Positions 1 to 64,000 of a stretch of DNA of 64,000 nucleotides are shown here, in pieces. The stretch is from an uncultured Gammaproteobacteria bacterium (lineage in GTDB: Bacteria; Patescibacteriota; Patescibacteriia; CAYZDG01): contig CAZHXI010000001.1 in the NCBI GenBank assembly GCA_964536515.1, positions 31,480-95,479 of the forward strand, written 5' to 3'. Both the position numbers and the translations under genes were made by a program. Numbering within the stretch: position 1 is the first letter of the stretch; every line of letters starts with the position of its first letter. A model generated the notes under the pieces. That model saw nothing but the letters and a program-made list of their open reading frames with translations. It did not search any database and was not told where the DNA came from.

Positions 1-1
1 G

Positions 2-127
2 GCGCCGGACGCAGAGGTGCAGGCAGCGGCGCTCGCGCTGGAGCCGGTGCAGCGCTCTTTGAAGGACCAGAAGCCGCAGCGCGTGGTGGTGGTGCAGGAC
101 AAAATTGTGAGCATCGTTACCGACTAG
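2..127 (+). CDS. 3' end of an upstream CDS (5'-truncated by window edge), unknown function
   Basis: Open frame from window start to TAG at 125-127 (…EVQAAALALEPVQRSLKDQKPQRVVVVQDKIVSIVTD*); no start codon in window. Confidence 0.3.
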   Translation, partial: APDAEVQAAALALEPVQRSLKDQKPQRVVVVQDKIVSIVTD

Positions 128-131
128 AGCC

Positions 132-1301
132 GTGTTCCACCGCCTCTCATTCATAAATAGCCTGCTGCCGATGCGGCTGAAGTCGGCGGTGCGTGACCTG
201 TACGTGGCCACCACCATCCAGAACTTCGCCCTGGCCATGGTGGCGGTGTTCGAGCCGGTGTACCTGTACCAGGCCGGCTACCGCCTGGGCACCATCTGCC
301 TGTTCTACGCCGGCGTGTACCTGCTGTACATCCTGCTGCTGCCGCTGGGCGTTAAGTTCTCGCTCCGCTTCGGCTACGAGAAGGGCATGGTGGTCGGCTC
401 GCTGCTGTGGGTGGCGCTGTACGTGCTGCTGGCGCTCTCGGTCGCCAACCACTGGTTCCTGCTGGCCGCGGTGGCGGTGTACGCCGTGCAGAAGATGTTC
501 TACTGGCCCGGCTTCCACGCAGACTTTGCCCAGTACAGCGTGGATGAAGAGCAGGGCCGCGAGCTGGGGAGCATCAGCTTTTTGCAGATGTCTGCTGCCA
601 TCGTGGGGCCGGCCGTGGGCGGCATCATTCTGGCGACCGCCGGGTTCACCACCCTGTTCACCGTGGTGGCGATGCTGCTGCTGGTTTCGAATACTCCCTT
701 CCTGCGGCGACCGGAGCGCTTCGAGCCCGAGACCATGCGCTACGGCGAGCTGTGGCGGCAGCTGTGCGCACGGGTGAATCGCCGCTGGACGCTCGCGAGC
801 TTGGGGTACGGCGAGGAGCTGGTGGCGTTGGTGCTGTGGCCCATTGCCATGGCTATAGTGCTGTCGCAGAACAGCGTGGCCCTGGGCGGCCTAATGGCTG
901 GCACCGCCCTGGTTACCGCAATTTCGGCGCCCATCCTCGGCAAGCTGAGCGACCAGGCTTCGCCCCGGCGCATCCTGCGTAATTCCTCGCTGCTCTACTT
1001 CGCCAGCTGGATCTGGCGCCCCCTGGTCGCCAACCCCCTGGGCATCCTCATCTCAGACACCCTTTCTCGGGTAGCGAAGAACGGCATCGGCGTCAGCTAC
1101 AGCCAGCTGCTGTACCGCCGGGCGCGCGACGACGGCCGGGTAATGGTTCGCGTGATGACGTTCGAGCTGGGCCTGGCCGTGGGCAAGGCCCTGGTCGCCC
1201 TGCTGCTGGTTGCCGCGTTCGCGCTGGGCGCGCAGCTGTGGCTCGGGTTCGCCGTTGCCGCGGCGTTCACCCTGCTCTACCTGGCGCTGGCAAAGGAATG
1301 A
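132..1301 (+). CDS. MFS-type transporter (multi-pass membrane protein)
   Basis: 389 aa with ~10-12 hydrophobic helices and Gly/Ala-rich transport-like motifs; stop overlaps rsmA start (ATGA). Confidence 0.55.
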   Translation: MFHRLSFINSLLPMRLKSAVRDLYVATTIQNFALAMVAVFEPVYLYQAGYRLGTICLFYAGVYLLYILLLPLGVKFSLRFGYEKGMVVGSLLWVALYVLLALSVANHWFLLAAVAVYAVQKMFYWPGFHADFAQYSVDEEQGRELGSISFLQMSAAIVGPAVGGIILATAGFTTLFTVVAMLLLVSNTPFLRRPERFEPETMRYGELWRQLCARVNRRWTLASLGYGEELVALVLWPIAMAIVLSQNSVALGGLMAGTALVTAISAPILGKLSDQASPRRILRNSSLLYFASWIWRPLVANPLGILISDTLSRVAKNGIGVSYSQLLYRRARDDGRVMVRVMTFELGLAVGKALVALLLVAAFALGAQLWLGFAVAAAFTLLYLALAKE

Positions 1302-2092
1302 TCATCCCAGACAAGTCCAAGGGGCAGCACTTCCTGGAAGACCAGCAGGTGGTGCGTGACCTGGTGGCTGCCGGCGGGGTAGCGGCGGGGGACCGCGTGG
1401 TAGAAATTGGCCCGGGCCCGGGGGCGGTAACGGCCGCGCTTCTGGCTGCCGGCGCCACGGTGGTAGCTGCGGAGCTAGACCGGCGGTTCGCCCGGGGGCT
1501 AGAGGCGCTATCTAGCCAGCACCCCGGCCGGCTGAAGGTGCTGTGGGGCGATGCGGTGGCGATGGGGCCAGCTGGCATCGCCGCCCAGTTCGCCCAGCCC
1601 GGGCCGTACAAGGTCGTGGCTAGCCTGCCCTACAATATTTCATCCAGCTTCTTCCGTGCCTTCCTGTGGAGCAACCCCTCGCCGGTGAAGATGTCGGTGC
1701 TGGTGCAGGCCGAGGTAGCCGAGCGGGTGTGCGCCGAGGCTGGCAGCGCCAGCCTGCTGACCCTGGCGGTGCAGCTGCGCGGCGAGCCCAGGATCGTTCG
1801 CTACGTGGAGCGTGACAGCTTCCAGCCGCCGCCGCAGGTACGGTCCGCAATTGTGGCAGTCGATGTGGCTCCCGGCGACGTCGTGGCCAGCGAGGAGCTG
1901 TGGCGGGTGGCCCGCATTGGGTTCTCTAGCCGCCGCAAGCAGCTGAAGAACCACCTCGCCGCCGGATTCGGGGCGAGCGTGGCCACGGCCAGCGACTGGC
2001 TGGAGTCCGTGGGCATTTCGGTGCAGGCGAGGGCCCAGGAGCTGTCGGTGGAGCAGTGGCGGGAGCTTGCCGAAAAGTCGTCGGCTAGCTAG
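1298..2092 (+). CDS. rsmA: 16S rRNA (adenine1518/1519-N6)-dimethyltransferase RsmA/KsgA
   Basis: KGQHFL…VVEIGPGPGAVT SAM-binding motif, LPYNISS motif, typical ~265 aa length; start taken at internal ATG 1298 with AAAGGAA SD. ORF track begins earlier at 1238. Confidence 0.85.
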   Translation: MIIPDKSKGQHFLEDQQVVRDLVAAGGVAAGDRVVEIGPGPGAVTAALLAAGATVVAAELDRRFARGLEALSSQHPGRLKVLWGDAVAMGPAGIAAQFAQPGPYKVVASLPYNISSSFFRAFLWSNPSPVKMSVLVQAEVAERVCAEAGSASLLTLAVQLRGEPRIVRYVERDSFQPPPQVRSAIVAVDVAPGDVVASEELWRVARIGFSSRRKQLKNHLAAGFGASVATASDWLESVGISVQARAQELSVEQWRELAEKSSAS

Positions 2093-2094
2093 CC

Positions 2095-2130
2095 ATACTC
2101 GCCATTGCGAGTATTCGGTATTTGTTTTGT
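2095..2130 (+). terminator. Rho-independent terminator after rsmA
   Basis: ATACTCGC-CATT-GCGAGTAT hairpin followed by T-rich tract (tcggtatttgttttgt). Confidence 0.6.
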
Positions 2131-2169
2131 AGTAAGTAGCTGTTTCGTTTCAGAATTAATTGTTGGAGT

Positions 2170-2200
2170 GGACAGTTCGTGGTATAATTTTTACCACTGT
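2170..2200 (+). promoter_or_regulatory. Extended -10 promoter (GACAGTTCGTGGTATAATTTTT), near-leaderless start of the TSP3/giant-protein operon
   Basis: TGgTATAAT at 2180-2189, ATG at 2201 only 11 nt downstream; near-identical motif at 17880-17905. Confidence 0.6.
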
Positions 2201-2755
2201 ATGCCCGGCTCGGCTCCGAATGCGTTCGTGCGGCGCTTTACCCAACCCGGGGTAGTGCTAGTCGCCGTCGCCCTCACCGGGGCCATGGGCCTGGTGGGTG
2301 GCTTTCGGCAGATCCGTTCGCAGATTCTAGATCCGTTCGCAATTCAATCTCCGACATCGAATGGGGCGGCTCCTGCAGCTGCGGTAGACACCGACGGCGA
2401 TGGCCTGAATGACGAGCTGGAGCTGCAGGCTTACGGCACCAGCCCCTACGTCGCAGACACCGACTCCGACGGCGTCTCTGATGGCAACGAGGTTGCGGCC
2501 GGCACCAGCCCAACCTGCGCCGCGGGCACTAGCTGCGACCCCCTGACGGTAACCGGGGGGTCATCCGCTGCGGCTACGACAACCCCCCAGGCGGGTTCAC
2601 CCACGGCAACGGCTCCGGCAGACGCAACCCCCGAGCAGCTGCGCCAGCTGCTGGTGCAGGCTGGCCTAGATAGCGCGCAGGTGAACAGCTTAACCGACGA
2701 GGAGCTAGCCGCTGCCTGGCAGGCGGCGGTGCAGCAGGCGGGCGGCGCCCAGTAG
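2201..2755 (+). CDS. Secreted/membrane-anchored Ca-binding protein with thrombospondin type-3-like Asp-rich repeats
   Basis: N-terminal hydrophobic segment (VVLVAVALTGAMGLVGG), then DTDGDGLNDELE…DTDSDGVSDGNE repeats and a Thr/Ala-rich tail. Start chosen at ATG 2201 right after the promoter; the track ORF begins at 2105. Confidence 0.55.
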   Translation: MPGSAPNAFVRRFTQPGVVLVAVALTGAMGLVGGFRQIRSQILDPFAIQSPTSNGAAPAAAVDTDGDGLNDELELQAYGTSPYVADTDSDGVSDGNEVAAGTSPTCAAGTSCDPLTVTGGSSAAATTTPQAGSPTATAPADATPEQLRQLLVQAGLDSAQVNSLTDEELAAAWQAAVQQAGGAQ

Positions 2756-2756
2756 T

Positions 2757-5700
2757 ATGGAGCGGCGACGATTGAGCGGCTTGATCCTGGGGACGCTGGT
2801 AGCAGCTGCACTGCTCGGCACAACCCTCATAGCTACGGTCAGCGTAGCCAGGCTGCGAGAGCGGGCGTTCGCCGCCGTTGGTTTCGGTGGAACTGGAGCA
2901 ATTCTGAAGACGATCACGCAGGGTTCCGGAGCCGCAATTGCCACGCCAGGATTCCCCGTCGTTGCAGACCCGGGTGTACGTACGCAGAACTTCTTAAGCT
3001 CGCTGGGCGATGCGATTGGCTCGGCGCTTGAGAGCAGCGGCAAGCTGCTGGTGAAGAATACGCTGTCGCGCTTCTTGGGTGAGCTGGCGCGCGGCACGGC
3101 GGAGTGGATTGCTACCGGCAGCCCGGGCCAGATGCCGCTGTTCGAGACGCAGGGTGGGTACGAGTTCATGGCGGCGACGCGTGACGCGGCTACCGCAGAG
3201 TTCCTAGATAGCCTGGGCAGCGCCTACGGCGTAGACGTGTGTAACCCCGAGCTCGGCGCCAAGCTGGTCATCCACTACAGCAGCCTGCCGTCTAGCCGTC
3301 TGGATACCCCCCGCTGCTCCCTGAAGCAAATTCAGGAGAACTGGGCTGAGCTGCTGCCGAATAACCAGGCCTTCCTGCAGCGGTTCAGCGCCGCACTGGA
3401 GCCAGACCAGAACGACCTGGGCATTGCGCTGACCCTGGAGAAGAAGCTGGTGGTAGAGCGCGAGACCAAGGCGAACGCCGCCATTCTGGAGCGGCTAGAG
3501 TCGCAGGGCCTCAAGCCCCTGAAGGACCTCGCCGGTAATATTGTGACCCCGGCGGCGGCGGTGAACGAGCAGATACGTCAGACCCTAGGCTTGAGCGCGC
3601 AGAAGGAGCTGTCGTTCATCGGCGACCCGGTGGCGGATGCCATTGGCATATTCACCAACACCCTGGGCAACAGGCTTCGAGAGAAGTGGCTGAAGCAGGG
3701 CTTCGTGAACATTGCCGACGTATTCAATCGCACCGGCAGCAGCGGCGGCCTGTTCGGCGGAGCCGGGCGCTACAGCGTGGCCGAGCCCCGGTTCGCTGCG
3801 CTGGCCGGTTTGGAGCTGGGAACCTCGGGATCAATCGACGTCGTCGGCGAGCTGTCTGCGTGCTCGGACCCCGCAGACCCGGGGTTCGGCAACCAGTGCG
3901 TGCTCGACCCCTCCTTCGCGCAGGCGGTGCAGCAGCAGCTGACGGTACGCGAGGCAATGGAGCGCGGCTTGCTACGGGGTGAGTGGGCGTTCGGCTACCT
4001 GCAGGACGGCAGCGAGCCTCGCTACGGCACCGGCTACCCGTACTCGGCAATGGTCGTCATGCGCACCAAGCGCATCGTTCCGGTCGGCTGGGAGCTGGCG
4101 GCGCAGGCAGCCAAGGCATTCGGGCAGGGCGTTACCTTGGACCACGTGCTGCACTGCTACGAAGATCCTGCGGCCGCCGGCGATGGATCGCGTCCGGTGG
4201 ACTGCCAGATTAACGGCATTAACCCGTTCTACCACCTGGTAGACCCCAACTGGCTGCTCAAGGTTCCGGCCACGTACTGCGTGCGGCGCGGCGCCAGCGC
4301 CGAGCTGCTAACCGAGGAGTACATCTGCAACCAGGACACGAACGGCGATAGCTTCGTGGACTGCGTGAACCTAGATTCGAACATCAACGGCATTGCCGCT
4401 CCGGTCGATGGGGATCCGAGCTCCAAGGATGAGTACCTCAGGGTGATCCAACGGGCCGAGTACTGCGCCGACGAGCAGAGCTGCATCGCCGAGAACGCCG
4501 ATGGTACCTGCCGCGCCTACGGCTACTGCTTCGAGGAGAAGCAGACCTTCAGCCTGGGGGACAATGCCTGCCCGTCGCAGTTCGCCTCGTGCGTGGGCGT
4601 AACCACGCCCAGCGGGCAGCAGACCGCCTACATCCAGGACAGCGTGCAGACCTGCCCCACCGGAGCCGCTGGCTGCCAGTGGTACAGCCGTCGCAAGAGC
4701 GGCGCCAACTGGAGCGTCGCCCCCACCGACCGCATCTACCTCAACTCCGAGGCGGCAACCTGCAGCCCCGACGACGCCGGCTGCCGCAAGCTGCTGCGCT
4801 TCGGCCAGGGCACCAACCTGGTACCCAACGGCGGCTTCGAACAGTACGACCGCCACCTGCCCAGCGATCCGAATGGCACAGATAACTTCTTCATCAACGG
4901 CGGCACGGCACGTGGACGGGCCTACACCAACGCGGCCGATGTGTACGAGGGGCAGGCATCGTTCCGCCTGACGCGGTCCGGTAGCATCAGCGTGCTGGCC
5001 GAAACGGGCAGCGAGGTAGCGGGCCGAACCTTTACCGCCTCGGTTGCCAGCAAGAACTGCACCGCCGGTTCGCTGTCGCTGCTGGACGGCGACGGGGGAG
5101 CCATTGGTGCTCCGGTCAACCTGCAGATTAGCGGGCCCGACACAGACAACGGCCAGTGGCACACCGCTACTATTACCGGCACCACGCAGGCGCCGGGCAC
5201 CAGCCTTACGGTGCAGGTTACCGGCCTCAATGCCTCGGTGGATTCCGACTGCCTGCTGGACTCGCTCGCCCTGACCGAGGGTTCGGCGAGGGCTACGCTG
5301 GCCTACGGCGCCGGACGTTCGGTGCACATTAGCAGCCGAGCCACGCAGTGCAGCCAGGACGACGTGGGCTGCCAGGCCTTCGTGCCGACGAGCGGCGACC
5401 CCACCGTGTTCGGCCGTATTACCGCCAACGATTACTGCCCGGCGCAGTGCGTGGGCTACCAGAACTACAGCCCCCTCATCAACACCTTCGAGGAGCGCGA
5501 GGGTGCGTCCGCCCCGGCGCCGTCTAACTTCATTCCCTCTACCGCACGCAGCTGCAGCGCCGTTGACGTGGGCTGCAGCGAGTTCACCAGCCTGGCAGAG
5601 GTGCCGGAAGGCGGCGAGCGGGTAGCCTACTTCAGCCAGGTGCAGCAGTGCGTGCCCGAGGCGACGCCGAGCGTGGGTACCTACTACACCTGGGAGGGCA

Positions 5701-8700
5701 GCGATACCGCCGGCTACCAGCTGCGCGTCTGGCAGCTGCTGCGTACCAATATCTCGGGGCCCCTGGCGCCGTGCACCAACCTCAGCTTAGACCCATCCAT
5801 TCAGCCGCCGGTCTGCTTGGATACGGCAGAAAACCGGGCGACCTGCGACCTGAATGCCGGTAACCCCGACTGCCGCGAGGTATTCGACTCCAATGCCACC
5901 AGCCACGGCGTGCTGTGGAGCCGCGTGGTGCAGGCGACGAACGACTGCCAGCAGTACCGTCGCACCGGCACCGACTTCGTGTACAACGTTTCGCCCCGAC
6001 TGGCGCGGCGCTGCCCGGCTGCGGCCAACGGCTGCCGCCAGTACCGCGGCGCCACCGGCGGCAACACCCGTACCGTTCTTCTGGCGGACTTCGAGACGTC
6101 ATCCGCCGCTGGCTGGGGCGGCACGCGCGTGGCGCTGACAACCGAGGCTCTGCAGGTCGGCGGGCACTCGCTGCTCGCTCTGGGCGCCAGCGGCAGCGTT
6201 ACGTTGCGCCGCACCGAGCCGCTAGCCATGCGTCCGGGCCACCAGTACATGCTCACCGTGTGGGTGAAGGGCTCAGACCGAGACATTCCGGCCGGCAACG
6301 TAACCCTACGCGGGGGCCTGCGCCGCCTGCTGGGCGCCCTGGGTGCAACCCCGGCGTCTGCCCAGCCCGGGCCTGCCGAGAACCTGGTATTCAACGCCGG
6401 GCCTACGCCCATCGGCGGCGAGTGGCAGAGGCTACAGATCGGGCCGGTTACGCCCACCACGCAGGCGAGCACCATGACGTTCGATATCACCGTGGCTATC
6501 GGCGGCCTTCGCAGCGCCTACTTCGACAACATCCAGCTGAAGGAGGTAACCAGCGATACGTTCGTGGTGCAGAACTCGTGGGAGACGCCGCAGGCCTGCG
6601 ATAACCCACCCGGCCTACCCAACGGCACCGACTCTAACCCCCGCACCGAGCCCGGCGCCATGGTGGGCTGCAGCGCCTACCGCGTGGCTGGCCGCCAGGT
6701 AACGCTGAGGTCTTTCAATCGGCTGTGCGCCGAGCGCAACGTGGGCTGCCAGGCGTTCATGGATACGGCGAACTCTGCCTCGCCGTTCGCCCAGCGTTTC
6801 AACTCAACCTGCAGCCTGGGCGCCCCCGTAGCCACGCCCACCGTCTGTAGCTCGGACGGGTACCAGCGCTGCGTGGTGGGAGCCGGCGAGGCGAGCTGCC
6901 GCTACACCCAGACCTCTGACTACGACCCCAGCTCTGCCGCGGAGCCGCTGGTAGCCGACGAAGACCAGGTGCCGGTGCTCGGCGACCGGGTTACCTACCT
7001 GGTAGACGACCCTGCGGCGTACTGCAGCGCCGAGGTAGCCGGCTGCACCCAGCTGGGCTTGCCCCGCATCAACAAGCAGGCGTGGTCTGGCAGCGGCGCA
7101 GCCCCGGCCAACGGCATCGTCAGCTGGCAGGACGTGTACAAGGTGGCGAACCCAGACCAGTTCAGCCGCAGCCTGTGCAGCGTCGGCCAGCTGTGGTGCG
7201 CGGCGCACCGCGTCTCGGGCGGCGGCACGCTTACCTTCCGCGACCCGCAGGGCAGCCTGGCGGGGGAGAGCCGTACCTGCGAGTACCGCACGGGCGTGCA
7301 GATTGGCAGCCAGCTGGTTACGGGCTGGTTCCGTACCGGCACCGACGACGGCTGCCGCGCCACGTCTAACTACAGCCTGCCGCTCAACGGCGGCCCGGGC
7401 TACGACCGCTTCGTGGGCATCTGCCCGGCGCAGTACAGCGGCTGCACCAACTACCGTAACCCGCAGCCCAGCGCCACCGGCGGCGAGCGCGACAACTACT
7501 TCCTGCGCAGCAGCGTAGATAGCAGCTCGTGCAACGGCCTGGTAGATGTGGCCGGCGGCTGCATGCTGTTCCGCGACCCAGCCCAGCCGGCGCTGTACAG
7601 CTCACAGTACAGCTACCCGCCCTACCGGCTGCCGGGCCAGGCGCCGGTAGCAACCTCGACGCTAGATAGCAACGTGGTCCTAAAGGTGCGGCGCGACCGC
7701 AGCTGCAGCCAGTGGTACAGCTGCGGCAGCAGCGTGGCCGTGCCCGGCAGCCCCACGGGGCAGCGGGTGTGCACGTCGCTCACCAGCTGCACGCGGCTGA
7801 ACCCCGCCACCAACCAGTGCGACAACCCCGGCGGCGGATCGTTCCCCGTCGGCAGCGCCGGCTTCCCCAACGAGTTCACCTTCGCCAGCCCGGATGACAG
7901 CACGCGGTGGCGTAACCTCTCCGGCTACACCGTACCCGGCATCCAGTTCACCGGCGGCCCGGGCCTGGTGAGCCGCGGCTTCACCCCCTACAGCAACATG
8001 GAGCAGATTGGGCTCTCCGCTACGGTCTCGAACGGCGGGTTCGACGACGCGGCAGACAGCCTAGCCTCCACCGACGGCGTGGGCTGGCATAGCTGCGACT
8101 CCGGCGCCCCGGCGGTACCGGCAGCGCAGGCTTGCAGCTACGTGGTTTCAGCCAACAGGGTTCGCGAGGGACGCGCGGCGCTGCGCTTCAGCTCTACGGT
8201 CGGCGCCGTAACCACCCTGCGGCACGGCGTCGTGGCCGTGGCTCCGAACTCTACGTACGCCGTCAGCGTGCAGCTGAACACCGTAGACCTGCTCGCCGGC
8301 GACGTGGCGCTCGAGGTGCTGGATGGCGGCGGCACGGTACAGCTGCGTCTGCAGCAGGGCTCGGGCCAGGGCTGGCAGACGCTGCTGGGGCAGTTCACCG
8401 CTACCGGCAGCGTTACCCTACGCCTGGTCGCCTCGGCTGATGCCAGCGGCAGCGCCTACGTAGACGACGTGAAGATCGAGCCGGTGCTGCAGGTGAACGG
8501 CGAGCCGCGCTTCGTGGGCCAGCAGTGCCGCGTCTACCCGCGCGGCGACGCACCGTCGTGCCGTTACACCCAGGCAGACGGCGAGTACCGGGGCATCACG
8601 GGCTACTGCCTGCAGCCCGACCCCCGCGACCCCAGCCGCTGCATCCAGTGGTGGCCGGTGGACGTGGTAGCCGGCCAGTCGTTCGACGTCTTCGGCGAGA

Positions 8701-10415
8701 CCATTAGCCTGAGCGGCCGTACGCCCCTGCGCTACTGCACCGAGGCTGCGGGAAACGCCTACGACGACAACCGCGATGGCACGAAAGAGTACTGGCGCGA
8801 TGCGGGGGTAGACGCGAATATTGATGGCGGCGGCACCGGCGGGGAGATAAGGGCTGCGTGCAACCCAGACCCCCTGGCGGCGTCGCCCTCTAGTACAGAT
8901 GATGGCTGCACGCTGGCTGAGATGAGCTCCGGGTGGGCGGTGGAGGAGCTTTCGGGTATGCACCTCTGGAACGTTCACTGGAGCCAGGTCGCCCGCATTG
9001 TGGCAGACGGCGACTACAACGCCTGCAATAAGCACTACTCCGTAATGCCAGAGCTACGTGAGTACACGTTCGAGATGCACGAGCCAACTAGGTCCGTTAC
9101 GCGTTTCGGCTTCTGGACAGACTGGCAGAACGACAGCGAGGGTGAGACCTGGGCTTTCTTCGGCGTCGACCGCGGCAGCGGACTCATCAACTACTTCATC
9201 GGCTACGTCAACGATACGGCGGGCAGCGGCGAGGACTGCACCGTGGACTTCAAGATCGTCACCAAGGAGCAGTGCTCGGTCGTCGCCGAGGTTCGGGCAG
9301 ACGATACGCACACGGCGTGGTTCGACCGTTTCAACGGCGGCACCTACTCCGACGCTAGCTTGGTCCCCGCCAACGATGCCGCTCCCTACGGCGCCCTGCC
9401 GGCTAACGCCGCTGCAGACCTGATGGGTGCCACCTGCGATCCCGATATCCTGGCAGCTTCGGACTCGCTGAGTATCGATGAGGGCTGCGCGTTGCCCATC
9501 GGCAAGTTCGCCCTGCGGGCCAACGGCTCGCAGGCCGAGCGCGGCGGCACGCCGCTGGCCTGTCCCGTGGGCGGGTGCGCCGTGCCGCAGTGCACCCTCG
9601 ACCGAGCCAACAGCTGCGGCACCGCTGGCCAGACTACCGCCTGCTTCGATGCACTGGCTACGCCGGGAATCGGCTTCTGCTCCGGCAACCAGGTGCCCAG
9701 CGCAGCGAACGAGGGAACCAGGGTCGAGGGCGCCGTGCGCCTATCGCAGATGTTCGCCCGCAGCTACTACACCTGGACCCTAGACCCCGCCACCCACCGC
9801 TACCGCATCAACGACTGCCTTAACGACGATACGATTCAGGTAGCCATTGCCGCATCCCCCACCGGGGTAGACTCCGGCAGCGGTTGCTGGGACAGGCGCA
9901 AGCTGCTATCCACGCCAGATCCTGCCCCCACCACGCTCCGCCCGCGGGTACCCGAGATTAGCATCAACGGCAATTCCAGCGACACGCCCGAGGTGGCAGC
10001 CAGCGTGGGCGATACTGTGGAGCTGCGCTTCAGCTCGCTGCTGAACGCCGACCGCCTGCCGCTGCGCTTCATCCTGGTTGACTGGGGCGACGGCGAGCGG
10101 ACCGTTACCTCGCGGCTGAGCATCAACCACCAGCCGTCCGTGGCTAGCGGCCACCTGTTCACGCACACCTACTCTACCCGGCCGACCACGACCTGTGGGT
10201 CCGACTTCTGCGCCACCATTCGGGTGCAGATCGAGGACAACTGGGGCTTCTGCAACGGCGCACTCCCTGCGACGAGCTACAATATCAACAATGGCAACAT
10301 GAGCCTCAACCAGAGTGGCGCCGGCTGCTTCATTGGGAACGCCACCGATAGCCTCCGCTGGACCAGGGCAACCACTACCCTCCGCTTCTCCACCGCGGTA
10401 GAGGAAGACGTCTAG
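2757..10415 (+). CDS. Giant (2552 aa) Cys-rich cell-surface protein with CBM-like beta-sandwich modules and a C-terminal PKD-like domain
   Basis: N-terminal TM/signal (LILGTLVAAALLGTTLIATVSVA). More than 10 repeats of C-x(8-15)-[DN]-x-x-G-C-[QRST]-x-[FYL], e.g. DDAGCRKLL, DDVGCQAFVP, VDVGCSEFTS, RNVGCQAFMD. Three NGGFE/NGGFD-type carbohydrate-binding-like modules. VDWGDGE PKD-like motif near the C-terminus. Confidence 0.7.
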   Translation: MERRRLSGLILGTLVAAALLGTTLIATVSVARLRERAFAAVGFGGTGAILKTITQGSGAAIATPGFPVVADPGVRTQNFLSSLGDAIGSALESSGKLLVKNTLSRFLGELARGTAEWIATGSPGQMPLFETQGGYEFMAATRDAATAEFLDSLGSAYGVDVCNPELGAKLVIHYSSLPSSRLDTPRCSLKQIQENWAELLPNNQAFLQRFSAALEPDQNDLGIALTLEKKLVVERETKANAAILERLESQGLKPLKDLAGNIVTPAAAVNEQIRQTLGLSAQKELSFIGDPVADAIGIFTNTLGNRLREKWLKQGFVNIADVFNRTGSSGGLFGGAGRYSVAEPRFAALAGLELGTSGSIDVVGELSACSDPADPGFGNQCVLDPSFAQAVQQQLTVREAMERGLLRGEWAFGYLQDGSEPRYGTGYPYSAMVVMRTKRIVPVGWELAAQAAKAFGQGVTLDHVLHCYEDPAAAGDGSRPVDCQINGINPFYHLVDPNWLLKVPATYCVRRGASAELLTEEYICNQDTNGDSFVDCVNLDSNINGIAAPVDGDPSSKDEYLRVIQRAEYCADEQSCIAENADGTCRAYGYCFEEKQTFSLGDNACPSQFASCVGVTTPSGQQTAYIQDSVQTCPTGAAGCQWYSRRKSGANWSVAPTDRIYLNSEAATCSPDDAGCRKLLRFGQGTNLVPNGGFEQYDRHLPSDPNGTDNFFINGGTARGRAYTNAADVYEGQASFRLTRSGSISVLAETGSEVAGRTFTASVASKNCTAGSLSLLDGDGGAIGAPVNLQISGPDTDNGQWHTATITGTTQAPGTSLTVQVTGLNASVDSDCLLDSLALTEGSARATLAYGAGRSVHISSRATQCSQDDVGCQAFVPTSGDPTVFGRITANDYCPAQCVGYQNYSPLINTFEEREGASAPAPSNFIPSTARSCSAVDVGCSEFTSLAEVPEGGERVAYFSQVQQCVPEATPSVGTYYTWEGSDTAGYQLRVWQLLRTNISGPLAPCTNLSLDPSIQPPVCLDTAENRATCDLNAGNPDCREVFDSNATSHGVLWSRVVQATNDCQQYRRTGTDFVYNVSPRLARRCPAAANGCRQYRGATGGNTRTVLLADFETSSAAGWGGTRVALTTEALQVGGHSLLALGASGSVTLRRTEPLAMRPGHQYMLTVWVKGSDRDIPAGNVTLRGGLRRLLGALGATPASAQPGPAENLVFNAGPTPIGGEWQRLQIGPVTPTTQASTMTFDITVAIGGLRSAYFDNIQLKEVTSDTFVVQNSWETPQACDNPPGLPNGTDSNPRTEPGAMVGCSAYRVAGRQVTLRSFNRLCAERNVGCQAFMDTANSASPFAQRFNSTCSLGAPVATPTVCSSDGYQRCVVGAGEASCRYTQTSDYDPSSAAEPLVADEDQVPVLGDRVTYLVDDPAAYCSAEVAGCTQLGLPRINKQAWSGSGAAPANGIVSWQDVYKVANPDQFSRSLCSVGQLWCAAHRVSGGGTLTFRDPQGSLAGESRTCEYRTGVQIGSQLVTGWFRTGTDDGCRATSNYSLPLNGGPGYDRFVGICPAQYSGCTNYRNPQPSATGGERDNYFLRSSVDSSSCNGLVDVAGGCMLFRDPAQPALYSSQYSYPPYRLPGQAPVATSTLDSNVVLKVRRDRSCSQWYSCGSSVAVPGSPTGQRVCTSLTSCTRLNPATNQCDNPGGGSFPVGSAGFPNEFTFASPDDSTRWRNLSGYTVPGIQFTGGPGLVSRGFTPYSNMEQIGLSATVSNGGFDDAADSLASTDGVGWHSCDSGAPAVPAAQACSYVVSANRVREGRAALRFSSTVGAVTTLRHGVVAVAPNSTYAVSVQLNTVDLLAGDVALEVLDGGGTVQLRLQQGSGQGWQTLLGQFTATGSVTLRLVASADASGSAYVDDVKIEPVLQVNGEPRFVGQQCRVYPRGDAPSCRYTQADGEYRGITGYCLQPDPRDPSRCIQWWPVDVVAGQSFDVFGETISLSGRTPLRYCTEAAGNAYDDNRDGTKEYWRDAGVDANIDGGGTGGEIRAACNPDPLAASPSSTDDGCTLAEMSSGWAVEELSGMHLWNVHWSQVARIVADGDYNACNKHYSVMPELREYTFEMHEPTRSVTRFGFWTDWQNDSEGETWAFFGVDRGSGLINYFIGYVNDTAGSGEDCTVDFKIVTKEQCSVVAEVRADDTHTAWFDRFNGGTYSDASLVPANDAAPYGALPANAAADLMGATCDPDILAASDSLSIDEGCALPIGKFALRANGSQAERGGTPLACPVGGCAVPQCTLDRANSCGTAGQTTACFDALATPGIGFCSGNQVPSAANEGTRVEGAVRLSQMFARSYYTWTLDPATHRYRINDCLNDDTIQVAIAASPTGVDSGSGCWDRRKLLSTPDPAPTTLRPRVPEISINGNSSDTPEVAASVGDTVELRFSSLLNADRLPLRFILVDWGDGERTVTSRLSINHQPSVASGHLFTHTYSTRPTTTCGSDFCATIRVQIEDNWGFCNGALPATSYNINNGNMSLNQSGAGCFIGNATDSLRWTRATTTLRFSTAVEEDV

Positions 10416-10418
10416 GAT

Positions 10419-13400
10419 ATGCTTCGTCTGCCATTGAATTTCAGCTCACCTCGCTTCGCCCGAGGCGTCGCGGTTGCGATGCTGGCCCTGGTCGCTATCG
10501 TAGCTGTGCCGGTGGCGTTGCCGGGCGGGGGAGTGAGCGATTCGGCGCCGGTGCGGTCGGCGATCGGCGTAGCTACGGTGCACGCGGTTACCGATACTGA
10601 TATTCAGATGCAGGCCGAAGCCAGGGAGGCAGCGGCGAACAAGACCGATAGTGACTCGTGGTTCACCCGGGTCATCAAGGAGCTGATGTACGCCATTATC
10701 CAGTTCTTCGGCTACATGACCGGGCTGCTGTTCAAGGTGCTAGAGATGATTGCCCAGTACAACGGGTTCACCACCGAGCCGATCGTGGTGAAGGGCTGGA
10801 CCATAGTCCGGGACGTCTGCAACATGTTCTTCGTCTTCGCCATGCTGCTCATTGCCTTCGGCACCATACTGCGCATCCAGGCCTACCACTACCGCAGCCT
10901 GCTGTTCAAGGTCGTGCTGATGGCGGTGCTCATGAACCTTTCTAAGTCTATCGTCGGCGTGCTCATAGACCTTTCGCAGATCGTAATGCTTTCGTTCGTG
11001 AGCGGGTTCAAGCACATGGTGGCGGGCAGCCTGGCCCAGGCCTTTGGCGTGGATAAGATACTAAGGTTGGTACCAACTGACTCCGGCACTAACGCTGTTA
11101 CCGCTGGGCAGGTGAACGATGCTCTGGGCGCAACCGGCGGCGACGGCGTGGTTGCCAGCGCGGGTACGCTGCTGGCGTCGTTCATTCTGGCTGCGCTCAT
11201 CATGGCTCTCATCTTCATTACCGTTCTAGCCATTACGGTGCAGCTCATAGTACGTGTGATAAAGCTATGGATTCTCACCATCATGGCGCCCATCGCCTTC
11301 GCCGGAACCCTGTTCAAGGGCCTGGGCTCAATGGCCGGCAAGTGGTGGGACGAGCTGACCAAGGAGCTGGTGGCCGGCCCCACGCTGATGTTCTTCCTCT
11401 GGCTGGTGCTGGCTATTAGCTCGGCTAACAGCGGCGAGGTGTTCGGCGCCGGCAGCCATGCGGCCGGCTCGTTCAACCCGCTGAACCTGGAGGCTGCCAG
11501 CGCCGGGAACCTAGTGAACCTGTTCGTGGTAGTGGGCTTGCTGTGGGCCGGCTTGGGAGCAGCCAAGGCGGGCGGTACCGCCGCCGCAGGCGCGGTAGGC
11601 TTCGGCCTGGGCAAGCTATCGAGCATCAGCCGCGGCTCTGCTCGCCTGGCGGGGAAGGGGGCAGCGGGCGTGGGCCGCTTCGGCCAGCGCTGGGCTGCGC
11701 AGGGCCTGTCTAAGAGCGGTATCCAGGCGCGCTACGAGATGGCCAAGGAAGGCATTCGAGAGTCTACCGCTGGCAAAGCGGTGCGCTTCTTTGGCAAGGA
11801 GGCTACCGAGCAGCGTTGGGCTGCCCGTAAGGCGATACGTCGGGAGCGCATTCTGACGCACATGGATACCGCGGCGAAGTCCGCAGACCTCGCGGGCCAG
11901 CCGATTGGGTGGATTCAGTCTGCCCGCCGTAAGCGTGAGCAAAAGTGGCGCGTCGAGTCTAACGTGGCTACCGCCAAGTACATGAAGGAGCTAGACGAGC
12001 AGGGGATCAACGACAATGCCAGCATTAGGGCGGCGCTGGCTTCCAATATGAAGGACGGCAAGGTGCAGAACGTAGATAAGCAGGCGGCGCTGCTGCGCCA
12101 GCTGGCGAGCAAGGGCAAGGTTCTGGATGCTAATCGCGACATTATCGAGAACACGGCGGGTATGTCGGATGGCTCCCGTGCCGCGCTGCTCGCTGCCTTC
12201 AAGGACCACGACACCAGCGCCATTAAGAGCGACGGCAGCATCCGTTCCGACGCCGAGGTAATGGAGGAGATGGAGTCGGCCATGAAGGGCGACGCCGATC
12301 GCGGCGCCAAGAACAAGAGGGTACGCGGCATTGCTGCCAAGGTCCGTGTGGACGAGAGGGGCCAGGTTGCCAACTCGACAGCCATCGCGACCCTCCGCAA
12401 CCTGGATGAGGACTACATTGAGCCGCTCGATAAGAAGCTGAAGGACGATATTAAGGGGGCTATCCTGCTGACGATCCACAACGCCAACCAGAGTGGCGAC
12501 ACCCAGCTGCGGGATGAAATGGAGAAGAAGTACAATCAGCTGTTCGCCCAGGGAACCGACAAGCAGGGCAACGCCCTCCCCAAGCTTGAGCTAGACAAGG
12601 ATACCGGACAGGTGAAGGACGACGCCATGCGTGCCGTGCAGCAGAAGGCTGCACGCAAGCAGGAGCGTGACCAGATCAAGGAGGTCAGCATGAAGCGTGA
12701 TAGCCTGGTACCCCTAGATGAGGGCGAGAAGGCGCTGCAGAAGCTGGTAGCCGCCATTGATGGCGCTCCAAAGAAAATTGAAGAGCTAAGGACTAAACTT
12801 GCGGAGCTATCAACCATCGACACGTCAACGAAGGCGGGACGTGGTTGGCATAAGCAGGCTACCATCGACGTAGCTCGCATACAGAAGGAGCTCGTCGACG
12901 GCGCTGAAAAACAAACAAAGGATGAGAATGGAAATCGAAAACCTGAGTTTGTCTACCGTGGCAACGACGGCTCGGTGATCGATCCTGGCGTCCTAGTCAA
13001 TCGAATGCTTGGTGGTAACCTTGAGTCTAGGCTCGATGCTGTCCGTGAGGATGTAGCTTGGAGCAGGGCTCAGCCCGATGATTCTAAGCGTCTCGCGTCT
13101 GATCAATTGCAGGTAATCTCTGCTCGATTCAACCGCATTCATAAGGTGGCTCCCCCGAAGGGTCCAGCATCGGCAGGTAGCCCGTCAGGTCGAGCGACTG
13201 ATACAAGGTACCTCGCCGGAGAGTTCGTCCAGCCACGGCAGGCGGTGAGTAGCATCGCCGATCCTTTGGTCAGTAAGGCACAGGGGGCGGTGAGGCAGGC
13301 ATTCCAGCAGATCGATCAGGGCCAGCGCGTAGCGAAGCTGGAGCCGGTGCTTAAGGAGGTGCAGGGTGCGATAAAGCAGATGCTGACTATTGATAAGCTC

Positions 13401-13535
13401 GACGAGGTTCAGAAGGGTGCGCTCACCGATATAGCAAAGGAGGCTGAAGATCTGAGCGGCAAGCTCGCTACCGCATCCGAGGCGGATGTATCAGCGATTG
13501 TCACCAAGATCAGCAAGCTGAAGAACCTAGCCTAG
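10419..13535 (+). CDS. VirB6/TrbL-like polytopic membrane protein with a ~600 aa charged coiled-coil-like C-terminal extension
   Basis: Signal/TM, then 6 or more hydrophobic helices (FFVFAMLLIAFGTIL, LIMALIFITVLAITVQLIV, etc.), then a long K/E/D/A-rich hydrophilic tail. Immediately follows the giant protein (stop, 3 nt, ATG). Confidence 0.55.
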   Translation: MLRLPLNFSSPRFARGVAVAMLALVAIVAVPVALPGGGVSDSAPVRSAIGVATVHAVTDTDIQMQAEAREAAANKTDSDSWFTRVIKELMYAIIQFFGYMTGLLFKVLEMIAQYNGFTTEPIVVKGWTIVRDVCNMFFVFAMLLIAFGTILRIQAYHYRSLLFKVVLMAVLMNLSKSIVGVLIDLSQIVMLSFVSGFKHMVAGSLAQAFGVDKILRLVPTDSGTNAVTAGQVNDALGATGGDGVVASAGTLLASFILAALIMALIFITVLAITVQLIVRVIKLWILTIMAPIAFAGTLFKGLGSMAGKWWDELTKELVAGPTLMFFLWLVLAISSANSGEVFGAGSHAAGSFNPLNLEAASAGNLVNLFVVVGLLWAGLGAAKAGGTAAAGAVGFGLGKLSSISRGSARLAGKGAAGVGRFGQRWAAQGLSKSGIQARYEMAKEGIRESTAGKAVRFFGKEATEQRWAARKAIRRERILTHMDTAAKSADLAGQPIGWIQSARRKREQKWRVESNVATAKYMKELDEQGINDNASIRAALASNMKDGKVQNVDKQAALLRQLASKGKVLDANRDIIENTAGMSDGSRAALLAAFKDHDTSAIKSDGSIRSDAEVMEEMESAMKGDADRGAKNKRVRGIAAKVRVDERGQVANSTAIATLRNLDEDYIEPLDKKLKDDIKGAILLTIHNANQSGDTQLRDEMEKKYNQLFAQGTDKQGNALPKLELDKDTGQVKDDAMRAVQQKAARKQERDQIKEVSMKRDSLVPLDEGEKALQKLVAAIDGAPKKIEELRTKLAELSTIDTSTKAGRGWHKQATIDVARIQKELVDGAEKQTKDENGNRKPEFVYRGNDGSVIDPGVLVNRMLGGNLESRLDAVREDVAWSRAQPDDSKRLASDQLQVISARFNRIHKVAPPKGPASAGSPSGRATDTRYLAGEFVQPRQAVSSIADPLVSKAQGAVRQAFQQIDQGQRVAKLEPVLKEVQGAIKQMLTIDKLDEVQKGALTDIAKEAEDLSGKLATASEADVSAIVTKISKLKNLA

Positions 13536-13536
13536 T

Positions 13537-14340
13537 ATGTCCGTAGACCGCGCCACCGTAGATGCTGCCCGAGCTGCCGCCGCCAGCGCCATTGCCGCGG
13601 CAGGGGTAGACGAGTCGCAGCGTGCCGCTGCGGCCGCGGCTTGCGATACGGTGCTGTGGGGCATTACCCCGTACGCCGAGCTGGCCAGCTACCTGCAGGA
13701 GGCAGCCAAGCTGCCGCCGCCCGTAGCCGAGGCTCTGGCTAGGCGGCTGGATGTCTCCGCTAAGCCAGCCTGGGAGCAGGTTTGGGCGGGCCTAGACCAG
13801 CAGCAGCGCCACTGGAACAAGCAGGACCTCTCCGAAGACTACGCTAGCTTCGCCGCAGACCTAGACGCCGAGGTGGCCGAGGCGGCGCCGGAGCTGGCGC
13901 AGCAGCCTTCGGTTACGCCGCTGCTAGCCGAGCTGCTGGACGGCGGCGACAGGTACGACGCCACGGCGCTGCTAGCCTGGCTGGCGCAGCAGGGTAGGCT
14001 CGTGGGCGTGTGCATGCAGGACCGTGACATTCGTGAGGACTTCACCGAGTGGGTTACGGGCGCTCTGGGCGGGGGACAGGGCAAGCCCGCCATCGTCATT
14101 CCGGGGCCAGACCAGTGGAGCGCTCCGCTGACGGCGCTGCTGCTGCAGTACCTGCTGGAGGTGCGGCTGGGCTGGAACGCCGAGCAGTCTGCCATGGCCG
14201 CCATGTACCTGGCGCAGCAGCTGGCCAAGGCCAGCGGCGAGCACCGCTACGCTACCGCCGTGTACGGCGACGAGGCTACGGGCGAATTCCGCTGGCGGCC
14301 GGTGCGGCTGGAGAACGGCCAGGTCGTGTTCGCGGATTGA
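13537..14340 (+). CDS. Hypothetical acidic Ala-rich protein (secretion-locus associated)
   Basis: 267 aa ORF starting 1 nt after the previous stop. No recognisable motifs. Confidence 0.45.
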   Translation: MSVDRATVDAARAAAASAIAAAGVDESQRAAAAAACDTVLWGITPYAELASYLQEAAKLPPPVAEALARRLDVSAKPAWEQVWAGLDQQQRHWNKQDLSEDYASFAADLDAEVAEAAPELAQQPSVTPLLAELLDGGDRYDATALLAWLAQQGRLVGVCMQDRDIREDFTEWVTGALGGGQGKPAIVIPGPDQWSAPLTALLLQYLLEVRLGWNAEQSAMAAMYLAQQLAKASGEHRYATAVYGDEATGEFRWRPVRLENGQVVFAD

Positions 14341-14355
14341 TGCCTACGTAATGCG

Positions 14356-14383
14356 GTAGAGACGCATTGCAATGCGTCTCTAC
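14356..14383. repeat. Palindromic repeat family copy 1 (GTAGAGACG-CATTGCAATG-CGTCTCTAC), likely a bidirectional terminator
   Basis: Perfect 28-nt palindrome between convergent genes 13537..14340(+) and efp(-). Confidence 0.7.
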
Positions 14384-14415
14384 GTTCGTATTACCGGCGC
14401 ACCGGCCGTCCCTAC

Positions 14416-14979
14416 CTAGGCTCGTTCGACGTACGAATCCGTCTCGGTATTCACGATAATCTTGTCGCCCGCGTTCACGAACATGGGCACGCGCAGCTCG
14501 GCGCCGCCCGCCAGGGTGGCTACCTTGGTGGCGTTTCCGGCGGTGTCGCCCTTGGCGCTGCCCGGCGTCTCGGCTACCTCCACCGCTACCTTGGTGGGCA
14601 GGGTAGCCGCCACGGGCTGGCCCTTGAAGTACAGCACGTCTACCTCTAGCCCCTCGGATAGGTAGCATCCCTTGCCGCCGAGCTGGGCGTCGCTGAAGCT
14701 GAACTGGTCGAAGTCCTCGGTGCCCATGAAGGCGTAGCTGTCGCCGTCGCGGTACAGGTAGCTAGCCTTGCGGCGGACGATGTCCGCCTCGGGGTAGGTG
14801 TCGGAGGGCTGCACGGTCCGCTCCAGCGTGGCTCCCGTTAGCAGGTTGCGCATCTTGGTGCGCAGCGTGGCGCCGCCGCGGGCCACCTTGATGTGCTGGG
14901 TGAAGATGACGGTCCAGGGGGCGCCGTCTACCTCGATGACCGTTCCCAGCTTGAGCTGGTTCATCGTTAGCTGGGGCAT
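14416..14979 (-). CDS. efp: Elongation factor P
   Basis: MPQLTMNQLKLGTVIEVDG…KGDTAGNATKVATLAGGAELRVPMFVNAGDKIIVNTETDSYVERA, a strong EF-P signature. Start at internal ATG 14979; the track ORF extends to 15075. Confidence 0.9.
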   Translation of the reverse strand: MPQLTMNQLKLGTVIEVDGAPWTVIFTQHIKVARGGATLRTKMRNLLTGATLERTVQPSDTYPEADIVRRKASYLYRDGDSYAFMGTEDFDQFSFSDAQLGGKGCYLSEGLEVDVLYFKGQPVAATLPTKVAVEVAETPGSAKGDTAGNATKVATLAGGAELRVPMFVNAGDKIIVNTETDSYVERA

Positions 14980-15028
14980 ATGGTTGGGGTCAGGTAGATC
15001 CCTCGCTCCGCTCGGGATGCTCGGGCAG

Positions 15029-15277
15029 CTAGTGCTGCCCTCGCACGTACGGCAGCAGGGCCATGAAGCGGGCACGCTTTATGGCTTCGGCTACGCCGCG
15101 CTGGTGCCAGGCGCACACGCCGCTCTTGCGACGCGGCACTATCTTGCCGTAGGAGCTGGTGAAGCGCTGGAGGATGCCCGTCTCCTTGTAGTCGATGCCG
15201 CTGAGGTTGTTGGCGCAGAAGTAGCAGAAGCGGTCGCGGGCGAGGGGGGATGCTGGGGCGGGGGTACGTCGGTTCAT
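15029..15277 (-). CDS. rpsR: 30S ribosomal protein S18
   Basis: CYFCANNLSGIDYKETGILQRFTSSYGKIVPRRKSGVCAWHQRGVAEAIKRARFMALLPY, a canonical bS18. Confidence 0.85.
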   Translation of the reverse strand: MNRRTPAPASPLARDRFCYFCANNLSGIDYKETGILQRFTSSYGKIVPRRKSGVCAWHQRGVAEAIKRARFMALLPYVRGQH

Positions 15278-15295
15278 AGCTGTGATGGTGGACGG

Positions 15296-15733
15296 TTAGA
15301 AGGGAATCTCCTCGACCTTGATCTCGCCCTCGTCGGGCGGCAGGTCGTGGGTGGGAGCGGGGCTGGCAATTTCGGGGCGGGACTGGGTGCCGCCGCCAGC
15401 CGGGGCGCGGTCGAGCATAATCAGGCCCTCGGCGATGATCTCGGTGCGGAACTTCTTCACGCCCGTCTGGTCGTCCCAGGAGCGGGTCTTGATGCGGCCC
15501 TCCACGTAGACGCGCATGCCCTTGTGCATGTACTGCTGGCAGATTTCCGCCAGCCGGCCCCAGGCCACGACGCTGTGGAACTCCGTCTCCTCCTGCTTCA
15601 CGCCGGCCTGGTTGGTCCAGGTGCGGCTGGTGGCGACGCCGAGCGACGCGACCGACTGCCCGCTGGGGGTGGTGCGCACCTCCGGGTCGCGGGTTAGGTT
15701 GCCGATGATCATGGCGCGGTTGAGGTTGACCAT
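15296..15733 (-). CDS. ssb: Single-stranded DNA-binding protein
   Basis: MVNLNRAMIIGNLTRDPEVRTTPSGQSVASLGVATSRTWTNQAGVKQEETEFHSVVAWGRLAE OB-fold signature; acidic C-terminal tail ending DEGEIKVEEIPF. Confidence 0.85.
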   Translation of the reverse strand: MVNLNRAMIIGNLTRDPEVRTTPSGQSVASLGVATSRTWTNQAGVKQEETEFHSVVAWGRLAEICQQYMHKGMRVYVEGRIKTRSWDDQTGVKKFRTEIIAEGLIMLDRAPAGGGTQSRPEIASPAPTHDLPPDEGEIKVEEIPF

Positions 15734-15863
15734 ATGGGTAGTGAGTCGTTAGTAGTTGGTCGTAGGTTCGTTGGTCGGAAGTTAGAAGGTCGTCGGGTTC
15801 GATTGTCGTTCGTCGAATTTCCAACAATCGAATTTTCGACAAACGACCAGCGAGCTTTCGAAT

Positions 15864-16364
15864 TTATACGTTCTCGGTGGGGGCGGAGAGGATCTCGTCC
15901 AGCTTCTGGTCGAGGTCCTTCAGCTCTACCTTGGGCTTGGCCGGAGCAGCGGCGCGGGGGCGCCGGGTGGTGTGGCGGTCGGCGCCACGGTCCGCCTCGC
16001 GGTCGCGCATGCGGCTGGCCATACGATCCTTGGCCTTCTGCAGGCGTCCCTGCTCCTCGGCGGTAACGGCGTGCTTCTCCACGATTAGGTAGCGCAGCAC
16101 GTTCGGCACCAGCTTGAGGGTACCCTGCAGCGTGGGCAGGGTGTGGGGCACGGCGCGGAACTCGGCCACGGCGTAGGTGCCGTAGCGCTGGCCCTCCACG
16201 GGGTAGGCTAGGCGGGTGCGGCCGATGGTCGCCCCGTTGAGGATGGTTACGCCAGCCTTCTGCAGGGCTGCCTGCAGGGCGTCGGTAACGGTGTTAACCT
16301 CGGTGTCCTCGACGCCGGGGTGGATGATGTAGGTGCACTCGTAGTGCTTCTGGTCTTCGCGCAT
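15864..16364 (-). CDS. rpsF: 30S ribosomal protein S6 with an extended charged C-terminus
   Basis: MREDQKHYECTYIIHPGVEDTEVNTVTDALQAALQKAGVTILNGATIGRTRLAYPVEGQRYGTYAVAEF, a bS6 fold signature. Conserved rpsF-ssb-rpsR order. Confidence 0.85.
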   Translation of the reverse strand: MREDQKHYECTYIIHPGVEDTEVNTVTDALQAALQKAGVTILNGATIGRTRLAYPVEGQRYGTYAVAEFRAVPHTLPTLQGTLKLVPNVLRYLIVEKHAVTAEEQGRLQKAKDRMASRMRDREADRGADRHTTRRPRAAAPAKPKVELKDLDQKLDEILSAPTENV

Positions 16365-16533
16365 GCGATTCTATGGTTACCTCGCCCGTGGGGGAGAGGA
16401 TCTGTCTCCCCGGTAAAGCCCAGGGTAGGCAGATATGGATAACGTTTGTGGCTGGAAATTACACGGGAATCGCCTCTCCGTCAAGGACGGTTCATGGGGG
16501 CGTGGTCCCGTGGGGCAATGGCCATTTGCGTCG

Positions 16534-16564
16534 CGTAGAGACGGGTTTAAAACCCGTCTCTACG
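16534..16564. repeat. Palindromic repeat family copy 2 (GTAGAGACG-GGTTTAAAACC-CGTCTCTAC)
   Basis: 31-nt near-perfect palindrome in the divergent intergenic region between rpsF(-) and the methyltransferase(+). Confidence 0.7.
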
Positions 16565-16603
16565 ACGTTTGGTACATTCGGCAACGTTTGTTATGGTGCC
16601 CCC

Positions 16604-17803
16604 ATGAACCGATACGTATTCCTCCTGGGCCGGGAGGCTGCCCTGGGCGCAGCCGAGGTAATTGCTACCGGCCGCTTCTCATCTATCGATGCTGCTGCCA
16701 GCGGCGGCGAGGTTCTAGTTGCCTCTACAGATACTGCCCTGGAGAACCCCCAGGCCTTCTTGGACCGTATCGGCGGGACGGTGAAGCTAGCAGGGGTTGT
16801 TTCGGAGGTCGAGGGACAGCCGTCTCTGGAAGACCTGCTAGCCCTGCTACCCGGCGAGGGCAAGGTTCACTTCGGCATCAGCTGGTACGGCGGGCAGGTG
16901 CCGGACCTAGAGAAACTGGGGCGCCAGATGAAGGCGGCGCTGCAGGCGCAAGATCGCTCCGCCCGTTTCGTCAGCAGCCGCAGTAACCCGCTGTCCTCCG
17001 TCATCGTGCGGACGCAGAAGCTGCTGGGCGCGAGGGGATGTGAAATCATAGTGGCAATCCTTAACGGTGGTGACGTAGGGTCGAGGCGCGCCTCGACCCT
17101 ACTGGGCCGGACCATCGCTGCACAAAATTTTATTGAGTACGGCCGGCGTGATGCCGGACGCCCCAGCCGCAACATCAACCGCGGCATGCTGCCGCCCAAG
17201 GTGGCGCAGGTGCTGCTGAATTTGGCGCAGGTTAAGCCGGGCGACACGGTGCTGGATCCGTTCTGCGGCACGGGCACGGTGCTGCAGGAGGCGCTGGTAA
17301 TGGGTGCCGGCAAGGCTATCGGCCGTGACGTAGATGACGACGCGGTGGAGGAGGCCACCGAGAACCTTTCGTGGCTGCCACGCCGCGCCCAGGTAGCGGG
17401 TACGTGGGAGGTCTACCGCCACGACGCACGCCAGGCCGACCGTAAGCTGCAGGATGGATCCATCGATGCGGTGGTAACCGAGCCGCTGCTGGGGCCGCTG
17501 CGGCCGCCGCGCCAGCACGAGGCGGTGGTCAAGCTGGTGGGGGAGCTGCAGCAGCTGTACCGGGCGTCGTTCGTGGCTGCGGCGGCCGCCCTAAAGCCCG
17601 GCGGCCGGCTGGTGGCCGTGCTGCCCGTGATCGGCGAGGTTTCCTCTGCCGACCTGGGTGGGCTGCCCGGCCTGAGCTCCGTCAGCCTGCTGCCCCAGGA
17701 CCTAGCCGCAAGGTTCGGCATCGACGTTGGCCAGCGATTGGTGTACCGCCGCCCCGGCCAGGCCGTAGGCCGCGCGGTGGTGGTTTTTGAAAAAAACCTG
17801 TAG
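16604..17803 (+). CDS. SAM-dependent RNA methyltransferase (Trm11/RlmL-like N2-G/N6-A family)
   Basis: DPFCGTGTVLQEALVMGAG SAM-binding motif I and a downstream VVTEPLLGPL (D/N-PPY-like) region. Start at ATG 16604; the track ORF from 16373 runs through the palindromic repeat. Confidence 0.55.
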   Translation: MNRYVFLLGREAALGAAEVIATGRFSSIDAAASGGEVLVASTDTALENPQAFLDRIGGTVKLAGVVSEVEGQPSLEDLLALLPGEGKVHFGISWYGGQVPDLEKLGRQMKAALQAQDRSARFVSSRSNPLSSVIVRTQKLLGARGCEIIVAILNGGDVGSRRASTLLGRTIAAQNFIEYGRRDAGRPSRNINRGMLPPKVAQVLLNLAQVKPGDTVLDPFCGTGTVLQEALVMGAGKAIGRDVDDDAVEEATENLSWLPRRAQVAGTWEVYRHDARQADRKLQDGSIDAVVTEPLLGPLRPPRQHEAVVKLVGELQQLYRASFVAAAAALKPGGRLVAVLPVIGEVSSADLGGLPGLSSVSLLPQDLAARFGIDVGQRLVYRRPGQAVGRAVVVFEKNL

Positions 17804-17830
17804 AGACGAGGCGCGCCTCGTCTCTACAGG
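17797..17830. repeat. Palindromic repeat family copy 3 (CCTGTAGAGACGAGGCG|CGCCTCGTCTCTACAGG), overlaps the methyltransferase stop codon
   Basis: 34-nt perfect palindrome; the TAG stop at 17801-17803 lies inside the left arm. Confidence 0.7.
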
Positions 17831-17879
17831 TCCGCCGTTGGCGTACCCGCCGCGCGGCCGCTTGCCCCGTTCATAGAAC

Positions 17880-17909
17880 GGACGATTCGTGGTATAATTT
17901 TTTCGTTCT
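17880..17909 (+). promoter_or_regulatory. Extended -10 promoter (GACGATTCGTGGTATAATTTTTT), near-leaderless start of the second secretion-locus operon
   Basis: TGgTATAAT at 17890-17899; ATG at 17910 is 10 nt downstream. 19/22 identity with the motif at 2171-2192. Confidence 0.6.
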
Positions 17910-19004
17910 ATGCCTACCGAGAATGCCGCGAAAGAGCAGCCGGCGAGCGTGGCGCCCGCGTCATCGCTGGGCGTGGTCGTGAGGGGCAGCGACGGCAGCT
18001 TCCGCGTGTGGCAGGACGGCGAGTGGCGGCTGCTGGCCGCGGCTCCCGTGGTAGCGGCGCCGTCTAAGCCGACGTTCGGCGGCCCCAATGCCGCTAGCTA
18101 CTTCAGCGCAGCCGACGAGCAGGAGGCCCGCCGCCTAGCCCAGCGCCTAGATACCGCTCCCGAGCACAAGCGCTACTCCCTCGCGAAGATTATTGGGCAG
18201 GTGCAGGAGAGGGCTAAGGTGAGCATTGCCGGGCCTGCGGCGGACGCCTTCCGCCGTGCCGTGCTCACCTTCCTGCGGGGTACCCGGGGGCCGGTAGACT
18301 TCGGCGCCGTGCTGGTGCGTCCGGCTGACCAGGGCGGCGTGGGGCTGACGTCCGCTGAGTCGCAGGCGCTGGTGGCAATACTCTCCGTCATAGGCGACAA
18401 GGTCCGCGCCGAGGGCGGCGAGGTGGTGGATGACCCGGCGTTGAATCCGCCGGCCGCGGCGCCCGTGCCGCCGAAGCCGTCGGTCAAACCCGACGTAGAG
18501 ACGAGGCGCGCCTCGTCTCTACCGCCCGCGTCACCAACCCCCGTCGCACCCGTGCCGCCGCGGCCGATTGCGCCCCCTCTGCCCCGTCCCGCGGTTCCCC
18601 TGACGCCGCTCGCCAAGCCCCAGGCGGTGAACGACGTTCGTCCGGCTGCTCCAGCCGCGCGGGTAGCTCCACCCCGCCGCCTGGTTGGGCCGGTGGACGA
18701 GCTCCGCCAGATGGACATTGCCACCTTCCGTACGCTCGGCGCTACGCCGGCAGACCAGGCGAACGCCGTCGTGGCCAAGGTGCAGGCGCTCGGCCGGGAG
18801 TCGCTCACCCGGCACGCCGAGGGCCTGGCAGCCTGGCGTGAGTGCCCCGTGTACACCGCGTACCGCGCCATCGGCCTGCAGAGCATCCAGGGGGGCAAGC
18901 CCGTGGCCCAGGTCGTCGCCGAGCTGTTCCGTGACGGCAAGGCTACGCTGACCGAGGCTGAGTTCAACGCCGTGGCCGACGCCAACCGCCGGCTTCGCCT
19001 CTAG
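17910..19004 (+). CDS. Hypothetical protein with a central Pro-rich linker (secretion-locus associated)
   Basis: 364 aa; PAPVPPKPSVKP…PVAPVPPRPIAPPLPRPAVPLTPLAKP linker. Contains an in-frame copy of the palindromic repeat (encodes DVETRRASSLPP). Confidence 0.5.
   Translation: MPTENAAKEQPASVAPASSLGVVVRGSDGSFRVWQDGEWRLLAAAPVVAAPSKPTFGGPNAASYFSAADEQEARRLAQRLDTAPEHKRYSLAKIIGQVQERAKVSIAGPAADAFRRAVLTFLRGTRGPVDFGAVLVRPADQGGVGLTSAESQALVAILSVIGDKVRAEGGEVVDDPALNPPAAAPVPPKPSVKPDVETRRASSLPPASPTPVAPVPPRPIAPPLPRPAVPLTPLAKPQAVNDVRPAAPAARVAPPRRLVGPVDELRQMDIATFRTLGATPADQANAVVAKVQALGRESLTRHAEGLAAWRECPVYTAYRAIGLQSIQGGKPVAQVVAELFRDGKATLTEAEFNAVADANRRLRL
18495..18522. repeat. Palindromic repeat family copy 4, located inside a CDS
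   Basis: GTAGAGACGAGGCGCGCCTCGTCTCTAC, a 28-nt perfect palindrome within the Pro-rich linker of the 17910..19004 ORF. Confidence 0.7.
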
Positions 19005-19009
19005 CGCAT

Positions 19010-19483
19010 ATGGCCCAGCTGCAGCACTTCGTCGTCCCCCAGTTCATAGATATCGAGAGCAAGATTCTGGGGCCCATTACCACCCGGCAGTTCCTGTGGG
19101 TGCTGGGCGCCGGGCTCATTTTCTTCATCGCCCTGCGCACGCTGCCGGTGCCGGCCTTCATTGCCGTAGCGGTGCTGGATGTAGCCGTGTTCGGCAGCTT
19201 CGCCTTCGTGAAGGTGAACGGCCAGCTCTTCCATAACTTCCTGGTCAGCGCCATTGCCTTCGGGCGGCGGCCGAGGCTGTACCTATGGACCGCCGGGGTA
19301 GAGGATGACGGAGTTTCCGTTGCCGCCGTCAGCCCGGCGGAGGCGGTGGGCCAGCGTCCGCTGATTCCCGCCGGCAGGCTGAACGAGCTGGCGCTGCTGG
19401 TAGACACCGGCGGCACCTACCAGGCCGTGACCGCATTCAAGGAAATACCGCCTATCCCCGAAGACCATGTCCCCCAAGCCTAA
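19010..19483 (+). CDS. Small two-TM membrane protein, PrgI/VirB3-like position upstream of VirB4
   Basis: 157 aa; hydrophobic hairpin FLWVLGAGLIFFIALRTLPVPAFIAVAVLDVAVFGSFAFV. Gene-order analogy to Gram-positive T4SS (PrgI then PrgJ). Confidence 0.45.
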   Translation: MAQLQHFVVPQFIDIESKILGPITTRQFLWVLGAGLIFFIALRTLPVPAFIAVAVLDVAVFGSFAFVKVNGQLFHNFLVSAIAFGRRPRLYLWTAGVEDDGVSVAAVSPAEAVGQRPLIPAGRLNELALLVDTGGTYQAVTAFKEIPPIPEDHVPQA

Positions 19484-20141
19484 GCTAAAGAGGGCTCCTG
19501 CTGCCGCCGCGCTGCCGTTCTCGTACCTGCGCGAGGGCAGCGTCATCATGCGAGACGGCAGCCTGCGCGCGGTGCTGCTGGCGTCGTCCATAAACTTCTA
19601 CCTGAAGTCTGAGACCGAGCAGAACGCTATCGTCAGCGGCTACATCGGCTTCCTCAACACGCTCAGCTTCCCGCTGCAGATCGTCATTCAGTCGCGCCGG
19701 CTGAACATAGACGGCTACCTGGCGCAGCTCGAGACTCTGGAGCGGCAGCAGACCAACGAGCTGCTGCGGCTGCAGACGGCAGACTACCGGCAGTTCGTTA
19801 AGGAGCTTCTGGAGCTGGAGGATATTATGACCAAGCGCTTCTACGTGGTCGTGCCCTACGACCCGGCGGGGGATAAGACGCGCGGCTTCATCAGCCGGCT
19901 GACATCTGCCTTCTCGGCGCCGGCTGCGGTGGCGCTGCGCGAGGAGAAGTTCCGTCGGGCCTCGGAGGAGCTATCCAAGCGGGTGGCGCTGGTGCAGAGC
20001 GGCCTGGGCCAGATCGGCATAACCACGGCGGCGCTCGACACCCCCAGCTTGATAGAGCTGTACTACCGAACCTACAACCAGGAGGTAGCCGACGTGCAGC
20101 CGCTGTCGGCCGTCGGTAAGCTGCAGGTAGATGCTTCGTAG
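19467..20141 (+). CDS. Hypothetical protein, possibly the N-terminal domain of a split VirB4-like ATPase
   Basis: 224 aa; overlaps the upstream gene by 17 nt and the downstream VirB4-like gene by 11 nt out of frame. Combined 224+637 aa approximates full-length VirB4 size. Confidence 0.45.
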   Translation: MSPKPKLKRAPAAAALPFSYLREGSVIMRDGSLRAVLLASSINFYLKSETEQNAIVSGYIGFLNTLSFPLQIVIQSRRLNIDGYLAQLETLERQQTNELLRLQTADYRQFVKELLELEDIMTKRFYVVVPYDPAGDKTRGFISRLTSAFSAPAAVALREEKFRRASEELSKRVALVQSGLGQIGITTAALDTPSLIELYYRTYNQEVADVQPLSAVGKLQVDAS

Positions 20142-22044
20142 TATGGATGACGCCCCACGCTTCACCCCCGCAGACCTCAGCCGGTCCCCTCGTCCTTCTG
20201 ACTCGGGGCAGGCTCCCTCGGTTCCGGCTCCCGAGCGTCGCCAGCAGCAGGCTGCCCAGCTGGAGGCCGAGCAGGTCTACCGCCGCGGCGTGGTCTCGGT
20301 GCGCGAGCTGCTGGCGCCGCCCAGCTTCAAGGTTGACTCCAGCTTCGTGCAGCTCGGCGGGGTCTTCGCCCGGACCCTGTTCGTCAGCGCCTACCCCCGC
20401 TACCTGACGGTGGGCTGGTTCGCCAGCGTCATCAACTACAGCGCCACGTTGGATATCGCCATCTACTTCTACCCGCTCGCCGCCGACGTGGTTCTCAAGA
20501 AGATGCGCAAGAAGGTGGGCGAGCTGGAGGCGCAGCTGTCCGAAGACAGCGAGCACGGCGCCCCGCGCGACCCCGCCCGTGAGGCAGCGGTCCGCGACCT
20601 CGAGCAGCTCCGCGACGACCTGACGCAGGGAACCGAGCGGTTCTTCCAGGTCGGGCTGTACGTTACGCTCTACGCGCCGTCGGCGGCCGAGCTCAACCGG
20701 CTAACCGAGCGTATAGAGGGCGTCATCGGCAGCCGCCTGGTCTACACCAAGCGAGCCTTCTTCCAGGCCGAGCAGGGCTTCAATAGCACGCTGCCGCTCG
20801 CCGACGACGAGCTGGGGCTGCCGCTGAACCTGAACACCTCGCCGGCAGCCGCCAGCTTCCCGTTCACCTCGGCTGACCTCACCGGCGACAGCGGCATCAT
20901 GTACGGCATCAACCGGCACAACAATAGCCTCATCATCTTCGACCGGTTCTCGCTGCAGAACGCCAACATGGTGGTGTTCGCCACGGCCGGCAGCGGCAAG
21001 AGCTACGCGGTGAAGCTAGAGATCCTGCGCAGCCTGATGCTGGGCACCGACGTCATCGTCATCGACCCCGAGATGGAGTACCGCCACCTGTGCGAGGCGG
21101 TGGGCGGCACGTACATCAACGTATCGCTTACGGCCGACACCAAGATCAACCCGTTCGACCTGCCGGCGGCGGCCCCGGGCGGCGAGACCAAGGCCTCCGA
21201 CGTCATCCTGACCGCCGTCATCGCCATCAAGGGCCTGCTGCGGCTGATGGTGGGCGGCCTGACCCCGCAGGAGGATTCGCTGCTCGACCGCGCCATCCTC
21301 GAGACGTACGCCAAGAACGACATTACCCCCAGCGCCGACCTGACCAAGGTTACCGCGCCGCTCATGTCCGACCTGGTGCAGGTGCTGGGCGGCCTCACCG
21401 GCGGCGAGAGCATTGTGCAGCGGCTGGTGAAGTACACCTCGGGCACCTTCTCGGGCCTGTTCAATGCCCCCACCAACGTGCGCCTCTCCAACCAGCTGGT
21501 CGTCTTCTCGGTCCGCGACCTGCAGGACGAGCTGCGGCCGCTCGCCATATACAACATTATCCTGTTCATTTGGAGCGTCGTGCGCAGCGAGCTGAAGAAG
21601 CGGCTGCTTGTAATCGACGAGGCCTGGTGGCTTATGCAGTATGAGGACTCAGCTCGGTTCATCTACGCCCTGGTGAAGCGCTGCCGCAAGTACTACCTGG
21701 GCATCACCACCATTACCCAGGACGTGCAGGACTTCCTCAAGTCGCCCTACGGCCCCGCCATCATCAATAACTCAGCCCTGGCGCTGCTGATGCGCCAGCA
21801 CCCCAACGCCATTAGCATGGTGCAGCAGTCCTTTTTGCTCACCGAGGGCGAGAAGTACCTGCTGCTCGAGGCGAACGTGGGCGAGGGTATATTCTTCGCC
21901 GGCAGCCGCCACGCCGCCGTTAAGGTCATGGCCTCCTACGGCGAGGACCAGCTGATTACCACCGATCCGCGCCAGCTGCTGGAGATTGAGCACGCCAAGC
22001 AGGCCTTCGCCCAGGCGCAGGATGCGGCGAAGCCTAACAGTTGA
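20131..22044 (+). CDS. VirB4/TrbE/PrgJ-like type IV secretion ATPase
   Basis: Walker A VVFATAGSGKSY, then IDPEMEY, Walker B LLVIDEAWWLM, then TQDVQDF, the typical VirB4/TraC family motif order. Low-complexity ~80 aa N-terminus. Confidence 0.8.
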   Translation: MLRSMDDAPRFTPADLSRSPRPSDSGQAPSVPAPERRQQQAAQLEAEQVYRRGVVSVRELLAPPSFKVDSSFVQLGGVFARTLFVSAYPRYLTVGWFASVINYSATLDIAIYFYPLAADVVLKKMRKKVGELEAQLSEDSEHGAPRDPAREAAVRDLEQLRDDLTQGTERFFQVGLYVTLYAPSAAELNRLTERIEGVIGSRLVYTKRAFFQAEQGFNSTLPLADDELGLPLNLNTSPAAASFPFTSADLTGDSGIMYGINRHNNSLIIFDRFSLQNANMVVFATAGSGKSYAVKLEILRSLMLGTDVIVIDPEMEYRHLCEAVGGTYINVSLTADTKINPFDLPAAAPGGETKASDVILTAVIAIKGLLRLMVGGLTPQEDSLLDRAILETYAKNDITPSADLTKVTAPLMSDLVQVLGGLTGGESIVQRLVKYTSGTFSGLFNAPTNVRLSNQLVVFSVRDLQDELRPLAIYNIILFIWSVVRSELKKRLLVIDEAWWLMQYEDSARFIYALVKRCRKYYLGITTITQDVQDFLKSPYGPAIINNSALALLMRQHPNAISMVQQSFLLTEGEKYLLLEANVGEGIFFAGSRHAAVKVMASYGEDQLITTDPRQLLEIEHAKQAFAQAQDAAKPNS

Positions 22045-22056
22045 TAGACTGCAGCT

Positions 22057-22620
22057 ATGGACCGCCGCCGCATGGTGATCATCTCCGGAGCAGCCCTGCT
22101 CGCCATCGTCGCCGTGGTGCTGTGGCTGGTGCTCCGGGGTAGCCCGACCACGCCTCCGCCGGCTGGAGTAACGCCCACGACCACGCCAGAGGATACCTCC
22201 AATCTGCCGCCGCCGGTCAGCACGCCGACGACCCCCGAGCCCGACCGGACCGGGGCGGTGGTAGCGGCACGCGTCTGGGCCGAGCGGTTCGCCAGCTGGT
22301 CTAACGAGGATGGCTTCACCAACCTGCAGCAGCTGGGTAGCCAGTCGACCGCCCAGGTTCAGTCTTTCCTGGCCACCTACCGCCAGCAGCTGCAGCAGCG
22401 GTACCCGGTGGCCGATGGCTACCGCGGCGTAACCGGCCGGGCGCTCTCGCCCAAGCTAGACGCCTTCGATGCAGGCGCCGGCACGGCCCAGGTGAGCGTG
22501 GCCATGCAGCTGGCCGAGAGCACGTCTACATCGCCCACGGTGTACAACCGTACGCTGGACTTACGCCTGCTGCGCAGCGGCGAGGCGTGGCTGGTGGACT
22601 ACGTGAAGTGGGAGGAGTAA
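22057..22620 (+). CDS. Membrane-anchored protein (N-terminal TM, Pro/Thr linker, ~120 aa globular domain); VirB8-like role is speculative
   Basis: MVIISGAALLAIVAVVLWLVL TM, then PTTPPPAGVTPTTTPEDTS linker. Confidence 0.4.
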   Translation: MDRRRMVIISGAALLAIVAVVLWLVLRGSPTTPPPAGVTPTTTPEDTSNLPPPVSTPTTPEPDRTGAVVAARVWAERFASWSNEDGFTNLQQLGSQSTAQVQSFLATYRQQLQQRYPVADGYRGVTGRALSPKLDAFDAGAGTAQVSVAMQLAESTSTSPTVYNRTLDLRLLRSGEAWLVDYVKWEE

Positions 22621-23084
22621 TGCCGACCGAGGAAGAGAAGTTAGTAGCGGATGCCGAACGGCAGCAACGTCGGCAGTCGCAGGCTGCGGCCGAGAGCGAG
22701 AAGCCCAGCGGGGCGGGCGAGGCGATCGGGGGCATAGTCGCCAAGGTTTCGCCCACGGCAGCGGCGCTCCAGTTCGCCTGGAGGTTCTACCTGCCCTCGT
22801 TCACCCTCACGTCCATCTACATTGTGCTGCACATCTTGCTGCGGTACGTATTCCAGTTCAAACTCTTCTGTCGAGCAGATGAGGGCTCTCCCCTGGGGGG
22901 AGTCGGCAAGTCGGCGGCCTCAGCGTTCGGCGCGGGTGGCGGGACGAGCGAGAAGGCTTGGATTGCCCTCGGCCTTGCCTCGGGTCTGCCGCTGGCGTTC
23001 GCCTGCGTTCTCCTGTACGCCATTGCCTACGCCATGGAGCACCCGCTATCTACGCTGTACGCGTTGCTGACCGGCAACCTATAG
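22620..23084 (+). CDS. Small polytopic membrane protein
   Basis: Start ATG overlaps the upstream stop (TAATG); 2-3 hydrophobic helices (FTLTSIYIVLHILLRYVF; IALGLASGLPLAFACVLLYAIAYA). Confidence 0.4.
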   Translation: MPTEEEKLVADAERQQRRQSQAAAESEKPSGAGEAIGGIVAKVSPTAAALQFAWRFYLPSFTLTSIYIVLHILLRYVFQFKLFCRADEGSPLGGVGKSAASAFGAGGGTSEKAWIALGLASGLPLAFACVLLYAIAYAMEHPLSTLYALLTGNL

Positions 23085-23120
23085 CGAGACGGCGCTCGGG
23101 CTTTACGCTACACTAATTCC

Positions 23121-24299
23121 ATGTCAAACCTGCGGCGGATTCTGCTCTCACTGGCGTTGCTGGCCGCAGCTGGAGCCATGGGCTTCGGCCTCTACTGGCT
23201 CTTCTTCCGCGTGCCTACGCCCTCGCCGGTAACGCCGCCCCCCGGCGCCGGCGGAGGACAGTTCCCGCCGTCGGGGCAGGGCGGCGGAGGCACGGCCGCT
23301 ACCGGCACCGGCCGGTTCCCCATTACCCCGGCCGACGGCGTCGGGCCGTACGTTACAGCTAGCACCACGGATGGCGTAGCCGGCGCCGTAGCTGCCCCGG
23401 ACGGTAGCATCCGCTACTACGATTCCATCCGCAAGCAATTCGTTAACCTAGCTGCCGACGGCAGCATTCAGCCGCTCTCGCCCGACCGATTCTTCGGCGT
23501 CTCCGACGTTACCTGGGCGCCCGGCAATTCTCGCGCGGTCGTGGCCTACCCGGACGGCAGCAAGGTGCTGTACGATTTCGCCACCCAGCAGCAGTCCACC
23601 CTGCCGCGTGCCATGCAGGACGTCTCCTTTGACCCCTCCGGCACCAAGCTAGCTAGCCTGTACCTCGGCTCGACCAAGGAGGAGCAGTGGCTGGTAACCT
23701 CCAACGCCGACGGCAGCCAGATTCAGCTGGTGGAGCCGGTCGGCGGAAAGGTGAACAACTTCAAGCCCAGCTGGTCGCCGAGCGGCCAGATTGTGGGGCT
23801 GTTCGCCGAGGCGGTAGACGGCGAGCGTCAGGAGGTGGTGCCCATCGGCCGTAACGGCGAGAACTTCCGCTCATTCGTGGCGCCCGGCCGCGGATTCACC
23901 GCCGAGTGGTCGCCCTCGGGCGAGCGTATCCTCTACAGCGTGTTCAACTCGGCTAGCCAGGGCCGGCCCGAGCTGTACCTAGCCGACGGCCGCGCCGATA
24001 CCTTCGGCGCGAACAGCACCAGCCTGGGGCTATCTACCTCTGCCGACTGGTGCTCATTCTCGGGAGGCAGCGTGTACTGCGCGGCGCTCGACACACCGCC
24101 GGCCCTGCTGGGTTCGTACCCCGAGCTGGCGCAGGGGCAGGCGTCGTCGCTGTGGCGAATAGACCTAGCCAGCGGCCAGCGCACCCGGGTCGCCCAGCTG
24201 CCGCAGGGCTTTACCCCCAGCCGGGTAACCGCCGACGCCGGCGGCGTGTACGTAGCCGACCAGTCTACCGGACGTCTCTATGCTGCGCCGACGCGGTAG
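23121..24299 (+). CDS. TolB-like (PD40/WD40-like) beta-propeller protein with N-terminal membrane anchor
   Basis: N-terminal TM, then repeated YPDGSKVLYDF / SWSPSGQIVGLF / EWSPSGERILYSV PD40-type repeats. Confidence 0.5.
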   Translation: MSNLRRILLSLALLAAAGAMGFGLYWLFFRVPTPSPVTPPPGAGGGQFPPSGQGGGGTAATGTGRFPITPADGVGPYVTASTTDGVAGAVAAPDGSIRYYDSIRKQFVNLAADGSIQPLSPDRFFGVSDVTWAPGNSRAVVAYPDGSKVLYDFATQQQSTLPRAMQDVSFDPSGTKLASLYLGSTKEEQWLVTSNADGSQIQLVEPVGGKVNNFKPSWSPSGQIVGLFAEAVDGERQEVVPIGRNGENFRSFVAPGRGFTAEWSPSGERILYSVFNSASQGRPELYLADGRADTFGANSTSLGLSTSADWCSFSGGSVYCAALDTPPALLGSYPELAQGQASSLWRIDLASGQRTRVAQLPQGFTPSRVTADAGGVYVADQSTGRLYAAPTR

Positions 24300-25365
24300 C
24301 CTGCTCTTGCTCGCCGCGCTCGCCACGCTGGCGGTAGCCGTGGGCACATCCGCCGTGGCAACGGCGCAGACTTCGGGCCCGAGCAACAGCAGCGGCCAGG
24401 TTGAATTCTGGCCCAGCATCTACTTCCCGGGGCTGGAGCAGATCGAGGGCGTTAGGCAGGATACTGCGACGGGGCGGTACTCCGTAACCGTTACGCCAAC
24501 TACCCTCGGCGAGTACATCGTTGCGCTGTACAAGTTCTTCACCGGGGCAACGGCCATCGTGGCCATGTTCATGGTTACCTACGGAGGGCTGCTGTGGCTC
24601 CTCGCCGGCGGCAACCAGGGCAGCATCAGCCACGCCAAGGAGGTCATTACCGGGGCTATCGCCGGCATGGTCATTGCGCTGCTGTCGTACGCGCTGCTGG
24701 CTACCATCAGCCGGGGGCTGGTGGAGTTCAAGAGCCTAGACACCAGGCTGGAGGCGAGGCTGGGGCAGGATAGTACCTCGTCCGGCCCAGACCTGGGCTG
24801 CGCGAATCCGCAGTTCCAGGACATCATCACCACGGACGCCATAGACGCTACCAGCGGCGGCGCCTCGTTTACCTGCGCCAACATCGGCGCAGTCGAGTCG
24901 CTGGTGGTTGCGGCGCAGAATACCTTCGATCAGACGAATAGACGGGTGCTGCTGACCAGCGCCTACAGGTCTCGTACCAGGCAGGAGCAGCTCTACGATG
25001 AGAACACGCGCAATAGCGCCTGCCGTCGAGACCACCCCGCAGACTGGAAGACCCAGTGCGGCTCGGGCGACGCCACCCCGCCCACCTGTAACCCGTGGCT
25101 ATCTCGGGGCTGCCCCCACACCACCGGCTACGCCCTAGACGTCCGCTGCTCTGGGCAGCCTGAGTACGGCGAGTGCCAGCTCGCCCTGGAGCAGAGCATG
25201 ATCGAGCAGGGTTTCTGTAGGCTGGCGAATGAGACCTGGCACTTCGAGAAGCCTCCGGTCTCATCCAACTGCGTCGGCGGCCCCGTTGACGGCACCGGCT
25301 ACCGCAGCGGCTGCCCCACTTGCTGCAATAGTTTGACCAACGAGCACTGCGAGGGAAGAGAGTGA
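24280..25365 (+). CDS. Fusion of a VirB2/TrbC-pilin-like N-terminal module with a C-terminal M15 (VanY-like) zinc D,D-peptidase (peptidoglycan hydrolase)
   Basis: Signal peptide, then VAMFMVTYGGLLWLLAGGNQGSISHAKEVITGAIAGMVIALLSYALL (TrbC/VirB2-like). C-terminal SAYRSRTRQEQLY…CPHTTGYALDV…ETWHFE (S-x-H-x(n)-D … W-H-[FY]-E M15 motifs). Confidence 0.55.
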   Translation: MLRRRGSLLLLAALATLAVAVGTSAVATAQTSGPSNSSGQVEFWPSIYFPGLEQIEGVRQDTATGRYSVTVTPTTLGEYIVALYKFFTGATAIVAMFMVTYGGLLWLLAGGNQGSISHAKEVITGAIAGMVIALLSYALLATISRGLVEFKSLDTRLEARLGQDSTSSGPDLGCANPQFQDIITTDAIDATSGGASFTCANIGAVESLVVAAQNTFDQTNRRVLLTSAYRSRTRQEQLYDENTRNSACRRDHPADWKTQCGSGDATPPTCNPWLSRGCPHTTGYALDVRCSGQPEYGECQLALEQSMIEQGFCRLANETWHFEKPPVSSNCVGGPVDGTGYRSGCPTCCNSLTNEHCEGRE

Positions 25366-25421
25366 AGCCGGTAGCGCTCTGGAATAAAGAAGAGCAGCGG
25401 CCGTTGGGCCGCTGCTGTTCG

Positions 25422-25868
25422 TTACTTCTGCTTCGTTACTACACGCTGGGGTACAGCATTGCGCTGCATATTCCAGGCGCTGGTCATGCTCGTATCGACG
25501 AAGATTTTTGAGTGGGGACCCAGGTGGTCACGGTGCACTAGGCACCTGTTGCATGCGTCCCTGTCGGTTGCCACAACGGCAAAGTCGTGGTCTTCTCCAT
25601 CGTCAGATGAGACACGGACCACGCCAATGCACTGTAGCGTGCTGCCGTATTGCTCGCAGAGTTCGGCGAGTTCACGTGGCGACTGGGGCGAGGGGTGCGT
25701 AATGTTCACGGTTAGCCTGCTGTCGCGGACCACGTGCTCTCGCAGCTCTCCCCTCGGGGTTGGCAGCGCCTCATTGATGCGAACCTGACTGACGCCCGCC
25801 CCAAATAGGCGAGTTCGTACGAAGCTTTGCAGCCCCTCTCCTGGGGCCACTGGAATGAAAGAATCCAT
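25422..25868 (-). CDS. Hypothetical protein in a lower-GC island
   Basis: Start at internal ATG (MDSFIPVAPG…); no recognisable motifs. Region 25380-26190 is visibly lower GC, with an AT-rich upstream tract at 25860-25990. Confidence 0.35.
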   Translation of the reverse strand: MDSFIPVAPGEGLQSFVRTRLFGAGVSQVRINEALPTPRGELREHVVRDSRLTVNITHPSPQSPRELAELCEQYGSTLQCIGVVRVSSDDGEDHDFAVVATDRDACNRCLVHRDHLGPHSKIFVDTSMTSAWNMQRNAVPQRVVTKQK

Positions 25869-26193
25869 TTTTTCTGCTCGGTTTTTTGTTTTTCGGTTTT
25901 GAAAATCGAGATAGTTTCCGCCACCTTTCCGTTGGCGGTTTAGTTTCGGGTTATATATTTGAAGTCTTGTAGGGGTTAATTTTGGGTCGGCCGGGGCGCC
26001 GGGCAGCGGAACCGAAAACCGCTGCCCGGTGCTGGCGGCGCACGGAAAACTCGATGGCGTTTGTAGCTTTCGCGGCGAACACGGCACAGCGTGCTCCCGA
26101 CCGACCCTTAGTGAGTTGAACTCAGATCATTCCCTTAGGAATTCAATGAGCTTACGCCAGGATAGTGCTACTAAGCTTAAGAAATGTCAAGCC

Positions 26194-28293
26194 TCATTCG
26201 AGGTGGCTGGTCGTCTCTAGCCGCTGCAATGCTGTGGCCAGCAGGGGGCTACGGGCTAGGCTGGGGTCATTCGCCAGCAGGGCCTCGGCTTCGGCCGCTG
26301 CGGCGCGGACCAGCTCCTGGTCTGCCAGGCTGGCAACCTTCAGCTGGGCCATCTGCCCGGACTGCTCGGTGCCCAGCAGCTGCCCTGGCCCGCGGATCTG
26401 CAGGTCTGCCTCGGCGAGGGCGAAGCCGTCGTCGTAGCGTTCCAGCAGCAGCAGGCGCTGCAGCGCATCTGGCCTTCCCGTTTCGCACAGTAGGTAGCAG
26501 CTGCTGGCGTGCTGCCCGCGTCCAATGCGTCCGCGTAGCTGGTGGAGCTGGGCTAGGCCGAACCGCTCGGCGCCCTCAATCGCCACGAGCGTCGCATTGG
26601 GTACGTCCACGCCTACCTCGATGACCGTGGTCGTTACCAGTACGTCCAATTCTCCGGCGGCGAACTGCCGCATGGCCTCGGACTTCTGCTTGGGGCGTAG
26701 CTGGCCGTGCAGCAGGCCCAGCCGTAGGCCGGATAGGGGGCCGTCGCGTAGCCGCTCGAACTCCGTGGTCGCCGCGCGCACGCCCATGGTGTCTGTCTCT
26801 GCCACCCTGGGGCAGACGATGAAGGCTTGGCGCCCAGCCGCCACCTCGCGACGGATGGCGGCGTACAGGTCGTCTCGTCGGTGGGGCGGCAGCACGTGCG
26901 TGGCGATCGGCGTGCGGCCCGCCGGCTTCTGCCGCAGCGTGGAGCACTCCAGCTGGCCGTACAGCAGCAGGGCGAGGGTGCGGGGGATGGGGGTGGCCGT
27001 CATGGTCAGCAGGTGGGGTGTTAGCCCATCCGCGTGCTGGCGCAGCGCAGCCCGCTGGTTAACGCCGAAGCGGTGCTGCTCGTCTACCACCACCAGCGCC
27101 AGCCTATCCAGCGGTACGCCCTCGCCTAGTAGCGCGTGGGTGCCGACGGCGATGGAGACCTTGCCCTGCTTCAGCCGCTTAGCTACGTCCGCCTTGGTCC
27201 CGACGTAGCTCTGCCCGCCCCGCTCAGCGGGGTCTCCGTCCCACCACTCACGCCGCGTCGCCGTCAGCAGGCATACGCCAACGTTCTGTCCAGCTAGCAC
27301 CTTGGTCAGCGTAGCCCAGTGCTGCTCGGCCAGGACCGCGGTGGGGGCCAGCAGGCAGGCCTGGAATCCAGCCTTGGCTGCAGCCAGGCAGGCGATTGCT
27401 GCCACGGCTGTCTTGCCCGAACCCACGTCGCCCTGCAGCAGCCGCTGCATCGCCTGGGGCTCGGCCATGTCCTTGAGTATCTGCCACGCGGCGGACCGCT
27501 GGTCGTCCGTAAGCTTGAAGGGTAGGCCGGCTACCATCTGCTGGACGGCGGGTATATCTGCATCTACGGAGGGGGCTGTGGCGCCACGGCTAGCCGCCAG
27601 CGCCATGCGGCCGCGTAGCGACAGCAGCAGCAGCTCGTCGAACGCCAGGCGGCGGCGCGCCGTTTCCAGCTGCTCGGCGCTATCGGGGAAGTGGTACCAG
27701 CGGACGGCGTCCCCCCGGGGGGCGAGCTCGCGCTGCTTTCGGATGCTCTCGGGCAGGGGGTCTGGCAGGTTGGCGGCGAGGGCAATTGCCTCGCTCACCA
27801 GGAACCGCAGCTGCTTCTGCGACGCTCCGTCCGTTGCCGGGTACACGGGAACCAGCCGGCTGGTGTGCGTGGGCGGCCGGTCGTCCGTCAGCCGTTCGTA
27901 CGTAGGGCTGGCCATGGAGAGCTGCAGCGTATTCCCGTCCACCCTTCCCGCCAGCGACACCTTCGTCCCGGGCGTAAGGATCTTGGCGACGTACGGCTGG
28001 TGGAACCAGGCTACCTTGAGCTGCCCCGTGTCGTCCGCTACCACGGCTTCGGTTACCACCATGCGTCGCCGGAACGAGCGGCGGCTGGCGATGAGCTCCA
28101 CCCGGCCGTGGACCGTAGCCGTTTCACCGGGGACGAGCTCGGCTATTGGCACCACCCGGGTGAGGTCGTCGTGGCGTACCGGCAGGTGGTTCAGCAGGTC
28201 GGCCGCGGTGCGTAGACCCAGCCTAGCCAGGGCGGCTCCGGCAGACTTTCCTATGCGGCCCATGCCGACGATTGGGGTGTCTAGGGTTAGCAT
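26194..28293 (-). CDS. recG: ATP-dependent DNA helicase RecG
   Basis: 699 aa. N-terminal wedge domain; helicase motifs DVGSGKT (Walker A), VVDEQHRFG (DEQH box), and C-terminal RGRIGRG. Confidence 0.9.
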   Translation of the reverse strand: MLTLDTPIVGMGRIGKSAGAALARLGLRTAADLLNHLPVRHDDLTRVVPIAELVPGETATVHGRVELIASRRSFRRRMVVTEAVVADDTGQLKVAWFHQPYVAKILTPGTKVSLAGRVDGNTLQLSMASPTYERLTDDRPPTHTSRLVPVYPATDGASQKQLRFLVSEAIALAANLPDPLPESIRKQRELAPRGDAVRWYHFPDSAEQLETARRRLAFDELLLLSLRGRMALAASRGATAPSVDADIPAVQQMVAGLPFKLTDDQRSAAWQILKDMAEPQAMQRLLQGDVGSGKTAVAAIACLAAAKAGFQACLLAPTAVLAEQHWATLTKVLAGQNVGVCLLTATRREWWDGDPAERGGQSYVGTKADVAKRLKQGKVSIAVGTHALLGEGVPLDRLALVVVDEQHRFGVNQRAALRQHADGLTPHLLTMTATPIPRTLALLLYGQLECSTLRQKPAGRTPIATHVLPPHRRDDLYAAIRREVAAGRQAFIVCPRVAETDTMGVRAATTEFERLRDGPLSGLRLGLLHGQLRPKQKSEAMRQFAAGELDVLVTTTVIEVGVDVPNATLVAIEGAERFGLAQLHQLRGRIGRGQHASSCYLLCETGRPDALQRLLLLERYDDGFALAEADLQIRGPGQLLGTEQSGQMAQLKVASLADQELVRAAAAEAEALLANDPSLARSPLLATALQRLETTSHLE

Positions 28294-28337
28294 GGGATGG
28301 GGGCTCGATTCTTGTTATAGTACGGGTATAAATCGTC

Positions 28338-28952
28338 GTGTCCAAGCTTAACCGGCAACCTATGTACGAACCCAAGCCGCTGCCCCACGGTACCCAGCTC
28401 GAGGGCATATCCGAGAAGACCCATACCATCCACCACGGCAAGCTGTACACCGGCTACGTGAACAAGAGGAACGAGATCGTGGATAAGCTGAAGGCGGTAG
28501 ACCTGGGCGGCGCCAACGCTACCTACAGCGAGCTGCGTAGCCTGAAGGCAGAGGAGACGTTCGCCGCCAACGGCGTGGTGCTGCACGAGGTGTTCTTCGA
28601 CGTCGTGGGCGAGCCGGGCGGCGAGGCGCCGCAGCTGCAGGCCAGGCTAGCTGCAGACTTCGGGTCGCTAGAGAGCTGGCAGCAGCTGTTCGCCGCCTGC
28701 GGCATGGCTGCGCGCGGCTGGGTGGTGCTGGCCTGGGATACGAACGACGGCAAGCTGGCGGTGTACACCGGCGACGCCCACAACCAGGGCGGCGTCTGGG
28801 GCTGCATCCCCATCGTTACGTTGGACGTGTACGAGCACGCCTACTTCATAGACTTTGGCAGCGACCGCAAGGCCTACCTGGAGGCGTTCTGGAAGAACTT
28901 TAATTGGGCTGCCGCCGAGCGTAGGTTCCTGGCGGCGACTAACGCAGCGTAA
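28338..28952 (+). CDS. sodA: Fe/Mn superoxide dismutase
   Basis: HHGKLYTGYV, WGCIPIVTLDVYEHAYFIDF (the D-x-W-E-H-A-Y-Y family motif) and metal-ligand His positions. Confidence 0.85.
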   Translation: MSKLNRQPMYEPKPLPHGTQLEGISEKTHTIHHGKLYTGYVNKRNEIVDKLKAVDLGGANATYSELRSLKAEETFAANGVVLHEVFFDVVGEPGGEAPQLQARLAADFGSLESWQQLFAACGMAARGWVVLAWDTNDGKLAVYTGDAHNQGGVWGCIPIVTLDVYEHAYFIDFGSDRKAYLEAFWKNFNWAAAERRFLAATNAA

Positions 28953-28954
28953 GT

Positions 28955-29989
28955 ATGGCCAAGCCATCCGTCGTCTTCTTCGACCTCCGTCCCTGGGAGC
29001 AGGAATACCTGCAGCGTAAGCTGCCGGGCTACCGTGCCCAGTTCACCGCCGACTACGCCCACCGGGCAGACCTGAAGCAGTACCGTTCGGCCGAGGTGGT
29101 ATCTACCTTCACCAAGTCCAAGCTGGGCTCCGAGGTGCTGGCTAAGTTCCCCAAGCTCAAGATGGTCGCCACCCGTACCACGGGCTTCGACCACATCGAC
29201 CTCGCCTACTGCGCCAAGCGCAAGGTGATCGTTTCCAACGTCCCCAGCTACGGCGAGAATACCGTGGCCGAGCAGGCCTTCGCCCTTCTGATGCACCTCA
29301 CCCGCAAGGTGGCGGACGCCCAGCGGCGCGTGAGGGCGGGGGACTGGTCGTTCGACGGGCTGCAGGGCATCGACCTGAAGGGCAAGACAATGGGCGTGAT
29401 TGGCCTGGGTAGGATTGGGGCGCACGCCGCCCGCATCGCCCGCGGCTTCGGCATGGATGTCCTGGCCTACGACGTCATCCACCACCCCGAGTTGGCAAAG
29501 GAGATTGGCTTCCGCTACGTCGCGCTGCCCGAGCTGCTGAAGTCTAGCGACGTGGTGAGCGTGCACACCTTCCTCGCCCCCGAGACGCAGCACCTGCTGG
29601 ACCGTAGGGCGATCCGCTCCATGAAGCGGGGGGCGATTCTCATCAATACCGCCCGTGGCCCCATAGTGGACACCGCCGCGCTGGCGGAGGCGCTGCTGGA
29701 TGGCCACCTGGCCGGCGCTGGGCTCGACGTGCTGGAGGGGGAGGAGTACCTAGCCAATCCCAGCCTGCTGACCAAGGAGAAGCTAGCTGCGGCGCAGGTT
29801 CGCTCGCTGATGTTCGCCAACCTGCTGCTGGCTATGCCCAACGTGGTGGTGACGCCGCACAACGCCTTCAATACCGGCGAGGCAATCCGCCGTATTCTAG
29901 ATACGACCGTCGCCAACATTAAGGCGTTCGCCACTGGTAAGCCGGAGAACGTGGTCCCATCGGGCCCCGTGCCAAAGGCTCGGCGCTAG
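28955..29989 (+). CDS. D-isomer-specific 2-hydroxyacid dehydrogenase (LdhA/SerA-like)
   Basis: GKTMGVIGLGRIGAHAARIARGFGMDVLAYD NAD-binding motif; catalytic R/E/H region (…INTARGPIVD…VTPHNAF). Confidence 0.8.
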   Translation: MAKPSVVFFDLRPWEQEYLQRKLPGYRAQFTADYAHRADLKQYRSAEVVSTFTKSKLGSEVLAKFPKLKMVATRTTGFDHIDLAYCAKRKVIVSNVPSYGENTVAEQAFALLMHLTRKVADAQRRVRAGDWSFDGLQGIDLKGKTMGVIGLGRIGAHAARIARGFGMDVLAYDVIHHPELAKEIGFRYVALPELLKSSDVVSVHTFLAPETQHLLDRRAIRSMKRGAILINTARGPIVDTAALAEALLDGHLAGAGLDVLEGEEYLANPSLLTKEKLAAAQVRSLMFANLLLAMPNVVVTPHNAFNTGEAIRRILDTTVANIKAFATGKPENVVPSGPVPKARR

Positions 29990-30003
29990 CGTATAGTAGC
30001 CCT

Positions 30004-30492
30004 ATGTCCAACGACTCACCGCGAACGCCCAGCACAGCCCAGGACGTCTTCCTGCACCTGGGGATATTCGTAACCCTGTACACGGCCGTCATCAGCCTCG
30101 GCGGCGTAGTCTTCCAGCTCATCAATAAGCTGGTGCCAGACCCGCTGGTCAGCCGCTACCCGTCCTACGCCGAGGGCATTAGCCAGGCGCTGCGTATCTC
30201 GGTGGCGTCTCTGGTCGTCGCCGTGCCGCTCTGCCTGTGGCTGGGGGCGATTGCCGCGCGGCAGCTGCGGCAGGAGCCAGCTAAGCTGCGGCTGGGAATT
30301 CGCCGCGGACTCATCTACTTCACGCTGTTCGTCGCCGGGGCCGTGATGATGGTTACCCTCATCACCGTCGTGAATAGCCTGCTGGGCGGCGACCTAGAGG
30401 CCCGCTTCATCCTCAAGGCTCTGACCATTCTCGTCTTGGGCGGCGCCACCTTCGGCTACCATATGTGGGAGGTTAAGCAGCACGGGGTATGA
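30004..30492 (+). CDS. Hypothetical polytopic membrane protein
   Basis: 162 aa with 4 hydrophobic helices. Confidence 0.4.
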   Translation: MSNDSPRTPSTAQDVFLHLGIFVTLYTAVISLGGVVFQLINKLVPDPLVSRYPSYAEGISQALRISVASLVVAVPLCLWLGAIAARQLRQEPAKLRLGIRRGLIYFTLFVAGAVMMVTLITVVNSLLGGDLEARFILKALTILVLGGATFGYHMWEVKQHGV

Positions 30493-31004
30493 ACGTCCGT
30501 CGCATCGCAGCTCTCACCCTGGCCGGCGTCAGCGCCGTTGCGGTGGTCGCCAGCTTAGCCATTGCCGGCTCGCCCTCCAGGGCGCGCCTGCAGCGGTACG
30601 ACTACCAGCGGGTAGCTGACCTGCAGACCATAGACGGCGCGGTGGTAACCTACGCCAGCCGGCAGTACCGCCTATCCGGTGAGGCCGGCCTACCTACCGG
30701 CGGCGCGCTGCTGCCCGAGAACCTAGCGGCGCTACGTCAGATGCCCGGCTACGGCGAGCTGTTCCTGCAGGACCCCATTACCGAGCAGCCCTACACCTAC
30801 CGCGTGGTGGACGGCGTTACCTACGAGCTGTGTGCGACTTTCCAGGCTGCCAGCCAAGAGCAGGCAGAGGATAGCCCCCTGGCTCCAACCTGGAGCCACG
30901 GCGTTGGGCCGACCTGCTTCACTCGGTCTATTGATCCCGTGCAGTTCGGTTCAGAGGGCAGCGGGTACCCGATTGGGGTACCGAAGCCGCTACCGCTGCA
31001 GTAG
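30489..31004 (+). CDS. Hypothetical membrane-anchored/secreted protein
   Basis: Overlaps the upstream stop by 4 nt; N-terminal signal-anchor AALTLAGVSAVAVVASLAIAG. Confidence 0.4.
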   Translation: MNVRRIAALTLAGVSAVAVVASLAIAGSPSRARLQRYDYQRVADLQTIDGAVVTYASRQYRLSGEAGLPTGGALLPENLAALRQMPGYGELFLQDPITEQPYTYRVVDGVTYELCATFQAASQEQAEDSPLAPTWSHGVGPTCFTRSIDPVQFGSEGSGYPIGVPKPLPLQ

Positions 31005-31457
31005 GGTAATCGCTGCGGCGAGCGTTGCCAGCTGCACGCCGTAGCCAATCCACGGCCGCACCAAGCCCCGCCCCAGCAGGCGGTGTGCCTTCAGGTGCAG
31101 CTGCTCGAACCAGCGCAGCCAGGGAATCCCCGGGCGCAGCGCAGCTATGCCCCAGAGTAGGTCTGGCAGAGCTGCGCCCGCTGCTGCCGCAATAGCTATC
31201 GGTCCGACGACGACGCCAGACCTCACCAGCCAGGCTAGGAGGATAACCCAGGTCGCGATATCCGCTGCGCCGAAAGTAATTACGAACCTCCGTGTGCTCC
31301 ATCCCCGTGCGTGGAGCCGGTCCAGCAGGTAGTCGTCGCCGTGGGGGATCATGTCTAGGATGAAGTGGCTCGCCAGGCCGAATAGCCCGGCCAGCGCGGG
31401 GCTGCCCAGGTTCTGCGTGGCGGCAATTGCTGCCGCGGCGTGCACTGCTATGAACAT
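30990..31457 (-). CDS. Membrane-bound metal-dependent hydrolase-like (YdjM/DUF457-like) protein
   Basis: HFILDMIPHGDDY motif within a 4-TM protein. The start may be internal, since the ORF abuts a tRNA. Confidence 0.4.
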   Translation of the reverse strand: MFIAVHAAAAIAATQNLGSPALAGLFGLASHFILDMIPHGDDYLLDRLHARGWSTRRFVITFGAADIATWVILLAWLVRSGVVVGPIAIAAAAGAALPDLLWGIAALRPGIPWLRWFEQLHLKAHRLLGRGLVRPWIGYGVQLATLAAAITLLQR

Positions 31458-31467
31458 TTCGTAGGGG

Positions 31468-31544
31468 TGGTAGCGGGGGGCGGAGTCGAACCGCCGACCT
31501 AAGGGTTATGAATCCTTCGCTCTTACCACCTGAGCTACCCCGCC
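31468..31544 (-). tRNA. tRNA with CAT anticodon (elongator Met or Ile2-lysidine)
   Basis: Cloverleaf GGCGGGG-TA-GCTCAGGTGGTAAGAGC-G-AAGGA-TTCATAA-CCCTT-AGGTC-GGCGGTTCGACTCCGCC-CCCCGCT-A-CCA (minus strand); encoded CCA. Confidence 0.8.
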
Positions 31545-31584
31545 ACGGGACGGATGAATCTACCTCGGTATCAAAGTATAAACT

Positions 31585-31660
31585 TGGTAGCGGGGGCGGG
31601 ACTCGAACCCGCAACCTCTTGGTTATGAGCCAAGCGAGCTGCCAATTGCTCTACCCCGCA
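31585..31660 (-). tRNA. Second tRNA with CAT anticodon (Met/Ile2); 1-72 position is a U-U mismatch
   Basis: TGCGGGG-TA-GAGCAATTGGCAGCTC-G-CTTGG-CTCATAA-CCAAG-AGGTT-GCGGGTTCGAGTCCCGC-CCCCGCT-A-CCA (minus strand). Confidence 0.75.
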
Positions 31661-31716
31661 ATAGTGGAAGGCGCACCCGTAGGTGCGCCCCCCATAGTAC
31701 TGGCTGGAATGGTTCT

Positions 31717-32001
31717 TTACAAGACCGCGTCCTTGGCCGCCTTGGCGACCCGGAACTTGACCACCGTCTTGGCGGCAATCTTAATCGACTCGCCGGTCGC
31801 TGGGTTGCGGCCCATGCGGGCGGGGCGGTCGATCTTCACCAGCTTCCCGAGGCCGGGAATGGTGAACTCGCCGGCGCGCTTCACCTCCTTGTAGGCGCCC
31901 TCTACCAGGGCGTTCAGGAAATTAGCGGCATCCTTCTTCGCGCCGCCGGTGCTGGTAGCCAGCATATCCAGCAGCTGCGACTTCGTTAGCTTCTGAGCCA
32001 T
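31717..32001 (-). CDS. hup: HU/IHF-family nucleoid-associated DNA-binding protein
   Basis: MAQKLTKSQLLDMLA…FTIPGLGKLVKIDRPARMGRNPATGESIKIAAKTVVKFRVAKAAKDAV, the HU arm signature (R-N-P-x-T-G). Confidence 0.85.
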   Translation of the reverse strand: MAQKLTKSQLLDMLATSTGGAKKDAANFLNALVEGAYKEVKRAGEFTIPGLGKLVKIDRPARMGRNPATGESIKIAAKTVVKFRVAKAAKDAVL

Positions 32002-32086
32002 AGCTTTAGGTTACGGTTTAGGTTAGGCCTGTATTATAAGGCTTTTTCAATAAAGGGAAATCCCCAGGCTAGGGGATTCGTGTACA

Positions 32087-32809
32087 ATGCCAGCAGGTAT
32101 GACCATTTCGTTCGTGGTGCCAGCCCGGAATGAGGAGCGGTACATAGAGCAGACGCTCCGTGCTATTTTGGCTCAACCGAGCGAATTGATTAAGGAAATA
32201 ACGTTGGTAGACAACGGCAGCACCGACCGAACCGTGGCCCTCGCCACGGCTCTGGATCCCCGCATCAAGGTCCTCTCGCAGCCCCGCCCGGGCATTGCCC
32301 CGACCAAGGCCGCTGGCATTGCAGCTGCCCAGGGGGATATTGTGGCCTGCATCGACGCCGACACCGTAATTCCACCCCACTGGGCCGCCCGGGTCGTATC
32401 CGCCTTTACCCACCAGCCCCAGCTGGCGGCAGTTTCTGGCCCCTACGTCTTCGATATGGAACCCGTGGGCCGTGCCCTGAATGCCCTGTACCAGGTAATC
32501 GGCTTCGTTCCGCTGCACGCCCTGGTGAACTGGCTCGGCTTTATGGCTGTAGCTAACGGCGGCAACCTCGCCATACGTCATTCAGCCTGCCGCGACCTGG
32601 GCGACTACGTAGACGTGGTCAAGTTCCACGGCGAGGATGCCTACCTCATTCGCCAGGTTCGCCGCCGTGGCCCGGTGCTGTTCAGCCCCAGGTTCGCCGC
32701 CTTCTCCAGCGACCGCCGCCTACGTGCCAATGGCCGCCTCAAGGTAGTGGGGGATAACGCTATAAGCTGGCTCTCGGTGGCGCTGCGCGGCAAGCCAGCA
32801 GAGCTGTAG
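32087..32809 (+). CDS. Family-2 glycosyltransferase
   Basis: ISFVVPARNEERYIEQTLRAILAQ…VDNGSTDRT…IDADT (GT2 DxD region). Confidence 0.75.
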   Translation: MPAGMTISFVVPARNEERYIEQTLRAILAQPSELIKEITLVDNGSTDRTVALATALDPRIKVLSQPRPGIAPTKAAGIAAAQGDIVACIDADTVIPPHWAARVVSAFTHQPQLAAVSGPYVFDMEPVGRALNALYQVIGFVPLHALVNWLGFMAVANGGNLAIRHSACRDLGDYVDVVKFHGEDAYLIRQVRRRGPVLFSPRFAAFSSDRRLRANGRLKVVGDNAISWLSVALRGKPAEL

Positions 32810-32811
32810 CT

Positions 32812-33180
32812 ATGGATACGCTGCGCGACGTCGTTTCGGTTCAGTTCGTGGCTGCATGCCTGGGCGCGGCGCTGGTTCTGGTGGAGATATTTCGCCAGGG
32901 TGGCCGCTACAGCATTAAGCTGGTGACGGGCATTGGCCTGGGGTCTGCCCTGGTCTTAGCTATCGGCTCTGGCTACCTAGAGCTCACGGCGTTCTCCGTC
33001 CGCATCGTCGTCTTGAGCTGGCTCAGCTTCTTCGGCGGCTACCTGGGCGCGGCGCTGCTGGTGGCCCTGTACGCCGTGGCCGTGGTCAGCCTGTGCCTGG
33101 CCGTTGTCGGTCTCAATCGGACGTGGGGTTGGGTAAGCCAGCGGCTGACGCGTCCGCGAAGCCGTACTGTCCCTCACTGA
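32812..33180 (+). CDS. Small polytopic membrane protein (GtrA-like partner of the glycosyltransferase, by position)
   Basis: 122 aa, 4 hydrophobic helices; the start follows the GT2 stop by 2 nt. Confidence 0.4.
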   Translation: MDTLRDVVSVQFVAACLGAALVLVEIFRQGGRYSIKLVTGIGLGSALVLAIGSGYLELTAFSVRIVVLSWLSFFGGYLGAALLVALYAVAVVSLCLAVVGLNRTWGWVSQRLTRPRSRTVPH

Positions 33181-33183
33181 ATT

Positions 33184-33270
33184 TGGTGCCGGGGGAGGGG
33201 GTCGAACCCTCACGATCTTGCGATCTCGGGATTTTGAGTCCCGTGCGTCTGCCAGTTTCGCCACCCCGGC
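33184..33270 (-). tRNA. tRNA-Leu (CAA) with long variable arm
   Basis: GCCGGGG-TG-GCGAAACTGGCAGACGC-A-CGGGA-CTCAAAA-TCCCG-AGATCGCAAGATCGT-GAGGGTTCGACCCCCTC-CCCCGGC-A-CCA (minus strand). Confidence 0.8.
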
Positions 33271-33332
33271 TCGACGTCAGTCCACCATACCCTTGGGGCA
33301 GCGTCAACGCGACGGTATACTGACTGCCTGCT

Positions 33333-34106
33333 ATGAGCCGAACGATTGCCATCGTCAACCAGAAGGGCGGGGTGCGCAAGACCACTTCGGCCGTTACCAG
33401 GAGCCCAGCACTGGCCCGCCCGGGTTTCCGCGTGCTGCTGGTCGACGCAGACCCGCAGGGCAACGCTACGTCAGGCCTGGGCATAAACCCGCACGAGCTT
33501 CCGCACAGCCTGTACGATGTGATCGCCGAGGGGCCGACCACCGTCGCCGACGTACGGCTAGGCACGACCGTAGACAAGCTGCACGTGGTGCCCGCGCGGC
33601 CCGACCTAGCCGGGGCCAACGTAGAGCTGGTGGGCATGCCCGAGCGAGAGTTCCGCCTGCACCGGGCCCTGCAGCCGATTGCGGATGACTACGACTTCAT
33701 CATCATAGACAATCCTCCGTCTCTCGGCTTGTTGACCATCAACGGGCTGGTAGCGGCCCACGACGTGCTGATTCCCGTGCAGTGCGAGTACTACGCGCTG
33801 GAGGGGCTGGGCCAGCTGCTGCGCACGGTGGAGCTGGTCCGCAGCAACCTCAAGCCGGACCTCAACATACTCGGCGCTGTGATGACCATGTACGACGGCC
33901 GCAATAAGCTCAGCGAGGCGGTGTTCAACGAGCTGTACCAGTACTTCCCCAACCGCATCTTCCGCACCGTCATTCCGCGGACGGTCCGCTTGGCCGAGGC
34001 GCCCTCGCACGGGCAGGACATTGGCGTGTACGAGCCCGAGGGTAGGGCCGCCCGCGCCTACGGCAAGCTGGCCCAGGAGGTAGCTGCGGCGTACAGGGGC
34101 TGGTAG
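33333..34106 (+). CDS. parA: ParA/Soj chromosome partitioning ATPase
   Basis: Deviant Walker A AIVNQKGGVRKTT; VLLVDADPQGNATS; IIIDNPPSLG. Confidence 0.85.
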   Translation: MSRTIAIVNQKGGVRKTTSAVTRSPALARPGFRVLLVDADPQGNATSGLGINPHELPHSLYDVIAEGPTTVADVRLGTTVDKLHVVPARPDLAGANVELVGMPEREFRLHRALQPIADDYDFIIIDNPPSLGLLTINGLVAAHDVLIPVQCEYYALEGLGQLLRTVELVRSNLKPDLNILGAVMTMYDGRNKLSEAVFNELYQYFPNRIFRTVIPRTVRLAEAPSHGQDIGVYEPEGRAARAYGKLAQEVAAAYRGW

Positions 34107-34107
34107 G

Positions 34108-34173
34108 GGGAGGACTGAGGACGCAGGACTTAGGACATAGAACCCCAATCGTTTCCCGTCCTATGTCCTAAGT
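34108..34173. repeat. Heptameric direct repeats (gaGGAC tgaGGAC gcaGGAC ttaGGAC atagAAC) overlapping a 13-bp inverted repeat (ACTTAGGACATAG … CTATGTCCTAAGT, 20-nt spacer) between parA and parB
   Basis: Read directly from 34108-34173. Confidence 0.6.
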
Positions 34174-34196
34174 TCTGTTTCCTGTATTCTACCTGC

Positions 34197-35069
34197 ATGG
34201 CATCACCACTCGGCCGAGGACTGGGCGCAATCATTCCCTCGGCGAACCCTGTCCCGACTACCCCCGCTCCGGCCGTCGTTGCGCCGTCATCCGACGACCA
34301 GGTGTTACACCTGGCGCTGGGGCAATTGAAGCCAAACCCCCACCAGGCTCGCCAGGTATTCGACCCCGCCAGCCTGGATGAGCTGGTTTCGTCCATCCGT
34401 GAGCACGGCATTCTGGTGCCGCTCGTCGTTACCCCGACCGGGGACGGCTCGTACTACATTGTGGCGGGGGAGCGGCGGTTCCGCGCCGCTGGCCAGGCCG
34501 GGCTAGACACCGTGCCCGCCATTGTGCGGCAGGCCTCGGACCTGCAGCGCATGGAGCTGGGCCTAATCGAGAACATCCAGCGCACCGACCTGAACGCCGT
34601 TGAGCTCGCGCACGCCTACCAGAAGCTGGCAGACGAGTTCTCGCTGACGCAGGAGCAGATAGCGCAGAAGGTGGGCAAGGCGCGCCCCTCGGTGGCCAAC
34701 ACGCTGCGCGTGCTGCAGCTGCCGGACGAGGTCCAGCACGCCATAGCGGACGGCAAGATTACGTTCGCCCACGCCAAGGTGCTGCTCTCCACGCCCGAGG
34801 CCGAGCGCGACGCGCTGTTCCGCAAGATGCTGTCTGGCCAGCTATCGGTCCGTGCCTCGGCTATGGCAGCCGAGCCCAGCACCATCGTGCACAGCCACCG
34901 ACGCCGCAGGGGCAAGAGCCCGCAGCTGCAGGAGCTAGAGAAGCAGCTGCAGGATAAGCTGGGTACCAAGGTGCGCATCGGCGCCCAGGGCAACGGCGGC
35001 GAGATTAGCGTTACCTACTACGACCAGGCGGAGCTGGCGCGCATCAGCCGCCAGCTGCTGGGGGAGTGA
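34197..35069 (+). CDS. parB: ParB/Spo0J chromosome partitioning protein
   Basis: LVPLVVTP…YYIVAGERRFRAAGQAGLDTVPAIV ParB box; HTH region; C-terminal dimerisation segment. Confidence 0.85.
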   Translation: MASPLGRGLGAIIPSANPVPTTPAPAVVAPSSDDQVLHLALGQLKPNPHQARQVFDPASLDELVSSIREHGILVPLVVTPTGDGSYYIVAGERRFRAAGQAGLDTVPAIVRQASDLQRMELGLIENIQRTDLNAVELAHAYQKLADEFSLTQEQIAQKVGKARPSVANTLRVLQLPDEVQHAIADGKITFAHAKVLLSTPEAERDALFRKMLSGQLSVRASAMAAEPSTIVHSHRRRRGKSPQLQELEKQLQDKLGTKVRIGAQGNGGEISVTYYDQAELARISRQLLGE

Positions 35070-35085
35070 TAATCTTGCATGTCAT

Positions 35086-35102
35086 GCCGGGCTCGACCCG
35101 GC
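35086..35102 (+). terminator. Hairpin after parB (GCCGGGC-TCGA-CCCGGC)
   Basis: Perfect stem immediately 3' of the parB stop. Confidence 0.45.
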
Positions 35103-35108
35103 ATCTAT

Positions 35109-35138
35109 TTGACACCCCTCTAGACGGAGGGGTATAGC
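35109..35138 (+). promoter_or_regulatory. Sigma70-like promoter TTGACA-[CCCCTCTAGACGGAGGGG]-TATAGC with palindromic GC-rich spacer, followed by a ~95 nt hairpin-rich leader
   Basis: -35 TTGACA 35109-35114, 18-nt palindromic spacer, -10 TATAGC 35133-35138. Leader hairpins CTGCTCCT…AGGAGCAG and GGCTCG…CGAGCC. SD AAAGGAAAGG before ATG 35236. Confidence 0.5.
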
Positions 35139-35235
35139 TACCGAGCACTTGAATCTGCTCCTTGAAATTTCACAAAGTAGGAGCAGCCGTTGGCTCGTCG
35201 GACTCGAGCCGTAAGCAAGAAAGGAAAGGTGTGTC

Positions 35236-36087
35236 ATGGCTTTCCATGGTGCGTCTCCACATTTCTATGAATCTCCCGAAGTCGTTGAGGAATTCGGAAG
35301 AGATGGCGGCCTCATACATGAGGTCGTTGTAGCTGGACGGAAACAGGGAATCGGCAAAAAGTTTTGGGCATACCTAGCCCACAGCCCCGAGGTGTTCGAG
35401 GCTGTCATACAGTTCGTGAACGAAGGTAGGGCACGACCCTGCATTGAGTACAGGAGAGCCATTGGGCTACTGGAATCTGTTAATTCAATTGATGCCCAAC
35501 AGGCAGGGTACTGTTGGCTGGAGAAGCCACAGAATTACGGTGTCCACTACACCAAGGCTACGCTCGACGTGTGCATGGTCGAGAATGCCCAGGGTAAGGC
35601 TGACTGGCGTTTGGTATACCTATTCAACCTTAGCTTGAGCAATATTGTTAAGAAGCTAGAGCCGGGTAGCGTACACTACGTGCCGTTCGGTCTCGTTCTA
35701 GAGCGTCCGCCGTTAGGCGATTGGTCCCACGGGGCAAAGCCGGAGGGGTACTACCTAATTAACTTCAAGCCGCAATTCCTTGGGTGTAATTGGTCAGCCA
35801 AAGTTGAAGAGATGGAGAAGCTCGATGGTAGGTTCTTTTGGCCCAATCCTGCATCCATTGCTCAGGCGATTATGTCCGCGGGTACCATTCCCGGTGCCGA
35901 CCCGACCCAAGTGGGTCGACCGGAGAAAAAATTATTGCTCCGACATGGTGCACACGTAGCGTACGACGGGAATTTTGTTAGCATTACCCGCTGGCTCGAT
36001 GAGAAGAGCGTGCAGTGGTCGCCAATTGAAAAGGATGACGACCTCGCGAGCAGCGCTGGCGTATGCATTGGTTTACGATGGGAGTAA
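35236..36087 (+). CDS. Hypothetical protein, visibly lower GC than its neighbours (accessory gene)
   Basis: 283 aa; a GRKQGIGKKF segment vaguely GNAT-motif-A-like but misplaced. No confident family. Confidence 0.45.
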   Translation: MAFHGASPHFYESPEVVEEFGRDGGLIHEVVVAGRKQGIGKKFWAYLAHSPEVFEAVIQFVNEGRARPCIEYRRAIGLLESVNSIDAQQAGYCWLEKPQNYGVHYTKATLDVCMVENAQGKADWRLVYLFNLSLSNIVKKLEPGSVHYVPFGLVLERPPLGDWSHGAKPEGYYLINFKPQFLGCNWSAKVEEMEKLDGRFFWPNPASIAQAIMSAGTIPGADPTQVGRPEKKLLLRHGAHVAYDGNFVSITRWLDEKSVQWSPIEKDDDLASSAGVCIGLRWE

Positions 36088-36143
36088 CTGCCTGCTAGAG
36101 GCAGCCAAGGCCCCGGGAAAATCCCGGGGCCTCATTCTATTCT

Positions 36144-37637
36144 CTAGCTATCGTTCCGGCCGGGGAGGAAGCGGCGGAGTAGGCCGAGGTTGTCGTTGCG
36201 CAGCCTCTGCTTTATCTTGGCGCGGGCCTGGTTTGTAGCTACGAACTCTAGCCAGTCCTGCTTGGGCTTGCCGCCGGCCTTGTTGGCCGCGATTTCAACA
36301 ACGTCGCCGCTGTGCAGGTGGTGGGAGAGTGGAACCTGCATGCCGTTCACCCGCGCCCCGATGCAGCTGTCTCCCAGCTGGGTATGCACGTGGTAGGCAA
36401 AGTCTACGGGCGTGGCGCCCTCGGGCAGGTCGATTACGTCACCCTTGGGGGTGAACACGAACAGCCGGTGCGAGAACAGGTCCAGCCGCAGCCCCTCTAG
36501 GTACTGCTCGTGCGTCGGCGCCTCTTCCTGCCAGGCTTTGAGCTGCGTCAGCCACTCCCGCTGCCAGCGGCTTAGCCGCTTGGCGCTGCCCTCCTTGTAG
36601 CGCCAGTGCGAGGCTAGGCCGAACTCGGCCTGCTCGTGCATCTCGCGGTCGCGTATCTGGAACTCCACCACGTGGCCCTTGTCCGCGAATACGGTGGTGT
36701 GCAGCGAACGGTAGCCGTTGGACTTGGGCTGGGCAATGTAGTCTTTTATCCTGCCCTTCAGCGGCGTCCACAGGCGGTGCAGCACGCCCAGGCAGACGTA
36801 GCAGTCCGCCACCGTGGGCACCACTATGCGCAGGGCCACCAGGTCGTACACCTTGCTGGGGTCGTCGCCGTGGCGCCGCAGCTTGCGGTAGAGCGAGAAG
36901 CGGTGCTTGACCCGGCCCTCCAGGCTGATGATGGGCACGCCGTTCTGCTTCAGAGCCTTAACCGCCTCGTGCCTAATCTGCTCTAGGTACTTCTTCTCCG
37001 CCGGTAGCGCCTTGGCCATTAACGTATCCACCGACCTGGCGCCGTCTGGGTCGGCGTAGGGGAAGGCGGCGTCCTCCAGCTGGCCGCGTAGCTCGCCCAT
37101 GCCCAGCCGGTCCGCGATGGCGGCGTAGATGTCTATGCTCTCGCGGGCGATGCGCTGCTGCTTAACCGGCGGCAGCACGTCCAGCGTGGCTAGGTTATCT
37201 AGCCTATCCGCGAACTTGATGAGTATCACCCGCACGTCGTCCGCCATGGCCACGAACATCTTGCGTAGGTTCTCGGCGTAGCGTTCTAGCCCGCGGTACT
37301 TGAGCGTGCCCAGCTTGGTGATGCCGTCCACCAGCTTGGCTACCTCCTTGCCGAAGCGTTCCTGCACCTCGTCCTGCGTTCGCTCCGTGTCCTCCGGCAC
37401 ATCGTGCAGCAGGCCGGCCACGACCGTGGGCACGTCCATGCCCCAGCGGGCCAGGGTTAGGGCGGTGCGGGCGGGGTGGTTTATGTAGGGCTCGCCGCTG
37501 TGGCGCCTCTGGTCGCCGTGGGCCTCGGTCGCAAAGCGGTAGGCGTCCGCGATGGGCTGCACGTCGTCGCCGGGCCGCTGCTGCCGCACGGCGTTCAGTA
37601 TTTGCTCCAGCGTTGGCGCGGGCGGGGGCGTAGGCAT
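36144..37637 (-). CDS. rel: Bifunctional (p)ppGpp synthetase/hydrolase Rel (short form: HD + synthetase + TGS, no ACT)
   Basis: HD motif LLHDVPEDT; synthetase RIKDYIAQPKSNGYRSLHTTV; TGS-like VFTPKGDVIDLPEGATPVDFAYHVHTQLG. Confidence 0.85.
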   Translation of the reverse strand: MPTPPPAPTLEQILNAVRQQRPGDDVQPIADAYRFATEAHGDQRRHSGEPYINHPARTALTLARWGMDVPTVVAGLLHDVPEDTERTQDEVQERFGKEVAKLVDGITKLGTLKYRGLERYAENLRKMFVAMADDVRVILIKFADRLDNLATLDVLPPVKQQRIARESIDIYAAIADRLGMGELRGQLEDAAFPYADPDGARSVDTLMAKALPAEKKYLEQIRHEAVKALKQNGVPIISLEGRVKHRFSLYRKLRRHGDDPSKVYDLVALRIVVPTVADCYVCLGVLHRLWTPLKGRIKDYIAQPKSNGYRSLHTTVFADKGHVVEFQIRDREMHEQAEFGLASHWRYKEGSAKRLSRWQREWLTQLKAWQEEAPTHEQYLEGLRLDLFSHRLFVFTPKGDVIDLPEGATPVDFAYHVHTQLGDSCIGARVNGMQVPLSHHLHSGDVVEIAANKAGGKPKQDWLEFVATNQARAKIKQRLRNDNLGLLRRFLPGRNDS

Positions 37638-37690
37638 GGGGGAATAGTATCCCGAACCAGAGGCGCGCTGCTAGGCGACCTCGGTTCGGG

Positions 37691-37801
37691 ACCCCGCACC
37701 GGACGTAGTCCTGGTGCGGGGCAGGACTGGGGACGGAGGACAGAGGGCGGGATTTAGAACATAGAACTGAGAACACAGAGAGGGCGCCGCGAAGCGGCGC
37801 C
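37691..37801. repeat. Near-palindrome (CCCCGCACCGGAC…GTCCtGGTGCGGGG), then a heptamer direct-repeat array (cAGGAC tgGGGAC ggAGGAC … ttAGAAC atAGAAC tgAGAAC), then a GGGCGCCGC-GAA-GCGGCGCCC hairpin
   Basis: Read from 37691-37801, between the rel start (37637) and the end of paralog A (37818). Confidence 0.55.
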
Positions 37802-37817
37802 CCACATGTGTTTTGAC

Positions 37818-38246
37818 CTAGACTGCCTTGTCACGTTTCTTGTCTTCGGCCTCATCGCGTCTTCCTACGGCCGTACGTACCGTTATGAGCCCGAGGTCGT
37901 TGTTCAGCTCGGCATTTTTTTCCCAGACATGAATCGCCCTGCTCATCTCAGCGTGGTCCTTGAATATTCCAATGATGACGCGGCTACGGCGTAGCCCTAC
38001 GGGCAGATTCCTCCCAAGTAAGCTTTCTAGGTCAGCTTGGTATACATCTCCCGGGAAGATGACTAAGCAGCCGTCGAGCCGTTTTCCCTTGTCGTTACTA
38101 CCGCTGAGGTAGATGAAGGCAAAGAAGCTATTGGAGCTGATCCTTTTGGCCCGATCGATGTCTCTCAATGCTGCTCTGTGGAGGTCTTCCCAGACAAGGA
38201 TCTCAAACGAACCACTGGCGTTGCTGGTGGTGTATTCAATGAACAT
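37818..38246 (-). CDS. Hypothetical small protein, paralog A of a tandem pair (lower GC)
   Basis: Start at internal ATG 38246; the track ORF uses TTG at 38288, which overlaps the predicted -10. Shares an F-AF-Y-x-G…PGD-Y-A-L core with paralog B. Confidence 0.5.
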   Translation of the reverse strand: MFIEYTTSNASGSFEILVWEDLHRAALRDIDRAKRISSNSFFAFIYLSGSNDKGKRLDGCLVIFPGDVYQADLESLLGRNLPVGLRRSRVIIGIFKDHAEMSRAIHVWEKNAELNNDLGLITVRTAVGRRDEAEDKKRDKAV

Positions 38247-38282
38247 ATCTCTTACCGCCCTTTTGTTGGTTCTGTACGAATG

Positions 38283-38320
38283 GCGCAACGTTAAACCCCG
38301 CGGGTGCGGGTGTCAATCGT
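38283..38320 (-). promoter_or_regulatory. Promoter of paralog A: TTGACA-[CCCGCACCCGCGGGGTT]-TAACGT (minus strand)
   Basis: -35 at 38311-38316, 17-nt GC palindromic spacer, -10 at 38288-38293. Near-identical copy precedes paralog B. Confidence 0.55.
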
Positions 38321-38370
38321 TGGGGTGATGAAAGGGCGGCGCTTTTGCGCCGCCCTCAGGTTTAGCTTGC

Positions 38371-38778
38371 CTAGCTCGGAATGAGCTTCGTTCGTTCAGC
38401 GCTCTTTCGGTTCTCGATAGCAGCTTCTAGACGATCGTTGGCTTCGCGTCCGCAATCGAGCCTAAAGCTTTGTATCAAGGCAACCTCGTTACGTAGCGCC
38501 CCAAAGCTCACCTTGCAGGTCGTCAGATCATCGGCGACGATATGCATCGTTATCTGCCTCAGCGAGTCTGCGTAGCTATCTCCAGGCTTTACTAGCAGTG
38601 ACTCGCGTACCAAGCTGTTGGTTCCCGTCAGGCCCTCAACGTACACGAATGCCGCAAAGGTATCTGGAAACTGGGTAGCCATCTGGTTCAGGGCCTTCCT
38701 TATCTGGTTTGGAATTTGCTTGCGGGCAAGCCTATCAGCCCCTGCCTCAGGGTCTCTGCTGACGAAAGTAGTTACCAT
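38371..38778 (-). CDS. Hypothetical small protein, paralog B of the tandem pair
   Basis: 135 aa; ATG with perfect AGGAGG SD 5 nt upstream. FAAFVYVEGLTGTNSLVRESLLVKPGDSYADSL core aligns with paralog A. Confidence 0.55.
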   Translation of the reverse strand: MVTTFVSRDPEAGADRLARKQIPNQIRKALNQMATQFPDTFAAFVYVEGLTGTNSLVRESLLVKPGDSYADSLRQITMHIVADDLTTCKVSFGALRNEVALIQSFRLDCGREANDRLEAAIENRKSAERTKLIPS

Positions 38779-38814
38779 TGTTCCTCCTGGAGGATTGAAT
38801 ATTACGGTGCAATG

Positions 38815-38850
38815 GGCGCAACTTAAGCCCCGCGGGTGCGGGTGTCAATG
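38815..38850 (-). promoter_or_regulatory. Promoter of paralog B: TTGACA-[CCCGCACCCGCGGGGCT]-TAAGTT (minus strand)
   Basis: -35 at 38843-38848, 17-nt spacer, -10 at 38820-38825. 35/38 identical to the paralog A promoter. Confidence 0.55.
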
Positions 38851-38864
38851 CGCGGGCCGGCTAC

Positions 38865-39770
38865 CTACCGGTTGATGAGGTAGACGCCGGCCAGCAGCAC
38901 AGCCAGCGAGGCAGCCTTGCGCAGCAGCGTTGCTCTGCCGATGTCCTCCCTGCCCAGCTTGGGAACCAGCAGCGTAATGCCCAGGCCGATGAGGAAGGCG
39001 AACACCGGGTGCAGTCCGTTCACCAGCTGCACCAGGGCCAGGGGCGCCATCAGCGAGGCGGCCGCCAGCAGCAGCACGCCTACTGCGCTGATGATCTCGT
39101 TGATTGCGTTGAGCGCCAGCACGCCGGAGGTATTCGTCCGTACAGCTGCCACGAATTCACGGCGGTAGGTTGGAACCAGAGCGACAAGGGAGACTCCGGC
39201 TGCGGCGTAGCCCACGTACTGCCAGAAGGCGGTAACCCAGTAGCTCGCCTCAATGGCGACCAGCTTGAACAGGAGGTTGGTGGTCGCCAGTATCGCCGAT
39301 GCGAGCAGCATCTGCAGCAGCGGCTTCACCCGAACCTTTCCGGTTCCGGGCTGGAACATGAAGGCAACGGCAGCGCCGACGATGAGCAGGCCTCCCGTGG
39401 CTTGCGTTCCGGTTAGGGATTCGCCGAGGAAAGCTGCAGCGAGGATGAAGCCGAACAGTGGAATAGTCTGGAATGCAGGCACCACGTTGGAGGCGTCCTC
39501 GTGCTGCAGGGCGTACATGTACGGCAGCAGCGAAACAATGAAGAGCGCGCCGCTGCCGACCATTACCAGCGCCGGCAGCCAGCCAATGGCTAGCACGTCC
39601 GCGCCGAGCAGGGGGATAGCCAGGGCGATGGGTAGCCCGATGGCCGCCGAGAACAAAACCAGGGCGCCTATCCCCAGGCTGCGTGCGTACCTGCCGATGA
39701 GGTACTTATCGATGTGGTTGCTAATCGCCCACAGCACCGGGGCGCCGAGGGCGAGCAGGAACCAGTGCAT
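38865..39770 (-). CDS. EamA/DMT-family transporter
   Basis: 301 aa, 10 TM helices, two EamA-like halves. Confidence 0.65.
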   Translation of the reverse strand: MHWFLLALGAPVLWAISNHIDKYLIGRYARSLGIGALVLFSAAIGLPIALAIPLLGADVLAIGWLPALVMVGSGALFIVSLLPYMYALQHEDASNVVPAFQTIPLFGFILAAAFLGESLTGTQATGGLLIVGAAVAFMFQPGTGKVRVKPLLQMLLASAILATTNLLFKLVAIEASYWVTAFWQYVGYAAAGVSLVALVPTYRREFVAAVRTNTSGVLALNAINEIISAVGVLLLAAASLMAPLALVQLVNGLHPVFAFLIGLGITLLVPKLGREDIGRATLLRKAASLAVLLAGVYLINR

Positions 39771-39773
39771 ACT

Positions 39774-42023
39774 TTAGCTTACACCCGCCTCTCGTTTGTA
39801 CGCGCAGCCCTTCCTCGAGCACTTGATAGTATCCTTTGGCCCCTGGATGAGCGGCCAGCCGCAGTCCGGGCAATTCTCGGCCATGGGCTTGGCCCAGATG
39901 GCGCATTTACATTCGGGGTAGCGATCGCAGGAGTAGAACAGCTTGCCGCCGCGGCCACGCTTGCCCACCAGCTCACCCTGCTTGCATTCGGGGCACGTAA
40001 CGCCGGTCTTGTTCTGCGTCTTCTTGATGTACTTGCAGTCTGGGTACCTGTCGCAGCCGAAGAACACGCCGAAGCGGCTGCGCTTCTGCACCAGCTTGCC
40101 CTGGCCGCACTCGGGGCAGGCCTCCACAGGTGCGTTCGGATCTGCCTCGGGCGCCGCCTCCTCGTTCTTGCCGGCGATGGGCTTCTTGTACTTGCAGTCG
40201 GGGTAGCCGGTGCAGGCGTAGAACTTGCCGTAGCGCCCCAGCTTAATGATCAGCGGCTTGCCGCACTCGGGGCACTTCTCGTCCGTAGCCGTTTCGGTCG
40301 CCTCCTTCTTGGTGACCTCTTTTTCTTTCACCACTAGGTTCGCCTTGAACGGGCCGTAGAAGTCTGCCAGAACCTTGTGCCAGTCGGCCTCGCCCTCGGC
40401 GATGTCGTCGAACTTCTGCTCTAGGTCTGCCGTGAACTTTAGGTCCACCACGTGCGGGAAGTGTTTGACCAGCAGGTCGTTGATGGCGATGCCCATGTCG
40501 GTGGGGTGAAGGCGGCGTTCCTCGCGGGTAACGTAGTGGCGGTCCACCAGCGTGGTGATGGTTGGTGCGTAGGTGGACGGGCGGCCGATGCCGTTGGCCT
40601 CCAGCGCCTTCACCAGCGTGGCCTCGGAGTAGCGAGCCGGCGGCTCGGTGAAGTGCTGGCTGGGCTCTACCTTCTGCACCTCCACCGCCTGGCCAACCGC
40701 CAGCGCGGGCAGCGTGGTCTCCTCGTACTTGGTGGGGTAGACCTTGAGGAAGCCGTCGAACACGCAGCGGTTGCCGGTGGCGCGGAAAACCAGCTCCTCC
40801 TTGGGCGAGGCAAGGTCCACGCTGGAGGAGGCGAACTGCGCCTCGGCCATCTGGCTGGCTACGGCCCGCTGCCAGATGAGCTGGTACAGCTTGAACTGCG
40901 GCGCGGTCAGGTAGGCGTGGATGGAATCGGGCGTGCGGGAAGCCTCGGTGGGGCGGATAGCCTCGTGCGCCTCCTGCGCGCCCTTGCTCTTGGTCTTGAA
41001 GCGGCGCGGGTGCTCGGGCAGGTAGCGCTCACCGAACTTCTCCTCCACCACGCTGCGCGCCCCGGCCAGGAAGTCGTTGGAGAGGTTCATCGAATCCGTA
41101 CGCATGTAGGTGATGAGGCCCGTGCTGCCCTCGCCGGGCAGGTCTACGCCCTCGTACAGCTGCTGGGCCAGCTGCATTGTCTGCTTGACGCTCATGCCCA
41201 GGCGGTGGTTGGCCTCCTGCTGCAGGGTAGAGGTGGTGAACGGCGCAGCCGGGCTGCGCTTGACCTTGCCCTCGCCCACGTCCGATACGACGAAGCGGCA
41301 GGCGCAGGCTGCCGCTACAATTTCTTTCGCTCGGGCTTCTGTGGCGATATCAAACTTGTCCAGAATTTTCCCGTCTACGGCGCGTAGGCTGACGGGGAAC
41401 TTCTCGTGCGCGGCCACGCCCGTGGCCTCTACGGTCCAGTACTCGCGGGCGACGAACGCCTCGATCTCACGCTCTCGCTCCACGATGATGCGCAGCGCCG
41501 CAGACTGCACGCGGCCAGCCGATAGTCCGTACTGCACCTTGCGCCACAGGAAGGGCGACAGCTCGTAGCCCACCAGCCGATCCAGAATCCGCCGGGCCTG
41601 CTGCGCGTCTACCAGGTGTAGGTCTAGCTTGCGGGGCGATTCCAGCGCGTGCTCGATAGCCGTCTTGGTGATCTCGTGGAAAACGATGCGCTTGGCGCTG
41701 TCGTGGGGAATATCCAGCAGCGCGTGCAGGTGCCAGGCAATGGCCTCGCCCTCGCGGTCTTCGTCAGTCGCGTACAGGATCTCGCCGCTCTTCTTGGCGG
41801 CAGCCTTAATCGCCGCCACGGCCTCCTTGGCCTTCGCCGGCACCAGGTACGTGGGCTCGAAGCCATTCGCCACGTCTACGCCGATCTTGCTCTTGGGCAA
41901 ATCGCGCACGTGGCCGTAGCTGGCCAGCACGGTGTAGCCGCTGCCCAAGAAGCGCGTGATGGTGCGCGCCTTGGTGGGTGACTCTACTATCACCAGCTTC
42001 TTCTTCTCCTTCGTGGACGGCAT
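39774..42023 (-). CDS. topA: DNA topoisomerase I with C-terminal zinc-ribbon repeats
   Basis: KLVIVESPTKARTITRFLG TOPRIM start; active-site Tyr region GLITYMRTDS; three C-x2-C…C-x2-C zinc ribbons at the C-terminus. Confidence 0.9.
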   Translation of the reverse strand: MPSTKEKKKLVIVESPTKARTITRFLGSGYTVLASYGHVRDLPKSKIGVDVANGFEPTYLVPAKAKEAVAAIKAAAKKSGEILYATDEDREGEAIAWHLHALLDIPHDSAKRIVFHEITKTAIEHALESPRKLDLHLVDAQQARRILDRLVGYELSPFLWRKVQYGLSAGRVQSAALRIIVEREREIEAFVAREYWTVEATGVAAHEKFPVSLRAVDGKILDKFDIATEARAKEIVAAACACRFVVSDVGEGKVKRSPAAPFTTSTLQQEANHRLGMSVKQTMQLAQQLYEGVDLPGEGSTGLITYMRTDSMNLSNDFLAGARSVVEEKFGERYLPEHPRRFKTKSKGAQEAHEAIRPTEASRTPDSIHAYLTAPQFKLYQLIWQRAVASQMAEAQFASSSVDLASPKEELVFRATGNRCVFDGFLKVYPTKYEETTLPALAVGQAVEVQKVEPSQHFTEPPARYSEATLVKALEANGIGRPSTYAPTITTLVDRHYVTREERRLHPTDMGIAINDLLVKHFPHVVDLKFTADLEQKFDDIAEGEADWHKVLADFYGPFKANLVVKEKEVTKKEATETATDEKCPECGKPLIIKLGRYGKFYACTGYPDCKYKKPIAGKNEEAAPEADPNAPVEACPECGQGKLVQKRSRFGVFFGCDRYPDCKYIKKTQNKTGVTCPECKQGELVGKRGRGGKLFYSCDRYPECKCAIWAKPMAENCPDCGWPLIQGPKDTIKCSRKGCAYKREAGVS

Positions 42024-42071
42024 TCAGGTTTGTATGTACCTGGCGGTTGTAGCACGCGCCTTTTCGACGCG

Positions 42072-43163
42072 TCAAATTTTCTGCAGCGAGCTGCCCACGC
42101 GCGACGCGGCTCCGCACAGCTCTAGCTCGGTGATTGCGGCGGCGAGTTCGACGGCTCCTATGCCCAGCGATTCACCAATAGAATCAATGGCCATTGGCTC
42201 GTGGTTAGGCAGCGCCGCGTACACCTGTTCTGCGGCCGGGGTGAGGTCCAGCTGGGCACGCCGCGGCGCCTCAGCAACTCGAGTCGGGGCCGACGACGCG
42301 CCGATGGCCTCCAGCACGTCCGCCGCGTCGGTGCAGGGTGCGGCACCCCGCCGCAGCAGCCTATTGGTCCCCGCCGAAGACGGGCTGGTAATGGGGCCGG
42401 GCACGGCTAGGACCTCGCGGTTCTGCTCCAGCGCCAGGTGGGCTGTTAGCAAGGCGCCAGACTTTTCGCCCGCCTCTACCACCACCGTTGCGGCGCACAG
42501 CCCGCTTACGATCCTGTTCCGGCGGGGGAAGTGGCCGCGCAGCGCGGGCATTCGCAGGGGGTGCTCGCTGACTATGCATCCGCCCAGCTCAAGCATCTGC
42601 TCCGCCAGTCCGCGGTGCTCGACTGGGTACATTACATCCCACGCTAAGCCGGTGCCGACCACGGCTACCGTTCTGCCACCCGCTTCCACCGCGCCGGCGT
42701 GCGCTGCAGCGTCTATGCCGTACGCCAAGCCAGAGACGACGGTAATCCCGCTGCCCGATAGGTCACGCGCCAGCTGCTTTGCTACGTCCAGTCCGTACTT
42801 GGTGCACCGCCTGGTGCCGACGATTGCTACGCACGTTCCCGTCGGCCGCGTCCCCCGGTACGTAAGTAGCGGCGGGGGAGCGGGAATCTCGCGCAGCAGA
42901 GACGGGTAGCCGTTGTCCGCTATCGTTACGACGTTCACGCGGTTATCCACCAGCTCCTGCCAGGCAGAGGAAGGATTGATCGTGGATCGTTTTTTGTTAA
43001 TGGCTCTAACGACGTTCGGTCTAATGCCGATAGCCGTGAGCTGATCCTCTCTAGCTGCCCACGCATCATCCGGATCCGCGAACGAATCCATAATCAGACG
43101 CAGCGACTTCGGTCCGACCTCGGGAATGCAGGTGTAGGCGTAGAGGAGTTGGGGGAGGGTCAT
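42072..43163 (-). CDS. dprA: DNA processing protein DprA (Smf)
   Basis: Rossmann-like core SGLAYGIDAAAHAGAVEAGGRTVAVVGTGL…HFPRRNRIVSGL. The start is uncertain (GTG at 43193 in the track; ATG candidates at 43178 and 43163). Confidence 0.8.
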   Translation of the reverse strand: MTLPQLLYAYTCIPEVGPKSLRLIMDSFADPDDAWAAREDQLTAIGIRPNVVRAINKKRSTINPSSAWQELVDNRVNVVTIADNGYPSLLREIPAPPPLLTYRGTRPTGTCVAIVGTRRCTKYGLDVAKQLARDLSGSGITVVSGLAYGIDAAAHAGAVEAGGRTVAVVGTGLAWDVMYPVEHRGLAEQMLELGGCIVSEHPLRMPALRGHFPRRNRIVSGLCAATVVVEAGEKSGALLTAHLALEQNREVLAVPGPITSPSSAGTNRLLRRGAAPCTDAADVLEAIGASSAPTRVAEAPRRAQLDLTPAAEQVYAALPNHEPMAIDSIGESLGIGAVELAAAITELELCGAASRVGSSLQKI

Positions 43164-43172
43164 AGATCGCTC

Positions 43173-43292
43173 TGTCATTTCGAACCCGAGCACAGCGAGG
43201 GTGAGAAATCTAGCTCACGGCTACGTTAGATTTCTCGTCGCCCCCTCACCTTTCGCTTCGCGAACAGGTGTGAGGGCTCACTCGAAATGACA
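43173..43292. repeat. Structured element with 11-bp terminal inverted repeats (TGTCATTTCGA … TCGAAATGACA) and nested internal inverted repeats, upstream of dprA
   Basis: Arms at 43173-43183 and 43282-43292; internal GGTGAGAAATCTA…TAGATTTCTC…CTCACC pairing. Confidence 0.45.
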
Positions 43293-43375
43293 ATTATGGT
43301 TTTGGTGGATAGAAAAATGAGGACAGCGTTGAGCTGACCTGGGGAAAGTATACACGGGTCGTTCGAATACGAAAA

Positions 43376-43399
43376 CGCTGCGGGAATTCCCGCAGCGCT
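43376..43399 (-). terminator. mfd terminator hairpin (CGCTGCGGG-AATT-CCCGCAGCG) with T-rich run on the minus strand
   Basis: Perfect palindrome 3' of the mfd stop. Confidence 0.55.
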
Positions 43400-43417
43400 G
43401 ATCGTCGTAGCAGAAAT

Positions 43418-46400
43418 TTATCCAGCCAAGAATCGCAGCGCCTCTTCGATCTTCGGCAGCACCTTGCCGCCCAGGGCGTCTTGCCTGGCGCGCAGCACCG
43501 CATCCTTTGCCTTGAACTCCCACTCGGGGTGCAGCTCCATCCAGCGCAGGGCCGAACCCACGGCGGCGTCGTGCCCCAGCTTGATGCGTACCCAGCGTGT
43601 CTCGATTCCATCGAAGCCGCGGCTGGCGGTGCTGTCTACGCCGACTACGCCGGCGGCGCGGCACAGGACCTTCAGCTTCAGCACGGCTAGCAGGTTATCC
43701 AGCGCGTCCAGCGGCATGCCCACGAAGCGCGCGTGCACGTCGTCGGCGTAGCGCTGCAGGCCTGCCTCGTCCTCGTTGGCCAGCTGCTGGTACAGCCGCA
43801 GGCGGTTGGCCTGGTCTGGCTCCACCTCTGCGGGAATGTACGCGGAGAGCGGCAGGTCAACGGCCACCTCCTGCTCGTCCGGCGGGGGACGGTTGTCGCG
43901 CATGCCCAGCAGCGTCTCCTCCAGCAGGCGGCTGTACAGGTGCAGGCCCACGCTCACCGCCGGGCCGTGCTGCTGCTTGCCCAGCGCGTTGCCCACGCCG
44001 CGTAGCTCCATGTCGCGCACGGCAATTTGGAATCCAGACCCCAGCGCGTTGTGCTGCAGCAGCGCCTTCAGCCGCTCGTTGGCCTGGCCCACCAGCTTCT
44101 GGCTGGGGTAGAGGAAGTAGGCGAAGGCCTGCTTGCCGCCGCGGCCCACGCGGCCGCGCAGCTGGTACGCCTGCGCCAGCCCCAGCGCCGGCGCGTTCTC
44201 GATGATGATGGTGTTCACGTTGGCTAGGTCCAGGCCGTTCTCCACGATGGTGGAGCACACCAGCACGTCTACCTCGCCCTCGTCGAAGCGGTGCATCACC
44301 TCCGCCAGCTTGTTCTCTGGCATCTGGCCGTGGCCGATGTCGAACCGCGCCTTGGGCACCAGCTTCTGTAGCTGCTCGGTGATCAGCTTGATGCGCGCCA
44401 CCTTGTTGGAGACGAAGTAGGCCTGGCCGCCGCGGGCTAGCTCCCGCTCCAGCGCGTCTTTGACCACGTCGTCGCTGTACGGCAGCACGTTGGTCTCGAT
44501 CGGCAGGCGCCCCGGGGGCGGCGTCTCGATGGTCGAGATATCCTTGAGGCCGGACAGCGCCATGTTCAGGGTGCGCGGGATGGGCGTCGCGCTGAGCGCG
44601 AGAACGTGGCAGCCGGTACGTAGGTTCTTTAGCTGCTCCTTGTTCTTCACGCCAAACTTCTGCTCCTCGTCGATGATTGCCAGCCCCAGGCGCGAAAACT
44701 GCACGTCCTTCGAGAGGATGCGGTGCGTGCCGATGGCGATGTCCGCCGAGCCCTCGCGGATCGCCTTCACCGCTGCCTTCTGCTCGGCGCTGGACTGGAA
44801 GCGGGTGAGGGCGACGCAGCGCACGCCGAACGGCTGCAGCCGCTTGTTGAAGGTGTCTAGGTGCTGGGTGGCGAGCACGGTGGTGGGGCAGAGCACGCCC
44901 ACCTGCTTGCCGCCGCGCACGGCCTTGAAGGCGGCGCGGATGGCGACCTCGGTCTTGCCGAAGCCTACATCGCCCGCCAGCAGCCTATCCATGGGCGCGT
45001 CGCGGCGCATGTCGGCTAGGATCTCGTCTACCGCCTGCTGCTGGTCTGCCGTGGGCTGGTAGGGGAACGACCCGGCGAGCTTAGCTTCGTCTGGGTGGTC
45101 CGGCAGGCCGAAGCCGCCGTGCACCTGCCGCTTCGCCGCAGCCATTAGAATCTGCCGGGCCAGCTCGCCCGCCTCTACCTTTACCTTCTTCAGCGCCGCG
45201 GCCCAGGCGCCGCCGCCGTCCAGCTTAGACAGGGGCGGGTTAGCCTGGCCCAGGTAGCGGGTGATCCTATCTGCCTGCTCCACCGGCAGGTACAGCTTGC
45301 CGCCGCCGGCGTAGTCCAGCTGCAGGTAGTGGCGGACGGCGCCGTCCAGCGGCTTCTCGCACAGGCCGGCGAACCTGGCCACGCCGTGGTCTACGTGCAC
45401 CACGTAGTCGCCCTCCTTCAGCGCCTGGGCCGTAGCCTTGGCCAGCTTGCGGCGGCGGTCCTGCACGTCGTGCCGGCTGCCCAGCAGCTCGAAGTCGGTG
45501 AGCACCATGATGCGGTTACGCTCGTCGCGGAAGCCGGTGAGACCGCGTACAGATTCCGGCAGGCTGGCCACGGCAACGTCCGATATCCCGTGTCCGGCTA
45601 GCTGCTGCTTCAGCTCCGGCGCCTGGCTGGAGAGGGCCAGAACCTGCCATCCGTCTGCGCCAATCTGGTCGCAGTCGAACTTCAATTCGTTCCAGCGACG
45701 GTGGTACACGCGTACGGGCTGGCCGAATCCATCCGCTCCCGCCGTCCACGTTACGTGGCGTACGCCGGGGTTAACGCGGAACCCCAGCTCGGCGTTCAAA
45801 GCTGGGGTGGTGAGCAGCGTGCTGCGCTCGGATAGGTACGACAGGCCGGTAGCTGCCTTGGCGTAGGCCGGCATGTTGGGGGGAGTAATGGCGACGCTGG
45901 TAGCGGCCTCCAATTTACCGTCTGCCCCCACCAGGCTAATTCGCTCAACCGACTTGGCGGAGAACTCAATCCGTGCGGCGAGGTTCAGCTTCTCTAGCCA
46001 TACGTCCACGGTGCCGCCGCGCACGGCTACCAGCCCGGGCTGGTCTGCCAGCGTGGCCCGGCTGAAGCCCTGGGGGATGAGGCGGTCCAGCAGGTCTGCC
46101 GGTCGCATCCTGGCGCCGGCGTGCACGGTTACCACGCTGCTGCGGAAAGATTCGGGGTGCATGGCTTTGCCCGTGAGCGCGGCGATGGTGGTTAGGATGA
46201 TGGCCGGCTCGTTCAGCACCAGGCGGTGCAGGACCACGGGACGAGGCGGCTGCACCGCGGGCCAGACGGCAATGCGATCGCCGTCCGCAAGCCAGCTGCC
46301 AGCCAGCTGTTCGCCCCATAGCTTCAGCGCCTCCTGCGCCAGCTTCAGCTGCCACTCGTCCTCTACCAGCCAGAACACCGGGCCGGCCGGTCCGCCGCTG

Positions 46401-46531
46401 GGCCAGCTCGCCACCACCAGGGCCTGCTGCGTCAGCGTCAGCACGCCGGGGAGCACGGTGTTGCTCCCGCTCTGGCTGAGCGGGTGGTTCTTCCACGTGA
46501 GCTTAAGTTTTTGCTCGGATTTTTCGGGCAC
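43418..46531 (-). CDS. mfd: Transcription-repair coupling factor Mfd
   Basis: 1037 aa. UvrB-homology N-terminus; RNAP-interacting domain; SF2 translocase motifs (GDVGFGKTEVA, IIDEEQKFG, QLRGRVGRG); C-terminal TRCF domain. Confidence 0.9.
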   Translation of the reverse strand: MPEKSEQKLKLTWKNHPLSQSGSNTVLPGVLTLTQQALVVASWPSGGPAGPVFWLVEDEWQLKLAQEALKLWGEQLAGSWLADGDRIAVWPAVQPPRPVVLHRLVLNEPAIILTTIAALTGKAMHPESFRSSVVTVHAGARMRPADLLDRLIPQGFSRATLADQPGLVAVRGGTVDVWLEKLNLAARIEFSAKSVERISLVGADGKLEAATSVAITPPNMPAYAKAATGLSYLSERSTLLTTPALNAELGFRVNPGVRHVTWTAGADGFGQPVRVYHRRWNELKFDCDQIGADGWQVLALSSQAPELKQQLAGHGISDVAVASLPESVRGLTGFRDERNRIMVLTDFELLGSRHDVQDRRRKLAKATAQALKEGDYVVHVDHGVARFAGLCEKPLDGAVRHYLQLDYAGGGKLYLPVEQADRITRYLGQANPPLSKLDGGGAWAAALKKVKVEAGELARQILMAAAKRQVHGGFGLPDHPDEAKLAGSFPYQPTADQQQAVDEILADMRRDAPMDRLLAGDVGFGKTEVAIRAAFKAVRGGKQVGVLCPTTVLATQHLDTFNKRLQPFGVRCVALTRFQSSAEQKAAVKAIREGSADIAIGTHRILSKDVQFSRLGLAIIDEEQKFGVKNKEQLKNLRTGCHVLALSATPIPRTLNMALSGLKDISTIETPPPGRLPIETNVLPYSDDVVKDALERELARGGQAYFVSNKVARIKLITEQLQKLVPKARFDIGHGQMPENKLAEVMHRFDEGEVDVLVCSTIVENGLDLANVNTIIIENAPALGLAQAYQLRGRVGRGGKQAFAYFLYPSQKLVGQANERLKALLQHNALGSGFQIAVRDMELRGVGNALGKQQHGPAVSVGLHLYSRLLEETLLGMRDNRPPPDEQEVAVDLPLSAYIPAEVEPDQANRLRLYQQLANEDEAGLQRYADDVHARFVGMPLDALDNLLAVLKLKVLCRAAGVVGVDSTASRGFDGIETRWVRIKLGHDAAVGSALRWMELHPEWEFKAKDAVLRARQDALGGKVLPKIEEALRFLAG

Positions 46532-46683
46532 AGTCGTGCGCTAACCAGTCATCCTCCGCCCCTTGGGGGGCGGTCGGTAGATAAATACTAGGGTAGGGGC
46601 GGCGGTTTAGCAAGCGGGCTTGATATCCGACCGGGCCCGGGTCTAGTCTTAGCGCGTCGCCCTTTCACCAACCCGGAGACAGC

Positions 46684-46854
46684 ATGGCTGCCAACAGATC
46701 GTTCGACCCGAACCATCCAGTGTTCTCCCGCTATCCGAACTGCACTAAACGCTTCGCCTGCGCCGCCCTCGGCCGTCGCCAGAGCCACAAGCTGCGGTGG
46801 CGCCGTATTCGATCGCACATCAGCGAGCGCGCGTTCTCTTTCAAGAAGTGGTAA
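46684..46854 (+). CDS. Small highly basic 56-aa protein (candidate nucleic-acid-binding protein or peptide), not in the ORF track
   Basis: GGAGA SD 6 nt upstream of the ATG. MAANRSFDPNHPVFSRYPNCTKRFACAALGRRQSHKLRWRRIRSHISERAFSFKKW; followed by a CTCCCCCGTT-CC-AACGGGGGAG hairpin at 46862-46883. Confidence 0.4.
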   Translation: MAANRSFDPNHPVFSRYPNCTKRFACAALGRRQSHKLRWRRIRSHISERAFSFKKW

Positions 46855-46900
46855 CCGTAACCTCCCCCGTTCCAACGGGGGAGTTAGCTATACCCTAGTA

Positions 46901-46929
46901 TTGACGAAATATGATAAATGTGCTAATAT
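46901..46929 (+). promoter_or_regulatory. Strong sigma70-like promoter in a very AT-rich island (TTGACG-17-TAATAT)
   Basis: -35 at 46901-46906, -10 at 46924-46929; AAAGGAG SD before ATG 46978. Confidence 0.55.
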
Positions 46930-46977
46930 ATATTTATTAGGTAAACCTTGAAAACCAGTTCCAAAAAGGAGAAAAGA

Positions 46978-47646
46978 ATGGAAGCTTGGATTTTTGCAAA
47001 CAAACTGACGGTAGGTTTCTGGTCGGCCATCGTGGCCAGTGGATTCTTAGCCCTGTGCTTCGTGACCGTGCTCGTGACTCGTGCCATCAGAGCCAGATCG
47101 TTCAGGCGCGCGACGCTGGCGAAGCTCAGCAGCGTAGCAGCAGAGCTCGGCCAGCTCGCTGGCCAGTTGCAGTCGAACGACTTCGTCCGCAAGCAGGCGC
47201 TGGATCGTATCGTTGACTTCTTCGATACGGTCAGCCGATGGCACGACCGAGATGCCGAGCTGGCGGCGATCATTGCCGACCTGACGGCGTTGAACAGGCG
47301 GAATGATTACGACGGCGTGCTGCGAGACCTGGCCACGCTGCGGGCTCACCTCAACAATGCCGGCCGCTCGCCATACGGCTTGAACAGGACTAAGCCGGGA
47401 GAGCGGGTTACAGCTGACAGCGTCTACCTGGGTGATATCTTCGGCCTGTGGACCAAGACGGTTGCGTACTGGAAGACGACGGCCAGCGAGCCGAAGGACC
47501 AGTGGCGCGGCGGGATGTGGGCTGGGCACAACGGCGTGGCGGGCAAGAACTGCTACGACGTCGTCTCCACTCAGGCCGCAGATTTCATGGCCGGACACAT
47601 CGGACCGATCGTCGAGCTGGCGGGCAAGGTTCAGCAAGCGCGTTGA
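46978..47646 (+). CDS. Hypothetical single-pass membrane protein (accessory)
   Basis: N-terminal TM WIFANKLTVGFWSAIVASGFLALCFVTVLV then a ~180 aa soluble domain. Start at ATG 46978 with SD. Confidence 0.5.
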   Translation: MEAWIFANKLTVGFWSAIVASGFLALCFVTVLVTRAIRARSFRRATLAKLSSVAAELGQLAGQLQSNDFVRKQALDRIVDFFDTVSRWHDRDAELAAIIADLTALNRRNDYDGVLRDLATLRAHLNNAGRSPYGLNRTKPGERVTADSVYLGDIFGLWTKTVAYWKTTASEPKDQWRGGMWAGHNGVAGKNCYDVVSTQAADFMAGHIGPIVELAGKVQQAR

Positions 47647-47653
47647 ACTAACA

Positions 47654-47681
47654 GGCCCCGGTCGCAACTGCGACCGGGGCC
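47654..47681. terminator. Bidirectional terminator hairpin GGCCCCGGTCGC-AACT-GCGACCGGGGCC between convergent genes
   Basis: 12-bp perfect stem between 46978..47646(+) and the dsbA-like gene(-). Confidence 0.6.
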
Positions 47682-47745
47682 TTAACTCTATCAAGCTAGA
47701 TCTCTCGGCTCGTCGCTACGCTCCTCGCTCGGGATGACGAGCCTT

Positions 47746-48486
47746 TTAGCTGGCCAGCAGCTGGTCCAGCGCGCTCTTGATCTGCGCGAAGGGCACGGCG
47801 CCCTCCAGCGGAATCTTCTGGTCGCCGGTCAAAATGACGCTGTAGGGCGTACCCTGGGCGCCGGCTGCGGCAGCGGCGGCAATATCGTCCTGGATCTTCT
47901 GGCTGTACTTTCCCGAGCTCAGGCAGCTCTCGAACTTGGCGCGATCCAAGCCGACCTGCTGGGCGATCACCGGCAGCTGCGCTGCATCTAGGCCGTTGTT
48001 CGCCGGCGTTACCTCGTAGATCTTGTCTAGGAAAGCCCAGAACTTCTCGGGGCCGCCCAGCTCGTTGGCGCACTCCGTAGCCTCGGCCTCCTTGACCGCC
48101 TTGGGGTGGATAGAGGTCAGCGGGAAGTGGCGGTAGACCCAGGCCACCTGGTCGCCGTACTCGGCGACTACCTGCTTGAGCGTGGGGTGGAAGTCCTTGC
48201 AGAAGGGGCACTCGGTGTCGGAGTACTCTACGATCGCCACCTTGGCTTTGCTCAGGTCGCCGCGGACGTGGTCCGCATCCGTTACCGGCGCAATGACGAT
48301 GTTGCCCTGGCCCTGCTGGCCGGTATTGTCCGTGGGTAGGTTGCCGCCGTTGCCACCGAACTTGGTGCCGGTGTCCTTGGTCAGCGTCCAGACGAAGCCG
48401 GCGGTTCCGGCAATGAGTAGGCCGAACACCAGCCCGACCAGGAAGATGTTGAGCGGCGTAAGTTTGAACGGGGACTGTTCGTCCAT
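47746..48486 (-). CDS. DsbA-like thiol:disulfide oxidoreductase (membrane-anchored thioredoxin fold)
   Basis: N-terminal TM; CPFCKDF CxxC active site; VYRHFPL…HP region. Confidence 0.75.
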   Translation of the reverse strand: MDEQSPFKLTPLNIFLVGLVFGLLIAGTAGFVWTLTKDTGTKFGGNGGNLPTDNTGQQGQGNIVIAPVTDADHVRGDLSKAKVAIVEYSDTECPFCKDFHPTLKQVVAEYGDQVAWVYRHFPLTSIHPKAVKEAEATECANELGGPEKFWAFLDKIYEVTPANNGLDAAQLPVIAQQVGLDRAKFESCLSSGKYSQKIQDDIAAAAAAGAQGTPYSVILTGDQKIPLEGAVPFAQIKSALDQLLAS

Positions 48487-48557
48487 GTTGATTCTCGGTT
48501 AGTGAATTCGTGGGAGCAGTATACAGGAAAGGGAGGCGAGGAAGTAGCGGAAATTGG

Positions 48558-48580
48558 TATCATTGACACTAATTAGCATA
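48558..48580 (+). promoter_or_regulatory. Promoter-like motif TTGGTATCATTGACAC (shares TGGTATCATTGAC with the 56861 motif)
   Basis: 13-nt identity with 56866-56878. Lies in the AT-rich divergent region between dsbA-like(-) and 48640(+). Confidence 0.4.
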
Positions 48581-48639
48581 TATGATATAAAAGTTACGTA
48601 ATTGAACCAGAACGACCAAATTAGAGAGTAGGAGGAGCA

Positions 48640-49233
48640 ATGAGCTCAAGTAAAAGACGGCTCGGCGGCTGGGGAATGTGCGGTATTATTGGCCTCGCGG
48701 TAGTGGCGCTGATTGCGCTCACGAACCTCAACCCAGGCCTGTGGCAGGCGATGAAGGGAGCGGGAATTCGGACGAATTCGGCGATGGCGTACATCGCCAT
48801 TTCACAGCCCCAGGCTGTCCACGCGTTGCTCGAGGGTGAGCTGGAAGAAGTCGCCTCCGACGATCCCGGTGTGGACCTGTGGTCTCCTGATCGATTCAGA
48901 GAAGCGCGCAGCATCAACGAGAGCTGCTGGACGAGGTCTAACTACGGCCTGCTACGCATCGATCGCCGCGGTGGCCGCAGTTACCTGGAGCTCTCCCCGA
49001 ACGGCAACCACACGGTATGGGAGACGTACGGGGAGCTGACGGCGGCAACGGAGCAGTCCGTAGCTGCAGCGGGCAAGCCCAATTTGGAGACGTTCCTCTC
49101 CGGCGGGCGGGTAGCCTGGGGGACGCTCAGCGTCCACCTGGCTGGTAGGAACCCCGACGACGCGACGGCGATCGCGGCAATGTTCATTCCGTACGGGACG
49201 CCCGAGGATTTCGTTCTCACCCCCGACGAGTAG
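48640..49233 (+). CDS. Hypothetical membrane-anchored protein
   Basis: AGGAGG SD; N-terminal hydrophobic anchor MCGIIGLAVVALIALT. Confidence 0.45.
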   Translation: MSSSKRRLGGWGMCGIIGLAVVALIALTNLNPGLWQAMKGAGIRTNSAMAYIAISQPQAVHALLEGELEEVASDDPGVDLWSPDRFREARSINESCWTRSNYGLLRIDRRGGRSYLELSPNGNHTVWETYGELTAATEQSVAAAGKPNLETFLSGGRVAWGTLSVHLAGRNPDDATAIAAMFIPYGTPEDFVLTPDE

Positions 49234-49291
49234 TGAAGCAATTCAACAGGAGCCGCACGTTAACCGTGCGGCTCTTCTGCATTCCGGCCTA

Positions 49292-49855
49292 TCAATTGAA
49301 CCTGTTCTGCACGGCATCCAGCGGCTCGTGGATGAGCGCGGTTGCCGCCTCTGCCGCACGCTGGATAGCTGGGGCGACCAGGGCCCGCTCGTCCATTTGT
49401 AGCTGCCACTTAGATGTAACGAACTCCTCGGCCGCAGACGGCTGGCCGCTGGGTGGCAGCACGCCCACTCGGACGCGGATGAAGCTGCGGCTGCCCAGGT
49501 GGGCCAGCAGCGACTCGATGCCGTTGTGGCCGCCGCTGGATTTGAACTCGCCCACGCGCAGCGTTCCCAGGGGCAGGGCGAGGTCATCGTAGACTACGAC
49601 GATGCCGGCGTGCGGATCGTTCTTCAGCAGGGCGCGGACCGCGGTTCCAGACTCATTCATGAAGGTCTGGGGCTTGGCCAGCTGCACACTGCCGTCGTCC
49701 GTGGCGCAGACCAGGGCGTTCGCCGATTTATCCAGCTTCCACTCCGAAGCGCCCAGCGCCTCGGCGACCCTGTCCACGGCGGCGAAGCCCACGTTGTGCG
49801 GGGTGTCGTCGTACCGCTTGCCCGGGTTGCCCAGGCCTACCACCAGCCAGCGCAT
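49292..49855 (-). CDS. pth: Peptidyl-tRNA hydrolase
   Basis: MRWLVVGLGNPGKRYDDTPHNVGF…, the canonical Pth N-terminus and catalytic His. Confidence 0.9.
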   Translation of the reverse strand: MRWLVVGLGNPGKRYDDTPHNVGFAAVDRVAEALGASEWKLDKSANALVCATDDGSVQLAKPQTFMNESGTAVRALLKNDPHAGIVVVYDDLALPLGTLRVGEFKSSGGHNGIESLLAHLGSRSFIRVRVGVLPPSGQPSAAEEFVTSKWQLQMDERALVAPAIQRAAEAATALIHEPLDAVQNRFN

Positions 49856-49857
49856 AC

Positions 49858-51249
49858 CTAGTAGCGCCTGACGGCGGGCTTGAACTTCTTCTTAACCCGG
49901 CCGCCGCCGACGGAGGCCTGCTGCAGGTCGATGTGGATGGGTACGCCCACGAAGCCGAACTTCTGGCGCAGGGCGTTCTGCAGGTAGCGCACGTAGGCGG
50001 GGGAGAGCGGGTGGGCGGCGCGGACCTGCATCTCGAATCGCGGCGGGTTGGTGCCCACCTGCTTGAAGTCGGATAGGAACGGCTTGTGCTTGCCGCTGGA
50101 GGTGAGCGGCTTCTGCTTGGCCATCGCTGCCTTCAGGAACTTGCCCAGGGCGTTGTCGGTGATGGTGCGGCCACGCTCGGCGTGCACCTCGCGGATGGTG
50201 GCCAGCAGCTGCGCCACGCCCTGGCGCGAGGCGGCAGAGGTGAAGGCAATTGGCGCCCAGGTGAGGAAGGGGAAGCTGGCGCGGTAGGCTGCCGCCCACT
50301 TCTGCGGCGCCTTCTCGTCTTTGGCCGGCAGCAGGTCCCACTTGTTGGCGACGATGATCAGGCCGCACTTGACCTCGCCGGCGAGGCCGGCCAGGTGCCT
50401 ATCCTGGTGCGTCAGCGGCTCGCTGGCGTCGGTTACCAGCAGGGCGACGTCGCAGCTATCCAGCGCCGCCAGGGTCTGCGCCTGCGCCTTCTTGGCCACG
50501 GGGTCGTGCGTGGGGCTCCGGTTGATGCCGGCGGTATCCGTAATCTCGAATAGCTCGCCGTGGTCAACCAGGTTCACGCTGATGGCGGTGCGCGTGGTGT
50601 GGGGCTGGCTGCTTACCACCAGGCGCTGCTGGCCGACCAGCGCGTTGCCCAGAGACGACTTGCCCACGTTGGTGCGGCCGAGCATGGCGATGCGAATGGA
50701 TGGCGCCGCCGCCTCTGCGGGGGGCTGCTTCAGCTTGCGGCTGGCGAGGCGGCGGAATACCTCGTCGAGCAGGTCGCCCACGCCGCTGCCGTTGGTGGCC
50801 GAGGTAGGGTAGGCCTGGCCCAGGCCGAGCGAGGCTAGCTCGGCGGCGTCCGCGTGCTGCGTCGGCCGGTCTGCCTTGTTCGCTACCACCACCACGCGGT
50901 CCTTGCCCAGCTTCCTGCGTAGGTCCGCTGCCAGGCGGCGGTCGTCCGGCATGGCCCCGTCGCGTACGTCGAGCACGAAGAGGATTAGCTGCGCCCGCTC
51001 CATCGCCAGCTTGGCCTGCTCGGTGATGGCGCGCTCCAGCTCGGTGCCGTTCGGCAGGTCTAGCCCGCCGCAGTCTATGAAGGTGGCGCGGCGGCCAGCC
51101 CAGAAGACCACGCCCTCGTGCCTATCGCGGGTGGTGCCCGCTACGCCCTCCACCAGCGCAGCACGCCGCCCGGTGAGGCGGTTGAACAGGCTAGACTTGC
51201 CGACGTTGGATCGCCCCACCAGGGCGACCGTTGCGGGGGTTTTCTCCAT
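49858..51249 (-). CDS. der: Ribosome-associated GTPase Der/EngA
   Basis: Two tandem GTPase domains (GRSNVGKSSLFN and GRTNVGKSSLGN) plus a C-terminal KH-like domain. Confidence 0.9.
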   Translation of the reverse strand: MEKTPATVALVGRSNVGKSSLFNRLTGRRAALVEGVAGTTRDRHEGVVFWAGRRATFIDCGGLDLPNGTELERAITEQAKLAMERAQLILFVLDVRDGAMPDDRRLAADLRRKLGKDRVVVVANKADRPTQHADAAELASLGLGQAYPTSATNGSGVGDLLDEVFRRLASRKLKQPPAEAAAPSIRIAMLGRTNVGKSSLGNALVGQQRLVVSSQPHTTRTAISVNLVDHGELFEITDTAGINRSPTHDPVAKKAQAQTLAALDSCDVALLVTDASEPLTHQDRHLAGLAGEVKCGLIIVANKWDLLPAKDEKAPQKWAAAYRASFPFLTWAPIAFTSAASRQGVAQLLATIREVHAERGRTITDNALGKFLKAAMAKQKPLTSSGKHKPFLSDFKQVGTNPPRFEMQVRAAHPLSPAYVRYLQNALRQKFGFVGVPIHIDLQQASVGGGRVKKKFKPAVRRY

Positions 51250-51257
51250 ACCCCTCG

Positions 51258-52616
51258 TTATACCCCGCCGGCGAAGTCTCGGCCAATGAGCACGACGAAG
51301 TCTGCCGTAGAGGTGCCGTTGCCCGTCAGCACCAGGCTGCCGGGGAACAGCTCGGCTAGGCGGCTGCGTGCCAGCGGGGCGTCTCCGCCCGAGTGGTCGT
51401 AGATTACGGTGCGCGCCACGTCCTGCCGCTGGGCGTTGCCGAAGCTGGAGACGTGGAACTGCTCGGCGGCCAGGCGGTCTGCCACGCGAACGGCGAGGCC
51501 GGCCACGTCCGTTCCGTTCTCCACGGCCACCGTTACGTCGTCCGCCGCGGACGAGGCATCGAACAGCTGGGCGACGGCGCGCTGGATGAGGGCGAAGCTG
51601 CCGCCCCGCGGCGTGAGCAGGAATGCCCCGTCTGGCCCGATGGCGTTGTTCAGGAAGCCGTTGGCGCTGTCGTCTATCACCAGCCGCGGGGCGGCGTCGG
51701 GGTCGGCGTTCTGGAACTGCAGCGCAACGTCTACGGCGTCGCCGATCGGCAGGTCGGTATCCAGCGAGTCGTTCAGCAGGTCTGCCAGGGCGCGGAGCCT
51801 GCGTGGGCTGGCGAGCGTACGGAGCTGCAGCGCCTCGCGCATCAGCGACACGGCGACCAGCTGCTGCCGCCTGGCTCGGGCGAAGTCGGAGTTCTCGCCA
51901 TTGCTGCCGTGCCGTGAGCGCGAGTACTCCAGGGCGGCGGCGCCGTCCAGCCGCTGACGGCCGGCGGTGAAGGAGACCGTCTTAACGCCGCCGCGCCCGT
52001 CGGGGTAGGTGTAGTCGGTGAAGGTGTTCGGCACGTCCACGGTGACCCCGCCGAACGCCTCGATGAGGCGCTCGAACCCGTTGAAGTTGATGACGGCAGC
52101 GTACGAGATCGGCGCGCCGGTAACGGAGGACAGCGCCTGCTTGAACGCCGGCAGGCCGCTGCCGGGCTCGCTGGCTTCGGCGAGGGCGTAGACCGAGTTC
52201 ACCTTGCGGAAGGCGCCTGCCTGCGTCGCCACGGCTAGGTCGCGCGGCACCGACACCAGGCCGAATTGGCCCGCCTTCGGCTTGAGCACGAGCAGCATTA
52301 TGGTGTCGGTCAGCAGCGGGCCGTCGTTGCCCACGCCGCTGATGCCGCCGACGGCGATGTACACCGTATCGCGGCTGGCGATGGGCGTTATGTCGGGATT
52401 GATGAGCCTCGCTACGTCGCGTACCACCGGCAGGTGCCGCAGCAGGCTAGCGAGGGGGTCCGCCGCCGGCGCGGCCAGCTGGTAGGCGGTGGCGGCTGCG
52501 GCTAGCACGGCTGCGCCCAGGCTGAGGACGATGAACGCCTTGGCCCAGCGGCCGCGCCGCCTGGGACGTGGCGCCACGTGGTTCGGGTCTAAAAAGTCGT
52601 TGGCGTCGTCAATCAT
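51258..52616 (-). CDS. LytR-CpsA-Psr (LCP) family cell-envelope phosphotransferase
   Basis: N-terminal TM, then LCP core (…DTIMLLVL…VSVPRDL…VINFNGFERLIEAFGGVTVDV…). Confidence 0.8.
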   Translation of the reverse strand: MIDDANDFLDPNHVAPRPRRRGRWAKAFIVLSLGAAVLAAAATAYQLAAPAADPLASLLRHLPVVRDVARLINPDITPIASRDTVYIAVGGISGVGNDGPLLTDTIMLLVLKPKAGQFGLVSVPRDLAVATQAGAFRKVNSVYALAEASEPGSGLPAFKQALSSVTGAPISYAAVINFNGFERLIEAFGGVTVDVPNTFTDYTYPDGRGGVKTVSFTAGRQRLDGAAALEYSRSRHGSNGENSDFARARRQQLVAVSLMREALQLRTLASPRRLRALADLLNDSLDTDLPIGDAVDVALQFQNADPDAAPRLVIDDSANGFLNNAIGPDGAFLLTPRGGSFALIQRAVAQLFDASSAADDVTVAVENGTDVAGLAVRVADRLAAEQFHVSSFGNAQRQDVARTVIYDHSGGDAPLARSRLAELFPGSLVLTGNGTSTADFVVLIGRDFAGGV

Positions 52617-52726
52617 TGCGCGTGTGGTGCAGCTGCCCCTGCAGCGTACCCGGCGCAGCGCATGCCGGTCAACGGAAATGGGTTGCAGCGGCGTGTTTCC
52701 GGTGCTACCGTTGGCCTGCTCGGTAT

Positions 52727-52803
<77 letters not shown>

Positions 52804-52927
52804 TGCCTCGTTAAGATCAGTCGGTTCTGCGCCGGAGGCGCACCCGCCTCTGGCGGGGAACCCAGGTGCGACCACCAGGCATTTGCCCCGGAGGGGGCTT
52901 AGGCGGTACCATTGCCGCTGCATACCT

Positions 52928-53566
52928 ATGGCTAAGAACCTAGATTCACTCCAGACGCCGGCCGACGAGCAGCCGCGGCGTTCGGTGCTACGCGAGGTAG
53001 GCTCGTTCCTGTTCGACGTCGCCAAGGTGGCGGCAATTTCGCTGGCCATCATCATTCCCGCGCGCACCTGGCTGGTGCAGCCGTTCTTCGTGCAGGGCGC
53101 CTCGATGGAGCCGAATTTCTTCGAGCGCGAGTACCTGGTCGTGGACGAGATAAGCTACCGTTTCGGCCCGCCGCAGCGGGGCGACATCGTGGTGTTCCAT
53201 CCGCCGCAGCGGCCGGAGGAGTTCTACATCAAGCGCGTGGTCGGCCTGCCGGGCGAGACGTTGAGCCTGCGGGCGGGCAGGGTTTTCGTCGCCAACGCTG
53301 CGCACCCCGAGGCCGTTGCCCTGGACGAGAGCGCGTACCTACCGGCCGGCACCGTTACCCGGGCCACGTCGGCGCAGCTCGCCGAGGGCGCCTCGCTCAC
53401 GCTCGGCGACAGCGAGTACTTTGTGCTCGGCGACAACCGCGGCAACAGCCAGGATTCCAGAGCCTTCGGCCCGCTGGAGCAGTCCCACATCGTGGGCAGG
53501 GCTTGGCTGCGTGGCTGGCCGCTCAGCCGGGCGGGCAGCGTGCCGGCCCAGCAGTACGGCCTGTAA
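52928..53566 (+). CDS. lepB: Signal peptidase I
   Basis: Catalytic Ser region VQGASMEPNF; box motifs GDIVVF, YIKRVVGLPGE, GDNRGNSQDSR. Start at ATG 52928 (the track uses TTG 52883). Confidence 0.85.
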   Translation: MAKNLDSLQTPADEQPRRSVLREVGSFLFDVAKVAAISLAIIIPARTWLVQPFFVQGASMEPNFFEREYLVVDEISYRFGPPQRGDIVVFHPPQRPEEFYIKRVVGLPGETLSLRAGRVFVANAAHPEAVALDESAYLPAGTVTRATSAQLAEGASLTLGDSEYFVLGDNRGNSQDSRAFGPLEQSHIVGRAWLRGWPLSRAGSVPAQQYGL

Positions 53567-53603
53567 CGTTTGACCCGGGGGGTGGCCGGGCGTATGCTCG
53601 GCC

Positions 53604-54866
53604 TTGATTATGAGTGATGCGAAGCGCCGACGACCCGCAGCTGCCAAGGCGGCGCCGCGGATCGTCCGTGGAGCGAGGGGCGCCAGCGGCGCCGAGCTCG
53701 ACCCAGCCTGGCAGCGGTGCCGGTCGGTGTTCGACCGTACCGCGGAGGGGTACGGCTTCAGCCGGGTCGACCTGCCCGCCTTCGAGCTAGCTACGCTCTA
53801 CCGCCGAGCCTGGGGCGGCGACGATCCGGCCGTCGCCGAGCTGGCGACGGTTACCAGGGGCGATGAGGAGCTGACGCTGCCCGCCTCGGGGCGAGAGAGC
53901 TTGTGCCGTCTGCTGCTGGAGCGAGCGGCGGGCGAGCAGCCGGCTGGAAAGTTCTCGTACTGGACGCCGACCTTCGTCGGCGGAGCCGCCGCGCAGCAGT
54001 CGTGGCAGTACGGCATCGAGCTCTACGGCGAGCCAGATCCAACGGCGGATGCCCAGTGCGCCATCGTCGCCTGGCGCCTGGCGCAGTCGCTGCGGGTCGG
54101 CGCAACTCTGCACCTGAACTCTTTCGGCTGCGCTACCTGCCGTCCGCCGTACCTCAAGGCGCTGGGTGAGTTCTTCCGTCGGCAGCGGGGCGCCCCCGCG
54201 GGCAAGCAGCCCTGGCGGGCGCTGGCAGACCTCTCGGCCGAGGAGGCCGCTGCAGCCCCGCAGACCGTAGACTTCCTGTGCCCCAGCTGCAACGCGCACC
54301 TGGTGCAGGTTCTGGAGTACCTAGATGAGGTGGAGGTTCCGTACGCACTGGACCCCACCACCGTCGCCCCGTTCGACTACGCCAGCCGTACCGTCTTCAC
54401 CGTTACGCCACCCGAGGCCAGCACGCCGCTGCTGTTCGGCTGCCGGTACGATGAGCTGTGCACCCGCCTGGGCGGTAGCGGCAGCGCCGTGGGCTTCGGC
54501 GGCGACGTGGCAGCCCTGGCGCAGCAGGCAGCGGCGGGCACCGGCAGCCGCCACGCCCCGCACGTGCTGCTGGCCCAGCTGGGGCCGGAGGCTCGCAAGC
54601 ACGCTATCGTCCTGTTCGAGCGGCTGCGTGCAGCCAACATTACGGTCGCTGCCCACCTGGGCGGCGGGGGGCTGAAGGGCCAGCTGGAGGAAGCCGGCCG
54701 CCTGGGCGTGCGCTACGCCGCCATTATCGGCCAGCGCGAGATTCTGGACGGCACCGTGCTGCTCCGCGACATGGAGAATGGCATCCAGGAGACGGTCACG
54801 CGCGAGCGGCTGGCCGCCGAGATAGCCAAGCGCCTGGCACGCGAGGCCGCGCTGCCGCTGGCTTGA
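53604..54866 (+). CDS. hisS: Histidyl-tRNA synthetase (class II)
   Basis: Class II core with HisRS motif-3-like FGCRYDEL (GGRYD family); C-terminal anticodon-binding domain (…HVLLAQLGPEARKHAIVLFERLRAANI…). Confidence 0.65.
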   Translation: MIMSDAKRRRPAAAKAAPRIVRGARGASGAELDPAWQRCRSVFDRTAEGYGFSRVDLPAFELATLYRRAWGGDDPAVAELATVTRGDEELTLPASGRESLCRLLLERAAGEQPAGKFSYWTPTFVGGAAAQQSWQYGIELYGEPDPTADAQCAIVAWRLAQSLRVGATLHLNSFGCATCRPPYLKALGEFFRRQRGAPAGKQPWRALADLSAEEAAAAPQTVDFLCPSCNAHLVQVLEYLDEVEVPYALDPTTVAPFDYASRTVFTVTPPEASTPLLFGCRYDELCTRLGGSGSAVGFGGDVAALAQQAAAGTGSRHAPHVLLAQLGPEARKHAIVLFERLRAANITVAAHLGGGGLKGQLEEAGRLGVRYAAIIGQREILDGTVLLRDMENGIQETVTRERLAAEIAKRLAREAALPLA

Positions 54867-54869
54867 GCT

Positions 54870-55144
54870 CGTGAAGCCAGTGAGGGATGGAGAGTTAGAT
54901 GTTATGATTGACTTATCATAGTAAATATGCTACTATAGAATTATAGTATATACTTTGAAAAATTTGATTTTTCGATAATGTCACCCATAGCTTTAGCGAA
55001 GGGTGGTAGCCCTAGCCACGAGGTCAGGGAGGGGTCATCCTCTCGCTGCGTCCTGGCTACGGCTACCTAGGTTGGAGCCCACTGGCGAGTAACAGACGTG
55101 TCCCCAACTGTGGGGACGGGTCAAAAAACAAGAAGGAACGTGTC
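54870..55144 (+). promoter_or_regulatory. Very AT-rich promoter island followed by a ~190 nt GC-rich hairpin-rich leader
   Basis: AT-rich 54890-54990 (…gctactatagaattatagtatatactttgaaaaatttgatttttcgataatg…); hairpin GTCCCCA-ACT-GTGGGGAC near 55095-55115. Confidence 0.4.
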
Positions 55145-55813
55145 ATGAGAAATGACGAGTTAGTTCTAGGAGCTACGCAGGCGTACGAGCTCCAGGCGAG
55201 TTTGCGCAAAGCCGGGTACACGGACGGAGAGCTCAAGGCCCTATCTGGCACCCCGTTTCTGTCGAAGGTGCTCACGGTCATTCGTGGGCAGGCGACCATC
55301 CAGGCTCTGCCGCCCGCCGAGCAGGCGCCCGTCACGCCGTTCGAGCCCAAGGTCTTCAAGACCATCAAGCTGGGCGAACACAAGTCCCACAAGGACTACC
55401 GCAAGGCCATGGAGAAGGCGGGCTTCCGCATCGGCGACTACGCGGTCCAGATTCTGGAGAAGGTCACGGTGGCGAGCGAGCCCACCGAGCTGGACCTGGT
55501 GGTCGTGACGGTCGGCGAGCTCGGATTCAAGGACGGCGCGCGGCGAGACGCCATCTACGAGAAGGCCCTGAGCCTCGGGCTGCAGCTCTGCCCGAACGAA
55601 GTCGGCCCGGCACTGCGCCTGGCGCACCCGGACCAACCCATGAACGAGTGGCTGCGCGTCGGCATGGAGCCCCTCACGGACTCGGGCGGCGGCCTCTACG
55701 TCTTCTGCGTGGACCACGACGGCAACGGGCGCTGGCTCGACAGCTACTACGGCGAGCCCGACCTCGTTTGGAACGCTGTCAACCGCTGGGTGTTCGTCCA
55801 GCCCCGCAAGTAA
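55145..55813 (+). CDS. Hypothetical protein (accessory)
   Basis: 222 aa; no recognisable motifs. Confidence 0.45.
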   Translation: MRNDELVLGATQAYELQASLRKAGYTDGELKALSGTPFLSKVLTVIRGQATIQALPPAEQAPVTPFEPKVFKTIKLGEHKSHKDYRKAMEKAGFRIGDYAVQILEKVTVASEPTELDLVVVTVGELGFKDGARRDAIYEKALSLGLQLCPNEVGPALRLAHPDQPMNEWLRVGMEPLTDSGGGLYVFCVDHDGNGRWLDSYYGEPDLVWNAVNRWVFVQPRK

Positions 55814-56062
55814 GCACTTTGACCCTCGGCTCGGCACTCGGTCCCTTGGGCCTTGGCCCTTCCCCCCGCGCAACGCGCGGTCGGTTCCCAACAACAGAAG
55901 CCCCCGCCATCCGTGGCGGGGGTTCTTTGTTTGTCGCAGCGTGTCACCACCTGGGGTAATTTTGGCGCCATCCTTGACCTTCCCACCTCCGCATGGCAGC
56001 ATAGAGCCGTCCCGAATGGGACGATATTCATCCTATAATTCTAGAAAAGGAGGTGACCACCC

Positions 56063-56311
56063 ATGGTTGAGACCAAGCGTAAAGTGAACGAGAGCTTCGA
56101 GAGCCTGGTGCGACGGTTCAACCGCCAGGTGGTGCAGAGCGGACGGCTGCTACAGGCCAAGAAGGTCCGTTTCCACAAGCGCGACAAGAGCGTCGCGGTA
56201 CTGCGCAGCAGCGCCCAGCACCGTGCGGCGGCCAAGGCGCGCCTGGAGTACCTGCGCAAGATTGGCAAGGCCGTTGAGCCTGCCCCGCGTCGCCGTTCGT
56301 TCGGCGGCTAA
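56063..56311 (+). CDS. rpsU: 30S ribosomal protein S21
   Basis: Basic 82 aa; MVETKRKVNESFESLVRRFNRQVVQSGRLLQAKKVRFHKRDKS…, a bS21 pattern. Confidence 0.8.
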   Translation: MVETKRKVNESFESLVRRFNRQVVQSGRLLQAKKVRFHKRDKSVAVLRSSAQHRAAAKARLEYLRKIGKAVEPAPRRRSFGG

Positions 56312-56314
56312 CGT

Positions 56315-56758
56315 ATGTACGTCGGCGAGCAGCTAGCAGCAGACGTCCTGGAGGCGCAGAAGCGCCGCGACCAGTCTGCCGTAGATATCCTGCGGCAGCT
56401 TCGGTCTGCGTTCCACAATGCCGAGATTGCGGCGCGTGGCCAGCTCGACGATGCGGCGACGATCAAGTTCTTCCAGCAGCAGCTGAAGCAGCGCGAGGAG
56501 GCGTCGGCGGTATTCCGCAAGGCTGGCCGCATAGAGCTAGCCGAGAAGGAGGAGGCCGAGGCAGCCGTCATCCGAGGCTACCTGCCGCCGGCGATGACGC
56601 CGGAGCAGCTCGACCAGCTGGCTGCCGCTGCCGTGGCCGAGGCTGGCAAAGACTTCGGCGCGGCGATGAAGCTGGCCGTAGCCAAGGCTGCCGGGGCTGC
56701 CACGGGGCAGGAGGTATCGGCGGCCGTGCGCCGGGCAATAGAGGGTGCCGGCACGTAA
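56315..56758 (+). CDS. yqeY: GatB/YqeY-domain protein
   Basis: Conserved rpsU-yqeY arrangement; YqeY-like helical sequence (…IRGYLPPAMTPEQLDQLAAAAVAEAG…). Confidence 0.75.
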   Translation: MYVGEQLAADVLEAQKRRDQSAVDILRQLRSAFHNAEIAARGQLDDAATIKFFQQQLKQREEASAVFRKAGRIELAEKEEAEAAVIRGYLPPAMTPEQLDQLAAAAVAEAGKDFGAAMKLAVAKAAGAATGQEVSAAVRRAIEGAGT

Positions 56759-56781
56759 ATCAATCCGAGATTGGAATTGTA

Positions 56782-56811
56782 CGTAGAGACGAGGCGCGCC
56801 TCGTCTCTACG
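56782..56811. repeat. Palindromic repeat family copy 5 (CGTAGAGACGAGGCG|CGCCTCGTCTCTACG)
   Basis: 30-nt perfect palindrome downstream of yqeY; acts as terminator and/or insulator before the giant adhesin promoter. Confidence 0.7.
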
Positions 56812-56860
56812 GCGTTTGGCATCGCCACGCACCGCCGCCGTGCGTAGCCCTGCGGAGGGT

Positions 56861-56881
56861 ATAGGTGGTATCATTGACGTC
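56861..56881 (+). promoter_or_regulatory. Extended -10 promoter AGGTGGTATCATTGACGTC, leaderless start of the giant adhesin gene
   Basis: TGgTATCAT at 56866-56874; ATGATG at 56882 is 7 nt downstream. Confidence 0.5.
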
Positions 56882-59800
56882 ATGATGCCTTCGTTGCGCT
56901 CCTGGCTAACAGTTCGAACGGGCATTGCCGTGGCCAGCGCGGCTGCGCTGGCATTGGGTACCTGGCTCGTCGGCAGCCAAATTGGCGTGCAGGCAAACCC
57001 ATCGGTCAATGGGGTCTGCGATGGCGCAGACCGCTGCCTTGAGCCGACCGAAGTCTCAACATTCTTGGGGCGGGCGATAGAGTCGGACCCAGACCAGGCT
57101 GTGGGCAAGCACGAGTGGGACTTCACGGGCACCGGCACCTACGGCAACGTCGTAACCTGCGTCGGCGCCGCCTGCCGGCAGAGCTGCAACGACCTGGCCC
57201 ACCCGCTGTGGCAGGACTGCTCTGCTACCGACTACAGCTACAGCAGCGAGGCTTTCTTCGCCTCGACGAATGAGCGGCAGGTTACGGTAGGAATGCGGGG
57301 CGTCGATACCGAGGGCGCAGCTGGAGTGGCCCAGACCCGCAAGGTCGGCGTGGCCATTGCCTACGTCGGCCCCGACCGAGGCAGCAGCAACCTAGCCGTC
57401 AGCGGCGTGGGCGCCGGCAGCTTCACCGTAACCTGGCGAGACGTTACCGATGTTCCCGGCAGCGCCTACACCCTGCACGTGGATAACCTTGACGACGGCA
57501 CGGGGGACACGATACCGGTTACCAACGACAAGGCTATCGGCGACGCCTACAGCGTGGCGTACACAGCTGATCCATCCACCGACTACCTCGTCTGGGTGGT
57601 GGTTTACTACCCCACGCCGACGGGCTCTATCGTGCGGCAGAACCTGCCCCCATCAGACCCCATCGTCGGCGTGCCCGTTACCACGCCGGCCAACGGTCTG
57701 CCGACGCTGACTATCCAGCGTCAGCCAGGAAACGTGCCGCCGGCGGCTGCGGCTCCGCACTACCAGCTGCTGCGGCAGGCCGGCAACGTGCTCACCCTCA
57801 ACATAACCGTGGCCGACCCAGACGGCGACCAGCTGGCCGAGCTACGCATCGACGGCCTAGCTTCGTTGCCCGGCGCAACGTTCAGCGGCTTCAGCACGCC
57901 GACCCCCGGGCCGGTGACCAGGACGATGACGTGGAACTTGAACATGGCGCCCCCGCCGAGCGGGGACTACTCCATTAACGTGGTCGCCCGCGACGTGGTC
58001 GGCGGCACGGCCAGCCGCGCCGTGGTCATTCGGCTTAACTCCAACCCCGATGCGCCGACCAGCCTGCAGGTGAACACCAACGATGCTACCTCGGGCCTGG
58101 CATCTGGCGACCCCAGCCCGGTGGCCCAGGTTATAGACGATAACCTGGCTGACCAGAACCTGAAGTTTACCTACCGCCACGCCGACCCAGACGGCGACGC
58201 CGCCGCCAACTACCGTATCCAGGTAGATACGGACTCTGCCTTCGCCAGCCCCCAGACGTGGGACTCGGGCAGCCAGAGCTTGGCGGTGGCCAACGGCACC
58301 CGCTCCGCTAACGTTACCTACACCGGGCCGGCGCTAGCCTATAGCACGGACTACTGGTGGCGGGTGCAGGTCGGCGACGGCAACGGCAACCTCAGCTCCT
58401 ACGGCGCCGGACGCTTCCGGCTGCGCCCCACCAACTACGCGCCCGTGCTCGACCCCATCGGCAACCGGTCTGTAGACGTGGGCGCCACCCTGACGTTCAC
58501 CATGACCGCTTTCGATCAAGATGTAGCCGACGGCATCCAGACCCTGAGCTACCTGGCCCAGGGCGGGCTGCCGTCCCCGCGCATGGCGCTCAACCCGCTC
58601 ACCGGGGCTTTCACCTTCACGCCTAGCTCGGCTGACCTGCCGCCGGCTAGCCCCTACACCGTTACGCTCTGCGCCCGCGATAGCTTCACCCCGACCCCGG
58701 CGCAGGACTGCGAGACGATTACCATCACGGTCAACCTCAACCTGGCCGCCCCGACCGGACTGAGCGTGAGCTTCACCAGCCCCACGGCCGGCACCGCGAC
58801 GTGGACCCACAGCGCCCCGGGCGAGGACGGCTTCCAGCTCGACCAGACCGCGCCGGTGAGCACCCCGAACATCCTCTCGGTAGCGGCGAACGTTACCAGC
58901 GGGAGCTTCACCTTCAACCAGTGCGGCAGCACCTCGACCGTCGGGTTCCAGGTGCGCGCCTTCGTAGATACCGGCGTGAGGCAGTTCAGCGCCGCCGCGA
59001 GTGGCTCGGCTAGCCGCCCCGGCTTCGCCACTCCCACCGGCCTCTCCGTCGCCGCGACCGGCAACACCACCGCTCGGCTATCGTGGACCCCGGGTACCAC
59101 CGGTCAGACCGGCTACGCCGTGTACAACGGTGGCACGCGGCTCGCCGACGCTCCGGCTGCGGCGACCAGCTACGACTTCTCCGGCCTCACCCCAGCTAGT
59201 AGCTACACCTTCCGCGTGCGGCCGCTGGTTGGCATCACCGGCTGCCTGCCGGGCAACGAGGCGCTGGGCGCCACCGCCAGCGTGGCCTGGACGCAGCCCA
59301 ACCCCGCCCTCACCGTTACGCCGTCCAGCCTCGCCTTCGGCAACGTGGTCAAGGATGCAAACTCGGCTACCCAGACCGTTACCGTTCGCAATACCGGCGG
59401 GGTGGTGCTGACGGGCATCACGGCGGCTATCGCGGGTGCAGATGCCGGCCAGTTCAGCCTGCTCAATACGCCGCCGGCCAGCCTGGCGCTCAACGCAACT
59501 TGGGATGCCCAGGTCCAGTTCCGTCCCACGTCGTACGGCGCCAAGTCTGCCCAGCTGCAGATTGCTGCGCCAAGCTTCGGCCTATCATCCAACGTAGCGC
59601 TGACGGGAACCGGGGTGCCGACCGCTCCGGTCATTACATCGGCGAGCTGGGACGCGAACGAGCCGAGCAGGTACAGCCTCGCCTGGACGTGGGGTCCCGG
59701 CGACCCGGATGACTTCTCGATACAGATGCCGCTGGGAACAGAGCAGTTCCGGCTGACCCTGGGCAACCAACGGGCGCGCAACAACCAGCTGCTGACGTCC

Positions 59801-61873
59801 AGCTACTGCTACTCCGCTACCGGCACGACCCACACCATCAACCTGCTGGCTTTCGACGGAGGCTACTCGGTACCGGCTACGGCGAACCTCGGCACGAGGC
59901 CCGGCTGGGAGGCCATGGGTGGGCCAACTTCGACGGTATGGCTATCGGATACGTCGGCTCGTCTGACATGGGCTGACCCCGCGCCCGCCCGTAGCCGCTA
60001 CGAGGTGCGGGTTTGGACTACCGCGCCTTCTCCCGTAGCGATCTTCAGCGCCACCACGACCGACGACGCCACGAGTATAGATCTCACCGGACTGGTGGCA
60101 GGTACCAACTACAACGTAACCGTGCGGCCGTTACGGTTGCCCATTGATTTGCCCGGGTGCTCCGCGCCGATTTACGGGAGCAGGGTTAGCTTCGCCTACC
60201 GTCAGCCGATTGTGGATATAGAAGTCTACGTGCAGGATACACCGGCAAGTTCGCCGCAGATATTTGAACTCGATGGGGGCGGAGTATTGCTGGGCGACGC
60301 TCTCTCGTTCCCATTACGTATCAAGAATAACGGCGACCCGATCGTCATCGGTGGATTCAGCTCAGAGATTACCGGCGGCGGAGTTCCGGGTGGCATTAGC
60401 CTCTCGACCAGCTGGCCAGTTACCGACTGCGGGGGTGGGGTGTTCGGCTTCTGTGGCGGAGCTACTTGGAACACCAACGTTCAGCTCGGCGTTTCTGGGA
60501 TGACTGGACCAGAGCTCGAGGTACGCGTTCAACTTGAGACTGGGGTGTACGGGCGGGTACTAGATTTCCCCATTCGGATGGTCGCACTTAGTAGCGACCC
60601 GGCAACCGATCAGGAAATATTTGTTACCGCAGCTGGGCATATCGGCGACTTCGGAAATAGCCAGGCACAGGCAGAGCAGGTCTCAAATGATTTCTGCATG
60701 GCGGACACCCGACGGAACCCCCTCAAGAGCTACAGGGCGTTGCTCTGGTACAGCAATAGCCCGTTGCCGGGAGTTCTGAGCCCGGGGACTCTGTATTTCA
60801 ATCGGTCGGGTGAGTTTGTATTCGGTACACGGCCGTCTGACGTTACCCCGCCCTATACCGCCCACCGACCCATATGGGGTGTGAGCCCGAGCGTCTGGTC
60901 TGGGCGAGGCATTGGAGGCGAAGCCTATAACTGTAGCGAATGGACCGGCAATGGTATGGCTACCGGTGCGACAGTCAACCCCAGCAGTTTGGGTCAGTGG
61001 AGCTTGGGCAGCGGCGCCAGTGTATGCTTTACAAATTCGAAGCCAATTTACTGCGTTTCCTACCCGACTACCAGCGTAACCGTGAGTCCCCTTACCCATG
61101 ATTTTGGATTCGTTCAGTTCAGTTCACCTGCGGCCACGCAGCAGGTGGTTATAACGAATACCGGATCGTCAAATGTTACGCTGACGAGCGTCAGCATTGT
61201 CGGCGGAGGGGGGGATTTCTCCCTCGTATCGCCCGTAGCGCTCGGCAGCTTCTCTTCGGGCCAAACGAGGACAGCTAATGTGCAGTACGATCCTGCGGGC
61301 ACACCTGGTTCGAATACGGCAACTCTAAGAATCGTGACTACGGAGGCCGGCACCATCGACGTTGCTCTGTCGGGTCACGGAATTCAGACGTTGAAGCGAA
61401 TTGCATTGGTGAATCCCCCCAACAATGGAGGTTTCCTTGCAGTCGGCGTCGGTACCCCCGAGCAGCGAGCTGATGCAATTTGTCAGGCGGATCCGTTGAT
61501 CGCGAGTTTGGGTGGAACTTGGAAGGCCCTGCTGAAGGCGAGCGACGCTTTCGTGGGAACTGCGTTGCACGGCGGCGTTACCTATGCCTCAGCTACCAAT
61601 CCGGGGTCGGTGCTATTCACGGCTGCCACGGATAACGATGTGAGCCAGCCTATGATATCCCCGTTAACTGGGAGCACGACTTACGTCTGGACTGGCGACT
61701 ACGATTTCGTAGGTGACTGCAATGCTTGGACCAGCAACAACGCTGGTAGCGGTGGAGCTGGGCGAGCCTGGACAGCTGCCTGGACACCCGCCGATCAGTT
61801 GCGTTGGTTTTCAGGAGGACTAGGGATAGCCTGCTACGGCTCAGTTCAAAAAATATACTGCGTGGAGCAGTAG
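56882..61873 (+). CDS. Giant (~1660 aa) surface adhesin-like protein with FN3, ASH/PapD-like (choice-of-anchor-type) Ig domains and an internally duplicated Cys-containing C-terminal module
   Basis: Signal-anchor MMPSLRSWLTVRTGIAVASAAALALGTWLVG. FN3 (LSWTPGTTGQTGYAVYNGG…YTFRVRPL). ASH-like (…LAFGNVVKDANSATQTVTVRNTGGVVLTGI… and …FGFVQFSSPAATQQVVITNTGSSNVTLTSV…). Duplicated ~130 aa modules ending …KPIYCVSYP and …QKIYCVEQ. The track start at 56771 lies inside the palindromic repeat. Confidence 0.65.
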   Translation: MMPSLRSWLTVRTGIAVASAAALALGTWLVGSQIGVQANPSVNGVCDGADRCLEPTEVSTFLGRAIESDPDQAVGKHEWDFTGTGTYGNVVTCVGAACRQSCNDLAHPLWQDCSATDYSYSSEAFFASTNERQVTVGMRGVDTEGAAGVAQTRKVGVAIAYVGPDRGSSNLAVSGVGAGSFTVTWRDVTDVPGSAYTLHVDNLDDGTGDTIPVTNDKAIGDAYSVAYTADPSTDYLVWVVVYYPTPTGSIVRQNLPPSDPIVGVPVTTPANGLPTLTIQRQPGNVPPAAAAPHYQLLRQAGNVLTLNITVADPDGDQLAELRIDGLASLPGATFSGFSTPTPGPVTRTMTWNLNMAPPPSGDYSINVVARDVVGGTASRAVVIRLNSNPDAPTSLQVNTNDATSGLASGDPSPVAQVIDDNLADQNLKFTYRHADPDGDAAANYRIQVDTDSAFASPQTWDSGSQSLAVANGTRSANVTYTGPALAYSTDYWWRVQVGDGNGNLSSYGAGRFRLRPTNYAPVLDPIGNRSVDVGATLTFTMTAFDQDVADGIQTLSYLAQGGLPSPRMALNPLTGAFTFTPSSADLPPASPYTVTLCARDSFTPTPAQDCETITITVNLNLAAPTGLSVSFTSPTAGTATWTHSAPGEDGFQLDQTAPVSTPNILSVAANVTSGSFTFNQCGSTSTVGFQVRAFVDTGVRQFSAAASGSASRPGFATPTGLSVAATGNTTARLSWTPGTTGQTGYAVYNGGTRLADAPAAATSYDFSGLTPASSYTFRVRPLVGITGCLPGNEALGATASVAWTQPNPALTVTPSSLAFGNVVKDANSATQTVTVRNTGGVVLTGITAAIAGADAGQFSLLNTPPASLALNATWDAQVQFRPTSYGAKSAQLQIAAPSFGLSSNVALTGTGVPTAPVITSASWDANEPSRYSLAWTWGPGDPDDFSIQMPLGTEQFRLTLGNQRARNNQLLTSSYCYSATGTTHTINLLAFDGGYSVPATANLGTRPGWEAMGGPTSTVWLSDTSARLTWADPAPARSRYEVRVWTTAPSPVAIFSATTTDDATSIDLTGLVAGTNYNVTVRPLRLPIDLPGCSAPIYGSRVSFAYRQPIVDIEVYVQDTPASSPQIFELDGGGVLLGDALSFPLRIKNNGDPIVIGGFSSEITGGGVPGGISLSTSWPVTDCGGGVFGFCGGATWNTNVQLGVSGMTGPELEVRVQLETGVYGRVLDFPIRMVALSSDPATDQEIFVTAAGHIGDFGNSQAQAEQVSNDFCMADTRRNPLKSYRALLWYSNSPLPGVLSPGTLYFNRSGEFVFGTRPSDVTPPYTAHRPIWGVSPSVWSGRGIGGEAYNCSEWTGNGMATGATVNPSSLGQWSLGSGASVCFTNSKPIYCVSYPTTSVTVSPLTHDFGFVQFSSPAATQQVVITNTGSSNVTLTSVSIVGGGGDFSLVSPVALGSFSSGQTRTANVQYDPAGTPGSNTATLRIVTTEAGTIDVALSGHGIQTLKRIALVNPPNNGGFLAVGVGTPEQRADAICQADPLIASLGGTWKALLKASDAFVGTALHGGVTYASATNPGSVLFTAATDNDVSQPMISPLTGSTTYVWTGDYDFVGDCNAWTSNNAGSGGAGRAWTAAWTPADQLRWFSGGLGIACYGSVQKIYCVEQ

Positions 61874-61895
61874 CAGCCTGTACACTTAATCACCA

Positions 61896-64000
61896 TGCGC
61901 CGTTCGTCCATCGCCACCGCAATCGCCCTCGCCCTGCTGGTGCCGGGCGTTGCCCTGGCGCAGGATGCCAACTTCGGCCTGGACCAGCTGAGCAGCATCG
62001 AGATCGGCCGGCAGTCGCTGGTCGAGACAATTTCCGACATCGTCAACGTGGTGCTGGGCATACTCGGCATCGTGGCGTTCATCATCATCCTGTACGGCGG
62101 CTTCCTGTGGATGACCTCGAAGGGCGATGAGAAGATCATCGCCAAGGCTAAGAAGGTCATCATCGACGGCGCCATTGGCCTGGCCATCATTCTCGCCTCG
62201 TGGGCGATCGCCGCGTTCGTGCTCAACCTGCTGGGGCGGGGGACCGGCGTCGGGGGTAACGGCGACGGCGGCCCCGACGATGACGGCGGCAATACGTCTA
62301 CCTTCCGCTACCTAATGTGGACCGACCGTTCGCCGGACCCCAGCGATCCAGCCGCACCAAGGAACAGCCTGGCGGTGGTTACATTCAACCAGGATCTAGA
62401 CTGCACATCGGTTACGTCCGATTCGGTGGTACTGACCGGCCCCTCCGGCGTAGTCAGCAACGTGCACCTGCGCTGCAGCGGCCGCAGCATCACCATCCGT
62501 TCCGGCACGCCCTGCCCGGCGCCGCTGGACCGCGAGCCCGTGCCCACGGCGCAGCCCAACGTCTGCGGCAGCACGCCGCCCATTGCCCAGTGCCTGCGCC
62601 CCACGGCCTACTCCACCACGCCGCCGGCCGAGAGCTGCCAGCCGCTGGACCCCGCCGGGGCAACGGTGGCCCAGTGCCCCGGCCTGCGCAGCTGCGGCTG
62701 CTACGCCGCCGGCACCTACACGCTGCTGCTGAGGGGCGGGGCCAGGAGCGCGCTCAACCCGAACGTGCTGGAGGGTACCGACAGCCGCCGCCGCTTCATG
62801 CAGGCCGATGTGAGCTGGGACTTCGCCCTCTCCAATGAGCTAGACACCGAGGCGCCGCGCATCGAGAGCGTAACCCCGGCGCCAGACACGACGCAGCCGC
62901 GGAACATGAACGTTACCGTGCGCTTCACCCGTCCCATCGATCCGGCGACGGTCAACGATACGACGCTGCGCATTACCCAGGACGGCAGCCCCGTGCCGGG
63001 CCGCATCGTCGGCCTAACCACCCGCAGCGTCCGCTGGAAGCCGACCGGGGTGTGCGGCGGGGGAGCGCCGGCAAGCTGCGGCTGCTTCAACCCCAACGCC
63101 GATATTCGCGTGGAGGTGCACGACGGGCCCGACGGCATCCGCGGCGCCAGCTGCCTGGGGCTCGATACGTCCACGGGCCCCGCGGGCATGACGTGCACGG
63201 CCGGAGACATGTGCCGCTACAATTTCCGTACCAACGGCAGCGTCGACCTAGAGGCGCCCACGCTCAACCGAACCCAGCTCTACCCATCCGAGGGCGCCAC
63301 CGACGTAGACCGAGCCCTGCAGGTCGGCGCGCTGTGGCCCGGCCGGGTGCTCGCCACCCTCGACGATAGCAGCGGCATTGCCCTGGATACCGTGGACTAC
63401 ACCACCTACCTAATGTCCAACGATGTGCCGACCCGACAGGTGAGCGTCGGTGCCGTTACGCCAGATCGAGCTCAGTTCGGGCTGCTGCCCGGCACCGAGG
63501 TGCTGGCGCCCAGCCGTACCTACCTGCCCAGCCTGTACGGCCGCGGCGGCCTGTGCAGCGACGACGTGATGGGCATTACCGATAACGCGGGCAACGCCCT
63601 GGCGGGCCGGGTACGTTGGCAGTTCCGCACCGGCGAGAGCGTGAATGCTGGGGCGCCGCTCATCACCCGCGTCAGCCCCAACACCGGGCCGCACGGCCAG
63701 TGCGTCACCATCTTGGGTTACAACCTGGGCTGCTACAGCGGCGCGGGAGACGGCCCGGCCCAGGCGGGCCAGTGGACCGGCACGCAGTGTCAAACCGCCG
63801 CCGCAGCGGGGGAGGTAAAGGTTACCGATAGCTCGGGCAACCTGGTTACGGTGCCGGCCGGCGACATCCTATCGTGGGACGAGGTAGATCGGCCCGAGCC
63901 GTGCACGCCCGGCTCGAACTGCCCCAGCAGCTGCCAGGCAAGCACCTGCGCCGGCTCCTGCGGCAGCTGCGCCCTGGTGCCGAGCCCAGCGGCAGATAGC
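61896..64000 (+). CDS. Second VirB2/TrbC-pilin-like N-terminal module fused to a large Cys-rich Ig-like (Big/IPT-type) ectodomain; 3'-truncated by window edge
   Basis: MRRSSIATAIALALLVPGVALA signal. IVAFIIILYGGFLWMTSKGDEKIIAKAKKVIIDGAIGLAIILASWAIAAFVL, paralogous to residues ~95-150 of the 24280 ORF. Frame stays open to position 64000. Not in the ORF track because no stop lies in the window. Confidence 0.6.

Follow-up and report, generated by a model that had tools for sequence, protein, structure and literature searches.

A TrsD protein encoded beside VirB4 was reported for the T4SSs of Patescibacteria (CPR) in 2025 (Quiñonero-Coronel et al., PMC12102498), and a layout with separate TrsD and VirB4 genes is thus ordinary and already known. 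That study counted 2,272 TrsD homologues in Patescibacteria, 1,664 of them adjoining virB4, and described TrsD as a protein with remote homology to the VirB4 N terminus and no assigned function; the trsD gene is essential in Ca. Southlakia epibionticum ML1 (PMC12102498). Elsewhere, the homology between TrsD and the VirB4 N terminus is credited to Guglielmini et al. 2014 (PMC4027160), but TrsD is absent from the main text of that article. The VirB4 N-terminal domain itself is known from the structure of the R388 system, in which it comprises residues 15-400 of TrwK, is wrapped by VirB3, and mediates VirB4 dimerization (PMC9259494).

The locus studied here lies in a 64,000-nt stretch of DNA (the window), and all coordinates refer to its + strand. 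An earlier note had described two ORFs of 224 and 637 aa in different frames, and both were recovered from the ORF list: ORF1 (19467..20141; 224 aa) starts with ATG and stops with the TAG at 20139-20141, and the longest version of ORF2 (20131..22044; 637 aa) lies in the +1 frame relative to it, with an overlap of 11 nt. Immediately upstream is a gene for a small membrane protein of the PrgI family (VirB3-like; 19010..19483; 157 aa; Pfam PF12666 PrgI, E 4.3e-9), whose 3′ end shares 17 nt with the start of ORF1; the same gene and overlap were called in an independent assembly of the locus (L090) and in a 96%-identical relative (L091). Four tightly packed ORFs of 187, 165, 392, and 361 aa (22057..25365) follow as the presumed remainder of the T4SS operon, the last of which (24280..25365; 361 aa) gave weak matches to T4SS_pilin and VanY, both below the Pfam gathering score. 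A promoter-like site, which is a consensus match only (TTCATA-17-TGnTATAAT, 10/12; 17870..17898), is located just 5′ of the first gene of the cluster at 17910. Neither a promoter-like nor a terminator-like site was found at the ORF1/ORF2 junction; the single + strand terminator-like site in the cluster, at 19104 within prgI, has a weak 5-bp stem, and the count of terminator-like sites overall was not above that of shuffled sequence. The window ORFs that were scanned yielded neither a relaxase nor a VirD4. An antisense ORF (19891..20556; 221 aa) crosses the junction, and we regard it as a by-product of the 64.7% GC content.

ORF2 encodes a VirB4-family T4SS ATPase. It matched the NCBIfam model conju_CD1110 with 328.8 bits (cutoff 325; E 6.9e-98), with residues 38-592 corresponding to model positions 169-729 of 752, a coverage that marks ORF2 as an N-terminally short form of VirB4. 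Further matches were obtained to Pfam P-loop_TraG, AAA_10, and DUF87, and residues 248-610 matched the VirB4 C-terminal domain of PDB 4AG5 (E 2.2e-42), while TrwK residues 446-735 aligned with ORF2 residues 279-577. The Walker A (GSGKS; 20989-21003) and Walker B (LLVIDEAW; 21604-21627) motifs are both intact. By sequence comparison, what ORF2 lacks is the first ∼170 to 250 residues of a single-chain VirB4; what remains is the latter half of the N-terminal domain, followed by the ATPase domain.

Where ORF2 starts determines what the junction looks like. The 11-nt overlap of the earlier note holds for the longest ORFs and arises only from the choice of the ATG at 20131, but the equivalent codon is ACG in L091. 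A second in-frame ATG at 20143 is kept in the comparison with L091, together with the peptide M-[DAP]-D-[AS]-P-[RQ]-FTPADL, and independent gene calls on L090 and L091 place the ATPase start 1 nt past the ORF1 stop. Because the conserved ATG and the gene calls agree, the ORF2 product is likely a 633-aa protein (20143..22044) whose gene follows ORF1 after a 1-nt spacer, so that the junction reads TAG-t-ATG (20139..20145) and contains no overlap. No strong Shine-Dalgarno sequence is evident ahead of the ATG at 20143. The N-terminal tail of the ATPase (20143..20250) is poorly conserved and of low complexity, rich in P, R, S, D, A, and Q. The earlier note had put this stretch at ∼80 aa, but it measures about 36 aa by composition, with conserved sequence resuming at AAQLEAEQ, residue 37; across 77 Patescibacteria loci, tblastn homology to ORF2 starts at a median query residue of 29 (637-aa numbering).

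Two ORFs that are adjacent, in different frames, and together about 857 aa long, compared with 804 to 823 aa for single-chain VirB4 proteins, could in principle be one virB4 gene broken by an indel near 20131-20141, either in the genome as a frameshift pseudogene or in the data as a sequencing or assembly error. The earlier note had raised both the pseudogene and a homopolymer error at these positions. An independent Logan assembly of SRR12487045 (L090), however, is 100% identical over 2742 nt spanning the junction, and there is no homopolymer of at least 4 bases at the junction itself, the sole such run in 20081-20160 being CCCC at 20153, inside ORF2. The junction is therefore not an assembly or read artifact. 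The intact Walker motifs and the strong conservation of both halves likewise speak against a broken gene.

The same question was addressed by comparison with 80 loci, each from a distinct Patescibacteria species. The comparison with related genomes proposed in the earlier note bore out the split, which was present in 77 of the 80 loci: an ORF1 homologue of 219-239 aa ends in a stop codon at the same point of the protein, and a VirB4 homologue follows. Among the three exceptions, two are contig ends and the third looks like a chimeric contig. The relative frames of the two genes (0/+1/+2) were distributed 27/27/23, i.e., randomly, and the offset of the first ATG of the VirB4 gene ranged from -20 to +509 nt, being at most 20 nt in 46 of the 76 loci scored. 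An uninterrupted ORF over the junction was seen in none of the 77 species. Since the frames are random and the distance between the genes varies from -20 to about +500 nt, a frameshift pseudogene is excluded, and we attach practically no weight to a lesion or an error as the origin of the two ORFs; the two-ORF split is the conserved, normal layout in the ultra-small Patescibacteria, and many plasmids of Gram-positive bacteria share it.

These frames and distances also dispose of the proposal that a programmed +1 ribosomal frameshift fuses ORF1 and ORF2 into one VirB4 of ∼860 aa. In the window, the +1 relationship and the overlap of the longest ORFs are what such a mechanism would call for, but no slippery or shifty-stop motif was found at the junction, and both the upstream ATG and the overlap are lost already at 96% identity. 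In the closest GTDB species (L001; 89% identical), moreover, the two genes are in the same frame and are parted by a stop codon and a 60-nt spacer that holds a further in-frame stop. We consider programmed frameshifting about as improbable as a disrupted gene, and of the three options offered in the earlier note only a genuine two-gene arrangement survives, with tight and possibly coupled translation.

Contrary to the earlier note, which saw no other obvious identity for ORF1, a precomputed database annotation assigns PF26593 "TraC-like" to an identical protein and to all 120 of its top homologues. NCBIfam NF041427 (TrsD/TraD) gave a weak match to ORF1 (E 4.6e-4; 20 bits, far under the 200-bit cutoff), as did the N-terminal part of the VirB4_plasma model. 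With hhalign, the ORF1 profile matched pSK41 TrsD over the full length with 80% probability (E 1.4e-5) at about 20% identity. Scans of ORF1 against a local Pfam copy returned no match even at E ≤ 10, and scans of pSK41 TrsD and the Cutibacterium VirB4 N terminus were likewise empty; when the ORF1 profile was searched against PDB sequences, all matches were at chance level (E ≥ 0.23). The protein has 4,383 database relatives, the best 120 of which all stand alone with lengths of 162-243 aa, mostly 220-240, and an alignment of 23 sequences showed 60% mean column identity and a shared C-terminal end. ORF1 is best regarded as a TrsD/"TraC-like" protein that probably represents, as a separate polypeptide, the first ∼200 residues of the VirB4 N-terminal domain.

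Evidence for this correspondence comes from a naturally fused PrgI-TrsD-VirB4 protein encoded on a Rubrobacter marinus plasmid (WP_166398659; 1344 aa). ORF1 residues 10-200 match its residues 119-315 (hhalign, 95.6%), and ORF2 residues 61-637 match its residues 379-992 (E 2e-55). The same order is seen in the NCBIfam VirB4_plasma model, in which ORF1 corresponds to positions 112-233 (E 1.4e-5, weak) and ORF2 to positions 292-884. The unaligned residues 316-378 of the Rubrobacter protein separate its ORF1-like and ORF2-like parts, and the low-complexity tail of ORF2 is, as judged from the alignment, the counterpart of this interdomain linker. An AlphaFold2 model of ORF1, of moderate confidence (pLDDT 75.5; pTM 0.62), matched TrwK in a fold search; the predicted ORF1 structure shares its fold with the solved VirB4 N-terminal domain, with the N-terminal assignment resting on the colinearity described above. 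Colinearity and predicted fold thus support the claim of the earlier note that VirB4 is divided over two ORFs, with ORF1 probably supplying the missing N-terminal region. The break falls inside the VirB4 N-terminal domain and not between the N-terminal and ATPase domains.

Similarity of ORF1 to the N termini of canonical single-chain VirB4 proteins is weak or absent by sequence. Against the Cutibacterium CD1110-type VirB4, hhalign gave a probability of 10.6% (E 0.003), with the correct N-terminal placement at residues 38-112, and against IncC TraC the ORF1 profile gave no meaningful match. This marginal similarity, and the lack of a function assigned to TrsD in the literature (PMC12102498), would fit a scenario in which ORF1 is a T4SS accessory protein in its own right that is simply carried along with virB4, its likeness to the VirB4 N terminus arose by convergence or coincidence, and the short VirB4 functions without needing such an N-terminal subdomain. 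We find such a scenario improbable, as ORF1 and ORF2 are colinear with both the fused protein and the VirB4_plasma model, the gene sits obligately between prgI and virB4, and the start of ORF2 coincides exactly with the end of the ORF1-like part in single-chain proteins; this start corresponds to residue 254 of the 804-aa Cutibacterium VirB4 and to model position 169 of CD1110. The earlier note had held that a 224-aa ORF conserved as a separate gene and dissimilar to any VirB4 N-terminal region would speak against a split VirB4; ORF1 is indeed conserved as a separate gene, but a resemblance to the N-terminal region was found.

Taken together, these data make it very probable that the locus carries a genuine, conserved two-gene VirB4 in a chromosomal CPR T4SS operon arranged as prgI (virB3-like), trsD-like, virB4, in which ORF1 provides the opening ∼200 residues of the N-terminal domain and ORF2 the remainder plus the ATPase. 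In the mechanism we propose, the genes would be transcribed together, and ORF1 and ORF2 would be translated separately, back to back, across the TAG, 1-nt, ATG junction, an arrangement compatible with coupling by termination and reinitiation. By analogy with the R388 structure (PMC9259494) and the natural fusion, the two chains may then assemble noncovalently into a VirB4-like unit. The TrsD-like chain would offer the equivalent of the R388 surface to which VirB3 binds and through which VirB4 subunits contact each other, and the ATPase hexamer may in this way be anchored to the membrane protein PrgI. We consider it possible, though rather unlikely, that the detached TrsD is present at a stoichiometry other than that of the ATPase or exchanges dynamically, for example by occupying only the "central" VirB4 ring that touches PrgI/VirB3, and thus acts as a regulatory or assembly adaptor, more than just one part of a divided enzyme. 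If true, such an adaptor role would give TrsD a defined mechanistic function in monoderm and CPR T4SSs.

For annotation, the two-gene reading means that the pair should be neither flagged as a pseudogene nor merged, that ORF1 should be named a TrsD-like/VirB4 N-terminal-domain protein, and that the ORF2 start should be moved to 20143. The evidence from colinearity, predicted fold, and natural fusion makes explicit that TrsD would correspond to the initial half of the VirB4 N-terminal domain, encoded as a chain of its own; this offers a testable hint at the function of a protein that has none in the literature.

The gene context of the TrsD family, a ∼200- to 240-aa protein followed by a short (∼600- to 670-aa) VirB4-type ATPase with a PrgI/VirB3-like gene upstream, is found in the window, in 77 of the 80 Patescibacteria loci, in pSK41, and in other monoderm plasmids. 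Outside CPR, we found the PrgI-TrsD-VirB4 triad in pSK41, Pontibacillus, Clostridioides difficile, Clostridium perfringens, Bacillus thuringiensis, Thermoanaerobacterium, and Miltoncostaea, and in Sulfobacillus and Halobacterium the split pair is present with no PrgI annotated upstream. The split is maintained over Patescibacteria, Bacillota, Actinomycetota, and haloarchaeal plasmids.

Single-chain VirB4 proteins, such as TrwK of R388, the CD1110-family protein of Cutibacterium pTZC1 (804 aa), and TraC of F/IncC, resemble ORF1 plus ORF2 in spanning an N-terminal domain followed by a RecA-like ATPase domain with Walker A and B motifs, but form one polypeptide where the present locus encodes two. 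VirB3-VirB4 fusions occur in some conjugative systems. The Rubrobacter protein has its ORF1-like (119-315) and ORF2-like (379-992) parts in the same order as the locus, and its residues 32-93 gave a weak PrgI match (E 8e-4); unlike here, a single covalent chain holds all the modules and continues into an additional C-terminal tail of ∼350 aa. Because WP_166398659 joins them covalently, the modules can evidently be either fused or separate. TrsD/TraD and TrsE/TraE of pGO1/pSK41 (MPF_FATA, pGO1 subclass) share with the window the order of a small membrane protein, a ∼225-aa TrsD, and a ∼640- to 670-aa VirB4-type ATPase; in pSK41, trsD lies at 25886-26569 (227 aa) and the DUF87 ATPase TraE at 26584-28602 (672 aa). 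That system, however, is a conjugative one carried on a plasmid and includes a relaxase and a coupling protein, whereas the system in the window is chromosomal in a CPR genome, and the similarity between ORF1 and TrsD is remote. Closest are the Patescibacteria T4SSs of the 2025 study by Quiñonero-Coronel et al. and, in Ca. Southlakia epibionticum ML1, the essential T4SS cluster; these are likewise chromosomal and contain PrgI/VirB3, TrsD, VirB4, and a nearby pilin-like gene. With no substantive difference from them, the window locus is one more example of the Patescibacteria T4SS, components of which proved indispensable for growth as an epibiont in the single strain tested (PMC12102498).

The ORF list places a 224-aa ORF (ORF1, 19467..20141, + strand, with an ATG start and a TAG stop at 20139-20141) directly 5′ of a VirB4-type ATPase gene (ORF2), whose longest ORF spans 20131..22044 (+) and encodes 637 aa. 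As the earlier note had described, the two longest ORFs lie in different frames and share 11 nt. This overlap is artefactual and reflects the choice of the longest ORF, because the codon equivalent to ATG 20131 is ACG in L091, a relative whose ORF1 is 96% identical, and the second in-frame ATG of ORF2, at 20143, is kept with the peptide M[DAP]D[AS]P[RQ]FTPADL both in L091 and in the closest GTDB species locus (L001). Gene calls on L091 and on the Logan assembly of SRR12487045 agree, starting the ATPase 1 nt past the ORF1 stop. The junction, readable as TAG-t-ATG, thus likely consists of a stop, 1 nt, and a start, giving a predicted protein of 633 aa. The low-complexity head of ORF2, previously put at ~80 aa, also proved shorter: residues 1 to ~36 are poorly conserved and rich in P, R, S, D, A, and Q, and conservation resumes at AAQLEAEQ. 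No homopolymer or slippery motif was found at the ORF1/ORF2 junction; the GC content of the window is 64.7%. The Pfam scan identified a PrgI-family, VirB3-like protein (19010..19483, +) that overlaps ORF1 by 17 nt.

We found 4,383 relatives of ORF1 at E <= 1e-3, and each of the best 120 is a stand-alone protein from Patescibacteria (CPR) bins, 162-243 aa long (mostly 220-240), with PF26593 ('TraC-like') in precomputed Pfam annotation. An alignment of 23 diverse members had a mean column identity of 60%, 40 invariant columns, and a shared C-terminal end (...KLQVE). We then surveyed 80 loci, one genome per species, with junctions parsed by script. At 77 of them, a stop codon (TAA 49, TAG 17, TGA 11) ends the ORF1 homologue (219-239 aa, median 227), and the VirB4 homologue comes directly next, in relative frame 0, +1, or +2 at 27, 27, and 23 loci. 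Of these 77 loci, 76 were scored for the earliest ATG in the ATPase frame, which lies between -20 and +509 nt from the ORF1 stop (overlap, 8 loci; 0-20 nt, 38; 21-100 nt, 17; >100 nt, 13). Two of the three exceptions are contig ends. The only evaluable one is L048 (CAZMOB010000004.1), where the TrsD homologue at 3962-4642 has no VirB4 homologue within 4 kb downstream and gives way abruptly to unrelated GC-rich sequence; either a chimeric contig or an insertion may explain this. In L001 (89% identity), both genes share a frame and are separated by a 60-nt spacer, and the independent Logan assembly is 100% identical to the window across 2742 nt including the junction. Frames are random, spacing varies, and both products are conserved, which rules out a frameshift pseudogene or sequencing error, as well as programmed frameshifting; of the three explanations offered by the earlier note for a split VirB4, the two-gene arrangement is the one that stands. 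This layout is real, ordinary for the lineage, and previously published: of the T4SS components detected in Patescibacteria, TrsD is the commonest, with 2,272 homologues, 1,664 of them adjoining virB4 (Quiñonero-Coronel et al. 2025, PMC12102498), and the locus in the window is therefore one more instance. The same study describes TrsD as typical of the pGO1 subclass of MPF_FATA, assigns it no function, and lists the homologue of Ca. Southlakia epibionticum ML1 as essential (PMC12102498).

Judged by its sequence, ORF2 is a VirB4-type ATPase. It has Pfam matches to P-loop_TraG, AAA_10, and DUF87, its residues 248-610 match the solved VirB4 C-terminal domain 4AG5 (E 2.2e-42), residues 279-577 match residues 446-735 of TrwK, the VirB4 of R388, and the Walker A (GSGKS) and Walker B (LLVIDEAW) motifs are intact. 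Since the match to NCBIfam conju_CD1110 (328.8 bits, E 6.9e-98) covers only model positions 169-729 of 752, and the BLAST alignment to an 804-aa Cutibacterium VirB4 begins at residue 254 of the latter, ORF2 is missing roughly 170-250 N-terminal residues relative to a single-chain VirB4. ORF1 had no family in the local Pfam copy and a weak match to NCBIfam TrsD/TraD (E 4.6e-4). The NCBIfam model VirB4_plasma (894 positions) was matched weakly by ORF1 at positions 112-233 (E 1.4e-5) and by ORF2 at positions 292-884. A Rubrobacter marinus plasmid (NZ_CP045122.1) encodes a 1344-aa 'ATP-binding protein' (WP_166398659; L083 3593-7627) in which the ORF1 profile aligned with residues 119-315 (hhalign 95.6%, E 1.3e-8) and ORF2 residues 61-637 with residues 379-992 (E 2e-55); the unaligned segment 316-378 corresponds to the ORF1 tail plus the low-complexity head of ORF2. 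Colinearity with this natural fusion and the VirB4_plasma positions agree in indicating that ORF1 is the counterpart of the VirB4 N-terminal region. The N-terminus of the Cutibacterium protein matched ORF1 weakly in sequence but in the correct place (residues 38-112, E 0.003), and IncC TraC gave no match in direct sequence comparison; the fold-search tables do not give target residue ranges. With a weak PrgI/VirB3-like match at residues 32-93 (E 8e-4) ahead of the TrsD-like and ATPase segments, and a P/A-rich C-terminal tail of ~350 aa after them, WP_166398659 may be a PrgI-TrsD-VirB4 triple fusion, which would signify a functional link among the three modules.

ORF1 and ORF2 are two conserved genes within one tightly packed cluster. 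By consensus matching only, a promoter-like site was placed at 17870-17898, ahead of the first cluster gene, and the ORF1/ORF2 junction showed neither a promoter-like nor a terminator-like site. The two genes would be co-transcribed and translated back to back, and, because the spacing is <=20 nt in 46 of 76 scored loci, termination-reinitiation may couple them. Their chains would come together non-covalently as a VirB4-like unit. The VirB4 of R388 has an N-terminal domain (residues 15-400) that is wrapped by VirB3 and mediates VirB4-VirB4 dimer contacts (PMC9259494); by analogy, it may be through the TrsD-like chain that the ATPase docks onto PrgI at the membrane.

The cluster ends with a 361-aa ORF (24280-25365, +) with T4SS_pilin (75-136) and VanY (D-Ala-D-Ala carboxypeptidase, 214-294) matches, both weak and below Pfam gathering scores; its product may unite a pilin-like membrane anchor and a cell-wall hydrolase in one chain and could have a VirB1-like role. 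Between the end of this + strand cluster at 25365 and a convergent - strand gene (25422..26087) lies a strong terminator-like hairpin (25393-25416, -; 10 bp, 8 G-C pairs), which may be a bidirectional terminator closing the T4SS operon. A few kilobases upstream of the cluster, two adjacent giant ORFs of 2552 aa (2757-10415, +) and 1038 aa (10419-13535, +), without a Pfam family at E <= 1e-3, may encode large CPR surface or host-interaction proteins. A 1700-aa ORF (56771-61873, +) carries fn3, Ig-like, Cep192_D4-like, and DUF1573-type repeats and probably encodes a large cell-surface protein. The window is chromosomal, with genes for RecG, topoisomerase I, Mfd, and a 2-hydroxyacid dehydrogenase, in keeping with the chromosomal location of the T4SS in Patescibacteria.

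Outside CPR, a tblastn search of plasmids with ORF1 gave 38 records. At all but one of the inspected loci, a 190-370-aa 'hypothetical protein' is followed by a 600-850-aa ATPase annotated as DUF87, VirB4, or TraC, with PrgI usually preceding the pair. Split pairs occur in Pontibacillus (here too with an 11-nt overlap), C. difficile BI1, Miltoncostaea, C. perfringens, Thermoanaerobacterium, B. thuringiensis, and Sulfobacillus; among the inspected non-CPR loci, only Rubrobacter has the fused form. On the archaeal plasmid pSTJ001 of Halobacterium hubeiense (L084 3566-7236), an ORF1-like 369-aa protein is directly followed by one of 853 aa with an annotated TraM-recognition domain, and the split layout therefore reaches haloarchaea. 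A type I-B CRISPR-Cas locus adjoins this pair. On pSK41, as in the window, the annotated trsD (227 aa) lies directly 5′ of a 672-aa VirB4-type ATPase gene, and its product aligns end to end with the ORF1 profile (E 1.4e-5).

Follow-up and report, generated by a model that had tools for sequence, protein, structure and literature searches.

A T4SS_pilin-family hairpin joined to an M15/LAS peptidase domain in a VirB4 operon of the Patescibacteria type

The operon and its closest described relatives

Patescibacteria cannot grow epibiotically without their type IV secretion systems (T4SSs) and the pilins of these, yet parts for DNA transfer are missing (PMC10633639, PMC12102498). In the T4SS of Southlakia epibionticum (SEML1_0006-0019; Wang et al. 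2023, PMC10633639), the essential 1113-aa protein SEML1_0007, which has a C-terminal Hedgehog/DD-peptidase domain, is encoded just 3′ of VirB4, and SEML1_0006, a lysozyme/cysteine-protease protein, also lies immediately past it (PMC10633639). Most Patescibacteria with VirB2-like genes have no detectable VirB1, a role that other hydrolases may take over (survey of Quinonero-Coronel et al. 2025, PMC12102498). Elsewhere, PrgK (pCF10), TraG (pIP501), TcpG (pCW3) and VirB1 share with ORF A, the protein described here, that a cell-wall hydrolase, in ORF A a predicted one, is encoded within the T4SS operon. A fusion of a pilin-type hairpin to a hydrolase (hairpin::hydrolase) is mentioned neither in PMC10633639 nor in PMC12102498, supplements included, and no description of the architecture was found in the literature searched on PF18895 and Patescibacteria T4SSs.

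The stretch of DNA that was analysed (64,000 nt; the window) carries an eight-gene operon on its forward strand (17910-25365), with tight spacing and overlapping genes in the order geneX, PrgI/VirB3, TrsD-like, VirB4, bitopic protein, two-TM protein, beta-propeller and, last, ORF A. Its features upstream and downstream of ORF A are:

17870..17898, +, sigma-70-like promoter candidate (TTCATA-17-TATAAT with TG) close to geneX on its 5′ side, by consensus match only
17910..19004, +, geneX, which opens the operon: soluble protein of 364 aa with a Pro-rich centre and without a match in Pfam
19010..19483, +, PrgI family (VirB3-like): 157 aa with a single strong TM segment; matches PrgI of Pfam above cut-off (E=4.3e-9)
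19467..20141, +, TraC-like/TrsD-like protein: 224 aa, with a relationship to the N-terminal part of VirB4; orthologues with PF26593 TraC-like
20131..22044, +, VirB4-type T4SS ATPase: 637 aa; Pfam P-loop_TraG E=9.8e-29, AAA_10, DUF87
22057..22620, +, bitopic membrane protein: 187 aa, conserved C-terminal domain
22587..23084, +, two-TM small membrane protein, listed at 165 aa but with an uncertain true start; also kept in L001, L003 and L004
23121..24299, +, membrane-anchored seven-bladed beta-propeller: 392 aa; TM 3-29, disordered Gly/Pro linker, PD40/tricorn-like
25393..25416, no strand, GC-rich hairpin with a 10-bp stem just past the ORF A stop, between convergent genes; conserved in L003

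The position of geneX is kept in related operons (L001, L003, L046), and the place of the TrsD-like gene agrees with that of TrsD in Patescibacteria T4SSs (PMC12102498). A VirB8-like role is possible for the 187-aa bitopic protein, for which a PDB sequence-profile search gave no match. The beta-propeller was modelled by AF2 with a pLDDT of 81.7 and resembles tricorn in Foldseek (1k32, E=1.4e-11). Its gene lies directly 5′ of the hairpin::hydrolase gene in most of the longer related loci (L013, L015, L018, L019, L022, L025, L028-L030, L032, L037, L038, L046), and the ORF A start falls within its end (20-nt overlap). ORF A is most likely co-transcribed with the T4SS genes, given the tight spacing and overlaps, the promoter candidate and the GC-rich hairpin, which is probably a bidirectional terminator.

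The locus shares with the described Patescibacteria T4SSs (PMC10633639, PMC12102498) the PrgI - TrsD-like - VirB4 core, a chromosomal position near parAB, which suggests the origin region, the PF18895 hairpin module, the lack of a relaxase or coupling protein in the operon, and a protein of LAS/DD-peptidase fold encoded past VirB4. The pilins of Southlakia, however, are small, stand-alone and arrayed, whereas the only pilin-type (T4SS_pilin) hairpin of this operon and of related operons is joined to a peptidase, or to an SLT domain in a sister genome; a search for small stand-alone pilins, run without HMMER filters and with hits accepted up to E<=1, found none in either the window or the related operons. 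Likewise, the DD-peptidase domain of Southlakia ends a 1113-aa protein, while that of ORF A sits directly on the hairpin, and a membrane-anchored beta-propeller is the constant partner of the fusion here.

Hairpin and peptidase domain of ORF A

An earlier note, made from the letters of the window, had described ORF A as a conjugative-type pilin module fused to an M15 peptidase, at coordinates that proved exact. Its parts are:

24280..25365, +, ORF A: 361 aa; signal peptide, T4SS_pilin hairpin, linker and LAS/M15B zinc peptidase
24280..24366, +, Sec-type signal peptide (residues 1-29): MLRRRGS, then a hydrophobic stretch and ATA before Q; from sequence and hydropathy
24496..24732, +, T4SS_pilin-family helical hairpin: aa 73-151; from Pfam, AF2 and hydropathy
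24967..25242, +, M15 catalytic core: R230, H280, D287, E318, H321
24767..25375, +, exchangeable C-terminal cassette: M15 domain through stop codon; SLT instead in the orthologous locus L003 (10500-11118)

Hydropathy peaks at residues 8-26 (signal peptide), 80-98 and 122-140 (two TM helices), and the AF2 model places the hairpin helices at 73-110 and 116-151, with a pLDDT of only 55-69. The signal peptide and the hydrophobic hairpin motif of the earlier note are both there, the latter as TYGGLLWLLAGGNQGSISHAKEVITGAIAGMVIALLSYALLA. Signal peptide cleavage would fall between ATA and Q, and the predicted topology has two TM helices behind the signal peptide, the short loop GGNQGSISHAKE between them on the cytoplasmic side and the C-terminal domain outside. 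About 45 conserved residues precede helix 1; a conserved linker joins the hairpin to the peptidase domain, and ~210 aa lie beyond helix 2.

The N-terminal module does belong to the T4SS_pilin family (PF18895). ORF A alone falls just under the gathering cut-off of 26.6 bits (21.8-25.5 bits; aa 75-136 in the Pfam search, E=1.9e-4, 21.8 bits), but PF18895 is matched by 104 of 118 full-length family representatives (best E 2e-17) and by all 24 of 24 isolated hairpins (best E 9e-13). These consistent matches, together with the conserved flanking motifs, led us to reject an ordinary signal-anchor. ORF A and a second protein of the window, ORF B, both have the layout of this family, in which a hydrophobic hairpin of two helices and a short loop comes after the signal peptide. 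Of the two, only ORF A is encoded beside VirB4/VirB3 of a Patescibacteria-type T4SS.

Direct homology of the hairpin to canonical VirB2/TrbC is only weak. PF04956 (TrbC/VirB2) was the second most frequent Pfam match among the hairpins (11/24), at a best E of only ~1e-3; hhalign against five genuine plasmid VirB2/TrbC sequences gave 3.9% probability (E=0.011) with 50 columns in register; and PDB sequence-profile searches with the hairpin and with the full ORF A family returned no pilin and nothing useful. ORF A resembles TrbC/VirB2 in having two hydrophobic helices behind its signal peptide, a short Gly-rich loop with a conserved Lys (K120 in ORF A) and a gene that stands with those of VirB3 and VirB4; the sequence relation is marginal. 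Pilins of PF04956 are small when mature (about 70-120 aa) and end with helix 2, unlike ORF A and ORF B: mature VirB2 has about 70-75 aa and nothing attached, whereas ORF A carries an enzyme of about 210 aa after helix 2. PF18895-type hairpins also occur on proteins with no obvious T4SS link, namely Ig-rich proteins (one of >2660 aa) and a GDSL lipase, and may therefore serve as membrane anchors in general.

The C-terminal domain is a Cys-rich (14 Cys) LAS/M15B zinc peptidase of the VanY/LdcB-like kind and shows the features of the LAS fold. The zinc ligands H280, D287 and H321, the catalytic E318 and the substrate-binding R230 are all present in ORF A (codons at 25117-25119, 25138-25140, 25240-25242, 25231-25233 and 24967-24969, respectively), as the M15 claim demanded. 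The motif had been written S-x-H...D...W-H-F-E; its H, D and W-H-F-E are real, but the actual letters are C-P-H280-T-T-G-Y-A-L-D287 ... E318-T-W-H321-F-E. It is preceded by S227-A-Y-R230-S...Q235 (R in 146 and Q in 143 of 150 representatives), which we take to be equivalent to the VanY/LdcB SxxR(S)...Q substrate-carboxylate motif. Each of H280, D287, H321 and E318 is kept in 141-146 of the 150 representatives, and all five active-site residues are kept together in 141, so a dead enzyme was rejected. Against Pfam VanY/Peptidase_M15, ORF A itself scores 20.9 bits, below the cut-off of 25; at family level VanY matches 53/118 (best 4e-8) and Peptidase_M15 32/118 (best 1.2e-10). By these profiles the domain appears to be a divergent M15B/LAS subfamily. 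VanY, VanXY and LdcB (M15B) and the M15C endolysins Ply500 and LysB4 are only 12-22% identical to it; compared with these enzymes, ORF A has a ~45-aa Cys-rich insertion that separates its Arg motif from the first His, 14 cysteines and the attached pilin-family hairpin.

Cassette exchange and related loci

At the orthologous locus of a close relative (L003), the M15 cassette is cleanly replaced by an SLT lytic transglycosylase. Homology in blastn stops at 24766 and restarts at 25376, and in BLASTP ORF A and the L003 orthologue are 83% identical over aa 1-162, with nothing beyond; the linker is invariant across the M15 and SLT versions and marks the exact recombination junction. SLT is present above cut-off in the orthologous-locus proteins P0007, P0010 and that of L004 (E=4e-11 to 6e-12). 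With VirB1-type hydrolases the fusion shares a place in the VirB4 operon, as its last gene here and in L001, L003 and L046; an SLT match, the other VirB1-type trait, was not found by Pfam in ORF A itself.

Operon gene order is the same in L001/L002, L003 and L046, the fusion of the latter being only 34% identical, and in L028 a VirB4 cluster lies ~8 kb away from the fusion. Distant lineages keep a block of propeller, DsbA, hairpin::M15 and hairpin::SLT genes, which stands beside VirB4 in some of them but not in all; in L013, L019, L038 and the P0167 locus (964-kb contig), this block, followed by RadA, stands behind ClpB/LemA/M48, with no VirB4 found within about 8 kb. T4SS genes therefore do not always accompany the fusion. 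Where they do, the RadA/RecG neighbourhood is still conserved, and in other lineages a DsbA/Thioredoxin_4 gene lies immediately 5′ of the fusion.

T4SS_pilin-type hairpin modules occur in only one other protein of the 64-kb window, ORF B, whose surroundings are:

56771..61873, +, fn3/Ig-rich surface protein: 1700 aa, directly 5′ of ORF B (21-nt gap)
61895..64000, +, ORF B, cut by the window end: signal peptide, T4SS_pilin hairpin, Big_5 and weak TIG
62012-62218, +, ORF B hairpin: aa 40-108; T4SS_pilin 39.8 bits, above cut-off
62843-63043, +, ORF B Big_5: aa 317-383; E=9e-15
63656-63832, +, ORF B TIG: weak, E=0.05

The earlier note was right to see here a second pilin-like paralog with an Ig-like ectodomain, as the T4SS_pilin and Big_5 matches show (the TIG match being weak), but gave its start as 61896, one nucleotide off. 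The full-length protein has 745 aa (P0181, 100% identical), hydropathy peaks at 4-22, 49-67 and 81-99, and about 635 aa past helix 2. Its hairpin is a homologue of that of ORF A, with 34% identity over 74 aa (E=5e-11) and an HMM match of the ORF A family profile to ORF B (E=5.9e-10). ORF B belongs to a separate recurrent hairpin::Big_5 family and lies 37 kb from ORF A, in a conserved LepB-HisS-YqeY locus of surface proteins, the 1700-aa protein among them, that lacks T4SS genes. Interchangeable tips, as proposed for the two proteins, are unsupported as worded, and alternative tips of one system were rejected, as the loci are separate and independently syntenic and the hairpins only 34% identical. 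The actual modularity is M15 versus SLT at one locus, plus hairpin fusions to many other ectodomains elsewhere.

Role of ORF A

We lean slightly towards ORF A being a hairpin-anchored peptidoglycan hydrolase that serves the T4SS as a functional analogue of VirB1 or of the anchored hydrolases PrgK and TraG. The protein would be an extracytoplasmic, disulfide-rich LAS/M15B zinc peptidase, most likely cutting peptidoglycan stem peptides as a carboxy- or endopeptidase. Its signal-peptide-dependent two-helix hairpin would hold it at the outer face of the cytoplasmic membrane and bring it to the T4SS or its pilin pool, a physical association that we infer. It would most likely act as the local cell-wall-remodelling enzyme of its T4SS, and its enzymatic domain is an exchangeable cassette, M15 peptidase or SLT lytic transglycosylase. 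The VirB1-like function proposed in the earlier note is reasonable given the gene's place in the VirB4/PrgI operon, and is strengthened by the orthologue having SLT, the classic VirB1 domain, instead of M15; the proposed tether to a pilus base goes further than the locus, where neither a pilus nor a stand-alone pilin is evident. Like the Gram-positive PrgK, TraG and TcpG, ORF A is predicted to be anchored in the membrane near its N-terminus and to have its catalytic domain outside the cytoplasm, and the catalytic type of VirB1 is that of the SLT version in the ORF A orthologue. PrgK, TraG, TcpG and VirB1, however, use SLT, CHAP or LytM domains and a single-pass anchor, in contrast to the M15B/LAS zinc peptidase, cleavable signal peptide and two-helix hairpin of ORF A. 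The fusion is a concrete candidate for the missing cell-wall enzyme (VirB1 role) of Patescibacteria T4SSs.

Tentatively, and with a clearly smaller chance of being right, the block of propeller, (DsbA,) hairpin::M15 and hairpin::SLT could be a general module of peptidoglycan maturation and turnover for growth and division, the hairpin being a common Patescibacteria membrane anchor and VirB4 adjacency a matter of historical synteny, not function. A VanY/LdcB-type carboxypeptidase and an SLT enzyme are a typical housekeeping pair, the block stands between ClpB and RadA/RecG with VirB4 not nearby in L013, L019, L038 and the P0167 locus, RadA/RecG surroundings persist even beside T4SS genes, and the hairpin is joined to unrelated ectodomains in non-T4SS loci. 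What speaks for a T4SS-dedicated hydrolase instead is the same-strand operon with VirB4, whose overlapping genes recur across lineages down to 34% identity, the proximity in L028, the pilin arrays that the hairpin family forms elsewhere in essential T4SS clusters, and the parallel in Southlakia, where M15 and lysozyme proteins come right behind VirB4.

Two further readings turn on the hairpin behaving as a pilin. That a polymerising (or VirB4-dislocated) pilin would carry the enzyme along a T4SS fibre or at its tip, where it would cut the wall of the host bacterium during epibiotic attachment, with SLT, lipase and Ig adhesin fusions as alternative payloads, seems improbable to us. Both termini of VirB2 lie outside, ORF A is the sole pilin-type module of the operon, envelope-active or adhesive domains of varied kinds sit on the hairpin, and close relatives exchange the M15/SLT cassette; but we know of no VirB2-type pilin, the literature on PF18895 and Patescibacteria T4SSs included, with a domain of 200 to 2600 aa, helical pilus packing of such a subunit is sterically doubtful, VirB2 homology is weak and the hairpin pLDDT reaches just 55-69. 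The uniformly conserved catalytic residues also argue against a weapon, since the enzyme core bears no trace of having diversified under pressure from targets. The essentiality of Patescibacteria T4SSs and pilins for epibiotic growth in the absence of DNA-transfer parts (PMC10633639, PMC12102498) does fit such a use. Far less probable still is a pro-pilin from which cleavage in the conserved linker after TM2 (…GLVEFKSLDTRLEA…) would free a soluble hydrolase and leave a small mature pilin, as in the C-terminal trimming of RP4 TrbC. TrbC/VirB2 pilins do undergo C-terminal processing, the operon has no stand-alone pilin, and the linker is invariant in M15 and SLT versions, right at the recombination junction; yet structural or junctional constraints explain its conservation equally well, no recognisable TraF-like protease was found in the operon by Pfam, and the scheme is purely inferential.

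A broader version of fibre display, which we also consider doubtful, is that the VirB2-like hairpin could be a general export and display handle, and that VirB4/VirB3/TrsD would extract hairpin proteins from the membrane into a surface fibre showing M15, SLT, GDSL lipase and giant Ig adhesins to grip and breach the host envelope. If true, the essential T4SS of Patescibacteria would serve not to inject DNA or effectors but to display enzymes and adhesins on a pilus. As a modular handle for enzymes and adhesins, the hairpin makes the function of these T4SSs more directly testable.

A pilin fused to a cell-wall hydrolase had been called an unusual architecture. It is in fact common: the hairpin with a catalytically intact M15 domain was found in at least 139 protein clusters (50% identity). 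PF18895 matches are thus not all small pilins, and many proteins that are VirB2-like by HMM are M15 or SLT fusions, often operon-linked to VirB4. The related loci were gathered with a degenerate DNA pattern for GFCR[LI]xxExWHFE, which favours this M15 subtype and makes the 38 loci a biased sample. The window was placed in Patescibacteria by its content of PF18895, DUF5671 and PrgI-TrsD-VirB4, by homologues named "Candidatus Falkowbacteria" and "Patescibacteria group", and by relatives from 0.1-0.2 um groundwater filtrates. A scan of GTDB genomes gave only one short locus, L004, whose label, "uncultured Gammaproteobacteria", is probably due to mis-binning.

Gene layout and operon context of ORF A

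The fusion of a pilin-like hairpin to an M15 peptidase claimed by the earlier note at 24280–25365 is present there as one intact open reading frame, ORF A, which closes an operon of eight genes. All genes of 17910–25365 lie on the plus strand and overlap or are separated by at most 13 nt, except where 36 nt separate the propeller gene from the gene 5′ of it.

Features of the T4SS operon, in 5′ to 3′ order
17870–17898: promoter-like site
gene 1, +: 364-aa soluble protein, function unassigned
gene 2, +: PrgI (VirB3-like)
gene 3, +: TraC/TrsD-like protein
gene 4, +: VirB4
gene 5, 22057–22620, +: bitopic 187-aa protein
gene 6, 22587–23084, +: protein with two TM helices, start codon uncertain
gene 7, +: membrane-anchored 7-bladed beta-propeller (tricorn/DPP-IV-type; AlphaFold pLDDT 81.7)
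gene 8 (last), 24280–25365, +: ORF A, 361 aa, its ATG 20 nt inside the preceding gene
3′ of the ORF A stop: GC-rich hairpin

The PrgI–TrsD–VirB4 core is that described for Patescibacteria T4SSs (PMC12102498). The operon is chromosomal, between S6 and RecG and ~10 kb from parAB, a proximity that suggests a position near the replication origin and matches a reported tendency of Patescibacteria T4SSs; the ParA and ParB genes occupy 33333–35069 (+), ~8–10 kb downstream. With its listed GTG start, the two-helix protein gene overlaps the 22057–22620 gene by 34 nt; its first 11 residues are probably untranslated, an internal Met being found at residue 12. The DUF5671 family is typical of CPR genomes, and a member is encoded at 30004–30492 (+; E=5.9e-21), as in the same place of the related locus L001.

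At the N-terminus of ORF A, a typical Sec signal peptide (MLRRRGS, then a hydrophobic core and ATA|Q) is separated by ~45 conserved residues (…F-x-PSIYFPGLE…) from two hydrophobic helices, placed at 80–98 and 122–140 by hydropathy and at 73–110 and 116–151 by AlphaFold, with modest model confidence for the hairpin. The loop GGNQGSISHAKE joins the helices, and a linker (…GLVEFKSLDTRLEA…) leads to a 200-aa C-terminal domain with 14 cysteines.

Assignment of the hairpin and peptidase domains

Both this hairpin and that of ORF B belong to the Pfam family T4SS_pilin (PF18895), with no doubt left at the family level: ORF B scores 39.8 bits, over the gathering score, ORF A slightly under it (21.8 bits as full protein, 25.5 as isolated module), and the family is matched by 104/118 full-length relatives and 24/24 isolated hairpins. 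The two, the only modules of this type within the 64-kb window, are homologous, with 34% of 74 aligned residues identical (E=5e-11; HMM E=5.9e-10). The VirB2/TrbC-type attribution previously made thus holds for PF18895, termed VirB2-like in the Patescibacteria T4SS literature (PMC12102498, PMC10633639, PMC12857230), but the link to canonical VirB2/TrbC appears weaker: PF04956, the second commonest Pfam match among hairpins (11/24), reached a best E of only ~1e-3, and profile-profile comparison with five genuine plasmid VirB2/TrbC sequences gave only 3.9% probability, with the helix-loop-helix in register. PDB sequence searches with the hairpin found no pilin match.

The C-terminal motifs S-A-Y-R230-S…Q235, C-P-H280-T-T-G-Y-A-L-D287 and E318-T-W-H321-F-E correspond to the substrate Arg, His-Asp-His zinc ligands and catalytic Glu of LAS/M15B enzymes, so that the proposed M15 ligands (H280, D287, H321) are in place along with R230 and E318. 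Pfam VanY is sub-threshold for ORF A alone (20.9 bits, threshold 25); among 118 relatives, VanY matches 53 and Peptidase_M15 32. As all five catalytic residues are kept together in 141/150 representatives, the domain is most likely a divergent, active peptidoglycan peptidase of M15B-like type. Its cysteine richness fits an extracytoplasmic site, also predicted by topology (signal peptide, helix in, helix out), as does a DsbA/Thioredoxin_4 gene directly 5′ of the fusion in other lineages. This gene lies between propeller and fusion genes in three loci of more distant lineages (L013, 10001–10669; L038, 2033–2668; L046, 9329–9994); the window operon has none, and its propeller and ORF A genes overlap. 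The Cys-rich M15 subtype also terminates hairpin-less giant proteins of 1997–2395 aa (L021, 1217–7207; L027, 1822–9006; L036, 4520–11704), which resemble SEML1_0007 of Southlakia epibionticum (1113 aa, C-terminal DD-peptidase fold).

Spread, cassette exchange and candidate function

Only ten relatives were found by word-index search; an exhaustive profile search returned far more, with 13,567 representatives passing E<=1e-3, 3,425 passing E<=1e-10 and 105 passing E<=1e-30. Among the best 150, the match mostly covers both hairpin and peptidase, and 139 have an occupied hairpin and every catalytic residue, so that the architecture, called unusual by the earlier note, is instead widespread. The 38 metagenome loci were recovered with an M15-motif pattern, which biases this sample to the subtype.

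Operon order is identical to the window in L001/L002 (P0004) and L003 (P0007). L046, with a fusion sharing only 34% identity with ORF A, has the same order plus a DsbA gene. A VirB4 cluster lies ~8 kb from the fusion, convergently, in L028. Four loci (L013, L019, L038 and that of P0167 on a 964-kb contig) keep the block propeller–DsbA–hairpin::M15–hairpin::SLT–RadA–RecG, with ClpB/LemA/M48 upstream in place of T4SS genes. Linkage to VirB4 is hence frequent, not universal; a propeller gene directly precedes the fusion in most loci of sufficient length. Window G+C is 61–68% throughout (65% overall), unusually high for Patescibacteria, the presumed group of the window; since same-operon relatives reach down to 42% (L028), the lineage with this operon spans a wide composition range.

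The close relatives P0007, P0009 and P0010 and the L004 protein have the N-terminal 160 residues in common with ORF A (70–83% identity for the first three) and end in an SLT lytic transglycosylase. In the orthologous locus L003, DNA homology with the window ends at 24766; it returns within the terminator hairpin, from 25376, and a further time in RecG; protein identity is 83% up to …FKSLDTRLEA and nil beyond. The enzymatic domain is therefore an exchangeable cassette between conserved linker and terminator. VirB1 enzymes are of the SLT catalytic type, and the substitution of SLT at this position argues for a slot meant for cell-wall hydrolases in general. The segment 25420–25914, which separates RecG from the terminator of ORF A, has no DNA similarity to L003, both flanks being 82–87% identical; in relatives a small gene (153–165 aa) on the minus strand occupies it, and it looks like a variable spot. 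L004 (CAYZDG010000061.1), a 4.1-kb contig with propeller and hairpin::SLT genes, bears the bin label ‘uncultured Gammaproteobacteria’, which is almost certainly wrong.

On balance, ORF A is probably a hairpin-anchored extracytoplasmic peptidoglycan peptidase serving the T4SS: held outside the cytoplasm by the hairpin, the enzyme would remodel the wall for the secretion system, as a proposed functional analogue of VirB1 and of PrgK/TraG of Gram-positive systems. Of the earlier idea of a VirB1-like function tethered to the pilus base, this wall-hydrolase part is best supported. The window operon contains neither a relaxase nor a coupling protein nor a stand-alone pilin. Southlakia offers a precedent for this reading of ORF A: right after VirB4 it encodes two essential proteins, one with a DD-peptidase fold and one of lysozyme/cysteine-protease type (PMC10633639). 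A possible, if rather unlikely, alternative is a housekeeping autolysin module that lies beside the T4SS genes in the window, and behind ClpB/LemA/M48 elsewhere, for historical reasons. We consider it improbable that a T4SS fibre displays the enzyme to attack a host wall, and very improbable that ORF A is a pro-pilin cleaved within the linker.

This reading would also answer the puzzle, raised in PMC12102498, that VirB1 is missing from the majority of genomes carrying VirB2-like genes: the hydrolases may be concealed in proteins scored as VirB2. The components and the T4SS are already known; the literature and supplements searched describe neither a pilin-family hairpin fused directly to M15 or SLT hydrolases, nor the constant beta-propeller (and DsbA) partners, nor M15/SLT cassette exchange.

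ORF B and other hairpin fusions

The second paralog with an Ig-rich ectodomain, previously placed at 61896, exists but starts at 61895; truncated by the window end, it is 745 aa at full length (P0181, 100% identical). Its hairpin::Big_5 layout recurs in 26/28 homologues, including ones named Candidatus Falkowbacteria and Patescibacteria group. The window order LepB–HisS–(222-aa ORF)–YqeY–1700-aa fn3/Ig protein–ORF B continues, on the same genome's contig (L052), with a 1392-aa Big_5/PKD protein, and LepB–HisS–YqeY–hairpin::Big_5 is found again on an 816-kb contig (L053). This locus, with no T4SS genes nearby, is independently syntenic.

Other hairpin partners include a GDSL lipase and unassigned domains. 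Given its fusion to Big_5, GDSL lipase and other domains, the hairpin serves these bacteria as a modular handle of general use. L053 encodes a second hairpin protein (9901–17880) of >2660 aa, with the T4SS_pilin hairpin near its N-terminus, then Big_5, Big_7 and TIG, features that fit poorly with a major pilin that polymerises. In L024 (9398–11281), a GDSL lipase/acylhydrolase domain is N-terminal to the hairpin, the reverse of the ORF A order, and the gene adjoins that for a 784-aa hairpin::M15 protein. Elsewhere in the window, bacterial TSP3 repeats occur in a small protein encoded at 2105–2755; two huge back-to-back ORFs follow it, at 2757–10415 and 10419–13535 (+; 2552 and 1038 aa), both with zero Pfam matches.

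Follow-up and report, generated by a model that had tools for sequence, protein, structure and literature searches.

Heptad arrays in the parA-parB spacer of a Patescibacteria-like clade: probably a regulatory site and not a partition site

Tandem 7-nt repeats that lie between a parA and a parB gene raise the question of whether they form a centromere for the partition proteins or serve some other function. We addressed this question for a 64-kb window (the whole stretch of DNA analyzed, 64,000 nucleotides, with a G+C content of 65%), in which heptad arrays occur in the parA-parB spacer and upstream of rel. All coordinates are positions within the window; the source genome was examined over this window and its relatives as fragments, and gene starts in the window were taken from a crude caller. 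The nearest ParB sequences are those of publicly named Patescibacteria, at only ≈45-50% identity, and the closer relatives make up a small clade from groundwater and other metagenomes whose ParB proteins are 57-91% identical. These relatives keep the gene order parA, parB, rel (on the minus strand), and then EamA and topA where present; in the window, two unannotated ORFs, an EamA transporter gene, and topA lie beyond rel. An alignment of clade members shows a conserved ParB N-terminus, M-x-SPLGRGLGAIIP. Rfam searched over the window returned four tRNAs only, with no match at the parA-parB or rel-upstream locus. The features of both loci are collected in Table 1.

Table 1. Coordinates of genes and sequence features at the parA-parB and rel-upstream loci of the window.
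Feature	Position	Strand	Description
parA	33333..34106	+	257 aa, ParA/Soj-type ATPase; Pfam AAA_31, CbiA, ParA
parA stop codon	34104-34106	+	TAG
Whole-spacer hairpin	34106..34196	+	RNA minimum-free-energy fold
Array 1	34109..34143	+	GGAGGAC TGAGGAC GCAGGAC TTAGGAC ATAGAAC (nnAGrAC, 5 heptads); 5' arm of hairpin
Hairpin loop	34144..34157	+	CCCAATCGTTTCCC; minimum-free-energy structure
Array 2	34158..34192	+	GTCCTAT GTCCTAA GTTCTGT TTCCTGT ATTCTAC (5 inverted heptads, GTYCT-type); 3' arm of hairpin
Conserved motif CCTGTATTCT	34181..34190	+	End of 3' arm; predicted leaderless promoter
parB	34197..35069	+	290 aa; Pfam ParB_N, HTH_ParB, ParB_C (canonical N-terminal, HTH, and C-terminal domains)
rel	36144..37637	-	497 aa; HD_4, RelA_SpoT, TGS domains (Pfam)
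-10-like TACTAT	37644..37649	-	6 nt upstream of rel ATG (37637-37635)
Two strong hairpins	37650..37721 (37692-37721, 37650-37690)	-	Between heptad tract and rel promoter
rel-upstream heptads	37722..37742	+	CAGGACT GGGGACG GAGGACA (GTCCT-type on rel sense strand)
rel-upstream heptads	37754..37774	+	TTAGAAC ATAGAAC TGAGAAC (GTTCT-type on rel sense strand); begin directly after upstream terminator
Terminator-like hairpin of upstream 156-aa ORF	37781..37803	-	GGGGCGCCGC-TTC-GCGGCGCCCT; scan and fold

Mirror-image heptad arrays and the spacer hairpin

The first-pass annotation had reported five consecutive 7-mers (GAGGACT, GAGGACG, CAGGACT, TAGGACA, and TAGAAC) followed by a 13-bp perfect inverted repeat with a 20-nt spacer. 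The 7-mers are present at 34110-34143, within 2 nt of the claim, and the inverted repeat consists, as described, of ACTTAGGACATAG (34128-34140) and CTATGTCCTAAGT (34161-34173). The annotation overlooked the inverted array 2, which is pyrimidine-rich, keeps the phase of the promoter heptad, and stops 4 nt short of the parB ATG. Two mirror-image heptad runs fill the short gap between parA and parB and reach into the parB promoter, and the 13-bp repeat is merely the core of a hairpin that takes up the whole spacer. This hairpin has a folding energy of -43.1 kcal/mol (z = -5.44; none of 200 shuffles folded equally well), starts at 34106, the final nucleotide of the parA stop codon, closes at 34196, immediately ahead of the parB AUG, and places the parA stop beside the parB start. 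The perfect 13-bp inner stem extends to ≈18 pairs in the fold; the inner two heptads are perfectly symmetrical, and the outer heptads pair via their 5-nt core alone.

A U-rich tail, TCTGTTTCC, with 5 U in 9 nt, follows the stem and resembles the tails CTCTGTGTTC and CATTCTATTC of terminator-like hairpins found by a scan of 33000-39000. The spacer hairpin was not called in this consensus terminator scan, which accepts loops of 3-8 nt, because its loop of 14-20 nt is too long for the scan. The stable stem and U-rich tail right after a stop codon are shared with intrinsic terminators and with intercistronic hairpins that overlap the next promoter. In contrast to consensus intrinsic terminators, with their G+C-rich stem, loop of 3-8 nt, and U-tract set directly behind the stem, the spacer hairpin has a very long stem (>30 imperfect pairs) composed of 7-nt modules, its loop is longer, and its 3' arm carries the -10-like element of the following gene. 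The complementarity of the arms, together with this element, suggests a role both as a hairpin and as a promoter.

The -10-like hexamer, TATTCT (34185-34190), lies within CCTGTATTCT, 6 nt upstream of the parB ATG, and the arrangement CCTGTATYCT-N6/8-ATG is found in 10/11 distinct orthologous spacers (see below). CCTGTATYCT ends every spacer except that of relative L002, with the variant ATGTATCCT in L191. A sigma-70 consensus scan of 33000-39000 detected no promoter-like site and no -35/-10 pair. In the window and the relatives' loci taken together, an SD-like motif precedes only 9 of 93 genes, and TANNNT hexamers are most frequent 6-8 nt ahead of start codons, which makes leaderless or near-leaderless expression a reasonable reading of these gene starts. 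The promoter-side units themselves resemble the promoter: units -1 to -3 match CTGTATY at 4.4-4.6 of 7 positions in phase compared to 2.0 out of phase, and the match falls with distance from the promoter. Promoter-like units recur elsewhere in the clade, where ≈11 NTGTYCT units run into ATGTACT-AT at the L002 rel promoter, and where the arrays 5' of a 150-aa gene (L005) and of topA (L008) both contain CTGTATTCT. The octamer TGTATTCT overlaps itself by 1 base, so that tiling it yields a period of 7; we note this as an observation and not as an established cause of the period.

The related array that had been claimed upstream of rel, beside palindromes, is also real, with three plus three heptads and adjoining hairpins (Table 1). 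On the rel sense strand, the run reads GTTCTCA GTTCTAT GTTCTAA ... GTCCTCC GTCCCCA GTCCTGC and is pyrimidine-rich and unstructured, its heptads having no inverted partner array and remaining unpaired. The order along this strand is the terminator of the upstream ORF (37803-37781), the heptad run, the two hairpins, TACTAT, 6 nt, and the ATG; the terminator's tail, CTCTGTGTTC, extends into the heptads, and the hairpin region folds at -82.9 kcal/mol (z = -6.1). The corresponding array in L002 has ≈11 units, runs into the -10, and likewise lacks an inverted partner.

A search of the 64-kb window for at least three tandem heptamers bore out the repeat. Four runs of at least three G[GA]AC at period 7 were found compared to 0.085 expected (mean of 200 dinucleotide shuffles, with a maximum of 2 runs), and a run of five is expected ≈4e-6 times. 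All tandem AGRA[CT]NN pairs of the window fall in the parA-parB and rel-upstream loci, and array 1 is reported by Tandem Repeats Finder. A motif-free test at lag 7 gave a weaker result, with 21/28 matches equalled by 3/200 shuffles in the window alone. This within-window test is only modestly significant; the comparative data settle the heptad question. Among 16 heptads of the window and 10 of L002, core columns A3, G4, A6, and C7 of nnAGrAC show little or no variation, and columns 1, 2, and 5 vary (P ≈ 0.006 for array 1). With this pattern, the arrays may be a binding site for some regulatory factor; moreover, a conserved core is not expected from neutral slippage and decay and points to sequence-specific recognition and to selection on the heptads themselves.

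Periodicity and unit turnover in orthologous spacers

We gathered 12 orthologous parA-parB spacers, 11 of them distinct, from the window and the Patescibacteria-like clade. Lag-7 autocorrelation is 0.47-0.60 in 10 of the 11 distinct spacers (all but L002), and lag-14 autocorrelation in the same 10 is 0.29-0.55, compared to ≈0.28 at other lags. As controls, we used 41 unrelated ParB loci, in which the 110 nt before parB were scored at lag 7; a ParB metagenome search, which gave only relatives ≤48% identical, supplied these controls. Their median lag-7 value is 0.28, and only one of the 41 reaches at least 0.45 (L149, which has a similar convergent array). The spacers with arrays span ParB identities of 57%-91% and GC contents of 42%-65%, and samples that represent one strain (L005/6/7, L187/188, and window/L001/L194) showed no difference in copy number. 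Same-type arrays also occur in relatives upstream of rel, topA, and a 150-aa gene. Conservation of the spacer in the lineage, which the first-pass annotation had named as a check, is therefore borne out for position and 7-nt periodicity and fails for the unit sequence, which differs between genomes.

The units of arm 1 and arm 2 are NNAGGAC / GTCCTNN in the window, CAGGATT / CTGAATC in L192 (hairpin z = -4.2), TCAGRAA / CTGACTT in L193 (z = -5.1), TAAGRA / TTAATCC in L187 and L004 (z = -2.2 and -2.9), and ACAGAA / CTGTTTC in L189 (z = -6.8). Units unrelated to that of the window are found in L190 (GTTACTC / GAGTAAC; z = -4.5) and L191 (AAAATGC / GCATTTT; z = -1.9). The window, L192, and L193 have ParB proteins that are 89-91% identical and the units AGGAC, CAGGATT, and TCAGRAA, and the arms are complementary in each, which implies that the arms change in concert. 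L002 has no heptad units and carries a different perfect palindrome hairpin (z = -4.9) in place of the arrays, and the same palindrome occurs in the loop of L189; this substitution implies that the feature kept at the spacer is a hairpin. In the L005 and L008 spacers, both arrays are direct (GTTCTAG or TAGNNNN, then TATTCTN) and do not fold (z > +1). Together with the rel arrays that have no inverted partner, these spacers imply that heptads persist without a hairpin.

Related heptanucleotide repeats in other bacteria

The breadth of the heptad core was sampled by a scan of one genome per species with the query GTYCTNNGTYCTNNGTYCTNNGTYCT (four GTYCT heptads), which gave at least 120 loci and is a measure of breadth and not a census. 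The matches listed include Acidobacteriota, Planctomycetota, Verrucomicrobiota, Bacteroidota, Chloroflexota, cyanobacteria, and two other candidate-phyla-radiation genomes. Among the matches listed, TG is the most frequent spacer dinucleotide, so that the units are AGRACTG; a shift of frame turns AGAACTG into GAACTGA, 1 base off TAACTGA, and the first window units, GGACTGA, resemble these common units. An inverted partner array lies within 120 nt in 9 of 120 matches listed, and a planctomycete locus (L011) has the order stop codon, (AGGACAG)4, (GTCCTCT)4, SD, and ATG.

In Beggiatoaceae, cyanobacteria, and Bacteroidetes, TAACTGA heptamer repeats occupy SD-poor regions directly 5' of start codons; no function has been assigned to them, and discussion of their binder has covered S1, Csp, and CsrA (PMC4679880). 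Heptanucleotides are the commonest class of long simple-sequence repeats in the 2007 survey of Mrazek, as that survey is quoted in PMC4679880. In Nostoc PCC 7120, deletion of heptamer repeats near promoters alters expression, and their binder is unassigned (bioRxiv 10.1101/2022.06.06.494920). The window arrays have in common with these repeats at least three contiguous tandem 7-nt units (3 to ≥6 copies) in an intergenic, SD-poor context close to start codons or promoters. By contrast, the spacer units are degenerate, with a conserved core and variable spacer, whereas the TAACTGA and Nostoc repeats are perfect copies; moreover, the spacer has two mirror-image arrays that form a hairpin, that are in phase with the promoter heptad and appear to be derived from it, and that are held at one orthologous position in the clade while their units turn over. 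Nor are identical or near-identical units found at many loci here, where the units share only a 5-nt core and 2 heptad loci occur in 64 kb, compared to 169 sets of TAACTGA repeats in a Beggiatoa genome.

Candidate roles of the arrays

The reading that we favor, tentatively and at somewhat less than an even chance, is that the spacer is a composite cis element built from reiterated heptads, in which parA is followed by a terminator-like hairpin with a parB promoter, apparently leaderless, embedded in it. Because the two convergent arrays are complementary, the transcript from parA would form a long hairpin with a U-rich tail (UCUGUUUCC) behind it, which may act as a terminator or insulator for parA. 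The CCTGTATYCT of the 3' arm, with its -10-like hexamer 6 nt before the ATG, would give rise to a separate leaderless parB mRNA. The promoter-side units may be in-phase degenerate reiterations of CTGTATY, produced most simply by 7-bp slippage, the distal arm would be a mirror copy of them, and both arms would evolve together; the rel-upstream tract would be a similar pyrimidine-rich heptad run set directly after another terminator. We thus infer termination, a leaderless start, and an origin by slippage. Slippage alone leaves the period of 7 unexplained. Moreover, the hairpin-free arrays and the conserved core columns do not fit a model based on the hairpin alone, so that two models with a heptad-binding factor stay alive (see below).

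The position of the arrays between parA and parB initially invites the reading that they are a centromere-like site for ParB (or ParA) that replaces canonical parS, and the pSM19035 omega/delta system does use heptad arrays as centromeres. The window holds no parS match within 4 mismatches, which upholds the earlier statement that the arrays are not canonical parS; the best match to the TGTTNCACGTGAAACA-like 16-bp palindrome has 5 mismatches, and the best matches at the relatives' loci have 3-7 mismatches and are chance-like. We nevertheless give this reading almost no credence. HTH ParB proteins recognize a 16-bp palindrome and are not known to recognize tandem 7-bp units, and this ParB is of the canonical chromosomal type. 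Its HTH is near-invariant across 11 clade members (alignment A1), yet the heptads differ among relatives with ≈90% identical ParB and vanish in L002, which makes a ParB centromere unlikely, and sequence-specific recognition of the heptads by ParB appears very unlikely. In addition, like arrays occur at rel, topA, and other promoters and in other phyla, and parS sites may simply be outside the window. A clade-specific palindrome, GTAGAGAC-N-GTCTCTAC, present in 5 copies in the window, is a candidate alternative ParB site. What the arrays share with a chromosomal parS/ParB centromere is the position beside parAB, and they differ in consisting of tandem heptads with no match to the 16-bp palindrome. 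The first-pass suggestion that they bind a partition or regulatory protein thus divides: a regulatory factor is possible, given the promoter positions and conserved core, and a partition protein is disfavored by the invariant HTH and changing units. We conclude that the heptad site is probably regulatory and not a partition site. That the arrays are functionless, neutral, slippage-prone repeats of non-coding DNA is improbable. AGRAC-core arrays do occur in intergenic DNA of many phyla, unrelated loci contain ≈19 lag-7 arrays in 421 kb, and units turn over fast among close relatives. However, neutrality is at odds with arrays in 10/11 distinct orthologous spacers compared to 1/41 controls, with the conserved core of otherwise degenerate units, with units that share the phase of the promoter heptad and resemble it, with arms that remain complementary, and with the lack of copy-number polymorphism between samples.

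Both models with a binder start from the heptad itself. In one, a small specific protein would polymerise along the 7-bp units of double-stranded DNA, cover the -10, and repress or tune parB, rel, and other genes, which we consider unlikely. The heptad iterons of the Inc18 plasmid pSM19035, which are bound by the omega repressor, are both operator and centromere, and Fur uses hexamer arrays. As in the omega iterons, contiguous 7-bp units in direct and inverted orientation lie beside a partition-gene promoter, here as five plus five convergent units, the last of which overlaps the -10-like hexamer. The omega heptad is WATCACW, and its ribbon-helix-helix binder is encoded in the same locus, whereas the spacer arrays have the consensus nnAGrAC / GTyCTnn, accompany a canonical chromosomal ParA/HTH-ParB pair, and vary among relatives. 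No ribbon-helix-helix or other DNA- or RNA-binding domain was found with Pfam and NCBIfam in the neighboring unannotated ORFs (35236-36087, 37818-38288, 38371-38778, 32812-33180, and 30990-31457), and a binder could be encoded elsewhere. An operator would account for the kept core with variable columns 1, 2, and 5, for its presence at two separate window loci and again at the L002 rel promoter, and for the confinement of tandem AGRA[CT]NN pairs to those two loci. It would likewise suit arrays that abut or overlap the -10-like elements of parB, rel, topA, and the 150-aa gene in relatives, arrays without hairpin potential (L005, L008, and the rel tracts), and the rarity of CCTGTATT, whose only occurrences in the window are at parB and at a second promoter-like site, 32028. 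Against it, units change from one close relative to another and bear no relation to the window unit in L190 and L191, so that a binder of double-stranded DNA would need very loose or fast-changing specificity; same-core arrays across many phyla fit a lineage-specific regulator poorly; and a 7-bp period sets successive sites on different faces of the helix. In the other model, which we rate as quite unlikely, the heptads would act single-stranded, in RNA or in the melted non-template strand, each as the footprint of one single-strand-binding domain. The HutP site consists of two sets of three UAG triplets, each 4 nt apart, and we know of no natural tandem arrays of Csp sites with a defined function. 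A cold-shock-domain protein would be the most plausible binder, followed by ribosomal protein S1 and a HutP-like factor, of which the last fits least, since only two of five window units start with UAG (GAG, GAG, CAG, UAG, and UAG) and six in-phase UAG occur only in L008. A factor bound to the 3' arm would open the hairpin or keep it from forming and so permit factor-dependent read-through from parA to parB, or may aid translation without an SD, the role proposed for TAACTGA repeats of SD-less genes (PMC4679880). Cold-shock domains bind one per heptamer (reviewed in PMC4679880), and the heptamer preferred by B. subtilis CspB, GTCTTTG/T, is pyrimidine-rich (PMC1904285). The sense-strand units GTCCTAT, GTCCTAA, and GTTCTGT (parB) and GTTCTCA, GTTCTAT, and GTCCTCC (rel) are similar to this heptamer in being pyrimidine-rich and starting with GT, a likeness of sequence. 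A 7-nt footprint would explain the period, and loose specificity would tolerate unit turnover. Pyrimidines make up 65-78% of the 40 sense-strand nt that precede the parB ATG in 9/11 distinct spacers, and the arrays lie at terminators and just before start codons in an SD-poor genome, as do the TAACTGA and Nostoc repeats. However, the promoter-side arm of L190 is just 55% pyrimidine, the arrays would be confined to read-through RNA if parB mRNA begins at the ATG, and no cold-shock-domain gene came up in a six-frame motif search of the window and of the clade loci (genome fragments).

Several other candidates were rejected. Plasmid replication iterons are 17-22-bp repeats beside rep, whereas the period here is 7 with no rep gene nearby. 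The locus has the CTGT and ACAG of a LexA box, but neither their order nor their spacing fits one. Many units are AGAAC and lack the GGA of CsrA sites, and the existing GGA are 7 nt apart, closer than in known sites. The AGGA units are 54-89 nt away from the ATG, which does not fit SD/anti-SD sequestration, and there is no likeness to DnaA boxes or a replication origin. Units that differ in every genome do not fit a recent mobile-element insertion.

A broader proposal, unlikely as we judge it, is that the period of 7 nt reflects the footprint of a protein, whether a single-strand binder of the cold-shock-domain type or one that polymerises along DNA as omega and Fur do, and that the arrays are a general, cross-phylum device. 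If so, weakly specific heptad arrays would make terminator hairpins and SD-less promoters depend on the binder, and the parA-parB spacers of this clade, whose mirror arrays are tiled from the promoter heptad and evolve together, would offer a clean test case for heptanucleotide arrays of bacteria that have long lacked an explanation. The fixed orthologous site, the co-changing arms, and the in-phase promoter-like units make it possible to decide directly between slippage from the -10 region and the 7-nt footprint of a binder. The locus illustrates that repeats beside par genes need not be centromeres and corrects a reading that is attractive and probably wrong. It also adds a Patescibacteria-like clade to the organisms with heptanucleotide arrays near promoters and start codons. 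Finally, the spacer and the gene starts suggest that gene expression in this lineage is largely SD-independent and possibly leaderless.

A dispersed palindromic hairpin

A palindromic hairpin, GTAGAGAC-N10-13-GTCTCTAC, is dispersed and clade-specific, with five exact copies in the window compared to zero expected and none in 185 unrelated loci. The outer arms are kept, the inner part varies yet remains self-complementary, and three of the window copies share an identical 28-bp sequence, GTAGAGACGAGGCGCGCCTCGTCTCTAC. Several copies are located at the 3' ends of genes, and the element is also present in the parA-parB spacers of two relatives in the clade (L002 and L189). This hairpin may belong to the REP-like elements or serve as a terminator; alternatively, it may be a candidate site for a protein, possibly ParB.

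Coordinates of features in the window, in clade relatives (L002, L005, L008, L189), and among matches of the genome-collection scan (L009, L011, L026, L060, L122)
Feature	Locus	Positions	Strand
Palindromic hairpin	window	14356-14383	
Palindromic hairpin	window	16535-16563	
Palindromic hairpin	window	17800-17827	
Palindromic hairpin	window	18495-18522	
Palindromic hairpin	window	56783-56810	
Palindromic hairpin, variant	window	17075-17102	
Palindromic hairpin	L002	516-544	
Palindromic hairpin	L189	155-183	
Palindromic hairpin	L005	13637-13664	
Palindromic hairpin	L008	8166-8193	
AGRAC-core array	L011	1980-2057	
AGRAC-core array	L009	7794-7868	
AGRAC-core array	L026		
AGRAC-core array	L060		
AGRAC-core array	L122		
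CCTGTATTATAAGG, imperfect palindrome	window	32028-32041	
tRNA gene	window	31471-31544	-
tRNA gene	window	31588-31660	-
tRNA gene	window	33187-33270	-
tRNA gene	window	52727-52800	+
Very long ORF (2552 aa), then 1038-aa ORF	window	2757-10415	
Unannotated ORFs (156 and 135 aa), between rel and EamA	window	37818-38778	-

Heptad arrays outside the clade

Convergent arrays of tandem 7-nt units also lie directly 5' of parB in a second, unrelated lineage (L149, 1322-1440; ParB 46% identical). There, more than 10 copies of (TAGCGRA) are followed by TATCATC TATCGGC TATCTGT, GGAGG, and ATG, and the convergent arrays have a fold z of -2.4. Among the matches listed (L009-L128), intergenic heptad arrays with an AGRAC core, most commonly AGRACTG, come from many phyla. 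An inverted partner array lies at most 120 nt away in nine of these 120 listed loci, which thereby share the window's order of stop codon, array, array, and start codon.

Gene context and translation starts

Outside the parB spacer, the window has intergenic CCTGTATT only at the CCTGTATTATAAGG site, which is flanked by divergent HU-like (31717-32001, minus strand) and glycosyltransferase (32087, plus strand) genes and may be a bidirectional -10 region. One of the four tRNA genes is just upstream of parA.

The 156- and 135-aa ORFs matched nothing in Pfam or NCBIfam, and third-position G+C is low in the 156-aa ORF. The rel-EamA gap is just 270 nt in L005, and topA directly follows rel in L008, so both ORFs are absent from these two relatives. 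An insertion is possible.

Shine-Dalgarno motifs are rare in the whole window and three relatives (L005, L008, and L192), occurring in 9 of 93 genes. In many cases, a TANNNT hexamer is located 6-8 nt 5' of a gene's ATG, or the stop and start codons of neighboring genes nearly overlap. On these sequence features, leaderless or coupled translation is suggested to be widespread in the window lineage.
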